Source of the DNA: Spirochaetia bacterium
GTDB taxonomy: Bacteria > Spirochaetota > Spirochaetia > UBA9216
Length of the DNA stretch: 64,000 bases
NCBI GenBank assembly: GCA_963677925.2
Contig: CAXXYH010000003.1
Span: 320,001-384,000 of the forward strand
Direction: 5' to 3'
The notes under the pieces are model-generated. The model was not told the DNA's origin. It saw only the letters and a program-made list of their open reading frames with translations, and did not search any database. Shown here piece after piece: positions 1 to 64,000 of the stretch. The position numbers and the translations under genes are program-made. Position 1 is the stretch's first letter. Every line of letters starts with the position of its first letter.

Positions 1-26
1 TGGCATTCGTAATCTTATTCTCTCTA

Positions 27-2669
27 ATGAATATTTTTACCTTCTACAGAGATGGTGAACATTTTTTTATGGATCTCTATATGAAAATGACTCCAGGACC
101 GCAGGATAAAGAGAATATTGTTCTTCTTAATATAGATGATCTTGCAATTGCAAAAGTGGGTATGTTTCCATGGAGCCGGGCAATTATGGCAGACGGTCTC
201 ATTCTTATGAAGGAAATGGGTGCTCAGTATGCAGTATTTGATATTGAGTACACTGAAGAAAGTCCTATGGGGCTGAACAGTGAATTTCTATATAATGAAA
301 TTCCAAAATCGCTGGATGAAAAATTTGCAGAAATAACAGGTAATACTGAAGGTTTATTTAATGCTATAGTTTCAGGAAATATAAGTCTTTCTGATGCATC
401 TGAATACGTGGCCCAGCTTAATGACCTCAGTATAGCATCTAAAAGTGATCTTTATGAAAAAATCAAATCTGTAGCCAGGGATAATGATGCCTATTTCGGT
501 CTGGCAGCTGCATATTTCGGTAATTCATTTTTTACTATTAACATTCTTAATCAGGAAGAGGACGAATACTCTTCTGATTTAAAAGACTGGATAACTGAAA
601 ATATGGGAATTAAAGTTACTGCAGAAGATAATTCAAGACTTCTTAAAGGTATTGATATCAGACCGGCGGTAAGCCAGATAAGCATGAATGCAGCGAGTCT
701 AGGGTTCCCTAATGTTCATATTGATAATGACGGTGTAAGACGCAGAGTAAATCTTATAGCAGAATATGAGAATACTTTTTTTCCACAGCTCAGTTTTCAG
801 GCCGTATACAAGATTCTCGGTGAGCCAGAAATAGAGATTGACAAGGACAGAATTATACTTAAAAAAGCAGCCTTTCCCGACGGTGAAAGCAGAGATCTTA
901 TCATCCCTCTTGATAAGGACGGTTATTTCGTAATTAATTGGCCGCGTAAAGATTTTGATGAAAGCTTTACTCAGCTTTCCTACTATTACCTGGTTCTTCA
1001 TAAAAGGCAGGAAACACTTCTGGTTCAGAATCTTGAAATAATGAAAGATGCAGGATATCTGAATTACTATCAGGGCAATATGCCTATCCTTGATATCTAT
1101 AACTACACTCAGTCCTTACAGAGCGATATGCTTGAATCAGGGAACACTGAAGAGTTTAGTGAATATCAACATATACGCAATTACTTCTTTACTGAAACTG
1201 CAAACTTTCTTGGAGGTGATGCTGAAAATAGTATTGTGTCAAGAATTGACCAGATTCTTGATTCTCCAGATATCCCTGATACTCAAAAGGAACGATATTC
1301 AGAAATCAAGGTTTCAGTTCAAACCAGTTTTTCAGAAACTGCTGACCTGTTAAACAATCTGTTAAAAACCCGGGAGATTCTTTCCTCTACTCTCGAGGGC
1401 GCAATCTGCTATTTAGGTTGGACCGGAACTGCGACAACTGATAGAGGTGTAAATCCATTTGATTCCACCTATGACAATGTAGGTACACATGCATCAATTG
1501 CCAATACAATTCTAAATAAAGATTTTGTAGATATACTACCTCAATGGGTTTCAATAATAGCAGCCGTCATTCTCGTTCTTATATACTATAGAATAAAAAT
1601 AATGCTTAATCCCGTACCGTCAATTCTTACCGGTTTCGGTTTCATCATTTTAATATTTTTCTCCGGATTACTGGTTTTCTCCGTAACTGGTAACTACTTT
1701 CCTGTCCTGACTCCGGTCATGACTATATCATCAAGTTTCGTAATTCTTACAATAGTTAATTTTCTCTCGACATCAAAGGAAAAAACTTTTATTCGAAGCG
1801 CTTTCGGACAATATCTTTCAAACGAAGTTATAAACGATCTTCTTGATAACCCTGAAAAACTGAATCTCGGCGGTGAAAAAAAGAATCTTACAGCTCTTTT
1901 TACAGATGTCAAAGGCTTTTCTACAATTTCAGAAGCTATGGATCCTACAGATCTCGTTAACCTTTTGAATATGTATCTCACGAAGATGTCGGACATTATC
2001 ATGGACAGACAAGGAACAATTGATAAGTTTGAAGGTGATGCAATAATTTCATTCTTCGGGGCGCCCACCGATTTTACTGATCATGCTTATAAGGCATGCC
2101 TGGCCTCAATCGAGATGAAGAGAGCCGAAGCTATTATGAATAAAATAATTGAGGATGAAAAACTAAGTCCAAATCCGCTGTTAACCAGAATAGGACTTAA
2201 CACAGGCGATATGGTTGTTGGAAACATGGGGACGGCAAAAAAGATGGATTACACAATGATGGGCAACGCTGTTAATCTTGCGGCAAGACTTGAAGGCGTG
2301 AATAAACGTTATGGAACATGGCTTCTTATAAGTGATTCAACATATGAAGCCGGCGGCAAGGAGTTTGCCACAAGAAGACTCGACCGAGTCCGTGTAGTAG
2401 GTATAAATACCCCTGTCCGGTTGTATGAGCTGGTTGAAGAAAAATCACAGTTAGCAAAAGAGAAAAAGGAATTGCTTCAGATATTCGAAGAAGGACTCAC
2501 TACTTTTGAAGAAAGAGACTGGACCGGTGCAGAAAAACTATTCAGGCAGGCATTGAAAATTACTTCAGATGACGGACCGTCATTATATTACCTTGATCGA
2601 TGTGAAAAATATATAAAGGAACCGCCCCGTACAAACTGGGATGGTGTTTACAACCTTACCGAGAAATGA
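27..2669 (+). CDS. CHASE2-domain class III adenylate/guanylate cyclase (probably 5'-partial)
   Basis: CHASE2 motifs (IDDLAI..FPWSR, FDIEY, DNDGVRRR), three TM helices, cyclase motifs FTDVKGFS, DKFEGDAI, DYTMMGNAVNLAARLEG. The frame is open upstream of 27 to the window edge, so the true start may lie outside. Confidence 0.9.
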   Translation: MNIFTFYRDGEHFFMDLYMKMTPGPQDKENIVLLNIDDLAIAKVGMFPWSRAIMADGLILMKEMGAQYAVFDIEYTEESPMGLNSEFLYNEIPKSLDEKFAEITGNTEGLFNAIVSGNISLSDASEYVAQLNDLSIASKSDLYEKIKSVARDNDAYFGLAAAYFGNSFFTINILNQEEDEYSSDLKDWITENMGIKVTAEDNSRLLKGIDIRPAVSQISMNAASLGFPNVHIDNDGVRRRVNLIAEYENTFFPQLSFQAVYKILGEPEIEIDKDRIILKKAAFPDGESRDLIIPLDKDGYFVINWPRKDFDESFTQLSYYYLVLHKRQETLLVQNLEIMKDAGYLNYYQGNMPILDIYNYTQSLQSDMLESGNTEEFSEYQHIRNYFFTETANFLGGDAENSIVSRIDQILDSPDIPDTQKERYSEIKVSVQTSFSETADLLNNLLKTREILSSTLEGAICYLGWTGTATTDRGVNPFDSTYDNVGTHASIANTILNKDFVDILPQWVSIIAAVILVLIYYRIKIMLNPVPSILTGFGFIILIFFSGLLVFSVTGNYFPVLTPVMTISSSFVILTIVNFLSTSKEKTFIRSAFGQYLSNEVINDLLDNPEKLNLGGEKKNLTALFTDVKGFSTISEAMDPTDLVNLLNMYLTKMSDIIMDRQGTIDKFEGDAIISFFGAPTDFTDHAYKACLASIEMKRAEAIMNKIIEDEKLSPNPLLTRIGLNTGDMVVGNMGTAKKMDYTMMGNAVNLAARLEGVNKRYGTWLLISDSTYEAGGKEFATRRLDRVRVVGINTPVRLYELVEEKSQLAKEKKELLQIFEEGLTTFEERDWTGAEKLFRQALKITSDDGPSLYYLDRCEKYIKEPPRTNWDGVYNLTEK

Positions 2670-2672
2670 CCT

Positions 2673-2703
2673 GCTGTCTGCCGACCTTAAACTGGCAGAC
2701 GGC
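2673..2703. terminator. Hairpin between convergent genes
   Basis: gctgtctgcc-N11-ggcagacggc inverted repeat between the cyclase and SDR stop codons; no U-tract. Confidence 0.5.
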
Positions 2704-4248
2704 TCACCAGTCTATTGGGAAATAGTCTTTTAGAAACATTCCGCACCAGTGACGTCCTGTGTTTATACCGTCAAAAAGAGGATCACAGACTCGGGCGGCG
2801 CCGTCTACTATATCCAGCGGGGGCTGAAAATCATGCAGCTCCTGCTTCTTTTTCGCCAGCTGGGCCGGATCTTCATCGGTAACCCAGCCGGTATCAACTG
2901 CATTCATATATATTCCGTGTTCAGCAAGCTCACTCGCGGATGTGTGTGTAAGCATGTTAAGAGCTGCTTTTGCCATATTTGTATGCGGATGCCTCTCACC
3001 TTTCTTAAAACGCATAAACTTGCCTTCCATGGCAGAAACATTGACTATATGTTTGCAGCCTGTGTTCTCTTTTTTCATGAGAGGCACAAGTCTGTTGCAC
3101 AGAACAAATGGTGCTACAGAGTTAATAAGCTGTAGTTCAAGCATTTCCGAGGTCTGAATCTCACCAAGCTTAAGGCGCCAGCTGTTTGTTGTTCGCAGAT
3201 CAACCTGCTGCAGGTCGACATCCAGTTTGCCTTGAGGAAAAACAGCTTCAACTTCATGATTGTCTTCATACGCATACGGGATCTGCGATAATCTAGCCGA
3301 TTCAATCATCCCGAGACCGGGAGTTCTGGCCTCCCAGGATACAGGAACAAGAGCATCATCTGAATGACTGCTGTGTGAAAATTTCTCAATCCGGTTGAGA
3401 CAGGATTCATAATCAAAAAGAAGGCTGCGGACTTTTTCAGGAAGCGCCTCCCGCGGCATCAGTTCATTATCCATCAGATGCTGGTAAAAACCGGGCGGAC
3501 GCCGGACTGTCTGGGCAGCATTGTTTATAAGTATATCCAGCCGTCCAAACCTGTCGGTAATATGAGTACAGAATAGCTCAACACTGGGGGTGTGACGCAG
3601 ATCGAGCCCGTAGACATGCAGACGATGACCCCAGTCAGCAAAATCAGCTTCTTTCGAATATCGAATTGCGGAATCCACAGGAAATCGTGTTGTGGCAACA
3701 ACCTCAGCACCGGCCCTAAGAAGCATCAACGTTGCCTGATATCCAATTTTAAGCCTGGAACCCGTAATCACAGCAACCTGGCCTCTTAGATCTGCAGTCT
3801 GAAATCTTTTATAATAGTTCAGCTCTGCACATTCCGGACACATAGCATCATAAAAGAAATGCATGCGGGTATATTCTTTTTTACAGACGTAGCAATTACG
3901 CGGAGAATTCAGAACAAGTTCTTTATCATTATCCATCTCATCACAGGTCAGCTGCTTTGGTGCAGAAAATACGAGATTCTCCCTGGCACTTCGTATTCCG
4001 GTTGCCGCGCGTGCAGCCCGTTCATCAGCTACAGTCTCCTGCCGTTTTTTTCTGGCGGCGGCCTTCTTTCTCTGTTTTAAAACGGCATGATCCGGTTTGG
4101 ACAATGCGCCTGCGGCCTTTAGAAGTTCAATCTGTGTATCTCTGGGAATAGCAACTAACTGATCTGCATTTTCAGATAGAGCTTTTAATATATTTATACA
4201 GTTATTTATTTCTTCTTCTGTGTAATTTGATTCAGTGTCTTCGTTCAT
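2704..4248 (-). CDS. Atypical SDR-family oxidoreductase with N-terminal CxxC...CxxC extension
   Basis: [11 protein letters not shown] Rossmann motif, [31 protein letters not shown]; CYVC...CPEC upstream. Confidence 0.8.
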
Positions 4249-4315
4249 CTATGTTCCTGTCTTACCCTTATCTATACATATGTAAAGGCGTATAGTCAAC
4301 AGTATATTTAGATAC

Positions 4316-4346
4316 AAAAAAGCCGGAGCAGTTCATTGCTCCGGCT
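4316..4346 (-). terminator. Intrinsic terminator of panB-folD-fhs
   Basis: agccggagca-gttcat-tgctccggct stem preceded by an A-run (U-tail on minus). Confidence 0.75.
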
Positions 4347-4375
4347 GATAAATATTCAATGTATTTTATAAAAAA

Positions 4376-6139
4376 TTAAAACAGTCCTTTTACCCGCCCT
4401 GTCTGGGTATCAACATCAATCTGCCTGAATGCAGGATCTGACGCAGTACCCGGCATAAGCTTGATGCCTCCGGCAACAGGTACAATAAACCCGGCGCCCT
4501 GATATACAAGGATATCGCTGATAGGCAGAGTCCAGCCTTTTGGGCGGCCCTTCAGAGTCGGGTCATGTGACAACGAAAGATGAGTCTTAACCATACATGT
4601 ACCCAGACCGTTTAATGAACTGTCATTCTGTATCTTTTCCAGCTTGGCAGAAGCTTCTGCACTGTAGCTAACACCATCTGCACCATAAACCTGGGTAGCA
4701 ATCAGCTCAATTCTTTCCTTAAGAGGTGTGGAATCTTCATACAGAAATTTAAAATCAGGTTTTTCTTCACAGGCCTCGACAACTGCGTTTGCAAGTTCAA
4801 CCGCACCTTCACCGCCTTTTTCCCAGTGCTTTGATAAGGCAACCCTGGCACCGGCTTTCTTACAGGCTTCTCTGATGACCTCAATTTCCTTATCTGTATC
4901 AGTATAAAAGTGGTTTATACATACAACTGCAGGTACACCGCTCTTTCTGACAGTTGCAATATGGGCAAGAAGGTTTTCAAGTCCTTTTTCAACCAGTTCA
5001 ATATTCTCTTCTGTATATGCCTTATCGAGAGGTTTGCCCGGAACAACCTTCGGTCCTCCTCCGTGCATCTTTAAAGCCCTTACTGTACACACAATTACAG
5101 AACAGTTCGGAACAAGTCCTGAGAACCTGCATTTAAGATTCCAGAATTTCTCAAAACCGATATCTGCACCGAAACCGCTCTCTGTTACATGGTAATCACA
5201 GAGTTTAAGACCCACACGGTCAGCTATAATTGATGACTGGCCGATTGCAATATTTGCAAAAGGGCCTGCATGAACAAGGACCGGCTGGCCTTCGATAGTC
5301 TGCATAATGTTCGGGTTTATAGCCCGTGCCATCAGGGCAGTCATTGCTCCGCCTACTTCCAGATCATCAGCAGTAACAGCTTCGCCTTTCTTGTTGTAAC
5401 CGATAATCATCTTACCTATGCGTTCGCGCATATCCTTAAGATCTTTTGCAACAGCAAGTATAGCCATAATTTCTGATGAAACGGTAATCTGAAAACCGCT
5501 TTTCATCATAAATCCGTCCATCTTCCCGCCGAGTCCTATTATTATTTCCCGGAGTGCCTGGGCTGAAAAATCTATAGCCCATCCTATTGCAGGGTTTCTT
5601 GGATCTATATCGAGTCTTTTGAGATTCTTTTTTTCAAGCACATCATCGCCGTAGTTGAATTCATGCTGAATCCGGCTGGTAAGAGCAACCATAGCCAGGT
5701 TGTGTGCGTTAGTGATGGCGTCTATATCGCCGGTAAGTCCGAGACTGAACTCAGTAAGAGGTACACATTGTGCAAGTCCGCCGCCAGCGGCTGACCCCTT
5801 AATGTTGAATGTAGGTCCGCCTGAAGGCTGCCTGATGGCTCCGCAGACAGACTTCCCAATCTTACCAAGTCCTTCAACCAGTCCCATGGTTGTAGTTGTC
5901 TTTCCTTCACCGAGAGGAGTAGGATTTATTGCCGTAACTTCGATGTATTTTCCATCCGGTTTATCTTTCAGTCGCTCAAGAATAGCGTTGTAATCCAGTT
6001 TACCAAGGAAGTGACCATAAGGCAGAATCTCCATTTTATCAAGATTCAGTTCTTCAGCCAGCTGATAGACTGTCTTCATATCCTTTTCAGCTGCTTCAGC
6101 AATCTCCCAGTCCTTCATCTTAGTCGGATCAAGTTTCAT
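4376..6139 (-). CDS. fhs: Formate--tetrahydrofolate ligase
   Basis: [64 protein letters not shown] motifs. Confidence 0.97.
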
Positions 6140-6141
6140 AA

Positions 6142-7047
6142 TTATAACCTCAATGCGTATTTGAATGATTTTAAAGTATTCTTCATAAGCATTGTTATTG
6201 TCATGGGACCTACACCGCCGGGTACGGGGGTAATATATCCGGCAATCTGAGAGGCTTCTTCAAAATCAACATCACCCTTAAGAACTGCTATCTTCTTTCC
6301 GGTTTTTTCACTGATTTTTTCACCTACCCTGTTTACTCCGACATCAATAACACATGCTCCTTTTTTAATCCATTGCGGCTTAACCAGTCCCGGAACACCG
6401 GCTGCAACTATCAGGATATCTGCCCTCAGGCAGTGTTCAGCCAGGTTCTTGGTACCGGTATGCACAACTGTCACAGTAGAATTAGCCCCTGCACCTTTCT
6501 GCAGCATCATATTGGCTATAGGCTTTCCAACAATATTGGAACGCCCTACTACTACAACTTCAGCTCCTTTAGTTTCAACACCGGAACGGATAATCATCTC
6601 CTGAATTGCTGCAGGAGTACATGGCGGATATTTCACCTCATCACCGCCGATCATCAGCCGTCCGACATTTACAGGATGAAATCCATCGACATCCTTATCA
6701 GGATCAATAGCATTCAGAACTTTCTTCTCATCGATATGTTTCGGAAGAGGAAGCTGAACAAGGATACCATGGATATTTTCATCCTTATTATATTTATCAA
6801 TTAATTCAAGTAATTCAGCCTCGGTTATATTTTCAGACCTTGTGTCCTGAATTTCATTATAACCGAGACTCTGTGCTGTCTTGATCTTGAGGGTTACATA
6901 GGAGATAGAGGCCGGGTTTTCACCAATAAGAATAGTAACGAGACCCGGAACTTTTCCGTACTTCTCTTTAAGCTCTGCAGTTTCTGCCCTTAATTCAGCG
7001 AGAATCTCTTCCCGTATATCTGTTCCCTTAATCAATACAGCTGACAT
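6142..7047 (-). CDS. folD: Bifunctional methylene-THF dehydrogenase/cyclohydrolase
   Basis: [42 protein letters not shown]. Confidence 0.97.
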
Positions 7048-7048
7048 A

Positions 7049-7915
7049 TTAAAGCCCCAGTGCCTTTTTCAGTTCTTCAACGGCTTCGGCTTTCATGTTG
7101 AAACTGTGGTCGTTTGTAGGAAATTTTACATCCTTAACTTCACCGATAAATTCCTTAACAGCATTAACCTGAGGTGTATACATATCAGCATAAACCTTTA
7201 CAAACTTCGGAGTAAATCTCTTAAAGAGTCCGAGAAGGTCATGATAAACAAGAACCTGTCCTGCGCATGAAGGACCAGCTCCGATACCAACTGTTGGAAT
7301 AGTAAGCTGTTCTGTAATTATTGCAGCAAGCTGCTGGGGAATAGCTTCAAGAATGATTGCAAAAGCACCTGCGTCCTGCATTGCAAGAGCATCATCGAGC
7401 ACTGATTTTGCAGCATCAAGTGATTTACCCTGAACCTTGAAACCGCCCATTGTGGCAGCTGTCTGAGGTGTAAGTCCGATATGTGCAAAAACCGGGATTC
7501 CGGCTTTGGTTATCGCTGCAGCTGTAGGTGCAAAATCCTGACCGCCTTCAAACTTGATGGAATCGCAAAGACCATCCTTATAAAGGATACCTGCATTGGT
7601 TACAGCCTGTTCATTTGAGATATTGTATGACATGAATGGAAGGTCACCTACTACGTGAGCTCTGTTTACAGCCCTCATAACAGCCTTTGTATGCATCAGC
7701 ATTTCGTCCATAGTTACTGGAACAGTGTCCTTGTAACCAAGTTCAACCATGCCCAGTGAATCACCTACCAGGATAATGTCGATACCTGCTTCATCAACAA
7801 CCATTGCCTGTGGATAGTTATAAGCAGTGATCATTGATATCTTTTCGCCGTCGTCTTTCATCTTCTGAAGATCAGCAGCGAGCAATTTTTTTGTTGCTTC
7901 CGGATGTGAACTCAT
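7049..7915 (-). CDS. panB: 3-methyl-2-oxobutanoate hydroxymethyltransferase
   Basis: MITAYNY, ILVGDSLGMV, DLPFMSY, KFEGG, HIGLTPQ, GIGAG..GQVLVYHDLLG; RBS AGGAG. Confidence 0.95.
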   Translation of the reverse strand: MSSHPEATKKLLAADLQKMKDDGEKISMITAYNYPQAMVVDEAGIDIILVGDSLGMVELGYKDTVPVTMDEMLMHTKAVMRAVNRAHVVGDLPFMSYNISNEQAVTNAGILYKDGLCDSIKFEGGQDFAPTAAAITKAGIPVFAHIGLTPQTAATMGGFKVQGKSLDAAKSVLDDALAMQDAGAFAIILEAIPQQLAAIITEQLTIPTVGIGAGPSCAGQVLVYHDLLGLFKRFTPKFVKVYADMYTPQVNAVKEFIGEVKDVKFPTNDHSFNMKAEAVEELKKALGL

Positions 7916-8067
7916 ATTAAACTCCTAAAGTGTATAATTTAACCTATATTTACCTTGTATAATAATATAACCTATAATAGTATTTTTTAACAAGGAAAAG
8001 ATAGCGAAATTTAACTAATACTTAATTATAATGGAATTCTGAGTTCTTTTCAAACAGGAGGCATTAT

Positions 8068-9270
8068 TTGAAAATTCTTATTATCAACAGCGGTAGCACT
8101 TCAATAAAATTCCAGATATTTAAAATGGATACTGAAGAAACCATTTGCAGGGGTCTGGTTGACAGGGTTGGAAACAACAGCGTTATCAAGATTGAAACTT
8201 CGGTTTTTAAGAAGGAATTTAATATTAATGTTGAAAATCACAAACAGGGGCTAGAGACTGTATTGAATCTGCTTACATCCGATGAGACAGGCATACTAAA
8301 AGATATTTCTGAAATTGATGCTGTCGGGCACAGGCTTGTACATGGCGGAGATAAACTTACCAGGCCCATGCTGATTACTCCTGAGGTTGTTTCAGTGGTG
8401 GAAGACAATCTCAACCTTGCTCCGCTTCACAATCCTCCGGGACTTCTGGGCGTGCAGGCCATAACCTCCCTGCTTCCGGATGTTCCCCAGTGCGCAAGTT
8501 TTGATACCGCCTATTATTCCGATATGAGTCAGGCTGCCTTTTCATTCGGACTGGGCTATGAATACTATGAGAAATACGGCCTTCGGAAATTCGGATTTCA
8601 CGGAGCCTCACATAAATACATCAATCTAAGGGCTGCAGAAATGCTCGGGCTGCCTAAAGAGAAACTTCATACCGTAAGCGCACATATCGGAGGCGGTGTA
8701 TCACTTACGTCATCTATAGGATGCAGAGCTGTGGATACTTCACTAGGTTTAGGAACAGCCTGCGGTGTTCCAATGGGGACACGTGCCGGGGATGTGGATC
8801 CCGATGCAGTTTTACACCTTATAACTGAAGCAGGCTTTTCTGCAGCAGAGGTGAAGGACATAATTTATAAGAAATCCGGTCTTGCCGGAATAAGCGGAGT
8901 TTCTCCTGATTTACGTGATATTCTTAAAGCTGCAGATGAAGGACAGGAAAGAAGCGTACTTGCACTTGAGATTTTTGTACGTTCTATCAGAAAATATATA
9001 GGTAAGCTTGCCTGTACTCTAGAGGGCAGAATGGATGCACTTATTTTCACTGCAGGAATTGGTGAAAACTCAGCAGTTATAAGAGAAAAAATATGCAGCG
9101 GCCTGGAGGTTCTTGGTATAGAAATTGACCCGGAACTTAACAAAACGGCAACAGGAGTTGAAGCGGTTATAAGCAGCGGTAATTCAAAGGTTAAAGTACT
9201 TGTCATACCAACTAATGAAGAATGGATGATGGCATCAGAAACTAAAGAAGTATTAGAAAATTTAGAATAA
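8068..9270 (+). CDS. ackA: Divergent acetate/short-chain acyl kinase (ASKHA family)
   Basis: INSGSTSIK, GHRLVHGG, LAPLHNP, GFHGASH, MGTRAGDVDP, FTAGIGENS, IPTNEE; TTG start after AGGAGG; several motif substitutions. Confidence 0.85.
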   Translation: MKILIINSGSTSIKFQIFKMDTEETICRGLVDRVGNNSVIKIETSVFKKEFNINVENHKQGLETVLNLLTSDETGILKDISEIDAVGHRLVHGGDKLTRPMLITPEVVSVVEDNLNLAPLHNPPGLLGVQAITSLLPDVPQCASFDTAYYSDMSQAAFSFGLGYEYYEKYGLRKFGFHGASHKYINLRAAEMLGLPKEKLHTVSAHIGGGVSLTSSIGCRAVDTSLGLGTACGVPMGTRAGDVDPDAVLHLITEAGFSAAEVKDIIYKKSGLAGISGVSPDLRDILKAADEGQERSVLALEIFVRSIRKYIGKLACTLEGRMDALIFTAGIGENSAVIREKICSGLEVLGIEIDPELNKTATGVEAVISSGNSKVKVLVIPTNEEWMMASETKEVLENLE

Positions 9271-9283
9271 ATTTGGAGTAATA

Positions 9284-10240
9284 ATGAGCGGAAGTATATG
9301 CGATGTGCCGGGAATAAAAGTCGGGCATGCACAGGATTTAACAGGTGGTACAGGATGTACAGTTATTCTGCCGGATACAGAGGCTGTATGCGGTGTTGAT
9401 GTTGCCGGCGGAGCTCCTGGAACCAGAGAAACAGACTGCCTCAATCCGGTTAATTATATCCAGACGGTCCATGCAGTTTATCTTGGCGGGGGAAGTGCCT
9501 ACGGACTGGCCGGTGCAGACGGAGTTATGAAGTGGAGCGAAGAGAATAACAGAGGTCTTGATATCGGAATAGGACTGGTACCAATAGTTCCCGGAGCAGT
9601 CCTTTTTGATCTGCCGGTAGCCGATTATAAAGCCCGTCCGGATCAAAAGATGGGGTATGAAGCCTGTCTGGCGGCCAATTCAAATGAATCAAGAATGGGT
9701 AATATTGGCGCAGGAACAGGGGCAACCCTGGGAAAAGCCAAAGGTATTGATTTCTGCATGAAGGGCGGGCTTGGAACTGCAAGCATGAAGATAGGTGAAA
9801 TCGTTGTCGGTGCAATAGTGGCTGTAAACTGCTTTGGAGATGTCATAGACAATACTACCGGCCGGATAATTGCAGGAACCAGATCAGATAAACCCGGAGA
9901 ATTTCCGGGAACTGCAAAACTGCTGGCAGAACAGGCATCAACAGGCATCAATCCGATAAAGTCAAATACAACCATAGGAGTAATTGCTACTAACGCTAAA
10001 CTGACTAAACCTCAGGCTGCAAAAGTGGCCCAGATGGCTCATGACGGCTATGCCAGAACTATAAACCCGATACATACCATGCATGACGGAGACAGTATTT
10101 TCTGTCTTTCAAATGGAGATATAGAAGCAGATTTGACCGCAATCGGCAGTATGGCAGCTGAAGTAATGGCAGTTGCAGTCATTGAAGGCGTGAAAGCTGC
10201 AAAAACCATATTCGGAATACCGGGATTAGCAGGAGAATAA
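9284..10240 (+). CDS. P1/DmpA-family (peptidase S58) autoproteolytic amidohydrolase, ThnT/NylC-like
   Basis: VPGIKVGHA, GGAPGTRET, GGSAYGL, VPIVPGAVLFDL, GNIGAGTGAT, NTTIGVIATNA (Asn-Thr cleavage site), HDGDSIF. Confidence 0.9.
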   Translation: MSGSICDVPGIKVGHAQDLTGGTGCTVILPDTEAVCGVDVAGGAPGTRETDCLNPVNYIQTVHAVYLGGGSAYGLAGADGVMKWSEENNRGLDIGIGLVPIVPGAVLFDLPVADYKARPDQKMGYEACLAANSNESRMGNIGAGTGATLGKAKGIDFCMKGGLGTASMKIGEIVVGAIVAVNCFGDVIDNTTGRIIAGTRSDKPGEFPGTAKLLAEQASTGINPIKSNTTIGVIATNAKLTKPQAAKVAQMAHDGYARTINPIHTMHDGDSIFCLSNGDIEADLTAIGSMAAEVMAVAVIEGVKAAKTIFGIPGLAGE

Positions 10241-10241
10241 A

Positions 10242-11159
10242 ATGAAAATATCAATTATCGGTTCAGGAGCAATGGGTTCACTGTTCGGAGGAAAACTTGC
10301 AGCAGCAGGTAATGAAGTTGTTTTATATGATATAAATCTGGCTCATGTGAATGCAGTAAATGAAAACGGCTTAAGAATAGAAACCCTTGCGACAGGAGAC
10401 AGCGAATTCATAAAGGTAAAAGCTTCCGACAACCCTGAAGATGTGAAAGATTCAGACATAATGATCATCTTCGTAAAATCAACGGCAACAAAAGCCGTTG
10501 CCGAATCTTTCAAAAAACATGCTTCTGATGAAACAGTAGTAGTTACGCTTCAGAACGGAATCGGCAATGAAGATCTTATAAGAGAGGTTTTCGGCGAATC
10601 AAATACCGCCGCCGGGGTTACATCTCAGGGTGCGACATTTGCCGGCCCCGGACATATCAAACACGCCGGAAACGGCCCCACCCACCTGTGTATGTCAAAC
10701 GGCAAAAACTCAAAACTTGAGGCTTTTTCCAGAGAGCTTGCAAAAGCCGGATTTGAAATTATGCTTGAAGATGATATTGCAGGACTTGTATGGAGTAAGC
10801 TTGTTATCAATGTCGGCATAAATGCATTAACTGCTTTAACAGGGCTCAAGAACGGTGAACTGCTTGATTATGAAACAACCAGGGAATTAATGAGTGACCT
10901 GGTTAACGAAGCTGTGGCAGTTGCAAAAGCAGCAGGAATACAGCTTACCTATGATAACCCTCTTGAAACTGTTTATTCAGTTGCTGAAAAGACAGGAGCA
11001 AACAGGTCATCCATGCTTCAGGATTTTGACAGGGGCAGCCGCACGGAAATAGATTTTATAAATAATGCAATAGTAAAAAAGGGACAGGAACTTGGAATTG
11101 ATACTCCGGCTAACCGAATAATTGGAGCCCTGGTAAAAACCTATGACCTTAAAAGATAG
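10242..11159 (+). CDS. panE: 2-dehydropantoate 2-reductase
   Basis: GSGAMG, FVKS, TLQNGIG, WSKLVINVGINAL, SSMLQD, TEIDFIN. Confidence 0.93.
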   Translation: MKISIIGSGAMGSLFGGKLAAAGNEVVLYDINLAHVNAVNENGLRIETLATGDSEFIKVKASDNPEDVKDSDIMIIFVKSTATKAVAESFKKHASDETVVVTLQNGIGNEDLIREVFGESNTAAGVTSQGATFAGPGHIKHAGNGPTHLCMSNGKNSKLEAFSRELAKAGFEIMLEDDIAGLVWSKLVINVGINALTALTGLKNGELLDYETTRELMSDLVNEAVAVAKAAGIQLTYDNPLETVYSVAEKTGANRSSMLQDFDRGSRTEIDFINNAIVKKGQELGIDTPANRIIGALVKTYDLKR

Positions 11160-11160
11160 A

Positions 11161-11198
11161 GCTTCTTGCAAAACTCGGTTAGTTTTGCAAGAAGCTTT
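11161..11198 (+). terminator. Perfect 15-bp hairpin after panE
   Basis: gcttcttgcaaaact-cggtt-agttttgcaagaagc followed by ttt. Confidence 0.6.
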
Positions 11199-11345
11199 GA
11201 AGCAAAATTTTACATAATTTTGTAAATTATTATTTAATAACAAATTGTAAAATTTTCTTCACTTACATTAAGGTAACAATTTAAAAACTTTCTTAGTTTT
11301 TAAATTGCCTAGATAAATCAAACTGATTTAAATATTAAATCATCA

Positions 11346-11399
11346 TAAAAAAAACCGCAGACATTGAACTTTAGTCAGTTCGGTCTGCGGTTTTTTTAT
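11346..11399. terminator. Bidirectional intrinsic terminator
   Basis: A-run-ccgcagac...gtctgcgg-T-run just past the stop of the ABC binding-protein gene. Confidence 0.8.
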
Positions 11400-11414
11400 A
11401 AACCTGATTAAGAT

Positions 11415-12605
11415 TTACTGAGCTGTAATTTTATCAACAAGTACTTTCTCTCCGCCTTTGATTTCAAAGAGGAAGAGGGGCTTGTCTGCAGGATATCCGC
11501 CTTTATTGGTCCAGCTGTACTGAAGACCGTCAAAGTTCTGAATATCATTACAGTAGTCTCTGATTAAAGTTCTTTCTTCTGCAAGTTTTGCAGGATCACC
11601 AGTCACACCGGTTTCTTCGATTGCTCTTTTGATCATGTAAACAGCATCGTAGTAGTTGGGTGAAAGACTGAAGGGCTCTATACCGTCATGATCGTCCTTG
11701 AAACTCTGTCTGAAAGTATTCCATCTTGGAGTATCGAGACTTGGATCACTGTAGTTATAAAGCATGATACCATCGATTTTATCGCCGCCTGTTGTGTAAA
11801 GAGCAGCGTCATCAGCACTTGAGAATACAAGTATTTTACTCATATCTTCCCAGCCTCTGTTCTTGAGTTCGATGATAATTTTAGCTACTTTTTCTGCATT
11901 ACATGCAAAAATTATACCGTCAGGATTCTGTGCAAGGGCCTTAACGATAAGCGGACCAAAAGATACTGCATCTGATGGTACATCTACATCTTCAAGAATA
12001 TTTGCGCCAGCGTCCTTAACTCCCTTTACATGAGCTTTTGCCATGCCGGGCCATGCGCCGTAGTTTTCTACAAACTGAACAACGTTTTTAGCACCGGTTT
12101 TCTCTGCCCATGCAGTAATAATCGGTGCAAGCCTTTCTTCTGTAGGAGCAAACCATGAAATTGCCCATGGAAAATACTCAGCGGCATATTCGTAGGAAGT
12201 TGTAGCTGTAAAGCTGTAAAGTCCCTCATCAGCTGCGATTGGTACAGCAGCCATAATTACAGGTTCGGGTACGGGACCCATAACTACAAGAGCACTGTCA
12301 ACAAGCTTTGACATTTCAACAGTTCCCTTTTCAGGGCTCATAGCGGTATCAATACCAACAACCTTTACAGGTTTTCCGGCAATACCGCCGGCAGCATTGA
12401 TTTCTTCTGCTGCGTACTCAGCACCCCACTGCAGGTATTCACCGATACTTGCAATAGGTCCGGTAAGACAGTTAAGGAAAGGGATTTCCCATTCATCGAC
12501 AACGACCCCACCGCTTTCAGAAGCGCCTGCTTCCTGACTTCCGCCTGCATAAACGAAAGACATGGAGAGAAGCAGCAGAACTAAGACTGTTAAAATCTTT
12601 TTCAT
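11415..12605 (-). CDS. ABC transporter substrate-binding protein, Liv/HAAT (PBP1) type
   Basis: Signal peptide (..VYAGGSQE), LTGPIASIG, INAAGGIAGKPV, YDAVY; co-oriented with livGFHM. Confidence 0.9.
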   Translation of the reverse strand: MKKILTVLVLLLLSMSFVYAGGSQEAGASESGGVVVDEWEIPFLNCLTGPIASIGEYLQWGAEYAAEEINAAGGIAGKPVKVVGIDTAMSPEKGTVEMSKLVDSALVVMGPVPEPVIMAAVPIAADEGLYSFTATTSYEYAAEYFPWAISWFAPTEERLAPIITAWAEKTGAKNVVQFVENYGAWPGMAKAHVKGVKDAGANILEDVDVPSDAVSFGPLIVKALAQNPDGIIFACNAEKVAKIIIELKNRGWEDMSKILVFSSADDAALYTTGGDKIDGIMLYNYSDPSLDTPRWNTFRQSFKDDHDGIEPFSLSPNYYDAVYMIKRAIEETGVTGDPAKLAEERTLIRDYCNDIQNFDGLQYSWTNKGGYPADKPLFLFEIKGGEKVLVDKITAQ

Positions 12606-12697
12606 TTTTTCCTCCTAATATTCTAAACGCATACGCGTTTATTACAATTTATAAATATCGGATATTTTCAAATATAAAACAGTTTAAAAATATTCCG

Positions 12698-13576
12698 TTA
12701 TACCTTTTTCGGTTTTTTGAAAACATTGACAATCTTTTCAATCATCTGCCTTGTAATAACACCTTCAGGCTTTATGACAAGAACAACTATGAGAAGTATA
12801 CCATAGATTACAATATTCCAAGATTCAACAATATCCGGAAGTATCAACGGAAATCCCCATAATAGCGGGGCTGCAAGCAGGGCTCCCCACTGAGTGGTGT
12901 ACCCGCCGACAAACAGCATTGTCATACAGACACCGACAATATGGAATGTAAAATGGTTCGGTGAAATACTTCTCATAATGAAAGCATAAAGAACACCGGA
13001 CATTCCGCCGAGTGCGCTCGCCCAGGTCTGAAGAAACATACCCATCTTCTTCACATCAACCCCGAAGGATACAGCAAGCTCTCTGTCGATAAAAATTGCT
13101 GATGCTGCACGGCCAAGTCTTGAATTATCAAAACGATGTATAAGAAAACCTGTAATTATCACCATAGCGTATATGAAAATGATAAGAAATGTTCTGTTAG
13201 CCGCCGAAGTCTGTAGAATCTTGGGTATACTGAAAATACCGAGCGGACCTCCGAATGCTTCAACATTTTCAATAATTGTTTTTGTAAGATAGATAAAAGT
13301 AAAACCTACAATAACAACAGCAAAGCAGGGAGCATCACCTATAGCTATGGAAACAAGGAACCCGATTAATGCACCAAGCAATGTTCCCACTATAAAAACA
13401 ACTATAAAAGGCCAATCAAAATTGATAGCCATTAAGGCTGAAAAATATGCTGATATTGCCATATTAGCAACTGTCATAAAATGAAGCTGTCCTACCCTGT
13501 ACGGGATATAGATGGACCAGCTCATTAGTATATAGATGGCGGTTATTGCCAGAAAATAATATAAAGGTAAAGACAC
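12698..13576 (-). CDS. livM: Branched-chain amino acid-type ABC permease (LivM-like)
   Basis: Multi-TM, SRLGRAA, GGMSGVLYA, LKPEG-like C-terminal motif. Confidence 0.85.
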   Translation of the reverse strand: MSLPLYYFLAITAIYILMSWSIYIPYRVGQLHFMTVANMAISAYFSALMAINFDWPFIVVFIVGTLLGALIGFLVSIAIGDAPCFAVVIVGFTFIYLTKTIIENVEAFGGPLGIFSIPKILQTSAANRTFLIIFIYAMVIITGFLIHRFDNSRLGRAASAIFIDRELAVSFGVDVKKMGMFLQTWASALGGMSGVLYAFIMRSISPNHFTFHIVGVCMTMLFVGGYTTQWGALLAAPLLWGFPLILPDIVESWNIVIYGILLIVVLVIKPEGVITRQMIEKIVNVFKKPKKV

Positions 13577-13594
13577 AGTACTCCTCCTGACTTC

Positions 13595-14485
13595 CTATAG
13601 CTTGCTTCCGAATACGCCTTTCGGTTTAGCCAGAATAACAACAAGCATAATTATAAAAGCGATAGCGTTAGACCAGGAACCGGCTAGGTACCCCTGAATG
13701 ATAGCTTCCAGAACACCCAGAAGCAATCCGATAATCAGTCCGCCCGTCAAATTACCCAGACCGGCAATGATTGAAACAGCAAGAACCTTATGTCCTAAAG
13801 AATCACCAAGACCGGCAGATGCTGAACCAAGCAGAATAGCCATGAGAACTGCAGTCACACCGCCCAGAATACCTGTCAGTGCGTAACTTAAAAATCCGGT
13901 TTTCAACAGCGGAATACCTACCAGTTTTGCTCCGTTCGGATCTTCGGCAATAGCCCTGAATGCGCGTCCGGTTCTGGTCTTATAAAGCAGCCAGAACAGA
14001 AATGCTACAAAAAGAACTCCGACAATCAGGGTAAGAACCTGCCCTCTTGAAATACTGATAAGACCTACACTTATGAGTGCTCCCTTATCATTTCCAGTCA
14101 GTGCATCTGGAAAGGCAATAGGAAAACCCTGGTTAAAAGTGTGGGAAAGTATGTCGGTAATAATCATTCCCATCCCCATTGAAATAACCATTGTTGCATT
14201 TATATCAACACTGCCTCGTTTTTTCATAATATGCTGAAACATCGGTGCAGTAAGTGCGTTAACCGCAATCGCCGAAGCAATGCCTCCCAGAACACCGAGT
14301 GGTATATTATTACCGGTTAACCCCAGCACGACCCAGGATATATACATCGAAAAAACAATTACCACCGGAAAAGAAAAGTGAATAATCATCGCTACAAGCA
14401 GAAGCAGATTAAATCCCGTTACCAGCAGAACATAAATGCTTCCAAGCGAAAGTCCGTTAAATATTTGTGCTATTAATATTTCCAT
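13595..14485 (-). CDS. livH: Branched-chain amino acid-type ABC permease (LivH-like)
   Basis: NGLSLGSIYVL, TRTGRAFRAIAED, AGLGNLTGG, KPKGVFG. Confidence 0.88.
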   Translation of the reverse strand: MEILIAQIFNGLSLGSIYVLLVTGFNLLLLVAMIIHFSFPVVIVFSMYISWVVLGLTGNNIPLGVLGGIASAIAVNALTAPMFQHIMKKRGSVDINATMVISMGMGMIITDILSHTFNQGFPIAFPDALTGNDKGALISVGLISISRGQVLTLIVGVLFVAFLFWLLYKTRTGRAFRAIAEDPNGAKLVGIPLLKTGFLSYALTGILGGVTAVLMAILLGSASAGLGDSLGHKVLAVSIIAGLGNLTGGLIIGLLLGVLEAIIQGYLAGSWSNAIAFIIMLVVILAKPKGVFGSKL

Positions 14486-14488
14486 TCT

Positions 14489-15205
14489 CTATGCTCCAAG
14501 ATATGCTTCTTTAACTGCAGGATCATTCAACAGTTCTTCAGAAGTTCCGCTCTTGATTATATTTCCTGTTTCAAGAACATAACCGCGATGTGCAATTTTA
14601 AGAGCCTTATATACATTCTGTTCAGAAAGGAGGATTGTATACCCTTCTTTGTTCAGATTTACAAGAATCTCAAAAATATCGTTTACAATAATCGGAGCAA
14701 GCCCGATAGACGGTTCATCTACCATAATCATATCAGGTGATGACATCAGAGCTCTTGCTATAGCAAGCATCTGTCTTTCACCGCCGCTTAACGTACCGGC
14801 AACCTGATTTTTTCTGTTGCCTAGAACCGGAAAGGAATCATAGACAAGTTCAAGTTTTTTATCCGACTGAGAAAGGTTGTGGTGAGCGCCGAGAAGAAGG
14901 TTATCCAGAACAGTCATCGATGAAAAAACTCCGCGCCCTTCAGGAACCAGGAACATACCGCTTCTCACATTCTTATCTACAGATGTATTGGTAATATCCT
15001 TGCCTTTATAAGTAATTTTACCGTTCTCAGGAACATTTGCACCAAGGACAGTTTCCATTATAGTTGTTTTACCAGCCCCGTTGGCGCCTACTAAAACAAC
15101 AATCTCACCTTTCTTAAGTTCAAGATCAATATTTTTAAGCGCTTTTACATGTCCGTAATTTACAGAAAGGTTTTCAACACTCAGTATATTTTCATTCTGT
15201 GCCAA
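14489..15205 (-). CDS. livF: ABC ATP-binding protein (LivF-like)
   Basis: GANGAGKTT, LSGGERQMLAIARAL, DEPSIGLAP; probable TTG start at 15205 after GGAGG. Confidence 0.92.
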   Translation of the reverse strand: MAQNENILSVENLSVNYGHVKALKNIDLELKKGEIVVLVGANGAGKTTIMETVLGANVPENGKITYKGKDITNTSVDKNVRSGMFLVPEGRGVFSSMTVLDNLLLGAHHNLSQSDKKLELVYDSFPVLGNRKNQVAGTLSGGERQMLAIARALMSSPDMIMVDEPSIGLAPIIVNDIFEILVNLNKEGYTILLSEQNVYKALKIAHRGYVLETGNIIKSGTSEELLNDPAVKEAYLGA

Positions 15206-15953
15206 GATATGCCTCCAGTACTCTCTGGTCTTTCTGTACCTCAGAAGGTGTTCCCTCAAAAATATTGTCTCCGAAGTTAAGAACAGTGACCGTCTCAGCA
15301 ACATTCATAAGCATTTTCATATCATGACTTACAACTACTACTGTAATTCCCATTTCCTTAATTTTCTGAATAAGCTCACCGACCTGTTCAGTCTCCTTCG
15401 GGCCCATACCGGAGGCGGGTTCATCCATAAGCAGAATTTTAGGCTTGGAAACAAGAGCCCTTGCAATCTGAACAAACTGCCGTTCAGCCCATACAAGATC
15501 AGATGCCCATCTATCAGCAGATCCTGAAAGATTAAGCATTTCAAGAACCTCAAAAGCTGAATCGCGAAGTTCTTTTTCTACTTTCGACTGTCTGAACGGA
15601 ATTCTGAAAAAAGTATCTTTGATATCAGATTTATGATAGTCATAGACACCGCTCATTACATTTTCTATAACTTTAAGTGACGGAACAAGTTTCCCCTGCT
15701 GGAAGGTCCGTCTGATACCTAAATTGGAAATCTCATGCGCAGGTTTACCGGTGATCTCAATGTCATTCAGGTAGATATTACCCGCAGTCACCTCTAAAAG
15801 TCCGGTTATACAGTTAAACATAGTAGTTTTACCGGAACCGTTGGGGCCAATAATGCCATGAATACGTCCGTCCTGAATATCAAAACTTACGTCTTTCAAT
15901 GCCTTTAGACCGCCAAAGTGCTTACTTACACCCTTAATTGACAGCATCAACAT
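15192..15953 (-). CDS. livG: ABC ATP-binding protein (LivG-like)
   Basis: HFGGLKAL, GPNGSGKTT, RRTFQ, DEPASGM, EAYLG. Confidence 0.92.
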   Translation of the reverse strand: MLMLSIKGVSKHFGGLKALKDVSFDIQDGRIHGIIGPNGSGKTTMFNCITGLLEVTAGNIYLNDIEITGKPAHEISNLGIRRTFQQGKLVPSLKVIENVMSGVYDYHKSDIKDTFFRIPFRQSKVEKELRDSAFEVLEMLNLSGSADRWASDLVWAERQFVQIARALVSKPKILLMDEPASGMGPKETEQVGELIQKIKEMGITVVVVSHDMKMLMNVAETVTVLNFGDNIFEGTPSEVQKDQRVLEAYLGTE

Positions 15954-16021
15954 ATCCTTAAATATTTTTCCGAAATGCTTAAGAATTTACCCGAAAAAGC
16001 AGTCCGGTTGTTTGAGTATCA

Positions 16022-16050
16022 ATTTTAAATAGGGTCTGTTAGAAAGTCAA
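16022..16050 (-). promoter_or_regulatory. Sigma70-like promoter of the ABC operon
   Basis: Minus strand TTGACT-N17-TAAAAT. Confidence 0.6.
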
Positions 16051-16162
16051 GGGAAAGTATAGGTTTACTTTTGAAAAACATAATTAATCAGCACTAAACT
16101 ATCGTTTTCGTTAAAAAAGTATCTGTATAATATTTGGATTATGGCGGAAGGCAGATTACAGC

Positions 16163-16633
16163 CTAATGACCCTCACCTTTTATCATTAATAAGGCATGTT
16201 CAAGAATGCCTAGAAGGTAATTTGTACAGGATGTAACAGCCTTAACCGATCCCGGCAGATTGATAATCAGTGTGTTTCCATGGAGCCCTGAATACCCCCG
16301 GCTTAGAACTGCCATCGGTGTTTCCCTGTATGAATGTATTCTTATAGCCTCCGATATACCCGGAACATCCCTGTCGCACCAGGCTGCTGAAACTTCAGGC
16401 GTAATATCTCTCGGGCCAAGACCGGTTCCGCCTGTTGTAATTATCAGATCAAAAGACTCATATTGATTAAGAGCATGAAGAATAGCTTCCATCTCATCAG
16501 CAACAATCGTACCGGAAAGCTCAATCTCCTCCTGAAATTTCTGCCTTAAAATTTCAGTTATGGCAGGACCGGACAAATCTTCGTATTCACCTCTGCTGGC
16601 TCTGTCAGATATTGTAATAACAGCTGCTTTCAA
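16163..16633 (-). CDS. mog: Molybdopterin adenylyltransferase (MogA/MoaB family)
   Basis: ITISDR, DLSGP, TTGGTGLGPRDITPE, INLPGS; TTG start at 16633 after GGAGG. Confidence 0.9.
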   Translation of the reverse strand: MKAAVITISDRASRGEYEDLSGPAITEILRQKFQEEIELSGTIVADEMEAILHALNQYESFDLIITTGGTGLGPRDITPEVSAAWCDRDVPGISEAIRIHSYRETPMAVLSRGYSGLHGNTLIINLPGSVKAVTSCTNYLLGILEHALLMIKGEGH

Positions 16634-17045
16634 CTGTAATCCTCCCGCCTTTAATAACTTTTGCAAATATTCCGCGCCTGGGCATTATACAGTCGCCTAC
16701 CTGCTCTCTGATAGCACATCCGTGATGACATTCTTTTCCGATCTGCGTAACTTCAAGTTCAGTATCACCGATAAAAAGTCTTGTCCCTACAGGAAGGCTG
16801 TATAATTCTATACCTCTGGTTGTTATATTTTCCGCAAAATCACCGAAATTGAGTTCAATACCCTTTCCACGCATAAGATCTATATCTTCATCAGCAAGAA
16901 GGGATATCTGTCTGTGCCAGTTGCCCGCATGGGCATCTCCCTCTATGCCATGTTCAGGTTTAATTTCAAAAAAATCAACCGGTACTTTTTTCTCACCTTT
17001 CTTCTTTGAGATATTCAGTGATAACAGTTCAAATTTATTTTTCAT
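16605..17045 (-). CDS. MOSC-domain protein
   Basis: GIEGDAHAG..HRQISLL, GDFAENIT, TQIGKECH..C, GDCIMPRRGIFAKV. Confidence 0.88.
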   Translation of the reverse strand: MKNKFELLSLNISKKKGEKKVPVDFFEIKPEHGIEGDAHAGNWHRQISLLADEDIDLMRGKGIELNFGDFAENITTRGIELYSLPVGTRLFIGDTELEVTQIGKECHHGCAIREQVGDCIMPRRGIFAKVIKGGRITVESSCYYNI

Positions 17046-17058
17046 ATTTCAGCCTTTT

Positions 17059-17553
17059 CTATTTTCTCTGCCACAGACCGGATTTTCCTCCGGATTTTCT
17101 AATCAATCTTATGGCGGTTATTTCCATACCCCGATCAACTGCCTTGCACATATCGTAGACCGTCAGAGCTGCTGTTGAAACCGCTGTCATTGCTTCCATC
17201 TCTATTCCGGTTTGACCGGAGGTTCTGGCTGTGGCGGTAATGTTTACCTTTCCGTATTTATTTCCGTTTTCACCCTCAGCTTCAATTAATTCAAAATCCA
17301 TATCGACACCGGAAATGAAAATATTATGACACATAGGTATAAGATCAGAAGTTTTTTTTGCACCGGTTATTCCCGCAATCTGCGCAGTTCCCAGGACATC
17401 ACCCTTTTTCAAACTGCCGTCACGGATAAGTCTCAAAGTTTCAACTTTCATATAAACTGAACCTTCCGCTACGGCCTCGCGTGCAGTCATTGCTTTTTCA
17501 GATACATCAACCATTTTAGGACGGCCGTCCTTGTTAAAATGCGTAAATTCCAA
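17059..17553 (-). CDS. moaC: Cyclic pyranopterin monophosphate synthase
   Basis: FTHFN..GRPKMVDVSEK, LIPMCH, TGIEMEAMTA, YDMCKAVD, KSGGKSG. Confidence 0.96.
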   Translation of the reverse strand: MEFTHFNKDGRPKMVDVSEKAMTAREAVAEGSVYMKVETLRLIRDGSLKKGDVLGTAQIAGITGAKKTSDLIPMCHNIFISGVDMDFELIEAEGENGNKYGKVNITATARTSGQTGIEMEAMTAVSTAALTVYDMCKAVDRGMEITAIRLIRKSGGKSGLWQRK

Positions 17554-17554
17554 A

Positions 17555-18517
17555 TCAGCCCCCTACTTCATGCATGCTGTGAATTGTTTTTTCAAAATCA
17601 GTCATTTCAAGATTATGTTCACCGGGTTTCATTCTGATTCCTTCCGCAAAAACTTCAGCCAATGTTTTTCCTTCGTCCAAAGCCTCCCGGATATCCATAC
17701 CTCTGTTTGAATGGAGACATGAAAGCAGCTTTCCCTCTGATGTGATTCGAAGCCTGTTACAATCTCCGCAGAATTTATGACTTATCGGATTTATAAAACC
17801 GAACCTTCCCTTCCCCTCGGGAAGCTGCCAGACCTCAGCAGGACTTCCCTTTTCGGTGATATCAATTTTAACCATACCGGGAACCTTATCGAAAACCGTT
17901 TTATTAGGAAGATATCGGTCTTCAGTCCAGCCTGAAGCCTCGCCTACCGGCATCAGCTCAATAAATCTTATCTCAATATCAAGATATTCTGCAAGCTTTT
18001 TGAACTCCAGAATTTCATCTTCATTAAAATCTTTGATGAGCACCGAATTTATTTTCAGAGGCGTTAACCCGGCTTTTAGCGCAGTGTCTATCCCCTTGAG
18101 AACTGAATCAAGTTTATCAAGGCGGGTTATCCATTTGAATTTCTCACGATTAAGAGAATCAAGACTGATATTTACCCGATCAAGGCCTGCATCTTTAAGC
18201 TTAAAGGCCATATCCGGAAGCAGAATTCCATTAGTTGTCAGGGTCAAAGTTTTCAAACCATCAATTTTACGAATATTCTGAATAAGTTCTATAAGCCCCT
18301 TTCTCACCAGAGGTTCACCGCCTGTAAGTCTGATTTTGTTTATTCCGCAGGAAACTGCAGCTTCTGCTATCTCAGTCAGTTCTTCAATTCTCAGAATCTT
18401 TGAGTGTTCTTTTTTTTCAATCCCGCCAGATGGCATACAGTATCGGCATCTGAGATTACATAAATCAGTTATTGACAGTCGAAGGTAATTGATATTACGG
18501 CTAAAGGTATCTAACAC
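17555..18517 (-). CDS. moaA: GTP 3',8-cyclase (radical SAM)
   Basis: CNLRCRYC, RLTGGEPL, FCGDCNRLR..CL, C-terminal GG. Confidence 0.96.
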   Translation of the reverse strand: MLDTFSRNINYLRLSITDLCNLRCRYCMPSGGIEKKEHSKILRIEELTEIAEAAVSCGINKIRLTGGEPLVRKGLIELIQNIRKIDGLKTLTLTTNGILLPDMAFKLKDAGLDRVNISLDSLNREKFKWITRLDKLDSVLKGIDTALKAGLTPLKINSVLIKDFNEDEILEFKKLAEYLDIEIRFIELMPVGEASGWTEDRYLPNKTVFDKVPGMVKIDITEKGSPAEVWQLPEGKGRFGFINPISHKFCGDCNRLRITSEGKLLSCLHSNRGMDIREALDEGKTLAEVFAEGIRMKPGEHNLEMTDFEKTIHSMHEVGG

Positions 18518-20427
18518 TCTTCTTTCCTTATAATTTTTCCCGGAGCATCAAGAATGTATCCGCCAAGCCTGTTAACCTCAAGTTTAAACTGTTCAGAACA
18601 GAGAACGTTTAAAAAGGTCTGTCCTGCTTCCGAATCCAGAACCTCTGTCCTCAGAATAAAATCGTAGTCTTCCTCACCAATCGGAATAAAATCAAGTCCC
18701 ATGCTGCGGGCTGCGGATTCAACCCCCATGCCGGCATCTGCGGTGCCGGACAGTACAGCCTGTGCGACTGACATATGGGTATTCATTTCGCGGCCATAAC
18801 CTTTTATGGAATCAGCCGGTATATTTCTTTTTCCGCATAAATAATCGAATAGTATTCGCGTACCTGCACCCCGCTGCCTGTTAACAAAACTCAGTCCTCT
18901 TTCTGCCAAATCAGTTATTGAAGTAATCTTTTCCGGATTATGCTCAGCAACGATAAGCCCCTGTACCCTTTTAATACCCTTTACGATAACTACCTCATTA
19001 TCAGCCAGATACTGCTTCAGCAGATGAGTATTGTACACACCGTTTTCAGGATTAAGAACATGAACCGGGGCAATATGACATTCACCTCTTTTTACGGCCA
19101 TAACACCGCCCATTGTGCCGCTATGAGTAGAAGAAAGTCCGCTTGATCCATTTCTTATCATAATCTCGTTTATTATATCCATCAGAAGATCGTGACTGCC
19201 TATGGAAACCAGTCTTTCAGATATTTCCTCCCAGGGTTTAAGCATATAAAGCGGAACTTCCGAACCGGCAGGATAGCCTTCATACTCTCTTGGAACTTCA
19301 ACAATTGCATCGGCATTAACAAGACTCATAGTTATTCCCGCACCTCTGCTGAGCGGTGTCACAATTGTATTTTCTCCGACCTGTCCGCATTTAACCCTTA
19401 CATACTCAAGATGTTTCAATGATGAAACAAGTGGTCTTGTAAGGATACCGCTCCTTTTAAGTTTAGGTTCTGCTTTTACACGGGACATAGCTCTTATTAG
19501 AGGCTGAACAAGTCTGTCGAATACAATCCACGCAGATACAGGATATCCGGGTATGCAGATTAGCGGTTTTTCCGAGGCTTTGCCGAAAATAGCAGGCTTT
19601 CCGGGTTTTATTGCAATCCCGTGAAACAGCAGAGTTCCTATTTCTTCGATTATAGACTTTGAAAAGTCCTCGGAACCAGCCGATGAACCGGCGCCAAGAA
19701 TTACCAGGTCACATTCTTCAAGTGCCTTGATAACTGCTTCTTTCAGAAGCTTATAGTCATCCTTTACAGGAGAATACCTAAGCGGAGTGCCGCCGTATTC
19801 AGAAACCATAGCCGAGAACATCCTTGAATTGGAATCAAGAATTGCACCGGGGATCATCTGATCGGGTGTTTCAATAATTTCTGTACCGGACGGAATAATG
19901 CCTACTACGGGTTTCTTTATTACCTCAATAGCGGTTATCCCTCCGCCTATCATAGCACCTATATCCACGGGCCTTATCCTGTGCATGGATGGAATAATCA
20001 TTTCAGAACAGACAATATCTTCCCCCACCGGCCTGACATGCTGCCAGGGGACTGCGGGAGAAGTAATCACAACAGATTTTTGCTCCGCCTCACTGAGGTC
20101 TTCCATCATAATAACAGCATCCATATCATCAGGAAGAACATCCCCGGTATCAACCCATTTAAAATCAATATCCACAGATAGCTTTACCGGATTACGTGGA
20201 TCAGCTTCATGTGTGGAGGCTGATTTTACACTGATTCCATCCATAGCCGCGGCATTATGATTTGGATTCGAAAGTTTTGCTATTACAGGAGAGGAACTTA
20301 TCCGTCCTAAAGAATCTTCAACTGAAATGATTTCAGTTTTATGATTTTCTTTAAACCTGAACTCTGTGTCTATACAATTTTGTGCATCATCAAAGCTTAA
20401 AGGATTAAGATATATATTTCTTTTCAT
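18511..20427 (-). CDS. moeA: MoeA fused to a C-terminal PBP (oxyanion-binding-like) domain
   Basis: AAMDG, GSSAGSEDF, HGIAIKPGKP, PGYPVS; C-terminal GSHD, FVNRQRGAGTR, EEDYDF. Confidence 0.9.
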   Translation of the reverse strand: MKRNIYLNPLSFDDAQNCIDTEFRFKENHKTEIISVEDSLGRISSSPVIAKLSNPNHNAAAMDGISVKSASTHEADPRNPVKLSVDIDFKWVDTGDVLPDDMDAVIMMEDLSEAEQKSVVITSPAVPWQHVRPVGEDIVCSEMIIPSMHRIRPVDIGAMIGGGITAIEVIKKPVVGIIPSGTEIIETPDQMIPGAILDSNSRMFSAMVSEYGGTPLRYSPVKDDYKLLKEAVIKALEECDLVILGAGSSAGSEDFSKSIIEEIGTLLFHGIAIKPGKPAIFGKASEKPLICIPGYPVSAWIVFDRLVQPLIRAMSRVKAEPKLKRSGILTRPLVSSLKHLEYVRVKCGQVGENTIVTPLSRGAGITMSLVNADAIVEVPREYEGYPAGSEVPLYMLKPWEEISERLVSIGSHDLLMDIINEIMIRNGSSGLSSTHSGTMGGVMAVKRGECHIAPVHVLNPENGVYNTHLLKQYLADNEVVIVKGIKRVQGLIVAEHNPEKITSITDLAERGLSFVNRQRGAGTRILFDYLCGKRNIPADSIKGYGREMNTHMSVAQAVLSGTADAGMGVESAARSMGLDFIPIGEEDYDFILRTEVLDSEAGQTFLNVLCSEQFKLEVNRLGGYILDAPGKIIRKEEC

Positions 20428-20436
20428 AACAGACTC

Positions 20437-21666
20437 CTAAAACCGGTAAACACGAACCGGTATACCTGAAGACAGACCTTCAGTGTCGCGGCTGATCTCA
20501 ATATAGCCGTAAGCCCGGCTTAGAGTTGTAATCATGCTTGAGCCGCCTCCAACAGGAGTCGCTTCAAAATTGTTATCTGAATTTTTCAAGAGAAAAACCG
20601 GTTTATAAGTATCACGGCCGGGAGACCCATGAATATTTTCAGTCAGGACTGCCTCAACCCAGGGTTCAACAGGAGCCAGGGCATTGCAAAGCAGATAGAA
20701 CAAATGTTTCCCGATAATTTTAAATACCATAAGAGCAGAAACCGGATGGCCCGGAAGTCCGACAAGAGGGAATCCTCCGGCGCTTGCAAGTATCGTAGGC
20801 TTTCCCGGGTTAAATGCAATTCCATGCACGAAACAGCCGGGTTCTCCGATTTTATCAAAAATTTCCATTGTAAAATCTTTATTACCGGCCGAACTTCCGC
20901 CGCTTAAAAAAACAACATCCGAGCTGGTCATTGCTTCCCTTATTGCCTTTTCCAGCAGCAATTTATCATCACTAACAACTTCGGCGCTTACCACATCAAA
21001 GCCGATTTTCTCGGCCTCAGCTCTCAAAGTATGTGAATTGATGTCTCTGATCTTTGCGGGAACAAGTACGGTATCAGAGGCTGTTATTTCATCACCGGTT
21101 GAAATTATAACAGCCGAGGGCTTTTTATAAACTTTGATATCCGTAATACCGGAAGCGGATAATACACCAATATCTGCTGAATCTATCTGCCTTCCAGCCT
21201 CAAACAGAAGTTCACCCACGCTGATATCCCTTCCGACCGGAACTACATTCATTCCCTTAACAGCAGGAACAGAAAAAGCTATTTCATCACCTATCTGTTC
21301 AGAGTATTCTATCATTACAACTGCATCTGCGCCTTCAGGCATCATTCCGCCGGTGGGGATGTAAGCGGCAGTACCTGAGCTTATTTTAAAATCCGGAGCT
21401 TTACCCATTGATACTTCACCTGCGATTTTCATAATAATTGGTATAGTCTCGGATGCCCCGGAAGTTTCAGCTGCGATTACGGCATAGCCGTCCATTGTGG
21501 ATTTTGCAAAATGCGGTACAGGATCAGCAGAGTATATATTTTCAGCGACAATTCTTCCTGAAGATTTATAAACCGCTATGTTCTCGGTTTTCCCGGGATT
21601 TGCCTTAAAATGAGTATTAATAAGTTCAAGTGCAGTATCAACTGTTACTACTTTCAACAAAGGCAT
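20437..21666 (-). CDS. moeA: Molybdopterin molybdenum/tungsten transferase
   Basis: STMDGYAV, TGGMMPEGADAV, STGDE, SGGSSAG, PGKPT, GLPGHPVS. Confidence 0.92.
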   Translation of the reverse strand: MPLLKVVTVDTALELINTHFKANPGKTENIAVYKSSGRIVAENIYSADPVPHFAKSTMDGYAVIAAETSGASETIPIIMKIAGEVSMGKAPDFKISSGTAAYIPTGGMMPEGADAVVMIEYSEQIGDEIAFSVPAVKGMNVVPVGRDISVGELLFEAGRQIDSADIGVLSASGITDIKVYKKPSAVIISTGDEITASDTVLVPAKIRDINSHTLRAEAEKIGFDVVSAEVVSDDKLLLEKAIREAMTSSDVVFLSGGSSAGNKDFTMEIFDKIGEPGCFVHGIAFNPGKPTILASAGGFPLVGLPGHPVSALMVFKIIGKHLFYLLCNALAPVEPWVEAVLTENIHGSPGRDTYKPVFLLKNSDNNFEATPVGGGSSMITTLSRAYGYIEISRDTEGLSSGIPVRVYRF

Positions 21667-22313
21667 CAGCTCCTCCCTATAACATCAAAATCAAAAACAT
21701 TGTCTGCAATTTTTTCCATAAACTGTTTATCATGAGTAGAAATAACTATAGTAACACCTGTACTTTTCAATTTTAATAGATGAGAACCAAGTTTTTTGGA
21801 ACTCGCATCATCAAGATTTGCAGTCGGCTCATCAAGCATAAGGACTCTTTTTTCAGCTGCCAGAGCCCTGGAAATTGCAAGACGTTTCTTTTCTCCCCCT
21901 GACAAATTAGAGGCTTTTTTCTTTTCAAAACCGGATAAACCTGTCAGTTCGAGAGACCTGGAAATAATTCCGCTTTTTTCTGATTTTCTGATATCTGAAT
22001 GCAGAAGAAGTGAAATATTGCTGAATACAGTTCCTTTCAGAATATATGGCTCCTGATGTACGTATATCGAGTTGAGTTTAACTTTGTCGCTGTTTAATTC
22101 ATTTCCGCTTTCATCGAGGTAAATAACTTTCCCCGTGTCAGGAACGTACAAGCCTGCAATAAGCTTCATCATTGTGGTTTTTCCGGTTCCGTTCCCTCCG
22201 CAGAATACGGTAATCTCTCCCGGATTTATCGACATATTAACCTCACACAACACATTTGTACCCGGCTCGTATGCGAATGATAAATTGATGCTTCTTATAG
22301 AAAAATTATTCAT
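21666..22313 (-). CDS. tupC: Tungstate ABC transporter ATPase
   Basis: GGNGTGKTT, LSGGEKKR, LDEPTANLD; start overlaps the tupB stop. Confidence 0.82.
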   Translation of the reverse strand: MNNFSIRSINLSFAYEPGTNVLCEVNMSINPGEITVFCGGNGTGKTTMMKLIAGLYVPDTGKVIYLDESGNELNSDKVKLNSIYVHQEPYILKGTVFSNISLLLHSDIRKSEKSGIISRSLELTGLSGFEKKKASNLSGGEKKRLAISRALAAEKRVLMLDEPTANLDDASSKKLGSHLLKLKSTGVTIVISTHDKQFMEKIADNVFDFDVIGRS

Positions 22314-22995
22314 CACTATCAGCTCCGGAACCAATTTTGATCAATATATTTACTGCAAGTGAAATCGATAAAAGTATCATACCAAGTGCAAGCCCGAGCT
22401 CAAACTGTCCCTTACTTGTTTCGAGTGAAATTGCGGTAGTTATAGTCCTTGTATACCATCTAATATTTCCTCCAAGCATCATTGACACGCCTACTTCACC
22501 GATAACCCTGCCAAACCCCGTTACAATCACAAGTATAATCTGGGTTTTAACTTCTCTTAAAATCAGAATATTCTTTTTGAATGAAGATATGCAGAAGGCA
22601 TCAAGCGTCTCGATGAGCATTGGATTGACACCGGATAATGTTGTCCAGATCATTGAAATCATAATAGGAAGAATCAGTATAACCTGTCCCAGTATTATTC
22701 CGCCCTGGGTGAAAAGCAGACCAAAAGGCCCTAGAAGACCCTGTCTGTTTATTAGAGAATAGACGAACAGACCTACAACTACAGTGGGAATGCCCATCAG
22801 GCTGTTAAAAAACACCTTAAGAGCCTTCCTTCCCGGAAAAGAGGTGAAACCCAGAAATATTCCAATAGGAATTCCTATAAGTGTGGCTAATCCGGTAGAA
22901 CTGACTGCAAGGAACAGGGAAGTCCCTGCTATATTAAAGACTTCCCTGTCGCCTGATAAAATCAGTGCAGCTGCTCTGCCTAGAAGGCTGAACAT
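22306..22995 (-). CDS. tupB: Tungstate ABC transporter permease
   Basis: MGIPTVVVGL, GFGRVIGEVG, GGNIRWYTRTITTAI. Confidence 0.9.
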   Translation of the reverse strand: MFSLLGRAAALILSGDREVFNIAGTSLFLAVSSTGLATLIGIPIGIFLGFTSFPGRKALKVFFNSLMGIPTVVVGLFVYSLINRQGLLGPFGLLFTQGGIILGQVILILPIMISMIWTTLSGVNPMLIETLDAFCISSFKKNILILREVKTQIILVIVTGFGRVIGEVGVSMMLGGNIRWYTRTITTAISLETSKGQFELGLALGMILLSISLAVNILIKIGSGADSDE

Positions 22996-23013
22996 CAGAT
23001 AATCCTGATTAAT

Positions 23014-23886
23014 CTATTTGGCATCCGGATAAAAAAGCTGTTCGCCGTTTTTCTGAAATCCGCCGATAACAGCCTGGCCTTCTTCTGAAACCACATAATT
23101 GATGAATTCCATAGCTGCATCATATTTAACATGAGAATATTTCTCAGGATTTACAGCAATAATTCCATAGGGGTTAAAAAGTACCCGGTCACCATCGAAC
23201 TTGACTCTGAGACCGATGTCATCTTTCATAGCCAGATAAGTAGCTCGGTCAGAAATAGTATAGCCGTTCATATCATTAGCCATGGTTATGACAGTTCCCA
23301 TGCCCTGACCTGCTTCCTTATACCACTGCCCGGAAGGTGCTATTCCGGCTTCTGCCCAGATCGCTTTTTCCTTGATATGAGTTCCGGAATCATCACCTCT
23401 GGATACAAAGTCAGCCCCTGATGCGGCAATAAGCTTCATTGCGTCAGCAGCGGTTTCGGCTGAGCTTATTCCTGCGGGATCGTTTTCAGGACCGATAATT
23501 ACGAAATCATTGTACATTACATCCTTGCGGTTTACACCGTAACCGTCAGCTACAAAAGCATCTTCACGTGAACGGGCATGAACAAAGATTAGATCAACAT
23601 CTCCGTTTTCACCATGTGCAATAGCTTTTCCGGTACCCACTGCTATTACATCTACTGCTATACCTGTTTTTTCAGCAAAAGCAGGTATAAGAACATCAAG
23701 AAGACCTGAATTTTCTGTACTGGTGGTTGTCGCCATTTTGATCCGGACTTCCTCAGCGGGTTTAGTTTCCTGCTGACCGCCTGCAAATACTGCATTCACA
23801 GATAAAATCAGCAACAGAATAAGAATGAAATTTCTGACAGAGCGTACACCTGTTAAGGGCATACCGAGAGACGGGTTCGTTCTCAT
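23014..23886 (-). CDS. tupA: Tungstate-binding protein
   Basis: TupA signature ATTTSTENSGLL, AVGTGKA, FVSRGDDSGTH, GQGMG; ATG at 23886 after AAGGAG. Confidence 0.92.
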   Translation of the reverse strand: MRTNPSLGMPLTGVRSVRNFILILLLILSVNAVFAGGQQETKPAEEVRIKMATTTSTENSGLLDVLIPAFAEKTGIAVDVIAVGTGKAIAHGENGDVDLIFVHARSREDAFVADGYGVNRKDVMYNDFVIIGPENDPAGISSAETAADAMKLIAASGADFVSRGDDSGTHIKEKAIWAEAGIAPSGQWYKEAGQGMGTVITMANDMNGYTISDRATYLAMKDDIGLRVKFDGDRVLFNPYGIIAVNPEKYSHVKYDAAMEFINYVVSEEGQAVIGGFQKNGEQLFYPDAK

Positions 23887-23891
23887 TACTA

Positions 23892-24045
23892 TCTCCTTTA
23901 CAAATACGGAAGGCAGTACTGTTTCCGGTACCACCCTTTTGAACGACGTTCAAAGCAGTCTACACAAATAGCTCAGTTCTTTGATACGAAATTCATCGGC
24001 CTATATTCCATACCTATTCGGCTGCAGGAAAGAAGGCTCGGACAA
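23892..24045 (-). ncRNA. Moco/Tuco-type riboswitch (Moco RNA motif)
   Basis: Minus strand: UCCGAGC...CCU..UAUGG..GGCC...AGGGU-GGUACCGGAAACAGUACU-GCCUUCC-GUAUUUGUAAAGGAG running into the tupA RBS; matches the recalled Moco motif layout and gene context. Confidence 0.85.
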
Positions 24046-24184
24046 TAATATGATTGTTGCAGTCATATTAGCAGAGATTTTTCAGCTGGGCAATAAAATA
24101 GTTAAACAAATATATAATAATCTGCAGACATAGAATTCATAAAATTATTTACATTTCATCAATCTATTGTATGATGGTTTTATT

Positions 24185-25081
24185 ATGAACTATAACTTTA
24201 AAACACTTGAAGAAAATGCAGTTAAAAAACCGTCAAAATCTGTTGCTCTGGCAATGGCGGAAGAAGATGATGCTTTAGCTGCCATAGCTGCTGCGGCCGG
24301 AAAAAATATAGTTAAACCTATTCTTGTAGGAAATCCGGAAAAAATCAAATCTATAGCGTCTCAGAGCAGTATATGTATCGAAGCCTTTGAGATTATTGAG
24401 GCTGATGGTGAAAAAGCCTGTGCACAGAAGGCTGTTGAACTTGTAAAATCAGGTAAAGCAGACTGCCTTATGAAAGGAAAAACCGCAACGTCAGTTATTA
24501 TGAAAGCAGCTCTTGATCGTGAAAATGGACTCTCGGGTTCAGGAATGCTTTCTCATTTGGCTATTATAGATATAAAGTCATACCACAAACTGCTTATTGC
24601 CACCGATGCCGCAATGAACATCGCACCTGAACTTAAAGAAAAAGTGCTTCTAACCGAAAACGCCGTTAAAATCGCTCATACGCTGGGAATTGAAAAACCT
24701 CTGGTTGCTGTTATAGGTGCCGTTGAAAAAGTTAACCCCTCCATGCCCTGCACTCTTGATGCAGCTATGCTTTCAAAGATGGCCGATCGCGGTCAGATAA
24801 AAGGCTGTATTATAGACGGGCCGTTCGCCCTTGATAATGCCATATCAAAGCACAGCTGCGAAGTTAAGGGAATAAGCGGAGAAGTCGGCGGAAATGCCGA
24901 CATTCTGCTGTTTCCCGATATTGAAGCGGCAAATGTCTTCTATAAAACAATGGCCTACTTCACCGACTGCGACATGGCCGGAATAATTGCCGGAGCTTCC
25001 GCACCGATTATTCTGACATCCAGGGCGGACAGTGAACGAACCAAATACCTGTCGATACTGGCCGGCGTTTCGCTTTGCTGA
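24185..25081 (+). CDS. ptb: Phosphate butyryltransferase / branched-chain phosphate acyltransferase
   Basis: ADCLMKG, LSHLA, TDAAMNIAP, EKVNPSMP, DGPFALDNA, PDIEAANVFYK, PIILTSRADS; start ATG 24185 or TTG 24167. Confidence 0.9.
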   Translation: MNYNFKTLEENAVKKPSKSVALAMAEEDDALAAIAAAAGKNIVKPILVGNPEKIKSIASQSSICIEAFEIIEADGEKACAQKAVELVKSGKADCLMKGKTATSVIMKAALDRENGLSGSGMLSHLAIIDIKSYHKLLIATDAAMNIAPELKEKVLLTENAVKIAHTLGIEKPLVAVIGAVEKVNPSMPCTLDAAMLSKMADRGQIKGCIIDGPFALDNAISKHSCEVKGISGEVGGNADILLFPDIEAANVFYKTMAYFTDCDMAGIIAGASAPIILTSRADSERTKYLSILAGVSLC

Positions 25082-25118
25082 AAAAAAAGGCTGCACGTTA
25101 TTTGGTGCAGCCTTTTTT
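25082..25118. terminator. Bidirectional intrinsic terminator
   Basis: A-run-ggctgcac-N-gtgcagcc-T-run. Confidence 0.85.
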
Positions 25119-25131
25119 CAAAACATAGTAT

Positions 25132-26625
25132 TTATTCAAGCACCCAAAGAGCCGCAAAACCGTTTTCCACTCCGGCCAGAAGAACTTTTCCATCGTCCCC
25201 AATTGAAACTGATATAAAGTCAGAATTCTCACGGAAAAAACGTCCATTGTTAGCAAACGACTGATCAAGTGAACCATCAGAATTAATTCTGTACAGACAG
25301 GCAATTGTAATCGAATCAACATAATATCCACAGATATAAATTTTATCATCAGCCTGAACCGCAATGTCCGACGGAATAAAACCTGAATCAAAGAATGTAC
25401 TGCTGGTTCCGTTACTTCCGAAACTGGTATCCACATTCATTAAAGAATCAAATCTACCGACAAGTTCAGGCGCTGCAATTATCAACCTATCAGAATTATC
25501 TGCAGCAATTTGCATTTCAGGCACAGCTACCGGCCATTCTGCCGATAATTCTGCAATCTGCTTTATGCTTAGGTCTGTATCCAGTCTGATTACAATACTT
25601 TTTGCATCTACAACCGGCGGTCCTGCAAACGCTCCATGATATCCAAGGACATATACCATATCCCCCTGTTTCACTATATCATAAGCATCAGCGCTGACCC
25701 CGGATGTGCCGAAATGAGTTAGAGGATCAACCAGAAATACATCATCCGCAGTCATTGTACCTAAGTTATAATTATAAAGCTTGATAACAGATGTTCCATT
25801 ATCTCCACATAAGAAAACTGATTCCCCCTGGTGGAATACAGATCCGGAGACAACAAGAAAATCTGCAGTAATGTGCTCCGCATCATCTCCAAGATCTATA
25901 TAACTGACATATTGATTATAATTTATGTCTATAAGATCAATATCCGATGATGTTTTTATAATTTCATACGAGGGATAACTGCCAACGTAATCTACAATTT
26001 TTTGCTGTACGGATGTTCCATCAGTTCGAATTGAATATATTCCACCTACGGGGGATGCATAAGCAATTCCCAATCCCAAATAATATCTATCGTCTTTTTG
26101 CACAACATCACTGAATTGGGAATCAGTACCCTGAACATATGAATATACCGCACCACTATTGAAATCTGATGATAATTCACCTTTTGCAGAGCAAGTCACT
26201 GTCCCGGTAGCGATATCAGAGCTTAAAACATCTGTAGAAGAGACTCCAACTACCCATACATTATATTCTGTTCCATAAATCAAATCACTTTCTATTGTAT
26301 AAGTATAAGTTCCATCACCGTTGTCAGTATTGTAATTTGCTGTTTGTCCGGCTTCAACAAGTGCGCTTTGATCAAAATCCGAACTGTCGCTCCAGAATAT
26401 TGTATAATCTTCAGCATTATCTGAAGCTTCCCATTTTACAATTATAGAAGACAGGCTTGCACTTAATTCAATTGAAGACGGAGCATCAGGAACTACTGCA
26501 TCACCTTCATATGACGGGTCGAAGGTATTATCCCGGAGGGGTGGCTCGAATAATTCACAAGCATTAAAAATTGAGATGGATAATATAGTAATAACTGTTA
26601 ATAAAATAATTATTCTGTTTTTCAT
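25132..26625 (-). CDS. Surface lipoprotein with FnIII-like domain and delta-60-like beta-propeller repeats
   Basis: Lipobox-like IFNAC; P-DAPS..IIVKW..Y.I.W..YNVWV FnIII pattern; DTSFGSNG / DGSLDQSFANNG / QADDKI / DDGKVLLAG repeats. Confidence 0.65.
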   Translation of the reverse strand: MKNRIIILLTVITILSISIFNACELFEPPLRDNTFDPSYEGDAVVPDAPSSIELSASLSSIIVKWEASDNAEDYTIFWSDSSDFDQSALVEAGQTANYNTDNGDGTYTYTIESDLIYGTEYNVWVVGVSSTDVLSSDIATGTVTCSAKGELSSDFNSGAVYSYVQGTDSQFSDVVQKDDRYYLGLGIAYASPVGGIYSIRTDGTSVQQKIVDYVGSYPSYEIIKTSSDIDLIDINYNQYVSYIDLGDDAEHITADFLVVSGSVFHQGESVFLCGDNGTSVIKLYNYNLGTMTADDVFLVDPLTHFGTSGVSADAYDIVKQGDMVYVLGYHGAFAGPPVVDAKSIVIRLDTDLSIKQIAELSAEWPVAVPEMQIAADNSDRLIIAAPELVGRFDSLMNVDTSFGSNGTSSTFFDSGFIPSDIAVQADDKIYICGYYVDSITIACLYRINSDGSLDQSFANNGRFFRENSDFISVSIGDDGKVLLAGVENGFAALWVLE

Positions 26626-26635
26626 GAAGGCCTCC

Positions 26636-27613
26636 TTAATAGCTCACTCTGACAAGCAGGCCCGGATTTTTTCCGACTACCGGACTGAATGCAACATTTG
26701 AAGTTTCCGGTGCCGAATCATTTGCAAATAATATTATACCGACAGTTGTCAGAACTGCTCCGGCACCGGCAGCAATTGAACCGATAAGAAAATCATTAAA
26801 AGCTGCATCACGGGATGTTTCCAGTGCAGTGAATAGTGCATCGAAATCGGAGCCGTATGATGCAGAATCGTATGCAGTATTTGCAGTGTTAAAAGCAGGC
26901 AGAGTATTTGCAAAAAGATTGTATATAAAATAACCTCCTACACCCAAACCTGCTGCACCGGCACTGGTACATATAATAGCCGGAATATCAACTCCGCCTT
27001 TATCTGCAGCGGCTGTTTTTTCAGCAGGGGCTGCAGATTCATTGCCTGCTTCAGCAGCAATATTATCATTTCCGGATTTCTCCGATGAAGAGGATTCAGC
27101 AACAGTTTCAGTTTTTTCAGGCTGTGCCTCAACAACTGTTTCGGTGATCGGATTCCCCGCCAGTTCAGCGGCTACATTCTCCAGCCCGTCTATGAGCTCA
27201 TCAAGATCTCCGTATTTGCCATTTGAGGTTGCAAGAGTTTTGGAGGTTTCGGTTTCAAGCATCTTGACCGACATCAGATACCGGCTTCCGATTTTAGACA
27301 AAGTTCCGGTAACTATAGTTTCTGCGGAAAGAAGCTTTCCTATTTCAAGCGCACATGATTCATCAGTACAGCCCGACATGGAAAACTCCATCTCATTAAG
27401 AATGGTTTCACGCTGTGATACATCAATAACTATAAATTTTCCTGTATTGAATAATTCAGCTGACAAATACTCGACAATAGCTTTCATTTCGGTCCTGGAC
27501 ACCGCTTCAGTGGTAAAATCCAAAACAGCCAGGGTGTCCTGACCAAAAACAAAGCCCGGTGTAATCAGCGCAATAAACAGCACCAAAATCCAGACAGCCT
27601 TTTTATATTTCAT
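26636..27613 (-). CDS. Exported CsgG/HfaB/DUF2380-like protein with C-terminal hydrophobic hairpin
   Basis: Signal peptide, LAVLDF, SQRETILNEMEFSMSGCTDESCALEIGKLLSA, GTLSKIG; two Gly-rich hydrophobic segments; ends LLVRVSY. Confidence 0.65.
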   Translation of the reverse strand: MKYKKAVWILVLFIALITPGFVFGQDTLAVLDFTTEAVSRTEMKAIVEYLSAELFNTGKFIVIDVSQRETILNEMEFSMSGCTDESCALEIGKLLSAETIVTGTLSKIGSRYLMSVKMLETETSKTLATSNGKYGDLDELIDGLENVAAELAGNPITETVVEAQPEKTETVAESSSSEKSGNDNIAAEAGNESAAPAEKTAAADKGGVDIPAIICTSAGAAGLGVGGYFIYNLFANTLPAFNTANTAYDSASYGSDFDALFTALETSRDAAFNDFLIGSIAAGAGAVLTTVGIILFANDSAPETSNVAFSPVVGKNPGLLVRVSY

Positions 27614-27787
27614 TGTTTTTCTCCAGTTTTTTTATTGCTCAATATTAAAATAATACCTCAAAATCCACAAGTTTCTGTTTCTCTGAAATAATTATTTTTT
27701 TGTATTTCTTTTATTTATATCGGTTTAAGACTTTTTTATTCTTCATTAAAAAATTATAAACAGAATAGAATTAAAAAATAAGATTTA

Positions 27788-27816
27788 TTGACAGCGGTTC
27801 ACCTGCTCTTTACAAT
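27788..27816 (+). promoter_or_regulatory. Sigma70-like promoter
   Basis: TTGACA-N17-TACAAT upstream of the thioesterase. Confidence 0.75.
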
Positions 27817-27830
27817 CTCAGCGGAGAAAT

Positions 27831-28589
27831 ATGATGAAATTATTTACAGATACTTTTAAAGTCAGAGGATTTCAGACGGACACACACGGGAAACTGTCAA
27901 TACGAAGCCTATGTGATTATATGAATGAAGCTGCAGGAAATCACTGCATTGAATATAAGATCACAGTAGATGATCTGAATAAAATCGGACTAACATGGAT
28001 GCTCTCCCGCCTTAAGTTCCGAATTATACGACTTCCCGAAAAAGATGAAATTATCAAAGTAAATACTTGGCCCTCCGGAGCTCAGGGGCTATTCTCATGC
28101 CGTGATTTTATAGTAACAGACGATAAGGATCGGGAACTTGTGAAAGCAACCAGTGCCTGGCTGACTATAAATCTCGAAAAAAGACGCATAGTACGGCTTC
28201 CCCAGATTATAACCGAAATGCATCCGGAGCCGGGTTCTTCTAAATCTGCACTTGAAGCCGATTTTAAATCAAAAATGCCTCAAATTGAATCACAGACATC
28301 TGAATACCATTTACGGCCGGGTTACTCAGCCCTTGATATGAACCGCCATGTAACTTCAACCAGATATATTGAATGGATGATTAATTCTTTACCGGTAAGC
28401 TTTCTTGATACACATAATTTATCAGAGTTTGAAATAAGCTATAAACAGGAAATCCTTCCTGAACAGGATGCAGTTATAGTGAATGACTTTAACGGAACAG
28501 AATTATCAGGCATAAATCATGAAGTAAAGGATTCCGATTCGGGAAATATTAACTGTGTGGCCGTAAGCAGCTGGAATCCTAAATCATAA
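27831..28589 (+). CDS. Acyl-ACP thioesterase (double hotdog)
   Basis: TWMLSR, TWP, RDF, ATSAW, LDMNRHV...YIEW. Confidence 0.88.
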   Translation: MMKLFTDTFKVRGFQTDTHGKLSIRSLCDYMNEAAGNHCIEYKITVDDLNKIGLTWMLSRLKFRIIRLPEKDEIIKVNTWPSGAQGLFSCRDFIVTDDKDRELVKATSAWLTINLEKRRIVRLPQIITEMHPEPGSSKSALEADFKSKMPQIESQTSEYHLRPGYSALDMNRHVTSTRYIEWMINSLPVSFLDTHNLSEFEISYKQEILPEQDAVIVNDFNGTELSGINHEVKDSDSGNINCVAVSSWNPKS

Positions 28590-29471
28590 TAATCCTGCAA
28601 GATAAATTACTACGGGAATAGTAAATATCCCCATTACTGTTGAAACAATCAGCATTGAACCGGCAAGTTCTGCATCTCTTCCATACCTGACCGGCAGTAC
28701 ATAGGTGAATATAGCAGAAGGTAAACTCATTGCAATGATAAACACAGTTTTCATTGTATCCTGAAGCCCCAAAACCAAAGCTCCGAGTAATCCGGCAATA
28801 AATCCGCCTAAAAATCTTAACAGCAAACCGAAAACCAAATGTCTGTTAAAAACCATTGGTTTTCCTGCAATGGAAGCCCCGACGATAAAAGCGGCGAGCG
28901 GCATAACCCCTGAACCGCTGAATTCAGCTGTTTTTATTATTATATCCGGAAGTCTGATATTAAATGCATTAAAGAGAAAGCCGGCAACAATTGCCCATAA
29001 GATCGGGGCTTTTACCATCTCTTTAAAGCTTTTTGCGTTAAATCCGCCTGTTACCATCATTAAACCAAGGCTGAAGATAAATATATTCTGAATCTGATCT
29101 ATAATCACTTCTACATTAACAGCATATGACCCGCCCCATAATGCCATCAGAGGAATTCCAAGAAATCCTGTATTCATAAAACAAATTGAAGGACCTAAAT
29201 CCGAAAAATCTGTTCTGGTGATTTTAGAATAGATTAATGAAAAAAAGGCCAGTAAAAAAAGTGAAAAAATTACTGCACCGAAGAGTTTTGCAGTATCCAT
29301 AAACACAATTTTTGATGTATAAAGAGAATGGAAGGCCATTGCAGGCAGAAAAAAATCTGTCAAAGCCCGGCTTAATGAAGCAGAATCTATTTTATGCAGC
29401 TTTGATATAAAATATCCTGCAGCTACCACGACTAAAAGTGGTAAAATTATAATAAAAATGCTAAAAATCAA
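28584..29471 (-). CDS. AEC (auxin efflux carrier) family transporter
   Basis: FFLPAM, NTGFLGIPL, PILWA, SLPSA, VSTVMGIFTIP; probable TTG start at 29471 after GAAGGGG. Confidence 0.85.
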   Translation of the reverse strand: MIFSIFIIILPLLVVVAAGYFISKLHKIDSASLSRALTDFFLPAMAFHSLYTSKIVFMDTAKLFGAVIFSLFLLAFFSLIYSKITRTDFSDLGPSICFMNTGFLGIPLMALWGGSYAVNVEVIIDQIQNIFIFSLGLMMVTGGFNAKSFKEMVKAPILWAIVAGFLFNAFNIRLPDIIIKTAEFSGSGVMPLAAFIVGASIAGKPMVFNRHLVFGLLLRFLGGFIAGLLGALVLGLQDTMKTVFIIAMSLPSAIFTYVLPVRYGRDAELAGSMLIVSTVMGIFTIPVVIYLAGLL

Positions 29472-29521
29472 TGGTGTAACCCCTTCGTAATGTTTAGGCA
29501 AACATTTTTAGTAATAAAATG

Positions 29522-29550
29522 TTGCCAATTCACAAAAAACCATTTATAAT
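29522..29550 (+). promoter_or_regulatory. Sigma70-like promoter of preT-preA
   Basis: TTGCCA-N17-TATAAT. Confidence 0.7.
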
Positions 29551-29762
29551 TTATCTCTATGGCAGAAAATTCATCAGTTTTCAAGGCAGAACCCCTAATA
29601 ATCTTGCCCGATGATAATATTTCTGAAACTTTAGCTCAACTTGCAAACGCAAATTTATACAATAAAATTAAATTAAAGGCAAAATATTTTTGAAGCCGTA
29701 ATCAGCGGTGTAAATATTTTTATGCAGGCATTTGTCTGTAATTTCATTCAGGAGGGTGAATA

Positions 29763-31061
29763 ATGTCTAATAACAGCAAACAGGATATGCAGAAGCAGTA
29801 TCTGTGTGAAGAAGTACCCCCTTTTAACATTGCAACTGCAATGGAAGAGGCTTCACGCTGTCTTCTCTGTCTTGACGCACCATGTTCCCAGGATTGTCCG
29901 GCCGGAACAAACCCGGGAGACTTTATAAGATCTATAAGGTTCAGAAACTTCAAAGGTGCAGCGGAGATAATTCGAACCAACAATGTGCTAGGCGGAATCT
30001 GTGCAAGAGTCTGTCCATATGAAGTACTTTGTGAAAAAGCCTGTTCAAGAACAGGAATCGACAAACCTATACAGATAGGCAGACTTCAGAGGTTCGCTAC
30101 AGATTATGAAAAAGCAACCGGATTCAAGGCACTCGAAAAGGTCGATGCTACAAAAGACAAGGTAGCAATGATTGGTTCGGGACCGGCATCTCTGACATGT
30201 GCTGCAGAACTTGCACAAAAAGGTTATCGGGTAACCATTTTTGAAGAAAAAGCAATACCTGGCGGTGTTCTATCCTACGGAGTTGTTCCTGCAAGACTTC
30301 CTCAGTACATCGTTGATGAAGAAGTTCAGCTCATTAAAGATCTTGGCGTTGAAATCGTATGCAATACAAAGATCGGTAAAGATAAAACTATCGATCAGCT
30401 GAAAGCTGATGGTTTTAAAGCTTTTTTTATCGGAGCAGGTATCCAGGCTCCCAAATCACTTGATATTCCCGGTGTTGACCTTGATGGAGTAACAAATGCA
30501 GTAGAATATTTAGGTGCAGCTAAACCGTCTGAAGGCAATATAGAACCGGGTAACAAGGTTGTAGTACTCGGCGGAGGTGATGTTGCCATGGACTGTGCCA
30601 CAACTGCACGGCTGCTTGGTGCAGAAAAGGTAATGATTCTCTATAGAAGAACCAGAGAGGAAGCACCTGCACATAAAACCGAAATGAATTATGTTGAATC
30701 ACTTGGTGTTCATATGCATTACGGATTTACACCGGCAGAGATTATAGGAAAAGACGGGAAGGTTGTTGGTATCAAGGGAGAAGGCTTCAGAGATTCATCA
30801 AAAATCGAGCTTGAATGTGACAAAGTCATTTTTGCCATTGGTCAGGCACCTGATCCTTCAGTAAAGGACATCGCAGATATAAATTTCGGTCCTAAAAATA
30901 CAATAGTTGCAGACGAAAGCAAAGACTGCCGGACAAGTGTTCCGTACATCTTTGCAGGCGGCGATATAGTAAACGGCGGAAAAACAGTTGTTCAGGCTGT
31001 TGCCGTAGGTAAAGTTGCTGCCGAAAATATCGACAAATATCTCACAAAGGAGGCAAAGTAA
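29763..31061 (+). CDS. preT: Dihydropyrimidine dehydrogenase FAD/Fe-S subunit (PreT/PydX, GltD-like)
   Basis: [45 protein letters not shown]; directly upstream of preA. Confidence 0.92.
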
Positions 31062-31063
31062 TC

Positions 31064-32371
31064 ATGGTAAAGAGAAAACATGCAGATTTATCAGTTGATT
31101 TTTGCGGATTTAAATGTGAAAACCCGTTCTTCCTTTCTTCTTCACCGGTAGCAGCCACCTATGAGATGTGCGCTAAATTCCTTGAAGCAGGCGGCGGCGG
31201 AGTTGTTTTTAAAACTATAGGAACTTACATTCCTGATGAATGTTCCCCGCGTTTTGACCATGTTAGAAAAGAAGGCGAACCATTTGTCGGCTTTAAAAAT
31301 ATGGAACAGATTTCAGATCATCCTTATGAGGAAAACCTTGAATTCCTTCGCAAACTTAAAAAAGACTTTCCTACCAAATGTCTTATTGTTTCAATAATGG
31401 GAATGAATGAAGATGACTGGACAAGACTTGCCAAGGATGTAACTGAAGCCGGCGCAGATATAATTGAATGTAACTATTCATGTCCTCAGATGACCCAGGA
31501 AAACATGGGTTCTGATGTAGGTGCTAATCTTGAGCTTATTGAAAGCTTTACCAAAGCTACCCTCAAAGGAACTAACCTTCCTGTTATGCTTAAGATGACC
31601 CCTAATATTGAAAAGATGGAAATTCCTGCAAGAGCCTCAATCGCAGCAGGCGGACATGCTATTGCAGCCATTAATACTATTAAATCAATCACAGGACTTG
31701 ATCTTGATAAATTAACCGGGCTTCCGGTTGTTAACGGAAAATCATCAATCTCAGGCTATTCAGGAAAAGCTGCAAAACCAATTGCCCTTAGATTCATAGC
31801 TCAGATGAAACAGGATGAAGTTCTAAAAGATATTCCTATCAGCGGAATCGGCGGAATTGAAACCTGGGAAGACTGTGCAGAATTCCTTCTTCTTGGATGT
31901 ACAAACCTGCAGTTCACAACTTCTGTTATGCAGTACGGATTCAGGATTGTTGAAGACATGATCAGCGGTCTTTCAATCTGGATGGAAGAGAAAGGATTTA
32001 AATCAATTGATGACTTCGTAGGTCTTGCAGTTAAAAGTATCGTACCTGCCGAAGAACTCGATAGAGATTTCAAGGTTTACCCGCAGATCGATTACGATAA
32101 ATGTGTAAGCTGCGGCAGATGCTATGTATCCTGTTTTGACGGAGCTCATCAGGCGATCACCTGGGATCAGGAAAATAGAAAAGTCGCCATTGATGAAGAT
32201 AAGTGTGTAGGCTGTCATCTCTGTCTGCATGTATGTCCGGTTGCCGGCTGTATAACTCCGGGCAAAGTTGTTTTCAAACCCGAAGATCAGTTCGGAAAAG
32301 GAAGCGAAGCAGTATATACAGAAAATGCTCCTTGTAAACGCGAAATAGTTGTCGGGGAGTATGACCAGTAA
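31064..32371 (+). CDS. preA: Dihydropyrimidine dehydrogenase FMN subunit (PreA/PydA)
   Basis: [46 protein letters not shown]; two C-terminal 4Fe-4S motifs. Confidence 0.95.
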
Positions 32372-32445
32372 ACAATAAGAATTCAATTAAGAAACATTTA
32401 TTGTTTAAGAGTAAACCAATATTCATAATACAATTTCTGATTTCG

Positions 32446-32476
32446 GCTGACCGGCAACCCCGGTCAGCTTTTTTTT
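32446..32476 (+). terminator. Intrinsic terminator after preA
   Basis: gctgaccgg-caacc-ccggtcagc followed by a T-run. Confidence 0.85.
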
Positions 32477-33395
32477 ATTTTGGCAAAAATATCGATAGAA
32501 ATGACTTTTTATCTTCAGTTCTTTTATTAAAACCTTCAATAGGCGTGTTCATCAAATATCCCATAACAAGCTGTTCTGCATTTTCCCTGTTATCGTTGTT
32601 ATTGAAGATAAACTGATATTCATCAAGATATTCCTGAAGGAACTGCTCTGAGACATTATGATGACCGTTTCTAAGTCCGTATTTAACATCCTGCAGAACA
32701 ATATGAATATTCATAAACTTTCCGCCGTAAGCGGTGATGGAGCTTTTCTGTTTAAACCTGTTTAATTCGAGCCAATTTCTTAAATACAGTTTTTGAGGGT
32801 CAACGATAAATACTGTATTTTTATCAAAATTCTTTTTAAAATAATCCTTTATATTCATTTCATCAGGATTTTTAACCATTCTAAGAGAAAGCCTTTTCTC
32901 ACCTGACATTTCAAGAGCTCCAAGAATACTTACTTTCCGGTAATCCTCTCCCTGCCCTCTTTTTATAATTTCATCAAACTCAACTTCTCCCACCAAATGT
33001 TCATCCTCTCTGTGAAAAGAGATTGCATACCTGATTTTTCTTAGTGCATTCCAGGCACTTCTGTAAGATCCCAGCGGGATCTCCCTGAATATTGTTTTTG
33101 CTGTTATAACCCTGTCGGCTGAATTGATCATCAGTTTGATTATACCTGACCATTGCTCAAGGCTTATATGAGATCGGTGAAGCATTGTCCCGGCAAGCGG
33201 TGATTTTTCAGATCGGCAATGTCTGCATACGGCAATTCTTTTTACAGGCTTTTCCCAGAATTCCTTCCCTCCGCAATTTTTGCAGACCATCCCTTCCGGA
33301 AACTTTAATTGAATTAAATTTTCAAAAGATTCCTGTTCTTTATGGTAATTTATGTTCTTTTTCATAATTTTTTGAATTTTAACATTGTTTTTCAA
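32475..33395 (-). mobile_element. IS1595-family (ISXO2-like) transposase, divergent and possibly domesticated
   Basis: Zn ribbon (KFPEGMVCKNCG...CRHC), AGTMLHRSH, SYRSAW..LRKIR, LVGEVEFDE, LQEYLDEY; no paired TIRs seen. Confidence 0.75.
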
Positions 33396-33514
33396 TATTG
33401 TGGTACTAAAGTGGATATGTTAGAGAATTTTCTGTATTGACAGTTTTTTTCTTTCACATTTAACCTGAATTAGAGTTATGCATTACTCAAAAAATAAAAA
33501 TATTCGGAGGAAAA

Positions 33515-33649
33515 ATGTTTGGTTTACCACCGGTAACAGCCCTTGTGCTGTTTGGTTTCCCGCTTTTCTGGCTTGTCTATACATTGATATTTTTCGTCAA
33601 AACCAGGAACTGGGTTGAAGACTCTGAAAAACAGGGAGGAAAGGAATAA
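33515..33649 (+). CDS. 44-aa single-TM protein coupled to the SSS symporter (absent from the ORF track)
   Basis: GGAGG RBS, MFGLPPVTALVLFGFPLFWLVYTLIFFVKTRNWVEDSEKQGGKE, TAATG overlap with the next gene. Confidence 0.75.
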   Translation: MFGLPPVTALVLFGFPLFWLVYTLIFFVKTRNWVEDSEKQGGKE

Positions 33650-35196
33650 TGAATCCTGTCGTCCTCGTATTTTTAATTATTTATTATGTGGTTGTTGTCC
33701 TAATCGGCTTTTGGGCCGTTAAAAAAGGCGGAGCCAAAGATCTTGAAGGTTATCTTCTTGGCGGCCGTCAGGTCGGCCCGCTGGTAACAGCAATGACTCT
33801 GCAGTCCACTTCCATGAGCGGTTACATGTTCCTGGGAGGCGGTTCTGAAGGATTCAGGGCCGGATACTGGGCAATATGGTATGCTTCAGGCGATATAGGA
33901 GGCGGTGTTGTCAATCTGTCTGTTATAGGCCGGAGAATGCGTAAACTGTCAAAAATACTCGGGTCTCTTACTTCAATAGAATATCTTGAACATCGGTATC
34001 CGCATCCTGCTACCAGAATTATCAGCGGAGGTCTTTCGGTCTTCCTTCTATATTTTTACGTTCTGGCACAGTTTATTGCCGGAGGAAAAGGTATGGCACT
34101 CGTTACAGGCCTTCCATACGGTGCGGCTCTAACTATTGCTGTAGGCATCATTATGCTGTACACATTCCTTGGCGGTTATTTTGCTGTTGCTTATACTGAC
34201 TTTTTCCAGAGTCTTGTGATGATTGTTGGTATGCTCTGGATATTTATTGCAACGCTTGTAAATGTAGGAGGTTTCACTGCTGCTAATATTGCAATTGGAG
34301 AACTTGATCCAACCTATCTTTCGATATGGGGAAAGGATCTTCAGTTTCATAACAACTGGGGAGAGATTTTAGGTGCAGTATTAATATTCTCAGTAGGTTA
34401 TATGGGATGGCCTCATGTTGTTACAAGACATATGGCAATGAAGAGTCCTAAAACTGCACGTATGGCAGCTGTTTATTCCACTATCTGGAATCTTTTCTTT
34501 GTCACAGCCCCCTATCTGCTCGGTATTTTCGCAATTCTTATTCTACCGAATCTTGCAGACCCTGAAATGGCAATCTTCACACTGGCACAGGAACTTCTGC
34601 CTCCTGCTGTAACCGGAATTGTTATGGCCGCAATAATGGCTGCCATTATGTCAACTGCAGATTCGATTCTTCTACAGGTCGGAACTATTGCTTCCAGAGA
34701 TATATTCCAGCGGTTCATTAACCCGAAAGCCTCTGACAGCCAGATGGTATGGGTTTCAAGATTTCTGGTAGCCGGAATGGGAATTATCGGCTTGGTAGTT
34801 GCCCTTGTAAGTCCTCCGGGAGTCTTTTCAATAGTTACTTTTACCACATCAGTTCTTGGTAGCGCCTTCCTGCCGGCATATGTATGTGCCGTGTGGTGGA
34901 AAAAAGCAAACACAAAGGGTGCTCTGGCTTCAATAGTCGGCGGTGCTTTAATGGCATTTATCGCCAAAAAGACATCAATTCCGCTGCACCCGATGCTTGC
35001 AGGACTTATTGTTTCATGGCTGCTGATGATAGTTGTCAGCCTTGCAACACAGAAATCATCACCAGTTGCAGAGCATATTATTAAGGCAATGAATGAGGCT
35101 GCAAGTTTAGGCCCCATCCCAAAAGAAATGCTTGCCAATGCTGATTTCGATCTCTCAGGTGAGGCAAGTGCCATCAATAAAAAATTAAAAAGCTGA
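33649..35196 (+). CDS. Sodium:solute symporter (PutP/SSS family)
   Basis: YLLGGRQVGP, SMSGY, YTFLGG..AVAYTDFFQ, GWPHV, AAIMSTADS. Confidence 0.92.
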   Translation: MNPVVLVFLIIYYVVVVLIGFWAVKKGGAKDLEGYLLGGRQVGPLVTAMTLQSTSMSGYMFLGGGSEGFRAGYWAIWYASGDIGGGVVNLSVIGRRMRKLSKILGSLTSIEYLEHRYPHPATRIISGGLSVFLLYFYVLAQFIAGGKGMALVTGLPYGAALTIAVGIIMLYTFLGGYFAVAYTDFFQSLVMIVGMLWIFIATLVNVGGFTAANIAIGELDPTYLSIWGKDLQFHNNWGEILGAVLIFSVGYMGWPHVVTRHMAMKSPKTARMAAVYSTIWNLFFVTAPYLLGIFAILILPNLADPEMAIFTLAQELLPPAVTGIVMAAIMAAIMSTADSILLQVGTIASRDIFQRFINPKASDSQMVWVSRFLVAGMGIIGLVVALVSPPGVFSIVTFTTSVLGSAFLPAYVCAVWWKKANTKGALASIVGGALMAFIAKKTSIPLHPMLAGLIVSWLLMIVVSLATQKSSPVAEHIIKAMNEAASLGPIPKEMLANADFDLSGEASAINKKLKS

Positions 35197-35213
35197 TAAG
35201 CTCATAAATCCCT

Positions 35214-35248
35214 GGAACTCCCCTTACAAATCAGGGGAGTTCCTTTTT
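35214..35248 (+). terminator. Intrinsic terminator
   Basis: ggaactcccct-N-aggggagttcc-ttttt. Confidence 0.8.
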
Positions 35249-35260
35249 CGGAGTTATTTA

Positions 35261-35746
35261 TTGTATATCGACGCTATTGAATCGACTATAACAAGAGAAG
35301 ACGCGGCCTCTATCCTGCAGGCAAAAACTGCCAGCATAATTCCCAGAGTTCAGAAACTGATATACTACCCTTATTACTGGGTATTTTTTTCTTTCAGAGT
35401 AAAAACTCTTTTCGGAATGGGCCGGGAAAATAAAGCATCATGTCTTGTCGATATGATTAATAATCAGGCATCAACAACTGATTCCTTTAAACATTTTGAA
35501 GTTGAAGTCCCTGATGAAAATATCCTTGAGAGTGATTTCAGCCGGGAGGAATCCTTAAAAACTGCCAGAACATATCTTAACCATGCCGCCATGCATAAAA
35601 TGAAGGCACTGGTAGTTCCGCAGGCAGAAATTATTGAAGAAAAAAAAATACATAAACCTTTCTGGATAGTAAAATGTTTTAACCAGGATAACAGTCATTT
35701 CACCATGATTGTTGATGCCGTAACAGGCAAATATCAGAATTTATAG
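35261..35746 (+). CDS. Hypothetical protein (YYPYYW...KPFW...IVDAVTG)
   Basis: 161-aa ORF, TTG start after GGAG, protein-like composition. Confidence 0.65.
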   Translation: MYIDAIESTITREDAASILQAKTASIIPRVQKLIYYPYYWVFFSFRVKTLFGMGRENKASCLVDMINNQASTTDSFKHFEVEVPDENILESDFSREESLKTARTYLNHAAMHKMKALVVPQAEIIEEKKIHKPFWIVKCFNQDNSHFTMIVDAVTGKYQNL

Positions 35747-35755
35747 GAGATATCT

Positions 35756-36538
35756 ATGCTGAAGTTCCTTTTTTTACCAGGTGCGCTTTTTCTCGGTGTT
35801 ATCCTGCTCAGGGTGGTCATCCCCTATATCTCAACTGCCGGCTGGAAAAGACTGCTGGACAGTTCACGATATGCAAAATTTCATAAAGACTTTCCAAAAG
35901 CAGATAAACTGCTGGAGAAGGCTGTTGAAAAGTATCCGGGCCAGCCTGAAGTATATCTTGAATATTTTCTCAACCATAGCGACACAAAGAATATAGCACA
36001 GAGATTCAGCATACTGAAAAATGGATATGAAAAAACAAAGGATACCGCTCTTGCCTTTTTCTTAGGTTCAACCTACCTTGAGCATGGAGATTTTGAATCA
36101 GCCGAGTTCTACCTCAGCAGCCCTGAATGCAGGGCATATATGCAGGCCAGACGTCTCACCTTGCTTCCTCAACTGTATTACGAACAGGGGCGCCACACTG
36201 AAGCTGAAAATGAATTTATAGATTTCTATTCAAATTTATTCGGTATTGCAAAAAAAGATTTTGAAAACAGCCTTGATCGCCTTTCACCCCAGGAACTGCT
36301 TACCCTTGCTATGATAAAAAAGGAATCTGGAAGTGACTATTCCGAAATACTGGAACTGGCACCAAAAAGCAGTTTTCATTCTGATATGAGCTGGAAGGAT
36401 CTTCTACAGTCCCTTAAAGAAAGTTTCAACGCTCTTGAACCGGCAGTTACAGGTATTAATGGCGATCCCGGAGAGTTCAACCGGCGAAGAAAGGATTATT
36501 ACAGCAGGCGGATTCAGCTTATTGAATCATATCTATAA
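35756..36538 (+). CDS. Membrane-anchored TPR-like protein
   Basis: N-terminal TM, TPR-like helices (LEKAVEKYP, LGSTYLEHGDFESAEFYL, LYYEQG); AGGAG RBS. Confidence 0.65.
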   Translation: MLKFLFLPGALFLGVILLRVVIPYISTAGWKRLLDSSRYAKFHKDFPKADKLLEKAVEKYPGQPEVYLEYFLNHSDTKNIAQRFSILKNGYEKTKDTALAFFLGSTYLEHGDFESAEFYLSSPECRAYMQARRLTLLPQLYYEQGRHTEAENEFIDFYSNLFGIAKKDFENSLDRLSPQELLTLAMIKKESGSDYSEILELAPKSSFHSDMSWKDLLQSLKESFNALEPAVTGINGDPGEFNRRRKDYYSRRIQLIESYL

Positions 36539-36573
36539 AAAAACCGCCGAATTTCTCCGGCGGTCGGTTTTTT
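36537..36573. terminator. Bidirectional terminator
   Basis: A-run-accgccg-N8-cggcggt...T-run between convergent genes. Confidence 0.65.
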
Positions 36574-36588
36574 CAGATTTATTTAATC

Positions 36589-37911
36589 CTACAGCAGGTT
36601 CTCATCTACCCAGGTAGCAACCTTATCAAGGATATCAAAGGCTTCCTGAAGTTCAGCTTCTGTAATAATAAGAGGTGGTGAAACTGCAACCATATTTTCA
36701 TGTGAATATGTTACAAAACCGTTTTCTCTTAATTTACCAAGTATCTGTTTCATAAGACCTTTAGGATCTTTTGCATAAGGAACAAGCGGTCCATTGTTTT
36801 TATCAACAAACTCAACCATACCGAAAAGGCCGATATTTCTGCAGGGACCGACTGACGGATGCTTAGCCTGAAGTTCTGCCATCATCTTAGCCATCACAGG
36901 CCCCATCTTTTTGGAATTGTTAATTAGATCAAGTTCTTTGTAAACTTCAATTGTAGCAATACCGGCTGCACATCCAAGAAGGTGTGCGCTGTATGTAAGA
37001 CCGCAGTAGAGAACATTATCTTCAAAATGTTCAGCAATCGCTTTAGAAACTATTGCACCGCCGATTGGAGCATAACCGCATGTAACACCCTTTGCAAAAG
37101 TTACGATATCCGGCTTAACATCCCAGTTCATGAATGCAAACCATTCCCCGGTTCTTCCCCAGCCTGCCATAACTTCATCACAGACCATCATAATACCGTA
37201 TTTATCGCAAAGTGCTCTGACACCTTCAAGGTAACCCTTCGGCGGAATGAGAACACCGTTAGAACCAACTACAGTCTCAAGGAAAATAGCGGCAACATTG
37301 TTTTCGCCTTCCCAGATAATCTGTTCTTCAAGCTTTGCAAGACAGTATTTTGAATACTCTTCTTCGCTGCCGAATTTAATTACCGGTTCTCTTTCAATAT
37401 ACGGATTAAAGAATTTTACAAAACCGGCTATACCAGGTTCTGAAGGAAATCTTCTTGGTTCACCTGTAAGGTTTGCTGCACCATAGGTTGCACCGTGGTA
37501 TGATCGGTAACCGCTGAAAATCTTCTGCTTACCGGTAACCATTCTTGCAATCTTGATTGCATTCTCGTTTGCTTCCGCACCTGCGTTTGTAAAGAAGATT
37601 TTTCCCATAAAAGGAACAATTTCTTCAATGATTTTTCTTGCAAGTTCAGATCTTACATCAACTGCGTAAGCAGGTCCGATAAACGGCATTTTTTCAGCCT
37701 GGTCCTGAATAGCCTTGATGATCTTCTTGTTTCCATGACCAACGTTCATGTTAACAAGCTGAGATGACATATCATAGTATTTTTTACCATCTGCATCCCA
37801 GAAAAAGATTCCTTCCGCCTTATCAACCACTATTGGATTTAGTGCTTTCTGAGAACTCCATGAATGTAAATTGTATTTCTTATCTAGAGCCCTTATCTCT
37901 TCACCAGCCAT
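36589..37911 (-). CDS. Class III (omega-amino acid) PLP aminotransferase; putative beta-alanine or taurine aminotransferase
   Basis: LHSWSSQ, DMSSQLVNMNVGH, GAEANENAIK, SYHGAT, DEVMAGWGRTG, DIVTFAKG, GLTYSAH. Confidence 0.9.
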   Translation of the reverse strand: MAGEEIRALDKKYNLHSWSSQKALNPIVVDKAEGIFFWDADGKKYYDMSSQLVNMNVGHGNKKIIKAIQDQAEKMPFIGPAYAVDVRSELARKIIEEIVPFMGKIFFTNAGAEANENAIKIARMVTGKQKIFSGYRSYHGATYGAANLTGEPRRFPSEPGIAGFVKFFNPYIEREPVIKFGSEEEYSKYCLAKLEEQIIWEGENNVAAIFLETVVGSNGVLIPPKGYLEGVRALCDKYGIMMVCDEVMAGWGRTGEWFAFMNWDVKPDIVTFAKGVTCGYAPIGGAIVSKAIAEHFEDNVLYCGLTYSAHLLGCAAGIATIEVYKELDLINNSKKMGPVMAKMMAELQAKHPSVGPCRNIGLFGMVEFVDKNNGPLVPYAKDPKGLMKQILGKLRENGFVTYSHENMVAVSPPLIITEAELQEAFDILDKVATWVDENLL

Positions 37912-38029
37912 GCTTTACCCTCCATAGCTAAAGTTAAATATTGGTTAACCGGTAATTACTCCGGTAAATTAATTACAATCGCTGTACCACAGCTTTTGAA
38001 AAAAATCAATATTCTGATACAATATCCGC

Positions 38030-38215
38030 ATGAATAACGATGATAAAACATGCGACTACTGTGAAGCCCTTCAAGGTGACAGCTGCCAACTAGGTTATAA
38101 GCTGGAACCTCTTTATTTTTCAATCTGCTACCGGACTGATGGTTACAAACCGGAAACCGATTGCCCAGGGCCGTTTAAAAAAGGCGGCGAAAAAAATTTC
38201 CGCCGCCCTGAATAA
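38030..38215 (+). CDS. Small Cys-rich hypothetical protein (61 aa)
   Basis: CDYC..C.LGY..C..P.TDCP.P; TTGAAA-N16-TACAAT with extended -10 TG immediately upstream. Confidence 0.5.
   Translation: MNNDDKTCDYCEALQGDSCQLGYKLEPLYFSICYRTDGYKPETDCPGPFKKGGEKNFRRPE
38177..38208 (-). terminator. Terminator downstream of the aldehyde dehydrogenase
   Basis: aaaaa-ggcggcg-N-cgccgcc (U-tail on minus). Confidence 0.6.
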
Positions 38216-38228
38216 TCATTCAAAAGGC

Positions 38229-39626
38229 CTATTCGTACATTACTGTTCCGAAAAGTTCCTCATCACTCGGCATTGTATTTGCGATTTCATAAGAAACCCA
38301 TGTATAGTTAAGAAGGTGCTTGTAAGTGATGTTCTCAGAAGCAACGTTTCCGCCCCATGTACCGCAACCGAGAGTCATTGACATCGGCATACCGTTTGTC
38401 CATGCACCTGAGTTGGCAAGACACTGCGGCTGATTAACCATGATTCTTGAAACTTTTACTTTTCTACCAAGTTCCTTAACTTTCTTGTCATCAGTTGTAT
38501 GAATACCGCATGAGTGACCTGCACCTGAGTAGTCAGTAATTCTGTTTACGAGCTCAACTGCGTCTTCGAAAGTCTTGTATTTGTAAAGTGTTGTTACAGG
38601 TGAAAGTTTTTCGCCTGAGAAAGGAGCGTCAGCTCCAACTTCTGTTTCAGGAACCATGATGAAGCATTTGTCATCGCCCATTGAAAGACCGGCAAGTTTT
38701 GCGATCTTCTGAGCAGGCTGTGCAACAATGTTTCTTGAAAGTGTGTGACCATCTTCCCACATTGTATCCTGAAGTTTTTTCTTGTCGGCAGCATCAGCTA
38801 CATAGTAACCGCCTTCTGCTTCCATTGCTTTAACCATGTCATCATAGATGCCTTCCTGAATAAGGACAGCATTTTCAGTTGAACAGCTTGTAGCATGATC
38901 AAAAATCTTTGATCTTTTAATCTTGTTTGCTGCATCAGCAAGGTTTGCTGTAGTATCAATAATACTTACTGCATTTCCTGCACCTACACCGTAAGCAGGA
39001 GTACCGCTTGAGTAAGCTGCTTTAACCATTCCTGCACCGCCTGTAGCAACAACAAGGTCAGCCTGCTTCATAAGCTCATTACTGGCTTCTACAGAAACCT
39101 GATCAATGTTGATTACGAGGTCTTCAGGAAAACCGCCCTTTTTAAGAGTAGCTCTGATAGCATCAACAGCCATCTTGTTTGTACCCTTTGTTCTTGGGTG
39201 CGGAGAAAGGATGATTGCATTTCTGGTTTTAATTGCCCAGAGAGCCTTAACAAAAGGAGTAGCTTCAGGGTTTGTACAGGGTACAAGAGCTCCTACTGCT
39301 CCAATCGGCTTTGCAAACTTCAAAAGACCTTTCTCTTCATCAGTCTCAACAAGACCACAGGTCTTTTTACCCTTCATATCACGAAGAGTTCCCTTAACTT
39401 TTGAATAGATTTTAGCTACTTTGTCGGGAGCGAAACCCATTCCTGATTCTTCTGCAGCAAACTCACCGAGTTTTTTTGCGAATTCAGGATTACATCCGGC
39501 CCAGGCGACTCTAACACACATTTCATCAACCTGTTCCTGTGTAGCGAATTCTATTTCTTTCTGGGCTGCGTGTGCTCTGTCAATGAGACCGGCAATATAT
39601 GCAGCCGCTTCTTTTGGATCTGCCAT
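38229..39626 (-). CDS. CoA-acylating aldehyde dehydrogenase (SauS/SucD/EutE-like)
   Basis: PCTNPEAT, SPHPR, ATGGAGMVKAAYSSGTPAYGVGAGN, SCSTEN, EKLSP, GHSCGIH, TLGCGTWGGN; ATG 39626 after GGAGG. Confidence 0.9.
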   Translation of the reverse strand: MADPKEAAAYIAGLIDRAHAAQKEIEFATQEQVDEMCVRVAWAGCNPEFAKKLGEFAAEESGMGFAPDKVAKIYSKVKGTLRDMKGKKTCGLVETDEEKGLLKFAKPIGAVGALVPCTNPEATPFVKALWAIKTRNAIILSPHPRTKGTNKMAVDAIRATLKKGGFPEDLVINIDQVSVEASNELMKQADLVVATGGAGMVKAAYSSGTPAYGVGAGNAVSIIDTTANLADAANKIKRSKIFDHATSCSTENAVLIQEGIYDDMVKAMEAEGGYYVADAADKKKLQDTMWEDGHTLSRNIVAQPAQKIAKLAGLSMGDDKCFIMVPETEVGADAPFSGEKLSPVTTLYKYKTFEDAVELVNRITDYSGAGHSCGIHTTDDKKVKELGRKVKVSRIMVNQPQCLANSGAWTNGMPMSMTLGCGTWGGNVASENITYKHLLNYTWVSYEIANTMPSDEELFGTVMYE

Positions 39627-40021
39627 CTTTTCCTCCATTTTACGAGATATTAACTAGGACTATGACCAAACAGAATCATACCATCACCTTAATCCTCTTT
39701 CCTCCATAGGTCAAGGTTAGAATATAAGAAAAAAACAGTTTTTTTTAGCGCAAACATTTTTATAACAAATTTAACTTGACGGATCTTCCTAACATAACAT
39801 AAAATCATTTGTTGTATTTTCAGTGCTTTTATTTTAGTTGACTTTCATCCATAGAACTGATAAGGATATCTATATAAATGATGTTTAACACCAGAAGTTT
39901 TTTTTTATCACACACCACACACACTTTCGACGAACTTAATAATCCAGAATACTGCAGCACTTTTTTATATAGGGAGTAACAGGATGTTTATCATCCTGAA
40001 AAATATTTTTTTGGAGGATTT

Positions 40022-48798: not shown

Positions 48799-50352
48799 AT
48801 GGCTTCCAGAGAACAGAAACGCAGATCACGTCATTTATCCAGTGAAAAAATTGATATGGCAGAGAAAAAAAAGGCAAACCACCCTGTAATGTGGATTGTC
48901 AGCCTTCTTACACTTGTAGTTATTATAGTTGCATTCGTAGGCGCACCTATAGCAGGTAGAATAAGTTCAGGCAACACTGCAGTTTTCGGTTCATACGATG
49001 GACAGGCGATTACATATTATGACGGCTCCTACTTTGCAGATCAGATTGCAAGCATAGCAGATAATTACAGCGATGCAATAACAGATGCCAATTCACAATT
49101 CATCCAGTATCAGGTATGGCGGACAGCCTTTGACAATACCGTTATAAGAACGGCCATGATTGTTGATGCACAAAACAGCGGCCTTAACGTGTCCGGTAAT
49201 GCAGTAGATAAAGCTATTGTCTCTTACGGACCGTTTATGGAAAATGGTGAATTCAGTGAGAATCTTTATTCACAGTCATCAAATATCGAAAAAAAGAATG
49301 TCCGGAGCAGGCTAAAAGAAGAATTGATTTTTAATGAATACCTTATGGATATTTATTCCATTAACGGAAGTGAAGCTGAAGCCGACTTTCTTAAAGAGAT
49401 TGCCGCAACAACAAAGAGCTTCAATTACGTAGTTTATAATTTCTCGGACTTTCCGCTTGAAAAAGCAGCCGAGTATGCAGAGACTAATTCAGATCTGTTT
49501 AAAAATGCAGCATTAAGCAAAATCACAATCAATACAGACCGTAAGGATGCAGAGCAGGTACTTGAAAAACTTAATGCCAACCCGGAAATGTTTTCTGAAC
49601 TTGCAAAAACTCAGTCCTCTGATCCTTATGCCGACAAAGGCGGAGAGATGGGCGAAACATACTACTACGAACTTAAAAATCTCATCTCCGATGCAGACGC
49701 TGTTGATTCTATCTTCAGCCTTCCAGTAAACGGAATCAGTGATATTGTTGAAAACGAAACTACCTGGGTTATTTATCAGGTAACATCTGAAATAGAGAAT
49801 CTTGATACTTCAAATGATTCTTCACTTGAAAAAGTTAAAACATATATGTCTCAGTTTGAAAAAGGTGTCATTGAAGATTACTTCACAGACCTTGCTCAGG
49901 AGTTCATTGATATAGCTTCTGCTTCAGGTTTTGAAAATGCAGGTATTCTTAAAAATACTGCTGTTCATGAGACCAATTATGCACCTTTGGTTTATGGCAA
50001 TCCTTCTGTTTCTTATTATGGCCAGAACATTCCTGTTTATACTCAGCTTTCAGATGCCGACGGAAACTCCTTTCTGTCAAATGCCTCTTTTAATGAATAT
50101 TTTCTAAAGAGTATAAATAAGCTTGAGAATGATGATGTATCAGAGCCACTTATTCTTAACAACCAGATTATTGTTATGCAGCTTAAAGATGTTAAAGAAG
50201 CGGAAGGTGATGAACTTGAGTCAATTCCATCAATGGTAGCATATAGTGCTCAGACCTGGCAGAGCGAAAGAGAACGTGATATCGTATTCGCATCTGATAA
50301 ACTCGAAGACAACTTCACAGAGGTGTTTACAAGAATTTTCGTTTCTAACTGA
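48799..50352 (+). CDS. SurA/PpiD-like peptidyl-prolyl isomerase / chaperone
   Basis: N-terminal TM, FGSYDG, rotamase motif FSELAKTQSSD..DKGGEMG; ATG 48799 after AAGGA. Confidence 0.8.
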   Translation: MASREQKRRSRHLSSEKIDMAEKKKANHPVMWIVSLLTLVVIIVAFVGAPIAGRISSGNTAVFGSYDGQAITYYDGSYFADQIASIADNYSDAITDANSQFIQYQVWRTAFDNTVIRTAMIVDAQNSGLNVSGNAVDKAIVSYGPFMENGEFSENLYSQSSNIEKKNVRSRLKEELIFNEYLMDIYSINGSEAEADFLKEIAATTKSFNYVVYNFSDFPLEKAAEYAETNSDLFKNAALSKITINTDRKDAEQVLEKLNANPEMFSELAKTQSSDPYADKGGEMGETYYYELKNLISDADAVDSIFSLPVNGISDIVENETTWVIYQVTSEIENLDTSNDSSLEKVKTYMSQFEKGVIEDYFTDLAQEFIDIASASGFENAGILKNTAVHETNYAPLVYGNPSVSYYGQNIPVYTQLSDADGNSFLSNASFNEYFLKSINKLENDDVSEPLILNNQIIVMQLKDVKEAEGDELESIPSMVAYSAQTWQSERERDIVFASDKLEDNFTEVFTRIFVSN

Positions 50353-50354
50353 TA

Positions 50355-51944
50355 ATGTTAGACAATAAACCGGTTCTGACAGTACGTGAAGGCATACAGA
50401 ATGTCAGCTATCAGAACCGGCTGTTGTACAAAGATGATATAAATATCATCATCAACTCTCTAAAATCAGCTCCTGATACACTGTATATTGTAATCTCACC
50501 ACTTTTATTTAAAGGTATTAAAGAACTTAAACGTTTCACTGGAACCAGTAAAAATATCCTTCTTATTGAAAACAATCATGAACTTTATAATTTTTCACTG
50601 AACTTCATGGAGCCTGAATTAAGGGACCTGCCCTACTTCTATACTGACAATAGTCCTTTACCGGCAGAAATTATTAATTTTTTAAATTCCGGTTCTTTTC
50701 GCAGGATCTGTCCTGTTTATCTTAATTCTTCCTATTTTTTTGATCGAAACTATTACAAAAATCTCGTGAATGAAATGAGCAGCTATATTCAGCGTTTATG
50801 GAAAAACAGACTTACCATGATACACATGGGACGTCTATGGAGCAGAAATATATTTCTCAATCTAGAATTTCTTCCTGATTCCTGTGAAATAAACAGTATT
50901 TATACAAACAAAAATGTCTTAGTTGCTGCAGCTGGAGAATCTTTAGAAATAGCAATCGAAGTCATAAAAGAGAATAGAGACCAATTTTTTTTAATTGCTG
51001 TAGACACAGCCCTGGGAACCTTATTATCAAACAGGATAACTCCTGATTTGTGCGTTGTTCTTGAAGCCCAGCACGCTAATCTCATGGACTTCTACTATCC
51101 TGAGGCTTTCAATATTCCTGCTGTTTTCGATTTAACATCATCACCGGAAGTTATCAGAAAGCATTGCGGAAAAAAATATTTTATTCTTTCTGAGTACACA
51201 GATACCAGTTTAATAAAGATACTTAAAGCTAACTATTTATGCCCGCCGCTTATTCCTCCTTTAGGTTCGGTTGGCATTGCTGCTCTCTACCTGGCTTTAA
51301 AAATAAGCTCTTCAGAGGTATTATTCACCGGTCTCGATTTTTCTTTTACCCCTGATAAATATCATTCAAACGGTTCTCCCACTCATAAACTATCACTGAT
51401 GAACTGGCAAAGGCTTAAGCCTCCTCAGTATTTTGAGGCGGTTCTTGCTCCCAACCGTCATAAATGCAAAGATAAATCGGGACGTACGGTTTTTACAGAT
51501 CCCATCATGGAATCATACTCAGAAAGAATTATTGAACTTGATAAAATTGATAAACGTCTTATTGATACAGCTGTCTATGGGCTTGAAGTTTGCTCAAAAC
51601 ATATTACTTTAAACGAAGTAACTGCAACAGTAAGCTCTATTGATATAAAAATTGAAAATGAAAAACATACAGGCTCTGTTTATAAAGCTGCAGCTATAAA
51701 AACTTTTATCAACAGTGAATTGGATAAACTAAACCGCGCTTCTGAAGAGGTGGTTGTATTTTTAAATGGAGAAGACAAAAGAAACGATGATTTAATTCAA
51801 AAATTAAAGGAATTAGATTACTGCTTTTATTTCTTTCCGGATTACAGAAACTCACCGGTCGTAGAAAGAAGTTTTCTTAAAAGATTCCTTGTTTCCAGCC
51901 GGTGGTTCAGCGAATATCTAAAAAAGATTACAGAAAAGATGTAG
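50355..51944 (+). CDS. DUF115 / motility-associated factor (Maf/MptE-like) protein
   Basis: WSRNIFLN, AAAGESL, IAVDTAL, PDLCV, GSVG, GLDFSF..YH. Confidence 0.75.
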   Translation: MLDNKPVLTVREGIQNVSYQNRLLYKDDINIIINSLKSAPDTLYIVISPLLFKGIKELKRFTGTSKNILLIENNHELYNFSLNFMEPELRDLPYFYTDNSPLPAEIINFLNSGSFRRICPVYLNSSYFFDRNYYKNLVNEMSSYIQRLWKNRLTMIHMGRLWSRNIFLNLEFLPDSCEINSIYTNKNVLVAAAGESLEIAIEVIKENRDQFFLIAVDTALGTLLSNRITPDLCVVLEAQHANLMDFYYPEAFNIPAVFDLTSSPEVIRKHCGKKYFILSEYTDTSLIKILKANYLCPPLIPPLGSVGIAALYLALKISSSEVLFTGLDFSFTPDKYHSNGSPTHKLSLMNWQRLKPPQYFEAVLAPNRHKCKDKSGRTVFTDPIMESYSERIIELDKIDKRLIDTAVYGLEVCSKHITLNEVTATVSSIDIKIENEKHTGSVYKAAAIKTFINSELDKLNRASEEVVVFLNGEDKRNDDLIQKLKELDYCFYFFPDYRNSPVVERSFLKRFLVSSRWFSEYLKKITEKM

Positions 51945-51945
51945 A

Positions 51946-53751
51946 TCAGTTATCTTCAGTTTTAAGAACTGAAAGAAAAGCTTTCTGGGGCAGTTCTACA
52001 TTTCCAACCATCTTCAGACGCTTCTTTCCTTCCTTCTGCTTTTCAAGGAGTTTACGTTTTCTTGAAATATCACCGCCGTAACATTTTGCAGTAACATCCT
52101 TACGAAGAGCAGAGATGGTCTCTCTGGCAATGATATTGGAACCTATAGCGCCCTGAAGAGCTATTTTAAACTGATGTCTCGGAATTTCATCTTTCAGCTT
52201 CCGGCATGCTAGACGCGCACGTGCTGTTGCATTCTCACGGAATACAAGCTGTGAAAGCGCATCGACCTTATCTCCGTTGATCATTATATCAAGTTTTACA
52301 AGATCAGTAGTGCGGTAATCACGTATCTCATAATCAAAGGAGGCATAGCCTCTGCTTATTGATTTCAACCGGTCATAAAAGTCGAAGAGAACTTCCGCCA
52401 GAGGCATCTCATATGTAAGTTCGACACGTTTTTCATCAAGGTAATTCATTCCTGTCTGAACACCTCTTTTTTCCAGACACAGATTGATAATAGGCCCTAT
52501 ATATTCTTTCGGGCAGATAATTGCTGCTTTAATATAAGGCTCTTCTGTATGCTGGATTTTTGCGGGATCAGGGTACTCTGACGGGTTGTCAATGTTAACC
52601 AGCTCTCCATTATTGAGCTGTACCTTATAAGCTACAGAGGGTGCAGTTAATACTATTGAAAGGCCGAACTCCCTTTCAATACGTTCCTGAACAACTTCCA
52701 GATGAAGCATACCCAGAAATCCGCATCTAAAACCGAAACCAAGCGCTACAGAAGCATCCTTCTCGTAAATCAGCGAAGCATCATTAAGCTTGAGCTTATC
52801 TATAGCAGTATGAAGCTCTTCATAATCATCAGAGTTAACCGGATATATAGAAGAAAACACAACGGGCTTTACTTCCCGGAATCCTCCAAGCGGTCTATCA
52901 CAGGGATTTTTCTCACTTGTAACAGTATCACCAACGCGGATATCTGAAATATTCTTTATACCGGCAATAAAATATCCTACTTCACCGGCAGTAAGAAGAT
53001 CTTTTTTATTGAGTACGACCCTGAAAATGCCTGTTTCTTCGACCTTGTAGACTGTATCAGAGGCCATAAGCTTTATATTCATTCCCGGAGCTATTTTACC
53101 GTCAAAAACCCTGATATGAACAATAACTCCACGGTAGGGGTCATAATGTGAATCAAAAATTAAAGCTTTAAGCGGCTTTTCAACAGAACCATCCGGAGAA
53201 GGTATGTTTTCTACGATTGATTCAAGCAAATCTTCTATCCCGATTCCGTTCTTCGCAGAAACAAGCATTGCAGCATCGGGATCAAGACCAAGTTCATGAT
53301 CTATCTGATGCTTGACCATATCGATATCAGCACTGGGCAGATCAATTTTATTAATTACCGGAATAATTTCCAAATCGTACTCAATGGCCATGTACATATT
53401 CGCAAGTGTCTGAGCTTCAACGCCCTGGCTTGCATCAACAAGAAGAAGAGCGCCCTCACAAGATGAAATAGCTCTGGAGACTTCGTATGAAAAATCCACA
53501 TGACCGGGAGTATCAACAAGGTTAAGTTCATACTCAACCCCGTTTTTATCAATATAAGGAATTGTAACAGCCTGGGATTTAATTGTAATCCCCCGCTCCC
53601 GCTCAATATCCATACTGTCGAGTATCTGATTCTTATATTCACGTTCCGAGATTATCATTGCCTTTTCGATAAATCGGTCGGCAAGGGTTGATTTTCCGTG
53701 GTCTATATGCGCAATAATACAGAAATTTCGTATTTCAGCTGTGTTACTCAT
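51946..53751 (-). CDS. lepA: Elongation factor 4
   Basis: [51 protein letters not shown]. Confidence 0.98.
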
Positions 53752-53837
53752 TATTGTATGATTTCTCCTTAACCATATTCAGGCATGGTCGGACTTCAGA
53801 TTTGTTTGTATGTATTATAATGATTTATAGAGTTATT

Positions 53838-54491
53838 TCAACCAGCATTATGCTTCATGGACCATTCGACAGCCCTTTGAATAAGTTCAATTCCGTCATT
53901 CAAATTGAGTTTTATTTTTAAATGAGATTTATAGGTCTCTATAGTTTTCACACTCAAATTCAGCTGTTCCGCTATACTTTTAGTTTTTAGACCGTTGCCT
54001 ATCATCTGAAAAACTTCAAATTCGCGGTCACTGAGAATATCTATCGGATCTACTTTATCCTTTCTTCCGCCGTATGCAAGGTTCTCGATCATTTTGGACT
54101 GCATTTTACTGCTAAGATAGATTTCTCCTCCTGCAACTTTTCCTACAGCTGTTATGATATCGTCTACTGCCTCAGCTTTCATGATAAAGCCTCTTGCGCC
54201 GGCTCTGAGAACTCTCTCTGCATAAATTTCCTCATCATGCAGACTGACAACAAGTACTTTTACCTCAGGACAGAGCGCCTGAAGATCCTTAATAAGTTCA
54301 ATACCGTTACTGTTTTTCAGAGACAAATCAACCATCGCAACGTCGGGTTTAAGTTTCTGAATCAGTTCGAGTGCTTCTGAGGCATCTTCAGCCTTGCCTA
54401 CAACTTCAAAATTCTTTTCGGAATTTATCAGTTTTGCAAAGCCTTCCCGCACAATTGGATGATCATCAACTATTATTATCCTCTTCAACAA
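53838..54491 (-). CDS. NarL/LuxR-family response regulator
   Basis: VDDHPIVREG, DLSL, LSDREFEVF, LSVKTIETYK. Confidence 0.93.
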   Translation of the reverse strand: MLKRIIIVDDHPIVREGFAKLINSEKNFEVVGKAEDASEALELIQKLKPDVAMVDLSLKNSNGIELIKDLQALCPEVKVLVVSLHDEEIYAERVLRAGARGFIMKAEAVDDIITAVGKVAGGEIYLSSKMQSKMIENLAYGGRKDKVDPIDILSDREFEVFQMIGNGLKTKSIAEQLNLSVKTIETYKSHLKIKLNLNDGIELIQRAVEWSMKHNAG

Positions 54492-56253
54492 CTTCTTTCT
54501 CCCCGTAGTTAAGCGGTACCCTGCAAATCACAAGAGTACCTTCTCCTTCTTCACTGTGTACAGACATTGAACCATTTATAATATTCGCCCTGTAACTCAT
54601 AATTCTTAAACCTATTCCGGCTTTTTTTGTTTCAGAAAAACCTTTTCCGTTATCTTTTATAGATAATATTAGTTCTGACTGTACTATATGCAGATAAATA
54701 AACAATTTCGTGCAGTTTGCATGCTTGGCAGCATTATTGATCGCTTCCTGAGCAATATGATACAACTGAGTTTCTGTAATGATACTCACAGGTTTTATTA
54801 AATCGTCAATCTGAGTTTCTACCGCCATCTGATAAACCCTTCTTGCAAAGTTGGCAAGATCCTCTAATGCATGAGGCAGCCCTTCAGTCTGAAGTTTTAT
54901 AGGCACAAGGCCTTTTGCAAGCTCCCGAGTCTGCATAATAGCATTTTTTATAAGGTCTTCAGTCTCTTTGAGTTTCTCGATAAAATCAGGCTGCTGTAAT
55001 GGTTTCAGTTCATTCTCAAGTGATTTTACATTCAGCAGAATTCCCGTAAGCTGCTGTCCAAGGCTGTCATGAAGGTCCTGACCTATTCTTTCCCGCTCTT
55101 TTTCACTTGTTTCAAGAACTTCCTTTTCAAGAGCCTTCTTTTCAGTGATATCTCTTGCAATAACAGATATACCGGTAATTTTCCCATCCTTATCCTTTAT
55201 CGGTGATGGAAGAATTGACATTTGTACAAGTTCACCATTCTTTCTTTGTCTGATTCCGTCATAGTGAAGAACAATTTCATGATTTTTCAACTTTTCTATC
55301 TTGTCGGTTAATTCATTCGGGTAATTAGACGGAGTTATCATGCTTATATTTTTACCAATCGCTTCAATCGGGGTATATCCGAAAACAGCTTCTGCACCGC
55401 TGTTCCAGGTCCGTATAGTACCGTCTGTTTTAATACCAATAATTGCATCACTTGAAGATTCCACAATCGATACTAGTCTGGAACTGATTGTTTCAATCTT
55501 TTTTCTTTCCTCTATATCCCTCAGTACATAAACATAACCCACAGGCTCTTTAAATGTATCCAAAAGTGTAGTTACAACAAACTCAACCCGTAGAAGATTT
55601 CCGCCTGTTTTATTTTTTAGTCTGTATTCGTTTTTAAACCGCTTTTTACGTTTTGTATGAAAGGGGTGAACATAGGCTTCATTATTATCATCAAGGAGCT
55701 TAAACCCTACCTGTTCTATATTTAATTTTGCATTAATATTTTTTTTAATTTTCAGAAGCTTTTCTGCGGGTTTATTGATGAATTGTATATTACCTTCCAT
55801 ATCTATTGTAATTACAGCATCTTCAATATTCTCCAGAGTAGTATTAAGGAGAAATTCATTCTCATGAACCTTTCTTTCAAGCTGACTTTTATATATAGCC
55901 ATCTCAATGGTCGAATGCAGTTCACTGTAATTGAATGATTTTGTAATATATCCATATGGAGCCGTTATCTTCGCTCTGGAAAGCGTAAGTTCATCGGTAT
56001 AGCCAGTTATATAGATTATCGGAATAGCGAAAGCCTTATTTATCTGTTCTGCGGTCTGTATACCATCCATCTCGCCGGACAGCTGGATATCCATTAGAAT
56101 AAGATCGGGTTTATCCCTCTTTATCATTTCCAGAGCTTCTTCTCCGGATGGAACAGCGTCAATTACGCTGTAACCCATTTCATGCAGAGTGTTGGCCATA
56201 TCGAGTGACAGGATACCCTCGTCTTCAACTATTAGAATCTTATTCTTATTCAT
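54466..56253 (-). CDS. Cytoplasmic REC-PAS-PAS-HisKA_3 histidine kinase
   Basis: ILIVEDE..MDIQL, two PAS domains, ERERIGQDLHDSLGQ, QEAINNAAKHA, DNGKGF, GIGL. Confidence 0.92.
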   Translation of the reverse strand: MNKNKILIVEDEGILSLDMANTLHEMGYSVIDAVPSGEEALEMIKRDKPDLILMDIQLSGEMDGIQTAEQINKAFAIPIIYITGYTDELTLSRAKITAPYGYITKSFNYSELHSTIEMAIYKSQLERKVHENEFLLNTTLENIEDAVITIDMEGNIQFINKPAEKLLKIKKNINAKLNIEQVGFKLLDDNNEAYVHPFHTKRKKRFKNEYRLKNKTGGNLLRVEFVVTTLLDTFKEPVGYVYVLRDIEERKKIETISSRLVSIVESSSDAIIGIKTDGTIRTWNSGAEAVFGYTPIEAIGKNISMITPSNYPNELTDKIEKLKNHEIVLHYDGIRQRKNGELVQMSILPSPIKDKDGKITGISVIARDITEKKALEKEVLETSEKERERIGQDLHDSLGQQLTGILLNVKSLENELKPLQQPDFIEKLKETEDLIKNAIMQTRELAKGLVPIKLQTEGLPHALEDLANFARRVYQMAVETQIDDLIKPVSIITETQLYHIAQEAINNAAKHANCTKLFIYLHIVQSELILSIKDNGKGFSETKKAGIGLRIMSYRANIINGSMSVHSEEGEGTLVICRVPLNYGEKEVVEEDNNS

Positions 56254-58052
56254 AATATTCTGTTAATATCCAGATAACTCCCTAATTGTATAACAGTTTC
56301 AAGAAATCCTGCCTTTCTTTTTTTAATTTTTAAGTTCATTAGTATTATTTCATTCTCATCATCATAGTACCATGAACTTATACTGAACGGGTCATTAATC
56401 GACAAGCCGGTCTCATCAGCCGGCATTCCAGGATAAACTTCATTTATTATATATTCTTTACTGATAAAACCGGAATCCCCTTCACTTATCTGCATACCGA
56501 ATAATGCAGGTATTATAGAATATGGCTCCTCACCATGAATTGCATCAGCAAGGGGAATGTCAGGTCGTTCATCCGTTAAAACTATAATTTGCTTTTGAAC
56601 GGTACCGCTTTTAACGTCCAACCTGATAATACTTCCCGGCTGCTTTGAAATTAAAATTTCCTGTGCATCGGCAATACGGTTAACAGGTATTCCGTCAATA
56701 GAAACAATTCTGTCACCGGTTTCAAGCCTCCATCCGGAAAGACTTGAAGAAGGATCTATATAAAGAATATCGAGGTTTTCAGACCCAGTCTCATGACTTT
56801 CATACACGGCTGTTCCAATCCAGGATTTTTTCATTTTACCGCCGTCAAATAGATAAGGAAGTGCATGAACAACCCATCTTGATGGAATGATAAAGTTTAC
56901 ACCTTCAAACTGTTCAATACCGGCGAAAACAATCCCGACAAGATCGCCGTTTTCATCTACAACCGGCCCGCCGCTATTACCGGCATTTATAGGAACATCT
57001 ACCTGAATTGTATCTCCTATAGGAAGAAGTCTTCTATCCCCTGATGCCGAAATAATCCCGGATGTGATAGTTTTCTCGAGTCCGCCGGGAGAACCTATTG
57101 CATAAATCTTCTCACCAGGGGTAAAACTTCGTGTTTTAGAAAAGTTAAAAATAAACTCAGGCTCATAACTTGTTTTAAGAAGCGCCAGGTCCAGTGAAGA
57201 ATCATACCCGATAACCTCTGCAGGTATTCTGATATCAGAATTATCAGTTTTTATATAAAGTCTGGAATAACCTTCGTACTCAGGATCAACCTCACTTGCA
57301 ATAACGTGATAGTTGGTCATAAGATATCCGGATTTATCAATAAAAAATCCGCTGCCTATTACCCTGTCAGGATAACCCACTCCGCTTTCGATTCTAATCC
57401 CCCGGTTAACCCAGATTGTAGCGGTACCTTTCAGCATTTCAAACGGTTTTGGTTTCTCATCCAGTATTGATACAGCTTCTTCCAGTTCTCCTGCAAGCCC
57501 GGGATAATTATTAATAAGAAAATTGAGAACAGCCTTATTTTTCTGAGCCAAAGCAGTTTCAAAAATCAGATTAAACTGTTCAGCATCCAACTCTGCCTTC
57601 TGTTGTTTATTAATTATTCTGTCAAGAAAATATATCAGTCCCCGCGACTTCTCTCTGCCTTCAAGATATAAAACTGTCTGCTTAACGTACAGCTCACTTA
57701 AGTTGTACCCTGTTTCCAAACCGGCTGCACTCAATGAATTTAGATATGCGGCTGCAGTGTTATAATTATGATTCTCAACAGACTGGGTAAAAATTCCCAA
57801 CAGCCCGCTCCTTGCTTTTTCGTTGTAATCTAAAAGACTACTCCGGAATTCCGGGATAAGCTCCTCTTCATTTAATAACATTTCCGATCTCACAAGTATT
57901 TTCTGATACTCATTATCATCCAGATACTTATACAAGCTGGAAATTGTATTTTCATAGAATGTAGCCGAATTTATTTCTGCTTTATCATTAGTTACGCAGG
58001 AGAATATCAAGGGAAAACTGAGCAGGATACAGATTTTCAGCAAAAACTTCAT
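56250..58052 (-). CDS. Trypsin-like serine protease lipoprotein with PDZ domain (HtrA-like)
   Basis: Lipobox LIFSC, GSGFF, TNYHV, DLALLK, INAGNSGGP, GDRIVSIDG. Confidence 0.9.
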   Translation of the reverse strand: MKFLLKICILLSFPLIFSCVTNDKAEINSATFYENTISSLYKYLDDNEYQKILVRSEMLLNEEELIPEFRSSLLDYNEKARSGLLGIFTQSVENHNYNTAAAYLNSLSAAGLETGYNLSELYVKQTVLYLEGREKSRGLIYFLDRIINKQQKAELDAEQFNLIFETALAQKNKAVLNFLINNYPGLAGELEEAVSILDEKPKPFEMLKGTATIWVNRGIRIESGVGYPDRVIGSGFFIDKSGYLMTNYHVIASEVDPEYEGYSRLYIKTDNSDIRIPAEVIGYDSSLDLALLKTSYEPEFIFNFSKTRSFTPGEKIYAIGSPGGLEKTITSGIISASGDRRLLPIGDTIQVDVPINAGNSGGPVVDENGDLVGIVFAGIEQFEGVNFIIPSRWVVHALPYLFDGGKMKKSWIGTAVYESHETGSENLDILYIDPSSSLSGWRLETGDRIVSIDGIPVNRIADAQEILISKQPGSIIRLDVKSGTVQKQIIVLTDERPDIPLADAIHGEEPYSIIPALFGMQISEGDSGFISKEYIINEVYPGMPADETGLSINDPFSISSWYYDDENEIILMNLKIKKRKAGFLETVIQLGSYLDINRIL

Positions 58053-58054
58053 TT

Positions 58055-59719
58055 TCAGTCCTTTTCTACAAGATCGAATTCTCCATTCATTTTAGAAGAA
58101 AACTCTTTATACACTGTACCATCTTTTTCATAAACTCTGCAGTCGTAAATGCCATCTTCATTAAAATCCCATAATGATATCTGCTGCTGACCGTCAAATT
58201 CAATTTTATACTCATATATTCCATTTGAATTTTCATCTGCCTCTATTGAAACAAGTTTTCCATTCACATAATTCTCTTTCATATCAACTAAATCATCGTA
58301 ATTAATATCTTTAAATCCCATCAGGGTCTCGTTCATACTCTGTATATACGTATAATTTCCGTTAAGTTCATTATAGACACGGAGAACCGAAATCTTTTCA
58401 TCCCGGCGGTTCCATTCCCTTATAAGCCGGTTCATAGTATCCGTCGAGTTTCGTGAACTGTACTCAGCGATCCGTACAGAATTATCGCTAAGATAATCTA
58501 TATTGCTGCCGGCTTCTATTATTTTTTCAGTATCAGGAGCAGTTCTTTTCAAACCTGAAGGCGCGGTTAAAAAATCAATACGGACGGAATTGGTTATCAT
58601 TGTATACACTTTAAGTATGCCGTTGCTTGTAATACTTATTTCATCGACAAATGGATAATTTGAGTAAGTTACTCTTATAAAATCTTTATCAGTGTAAAGT
58701 ACTTCTACGGGATAGCCTTTCTCGAATATTATAATAAGTTCAATTATACCATCCTGATTGTCATCTATACTTAGCCCTGTTAATAAACCGTTTTCATAAA
58801 GATAAAGCTCTTCATAGAAATTATCTCCATTGGTATCTTCATATATTTTACCTGTATATTCACTTTTAGCTTTTTTGATTATCTCTCTTCCGCTCAGCTG
58901 AGGGACAGACCTTTCAAGCTCAGCAGTCAATGTCCTTGATTCGAGAATATTTCTATTCAGCAGCTGTAAAATCCTGTTATCATCAAGTGTCCCGTTAAGA
59001 CGATAATCATTCAAAAGCACCTCTACTGAAGAACCGCCGTCACGCAGATAGCGTTCTATTACCGTCTTTTTATCACGATCATCCAAAAGCTTTACAGAAT
59101 CCGCCAGAACTTCAAGATATCCATTCTTATCATCAAAAAACAATTCATTTCTTATGAGTCTGTGAAGATAATCACCGCTTATTTTCGAATAGAGACCTGC
59201 AAACCGGTAATCATAAGGATATCTTTTTACTGCTCTCTCAAGAACATCCTGATACCTGTCATCATTCAGATATTTCAGACAAAGCACGTAAATGTACATC
59301 AAATCCACATCAGAATAAGAGGGATAATATTTTGTCTCAACAAAATCTACAAGTTTACCATACTGCTTTGTTCTGAACATCAGGAGGGAGAGTTCGGACA
59401 TACAGTCTGAAGTTGAAAAAATCAGCCAATCATCATATTCGAGTGCTGCAGACATATAGGCCTGGGCCATGGGGATCTTATTATCCCGTTTCCAGGCTAT
59501 CATACCTTTCAGGAAGGCGGAATCTGACGAAGTATCATAAAATTCATCAACTTTTTCAATCAGGGATTCGCTTAATTTATAGTCATCAAGCTGATACGCG
59601 GCAGCCGCCTTTTTAAGATAGACAATACTGATTTGGCGGTCGGTGGATACAGCAAAAACATTCCCGGATACAATAATCAGGAAAATTAAGATACATTTGT
59701 ATAATTTTATCAGAGACAT
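58055..59719 (-). CDS. Exported hypothetical protein, TPR-like N-terminus and DxNxDG repeats
   Basis: Signal peptide; DTNGDN, DDNQDG, DINYDD, DENSNG, DFNEDG. Confidence 0.65.
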   Translation of the reverse strand: MSLIKLYKCILIFLIIVSGNVFAVSTDRQISIVYLKKAAAAYQLDDYKLSESLIEKVDEFYDTSSDSAFLKGMIAWKRDNKIPMAQAYMSAALEYDDWLIFSTSDCMSELSLLMFRTKQYGKLVDFVETKYYPSYSDVDLMYIYVLCLKYLNDDRYQDVLERAVKRYPYDYRFAGLYSKISGDYLHRLIRNELFFDDKNGYLEVLADSVKLLDDRDKKTVIERYLRDGGSSVEVLLNDYRLNGTLDDNRILQLLNRNILESRTLTAELERSVPQLSGREIIKKAKSEYTGKIYEDTNGDNFYEELYLYENGLLTGLSIDDNQDGIIELIIIFEKGYPVEVLYTDKDFIRVTYSNYPFVDEISITSNGILKVYTMITNSVRIDFLTAPSGLKRTAPDTEKIIEAGSNIDYLSDNSVRIAEYSSRNSTDTMNRLIREWNRRDEKISVLRVYNELNGNYTYIQSMNETLMGFKDINYDDLVDMKENYVNGKLVSIEADENSNGIYEYKIEFDGQQQISLWDFNEDGIYDCRVYEKDGTVYKEFSSKMNGEFDLVEKD

Positions 59720-59759
59720 AAAAAAAACCCCCTCTCATTATCGGTATGAAGGGGGTTTA
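59720..59759 (-). terminator. Terminator after ftsH
   Basis: A-run-ccccct..tcat...atga-aggggg (U-tail on minus). Confidence 0.7.
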
Positions 59760-59785
59760 TCTGCAAATTGTTTATGTAAAAATAC

Positions 59786-61672
59786 TTATGCAGTGAAATC
59801 GGCATTTTTTTCCGGCAGTGGTAAATCAAGAATCACTCTGATTCTAGCATCATCAAGAGTTTCTTCTTCAACCAGTGCATCAGCCAATTTCACAAGCTGA
59901 TCTTTATTCTTTGTAAGTATATCAGTTGTTTCTTTAAGACAGTTATTTAAAATCTGCTTTATTTCAGCGTCAATCATATTAGCTGTTTCTTCAGAATAAT
60001 CCTTGTGTCTGGCTATTTCCTTACCTATAAAAATAGGTTCTTCGTCGCTGCCGTATGAAACAAATCCCAGCTTTTCAGACATACCCCATTCAGTAACCAT
60101 TCTTCTGGCAAGATTGGTTGCCTGCTCAATATCGTTCTTGGTTCCTGTAGTAGTCTGGCCGTATTCAATATTTTCGGCTACATAGCCGCCCATTGCAATC
60201 TTGATTCGGTCCAGCAGCCAGCCTTTATTCTTTGAATAAGAATCCTTCTCCGGAAGCGACATTGCAAGCCCTAGAGCCTGTCCATGCGGAATAACTGTAA
60301 CCTTGTGCAGGGGATCAGCATATTCAAGATGATAGTGCAGTAGAGCGTGTCCGGCTTCATGATAAGCAGTAGCCCTTTTCTCTTCGGGGCTGATCATACG
60401 GGATTTACGTGCTACACCCAGGAGTATTTTGTCACGGGCTTCCTCAAAATGTTCGCTGCTGACCTCATCAACACCATGCCTGCCTGCAAAAAGAGCGGCT
60501 TCATTTACAAGGTTTGCAAGATCTGCACCTGATGTCCCGGGAGTAGCTCTGGCTATTCTTTCAAGATCTACATCCGGTGCAAGATTTATCTTCTTTGCAT
60601 GAATACCCAGTATCGCCTTTCTTTCAATTAAATCAGGCATATCGACAACCACCTGACGGTCAAATCTACCCGGCCTTAGAAGCGCAGGGTCAAGAACGTC
60701 GGGCCGGTTTGTGGCGGCAAGTATTATAACGCCGTCCTTTGTATCGAAACCGTCCATTTCTACAAGCATCTGATTCAGGGTCTGTTCACGCTCATCATGA
60801 CCGCCTCCGTAACCTGCACCCCTGGTGCGTCCTACAGCATCAAGCTCATCAATGAACAGAATACAGGGAGCATTCTTGCGGCCCTGATCAAAAAGATCCC
60901 GAACTCTGCTGGCTCCGACACCTACAAACATTTCCACAAAATCCGAACCTGACATATGAAAAAAGTTTACACCCGCTTCACCGGCAGCCGCCTTTGCAAG
61001 AAGTGTTTTACCAGTACCCGGCATACCTACTAGCAGAACCCCCTTAGGAACTCTTGCTCCGAGTTTTCTGAACTTTTCAGGATTCTTCAGAAAGTCGACA
61101 ACTTCCTCAAGTTCATACTTGGCTTCCTGCTGCCCTGCTACATCGGCAAAGGTAATTTTTTTATCATTCTGGGTGTATCGCTTGGCCTTGCTTTTTCCGA
61201 AAGAGAAAGCCTTGTTTCCGCCGCCCTGCATCTGCCGAAGCATAAACCAGATGAATGCAAAACCGATAAGCCAGGGAACTATCTGAATAAATATGGTGGC
61301 AGCTGTGTTTCCTTTTTCTGCCCCCTCAACTATGACATTTTTATCTGTCAGTTTCTGCATCAGATAATCGTCATAATATGGAATTTCAGTTTCAAATACG
61401 GTCTTCTGTCCTGAAGGACTGCTCAGCGTACCCTGAATTGTTTTGTTATCAAAAATCTTCACAGCAGAAATCTGCCCTTCATCCAGATAGTTAAGAAAAG
61501 TTGAGTACGGGATCTCCATACCTGCATCTGAATCATTCACAAGAAACAGAATAAAAAACATTACAATTAATGCAAGAAGAAAGAATAATGCAAATTTGTT
61601 ATTATTGTTGAAATCGAAACCGGGCTTTTTGGGTTCTTTCTCCGGTCTGTTGTTATCCTTTTGGTCACTCAC
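59786..61672 (-). CDS. ftsH: ATP-dependent zinc metalloprotease FtsH
   Basis: Two [34 protein letters not shown]. Confidence 0.98.
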
Positions 61673-63071
61673 CTGTTGTCTCCGTTAGCTTGCTTACTTT
61701 AAGATAAAAATCTTCAGTTTCATGACAGTCACCGCTGTCATAATCAGCAAGTTTATTATTATATCCAAGATGTTCACCTAAAACAGCAGCGACACCCTGT
61801 CTGTTTTCTATAACAGGAATAAGGTCTCTGTCTGCTGAAAGAACACCCCATTCACTGAATAATTTACCAAGATCTTTTAAACCTTCACGGATTCGGATTT
61901 TGTCACCTGAGCGGCAGTTTCTAACGACCATAGGGGAATCGGTCTTTCTGCAGCAGATTCTTAAATACCCGCAATCCCCGGGCGGCTCCTTTGAAACTTC
62001 AAGAAGAACCGAGTCTGCAATCCTTACAGTATCTTTATTCAGGTATAAAAGATAACTTTTTTTATGCTGATTTACAAGTCTTTGTACAAAAATATGATTA
62101 CGGGAAGTATATATCTGATAATCATTTGTCTTAAGAAGTATCATATTAGCCGGCCTGTTTTCAACAGAAACCGCAGCAGCAATAGAACTGTATGTAATAC
62201 GTTTTTCATCACTTATTTTTTTATCAGAAAGCAGCTTCATTAATGATTTTATCCTGATAATCCGGTGCTGTGAAAAAAAATCGGTCTTCCCTGTGCGGAA
62301 CACACCATTTTCAGATTCATCCCACACAATATTCTTCTTGACTATAGTCTCTATAAAATCATTATATTCAGCAGCCTGTGCAGTTAAAGACCTTATTCCT
62401 GTATATAATCCTGGAAAAGCATTTTTAATTTCGGGAATAAGATCATGCCTGATTCTATTGCGAAGAAAGTCGTTTTTATCATTTGTAGTATCAAGACTGA
62501 AACCAAGTTCTGTCTCGTCAATATAGGAAAGAACTTCAGATTTGGTAATACTAAGCATAGGCCGCAGAATCTTCCCGCGGACTGATGGGATCCCTGCCAG
62601 CCCCTGGATACCCGCTCCCTGAAACACGCGCATAAGAACAGTTTCAACCAGATCATCCATATTATGTCCTGTTGCAATATAGTCAACTTCATACCTTTCA
62701 GCACATTCTGCTAAAAACCTGTACCTGAAAAACCTGGCGGCATCTTCGATTCCGGTCCTGTATTCACTGGAATAAGTCGCTATCTCACCATCTGCAGCTT
62801 CACCAATTTCATATTCTATCCCCAGTCTTTTAGAAAAGTGTCTGATATAAGTCACTTCCGACTCAAGTTCTTCCGGCTCGCGAAGCTTATGATTAAAATA
62901 GCCACATACAATATGCAGATCATAATTCGGAATATTTTTTAATATATGAGCAAGTGCTGTTGAATCAGGACCGCCTGAAAAGGCCAGCAGAATTTTAACT
63001 TTAGAGGGAATGTTCTGAGAAATTAAAAAATCTTCAACTTTTTTTTCAACGATTTTTCTGATTGATTTCAT
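61665..63071 (-). CDS. tilS: tRNA(Ile)-lysidine synthetase
   Basis: AFSGGPDSTAL, EDAARFFRY, TGHNMDDLVET, RNRIRH. Confidence 0.95.
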   Translation of the reverse strand: MKSIRKIVEKKVEDFLISQNIPSKVKILLAFSGGPDSTALAHILKNIPNYDLHIVCGYFNHKLREPEELESEVTYIRHFSKRLGIEYEIGEAADGEIATYSSEYRTGIEDAARFFRYRFLAECAERYEVDYIATGHNMDDLVETVLMRVFQGAGIQGLAGIPSVRGKILRPMLSITKSEVLSYIDETELGFSLDTTNDKNDFLRNRIRHDLIPEIKNAFPGLYTGIRSLTAQAAEYNDFIETIVKKNIVWDESENGVFRTGKTDFFSQHRIIRIKSLMKLLSDKKISDEKRITYSSIAAAVSVENRPANMILLKTNDYQIYTSRNHIFVQRLVNQHKKSYLLYLNKDTVRIADSVLLEVSKEPPGDCGYLRICCRKTDSPMVVRNCRSGDKIRIREGLKDLGKLFSEWGVLSADRDLIPVIENRQGVAAVLGEHLGYNNKLADYDSGDCHETEDFYLKVSKLTETTGE

Positions 63072-63627
63072 TCATAACCTGCTCAAAACTTTTCTCTGAC
63101 AGGTTTAAGAGCGCTTCAGCAGCCCTATCCAGGGAATCAGTGTATTCCTTAAGCTCCTGCCCTTCCATCCTGCCTAGAACATGCTCGATGGTATTATTGC
63201 TGTCTCTTCCGACACCAATATACATTCGTGCAAATTCACCGGTCCCCGCATATGCAATGATTGACTTAAGTCCGTTATGCCCGGCACTGGAACCATTCTT
63301 CTTGAGTCTGATTTTACCAGGTTTAAGATCCATATTGTCACAGACAATTATAACCTGATCAATTGAGGTTTTTGATTTCTGCATACAGTAATTAAGGACT
63401 TGTCCGGACAGGTTCATATAAGTCAGAGGCATGGCAAGTGATATGTCAGTATTCCCATGAATACCATGACCAATCATTACCGGTTTAAGAAAAGGTTTTT
63501 TGAAAGAGATACCAAGTTTCTCGGCGATTCTGTTAATTGTATCAAACCCGGCATTATGCCGTGTATTTTGATAATCAGGGCCGGGATTACCCAGCCCTAT
63601 TATAAGCAGTTTACTGTTATTCTGCAC
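63046..63627 (-). CDS. pth: Peptidyl-tRNA hydrolase
   Basis: LIIGLGNPG, TRHNAGF, PLTYMNLSG, GHNGLKSI; GTG start at 63627. Confidence 0.95.
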   Translation of the reverse strand: MQNNSKLLIIGLGNPGPDYQNTRHNAGFDTINRIAEKLGISFKKPFLKPVMIGHGIHGNTDISLAMPLTYMNLSGQVLNYCMQKSKTSIDQVIIVCDNMDLKPGKIRLKKNGSSAGHNGLKSIIAYAGTGEFARMYIGVGRDSNNTIEHVLGRMEGQELKEYTDSLDRAAEALLNLSEKSFEQVMNEINQKNR

Positions 63628-64000
63628 TTTCCTCTGCTTCTTCGCCTTCAGCCTCATCTTCTTCAGCTGCTTCAACTGACTGTTTGACAACTGTTACAGA
63701 AACTACTGAAAGGTCCTCAGCACTGAGGATTTTAACTCCTTCAGGAACGACTACATCTCCAACATGGATAGCGTCTCCTGAAAGAAGATTCTTAACATCA
63801 ATTTCAATTGCTTCGGGAATATCCTTAGGAAGACATTCTACTTCAAACTCATGCATCTGCTGTTCAAGAACACCGCCTTCTTTAACACCCTTTGCAGTTC
63901 CAACAAGGTGAATAGGTACATGTGTTTTAAGAGTCTTACCTCTTTCAATCTCAAAGAAATCTACATGTTTAATCTGACCCTTGACAATATCTTCCTGAAA
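63617..64000 (-). CDS. rplY: 50S ribosomal protein L25/Ctc (C-terminal part)
   Basis: HVDFFE..VPIHLVG.AKGVKEGGVL, VECLPKDIPEAIEIDV, acidic tail; 5' end outside the window. Confidence 0.92.
   Translation of the reverse strand, partial: FQEDIVKGQIKHVDFFEIERGKTLKTHVPIHLVGTAKGVKEGGVLEQQMHEFEVECLPKDIPEAIEIDVKNLLSGDAIHVGDVVVPEGVKILSAEDLSVVSVTVVKQSVEAAEEDEAEGEEAEESAE

Follow-up and report, generated by a model that had tools for sequence, protein, structure and literature searches.

Within the 64,000-nucleotide stretch of a Spirochaetia genome analysed here (the window), a cluster of pantothenate, one-carbon and transport genes is probably a catabolic system that gains energy from the pantoate moiety of pantothenate, pantetheine or both (vitamin B5 compounds). 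If true, enzymes of B5 synthesis would run backwards to ferment this moiety, and we found no paper describing such a B5-fermentation pathway. The evidence is comparative throughout; on these terms, the in silico support for the fermentative reading is good. Pantothenate and pantetheine arise when coenzyme A and acyl carrier protein are degraded; both are scarce in nature as free compounds, so a dedicated, high-capacity pathway for them is surprising.

Gene content and the missing CoA-route genes

Gene identities were taken from Pfam and NCBIfam profile searches, which upheld every call that the sequence-only reading had made. On the minus strand, panB (ketopantoate hydroxymethyltransferase, 7049-7915; PF02548 363 bits, TIGR00222 312 bits versus a cut-off of 207), folD (methylene-THF dehydrogenase/cyclohydrolase, 6142-7047; NF010765 558 bits, above cut-off) and fhs (formate-tetrahydrofolate ligase, 4376-6139; Pfam FTHFS 777 bits, NF010032 1101 bits, above cut-off) diverge from a plus-strand set composed of an AckA-family carboxylate kinase (8068-9270; PF00871 430 bits), a Peptidase_S58/P1 N-terminal-nucleophile amidase (9284-10240; Pfam 166 bits) and panE (2-dehydropantoate 2-reductase, 10242-11159; TIGR00745 291 bits versus a cut-off of 141). 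Next comes a five-gene Liv-type ABC importer on the minus strand, with a periplasmic substrate-binding protein (11415-12605; Peripla_BP_6 152 bits), two permeases (12698-13576 and 13595-14485; both BPD_transp_2) and LivF-like and LivG-like ATPases (14489-15304 and 15192-15953; Pfam/NCBIfam matches).

The absence of panC and panD from the window, remarked on in the sequence-only reading, understates the case. Neither PanC nor PanD is found anywhere in the whole genome (99.63% complete, 4 contigs), and archaeal PPS and CoaB/DFP are likewise missing genome-wide; the CoaB search was positive in 14/14 reference genomes used as a control. Among 11 genomes of the order, PanC and CoaB were each detected in none, while PanB was present in 9 and S58 in 10; spirochaetal carriers of the cluster lack CoaB. 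PanC was likewise detected in 0/10 further cluster-carrying genomes (among them G001, whose assembly is identical to G318) and in 1/81 Atribacterota genomes. As a baseline, a 301-genome sample of the phylum contains 193 genomes with PanB, of which 178 also carry PanC, by cross-tabulation of two lists. With PanC and CoaB absent, PanB and PanE cannot feed known CoA synthesis here, and a biosynthetic use of the two is, judged on gene content, excluded by known routes. In addition, G318 and eight Atribacterota genomes encode two PanB proteins, one in the cluster and one elsewhere, and the second copy fits two separate PanB roles.

Conservation of the cluster and the proposed pathway

The sequence-only reading had made its case depend on a neighbourhood that recurs elsewhere and does so without panC. 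Indeed, the cluster recurs in the order, in other Spirochaetota, in Atribacterota and on metagenome contigs, with a conserved core of ABC importer, S58 amidase, usually an ArgE/DapE-type M20 deacylase, PanE and PanB, and the carriers lack PanC in the order and beyond it, as given above. Within the order, panB is 76-100% identical, ackL-S58-panE is found in 9/10 S58-bearing genomes and folD directly follows panB in 8/9 cluster-type panB loci. The panE gene adjoins S58 in the order, in six further loci (L017, L020, L021, L023, L025, L037), in Atribacterota and on metagenome contigs, and fhs lies within a 20-kb stretch around the cluster in G312, G320, G315, G313, G316 and G311 and is also present in loci L023, L200, L201, L220 and L221. 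Of 28 Atribacterota PanB loci, 10 are of the cluster type; among 80 S58-seeded loci, 9 combine S58 with panE and/or panB, all among the closest relatives. The cluster fhs, folD and ackA are extra paralogues in this genome: a second fhs (C3:1596229-1597884, 45% identity) and a second folD (35% identity) form another pair at C3:1595382-1597884, which makes the cluster pair the additional one.

The binding protein is not a canonical LivJ, scoring 52 bits with the LivJ-type NCBIfam model versus a cut-off of 477, and none of its PDB matches exceeds 55 bits. It carries a predicted signal peptide, has orthologues at 57-84% identity in Spirochaetota and 49-63% in Atribacterota, and is conserved together with the two permeases. 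Searches seeded with this protein recover the amidase-PanE-PanB cluster. For example, on 14 long metagenome contigs found with the binding-protein seed only, PanB occurs on 11 and S58, PanE and M20 on 10 each; 3 of the 14 have none of the core genes, which we counted against the catabolic reading.

The S58 enzyme keeps an invariant N228|T229 motif and matches ThnT (E 4e-51) and the nylon-6,6 hydrolase 9cxr (E 3e-68), placing it nearest to the ThnT/nylonase-clade amidases, which cut non-peptide amides. ThnT itself cleaves pantetheine, according to PMC6097109. No signal peptide is predicted, so the S58 enzyme is probably cytoplasmic; we propose that it cuts an amide bond of pantetheine and/or pantothenate. 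This pantoyl-amide specificity is only putative, because the neighbours of 69%-identical homologues in Vibrio are another amidase and a peptide-type ABC system, with no pan genes, and homologues at 46-54% identity, from a Brachyspira-like genus, Clostridium and other taxa, show no linkage to pan genes. The second amidase of other cluster copies, of the ArgE/DapE M20 type, has no close orthologue in this genome (best identity at most 32%).

The kinase retains its catalytic residues in an alignment to 1G99, and in place of the 'TPLEG' motif 8/8 cluster orthologues have 'G.GT..G', as against 0/3 paralogues of the same genome; the alignment sets it apart as an AckA subfamily of its own, in which the substrate pocket is remodelled. 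We propose that its substrate for ATP formation is isobutyryl phosphate or a comparable short acyl phosphate, which a Ptb-like phosphate acyltransferase (24167-25081, plus strand; PF01515 167 bits) may supply from isobutyryl-CoA. This gene falls outside the region 4376-15953 on which the sequence-only reading was based. In G318, G316, G320, G315 and L023, and in L205 too, the ABC operon has an orthologue of it (61-70% identity) as a direct neighbour. In this genome, as in G312, Ptb is parted from the cluster by an apparently inserted block of 8 kb (16163-23934) that carries molybdenum-cofactor genes and a PBP-type binding protein.

Other copies of the cluster carry accessory genes that appear to correspond to the individual steps of the reverse pathway. 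A VorB-type 2-ketoisovalerate:ferredoxin oxidoreductase (546 bits with the VorB model versus a cut-off of 399) is encoded inside the cluster in L020, L023, L205 and L271; a PduL-type phosphotransacylase is found in L023 and six metagenome loci, a formate channel of the formate/nitrite-transporter family (FNT) in L023 and L200, a class-III aminotransferase in some copies and a Nudix hydrolase in seven Atribacterota-type clusters. In our genome the ketoisovalerate oxidoreductase is located at C4:2088259-2090601, on another contig and about 1.8 Mb away; this placement and the lack of a close M20 orthologue were counted against the catabolic reading.

On this basis, the binding protein and importer would take up the amide, and the cytoplasmic S58 enzyme would release pantoate, helped by the M20 deacylase in most other genomes. 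The families follow from gene content and the substrates are presumed: in the likeliest split S58, like ThnT, would cut the beta-alanyl-cysteamine bond and M20 would cut pantoyl-beta-alanine, with S58 as the cluster's only amidase in this genome. PanE, acting as a pantoate dehydrogenase, would yield 2-dehydropantoate, which PanB in reverse would convert with THF to 2-ketoisovalerate and CH2-THF. FolD would take the latter to 10-formyl-THF, from which Fhs would release formate and one ATP, and the VorB-type oxidoreductase encoded elsewhere in the genome would produce isobutyryl-CoA, passed through the Ptb-like enzyme to isobutyryl phosphate and by the kinase to isobutyrate and a second ATP. Reducing equivalents might exit as H2 or an equivalent, and beta-alanine might be handled by the class-III aminotransferase of some clusters; this genome's own cluster has a gene for neither. 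The chain from import to kinase set out in the sequence-only reading thus gains comparative support from the absence of PanC and from the accessory genes, because independent cluster copies carry genes for each step left open by this window. Since all the enzymes can work either way, gene content by itself does not fix the direction of flux, and the PanE equilibrium favours pantoate, which also counts against the reverse direction.

Alternative readings

As its own alternative, the sequence-only reading had offered PanC-independent biosynthesis fed by formate, with kinase and amidase in place of PanC. Worked out for pantothenate or pantetheine, this would have the kinase turn pantoate or pantothenate into an activated acyl phosphate; S58, as an acyltransferase, would form the amide, formate would provide the one-carbon unit via Fhs and FolD, and the ABC system would import beta-alanine. 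PanB and PanE without PanC or PanD, a remodelled and more polar kinase pocket, and a fold family that S58 shares with acyltransferases all speak for it, and other PanC-less Spirochaetota clearly hold panB in a CoA-synthesis context (panB-coaC-coaB), so that the phylum probably has PanC substitutes as yet unknown. However, CoaB is missing throughout the order, so that by known chemistry pantothenate would lead nowhere; most clusters outside the order have no gene for the kinase, which occurs in 1/80 metagenome loci; and VorB, Ptb/PduL, the formate channel and the second fhs/folD far exceed vitamin-level flux needs. S58 is also absent from PanC-less lineages with a biosynthetic-looking panB (f3 0/3, f16 0/17). 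Given the missing CoaB, the rare kinase and a core made of two hydrolases and an importer, we consider it very unlikely that kinase and amidase replace PanC. An anabolic direction without CoA synthesis is harder still to credit. Here the kinase, Ptb, a reductive VorB, Fhs, FolD, PanB and PanE would build ketoisovalerate/valine and pantoate from isobutyrate and formate, for example in cross-feeding; all of these enzymes are reversible, anaerobes are known to carboxylate isobutyrate reductively, and pantoate is proposed as a shared vitamer in PMC6593275. This would leave the two core hydrolases, the high-affinity importer, the aminotransferase and the Nudix hydrolase without a role, in carriers with no PanC to use the pantoate.

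Degradation of some other imported amide or amino acid, such as a branched-chain amino acid or small peptide, is unlikely on the present evidence. Fermentation would again pass through ketoisovalerate, VorB, Ptb and kinase, with PanB and PanE serving a related hydroxy/keto acid or a side function. The transporter belongs to a branched-chain amino-acid family, S58 relatives are found in non-pan contexts, the PanE family includes other 2-hydroxyacid dehydrogenases, and VorB, Ptb and kinase are exactly the valine-to-isobutyrate route that Harwood and Canale-Parola reportedly described in free-living spirochaetes. Valine fermentation, however, has no need for an amidase, PanB, PanE, FolD or Fhs; PanB and PanE score as genuine members of their families, above equivalog or subfamily cut-offs (NCBIfam), and are the binding protein's most constant partners (11/14 and 10/14 loci), and that protein is far from LivJ. 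Finally, genes as common as fhs, folD, ackA and those of Liv-type transporters might adjoin by chance with no shared function, but conservation across two phyla and on independently seeded metagenome contigs, and the status of fhs, folD and ackA as extra paralogues, make this scarcely credible.

Predicted transcription units and a probable divergent promoter spacer

Gaps of 1-2 bp separate panB, folD and fhs, and a terminator-like hairpin (4321-4346, minus strand) directly follows the fhs stop, with a 10-pair stem, 7 G-C pairs and a T-run by consensus match only, setting the three genes apart from the downstream double-SDR gene (2704-4248). Co-transcription of panB-folD-fhs, which the sequence-only reading had listed as seen, fits these features, and we infer from them a unit ending at this hairpin. 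Between panB and the kinase, the spacer at 7916-8067 is a likely divergent promoter region with promoter-like hexamers on both strands and two TAMTATAACCYA boxes (7935-7946 and 7963-7974), a block kept in 5/5 aligned genomes of the order. Both matches of the box in the window fall within this spacer, yet 32/100 shuffles give at least two window matches; the boxes may have a regulatory role. A long hairpin (11160-11196; 16-pair stem, consensus match only) lies between the convergent panE and ABC units. At the far end of the ABC unit, the two ATPase reading frames overlap as listed, and because the LivF-like family match starts at residue 38, the true start of that gene is probably near 15190.

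Gene organization and family assignments

Six-frame open reading frames and family scans of the window confirmed all of the genes named in the sequence-only reading. On the minus strand panB (7049-7915), folD (6142-7047) and fhs (4376-6139) are consecutive, with gaps of 1-2 bp, and the unit ends at a terminator-like hairpin (4346-4321, minus strand). A 152 bp spacer separates panB from a plus-strand unit that comprises the gene for an AckA-family kinase found by the family scans (8068-9270), an S58/P1 peptidase gene (9284-10240; PF03576, 166 bits) and panE (10242-11159), which is followed by a 16-pair hairpin (11160-11196). Convergent with the panE unit is a five-gene Liv-type ABC operon on the minus strand (15953 to 11415). 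PanB, PanE, FolD and Fhs each score above curated NCBIfam equivalog or subfamily cut-offs; for example, full-length equivalog matches were obtained for Fhs (NF010032, 1101 bits against a cut-off of 938) and for FolD (NF010765, 558 bits against a cut-off of 501). The sequence-only reading had ended the cluster with the ABC operon. Its genes stand, and the extent needs to be widened to include a Ptb-like phosphotransacylase gene recognized by family match (24167-25081, plus strand), orthologues of which (61-70% identity) directly adjoin the ABC operon in four relatives' genomes (G318, G315, G320 and G316) and in the spirochaetal locus L023. In the window the ABC operon and ptb are separated by a block at 16163-23934 that holds molybdenum-cofactor genes (MoaA, MoaC, MOSC, two MoeA and a MogA-like gene) together with genes of the ABC ATPase type and one for a PBP_like_2 binding protein; this insertion is present only in the genome's own genus.

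The spacer between panB and the kinase gene contains two copies of TAMTATAACCYA (7935-7946 and 7963-7974), and the TAMTATAACCYA block is kept in all five aligned genomes of the order. This box is a possible operator that is not statistically distinctive within the window; it is confined to the spacer, and a search upstream of the ABC operon for a common operator found none. The cluster is flanked by a CHASE2-adenylate/guanylate cyclase gene (27-2669) and by a gene for a 514-aa protein with two SDR-like halves (2704-4248), neither of which is syntenic with the cluster beyond the genus. A place in the cluster was weighed for the double-SDR gene, whose product might for instance be a malonate-semialdehyde reductase, and was dropped because of this lack of synteny and because a terminator-like hairpin lies between.

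The kinase retains the AckA catalytic residues when aligned to Methanosarcina acetate kinase 1G99 (R91, H123, D148, H180, R241 and E384 in the numbering of 1G99), and these residues are conserved in its orthologues. The acetate-pocket motif of acetate kinase, G-F-T-P-L-E-G with Pro232, does not occur in it, and L-G-L-G-T-A-C-G is found instead. 'G.GT..G' stands for 'TPLEG' in all eight cluster orthologues, whereas TPLEG is retained by each of the genome's three full-length paralogues. The variant is also carried by 103 of the best 120 database homologues, placing the kinase in a broad AckA subfamily of anaerobes that seems to be uncharacterized; records with the variant (among homologues P0121-P0240) bear the names Spirochaetales, Cloacimonetes, Fermentibacter, Synergistaceae and Latescibacteria. 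The importer possesses all five LIV-I-type components, namely a binding protein, two permeases and two ATPases. Its binding protein (11415-12605, minus strand) has a signal peptide and is not a LivJ/LivK equivalent, scoring 52 bits against the LivJ-type model NF011933 (cut-off 477); its PDB matches are weak and LivJ-like, the best reaching 55 bits.

The best solved relatives of the S58 amidase are enzymes that cut non-peptide amides: the nylon-6,6 hydrolase 9cxr (233 bits), ThnT (177-179 bits; E 4e-51) and NylC (~90 bits). Neither residue of the Asn-Thr nucleophile motif (N228, T229) varies among 17 homologues, both align to the solved relatives, and by family match the protein has the fold and the putative self-cleavage/nucleophile motif of the DmpA, ThnT and NylC family. 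No signal peptide was found in it. Homology to ThnT together with the genomic context makes this enzyme a candidate pantetheine hydrolase or pantothenase. The same N-terminal Thr nucleophile motif is found in NylC-type and new nylon hydrolases (9cxr, 3axg); nylon is not a natural substrate, however, whereas the context of the amidase here points to a natural pantoyl- or beta-alanyl-type amide. A second S58 homologue in the genome (G000:C4:924151-925127) is interrupted by in-frame stops, with one TGA in one piece and three TGA and one TAA in the other, and is probably a pseudogene. In an uncultured Vibrio (L014:10001-18454), a protein 69% identical to the window's amidase is encoded without pan genes; its neighbours are an amidase-signature enzyme, a peptide-type ABC system of family 5 and a LysR regulator. 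The amidase thus seems to have moved horizontally into a different amide-utilization setting.

Recurrence of the cluster in other genomes

The sequence-only reading had singled out the co-location of panB, panE, folD, fhs, the amidase, the kinase and the importer without panC. Much of this arrangement recurs in the GTDB order of the genome, in other Spirochaetota, in Atribacterota and on metagenome contigs, with PanC mostly absent from the genomes searched for it. In tblastn searches with the window proteins, nine of the ten S58-bearing genomes of the order have the kinase-S58-panE arrangement (G314 lacks the kinase), and panB-folD is present in eight of nine cluster-type panB loci; fhs also falls inside the fetched 20-kb stretch in G312, G320, G315, G313, G316 and G311. 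An S58 alignment found 80 loci in species-representative genomes. Nine of these have panE and/or panB in their flanks and a tenth has an orthologous ABC system. These ten linked loci, from Spirochaetales, Atribacterota and Geosporobacter, all belong to the closer S58 relatives, with 53-71% identity in nine of them and 50% in L037, and the other 70, mostly at or below 54% identity, showed no link to pan genes or the ABC system. Among 81 sampled Atribacterota genomes, PanB is present in 20 (eight with two copies) and PanC in one, and 10 of 28 Atribacterota PanB loci are arranged S58-panE-panB, or show panE-panB in cases of a short flank.

As an independent seed, an alignment of seven cluster binding proteins was scanned against metagenome contigs. 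At least one of S58, PanE, PanB and an M20 (ArgE/DapE-type) deacylase was encoded at 41 of 80 binding-protein loci. Restricting the count to the 14 loci whose flanks reach at least 8 kb upstream and 4 kb downstream gave PanB in 11, S58 in 10, PanE in 10 and M20 in 10, with none of these genes in three. Therefore, co-occurrence defines a conserved core consisting of the ABC importer, S58, the M20 deacylase, PanE and PanB.

Other copies of the cluster contain additional genes. For example, in the Atribacterota locus L020 a single strand carries genes for subunits of a 2-oxoacid:ferredoxin oxidoreductase, the ABC system, M20, S58, PanE, PanB, an aminotransferase of class III and a Nudix hydrolase, and the alpha subunit of its oxidoreductase scores 546 bits against the NCBIfam model 'VorB, 3-methyl-2-oxobutanoate dehydrogenase' (cut-off 399). 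Similarly, L023 combines fhs, folD, a VorB-type oxidoreductase, panB, S58, a PduL-type phosphotransacylase, panE, M20, the ABC system, an FNT formate channel and the Ptb-like transferase. The M20 proteins score above the ArgE/DapE deacylase subfamily cut-off, among solved structures a DapE-like enzyme is closest to them, and orthologues accompany the kinase in G315 and G313 of the order. A Nudix gene is present in seven Atribacterota-type clusters, and a HAD hydrolase gene in the cluster of one Spirochaetia MAG (L021); neither occurs in the cluster of this window.

Some of these functions are encoded elsewhere in the genome that carries the window. A VorB operon at C4:2088259-2090601 is 57-64% identical to the Atribacterota operon. 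A search of this genome for a close M20 orthologue found none (best at or below 32% identity), and PduL gave no match at E 1e-5 and 50% coverage. The fhs and folD genes of the window constitute a second pair, the other fhs (45% identity) and folD (35%) lying at C3:1595382-1597884, within an operon (G000:C3:1593841-1597926) that also includes an FTCD_C (cyclodeaminase-like) gene and a formate/nitrite-family channel. Nine kb from that operon is a weak PanB-family gene (135 bits; G000:C3:1606491-1607378) beside an SDR gene. The locus was checked as a possible parallel PanB-type cluster and set aside as unrelated; two two-component systems lie between it and the weak PanB-like gene. Near fhs, G311 and G316 have an M20 gene of 'type 2' that is ~90% conserved and lies at C3:312091-313332 in the window's genome; it was likewise set aside, as ordinary synteny outside the pathway.

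Absence of known routes from pantoate to CoA

The question whether a separate panBCD set exists was answered for the genome carrying the window (G000; 5.04 Mb in 4 contigs, 99.63% complete), in which neither PanC (PF02569) nor PanD (PF02261) has a match anywhere. PanC is also absent from all 11 genomes of the order, which comprises a single family, and from all ten further carriers, defined as genomes whose S58 has a link to pan genes or the ABC system; G001 among these carriers and G318 are one assembly. Archaeal PPS (PF02006) has no match in G000, and CoaB/DFP (PF04127) has none in G000 or in any of the 11 genomes of the order. The corresponding controls were positive in 9 of 14 reference genomes for PanC, in four archaea for PPS and in 14 of 14 reference genomes for CoaB. 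Within the order PanB occurs in 9 of 11 genomes and S58 in 10 of 11. CoaB was sought in five of the ten further carriers, and was found in the Atribacterota genome and in Geosporobacter and was absent from three spirochaetal MAGs. A homologue of type III pantothenate kinase (CoaX) is present in G000, the sole genome searched for it.

As a baseline for the phylum, PanB was found in 193 and PanC in 204 of 301 sampled genomes, and cross-reading of the two lists showed that 178 of the 193 PanB-positive genomes are also PanC-positive, so that PanB without PanC is unusual in the phylum. Here it coincides with loss of the next pathway step too. Judged by this gene content, PanB and PanE of G000 cannot serve known CoA synthesis. 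With no CoaB in the 11 genomes, the organisms of the order probably need pantetheine or carry a substitute for CoaB. It is worth noting that two genomes of another family in the same class (G240 and G040, family f3), both without PanC and without S58, have an operon of panB, coaC, coaB and a 118-aa gene (L161:9446-11922 and L162), which suggests a PanC-independent route to CoA in those spirochaetes.

A proposed reversed PanE/PanB pathway and its alternatives

The main proposal of the sequence-only reading, an energy-yielding pathway in which PanE and PanB run backwards, is supported in silico. In this pathway the ABC importer would take up an amide, and one or two amide hydrolyses would follow. 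PanE would then convert pantoate to dehydropantoate, which PanB would split into ketoisovalerate and CH2-THF. FolD, Fhs and the formate channel would turn CH2-THF into formate with formation of ATP, while VorB would convert ketoisovalerate to isobutyryl-CoA, Ptb or PduL would form isobutyryl phosphate from it, and the kinase would yield isobutyrate and ATP. The beta-alanine would pass to the class-III aminotransferase. Every step of the reverse route has a predicted gene in this cluster or in its counterparts elsewhere. The two amidases of the conserved core fit a substrate with two amide bonds, that is, pantetheine; where S58 stands alone, as in G000, the substrate may be pantothenate, or S58 may cut both bonds.

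The same genes had also been read as a biosynthetic set in which kinase and amidase replace PanC. The cluster does share with canonical pantothenate biosynthesis (PanB, PanE, PanD and PanC) bona fide PanB and PanE families and the ketoisovalerate/dehydropantoate/pantoate series. However, the canonical route differs in that G000 lacks PanC and PanD and the order lacks PanC and CoaB, and in that here the neighbours of PanB and PanE are an importer, amidases and enzymes that yield ATP from C1 units and acyl phosphates, with the direction proposed to be reversed. Biosynthesis at vitamin-level flux would need neither a dedicated importer nor two hydrolases, and no ferredoxin oxidoreductase, formate channel or additional fhs/folD pair, and in the spirochaetal carriers the product of such a pathway could not, from their predicted gene content, enter CoA via any known enzyme. 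The PanC-replacement idea is thus not supported, and we consider it very improbable. That the cluster is catabolic for some other substrate is somewhat less improbable, though still unlikely. Several points weigh against catabolism of pantoyl amides: all of the pathway enzymes are reversible, free B5 compounds are scarce, the close Vibrio relatives of S58, as well as more distant ones, are unlinked to pan genes, and 3 of the 14 long binding-protein loci lack the core genes. On balance, catabolism of pantoyl amides is the probable function, and the cluster represents a plausible new catabolic pathway made of known enzyme families. A fuller version, to which we give even weight for and against, is that reversed PanE and PanB form the heart of an undescribed fermentation in which anaerobes break down the pantoate part of compounds derived from CoA, with two ATP per pantoate from Fhs and the new AckA-subfamily kinase. 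S58 and the ArgE/DapE-type M20 enzyme would then be the long-missing bacterial pantetheinase and pantothenase, and B5-auxotrophic, necromass-feeding Spirochaetota and Atribacterota would burn the vitamin.

Known systems share parts of this scheme. Goodhue and Snell, Nurmikko, and Airas reportedly described aerobic pantothenate degradation in Pseudomonas via pantothenase, pantoate 4-dehydrogenase and dimethylmalate. In that route, too, pantothenate is first hydrolyzed to pantoate and beta-alanine and 2-ketoisovalerate is the end point, but C4 of pantoate is oxidized and lost as CO2, whereas here C4 would exit as CH2-THF via reverse PanB, with ATP formed at Fhs. In thienamycin biosynthesis CoA is truncated by the Nudix enzyme ThnR, the HAD enzyme ThnH and ThnT. 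S58 is a clear ThnT homologue, and the Nudix genes of the Atribacterota clusters and the HAD gene of L021 extend the likeness; the Thn pathway, however, is biosynthetic and delivers cysteamine to the antibiotic, whereas carbapenem genes are absent here and the pantoyl part would be processed further. Purine- and glycine-fermenting clostridia conserve energy at formate-THF ligase, running FolD and Fhs toward formate with substrate-level ATP formation as proposed here. The C1 source differs, being in this case the hydroxymethyl group of dehydropantoate released by PanB, and we found no report of such use. Literature searches within one library of papers, on missing PanC or its non-orthologous replacement, on pantothenase or pantothenate degradation, on reverse ketopantoate hydroxymethyltransferase and on natural substrates of ThnT/NylC-type enzymes returned no description of such a pathway. 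In a passage of a 2023 paper the protein identity of pantothenase is reported as unknown (PMC10393543), and among the variants listed in excerpts of a gut-microbiome reconstruction none combines PanB and PanE with a lack of PanC (PMC6593275). If the proposed pathway is correct, it would add an anaerobic route to B5/CoA turnover, where the only known route is aerobic and genetically uncharacterized, and would supply gene candidates for the orphan enzyme pantothenase as well as a natural function for 'P1 family peptidases', a large clade at present investigated for nylon hydrolysis. A further consequence would be that B5 prototrophy cannot be read from the presence of panB and panE, which touches auxotrophy predictions for Spirochaetota, Atribacterota and metagenome bins. 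Substrate-level phosphorylation would also gain a new origin for its THF-bound C1 units.

A second type of panB has neighbours of its own. Directly downstream of it, in PanC-less Spirochaetota (G090, G144 and G318) and in Atribacterota (G367 and G324), lies a gene for a conserved protein of ~415-427 aa (L159:8337-9584, L160:8220-9503 and L128:136-1419, minus strand; L186:1066-2325 and L192:1089-2336, plus strand), whose copies are 55-73% identical across the two phyla. Searches of this protein against Pfam, PDB sequences and the Atlas were all without a match, and it is absent from the genome carrying the window. Its predicted structure (pLDDT 66) is beta/alpha barrel-like, with weak matches to barrel-like folds, none at E <= 0.001. 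The protein was looked at as a possible PanC substitute and is a candidate for some step of pantoate metabolism. In Atribacterota, a gene for an IclR-family regulator (134 bits to 1mkm) precedes the second-type panB (L181:680-3327 and similar loci), and an unrelated 316-aa protein, not PanE, is encoded after it.
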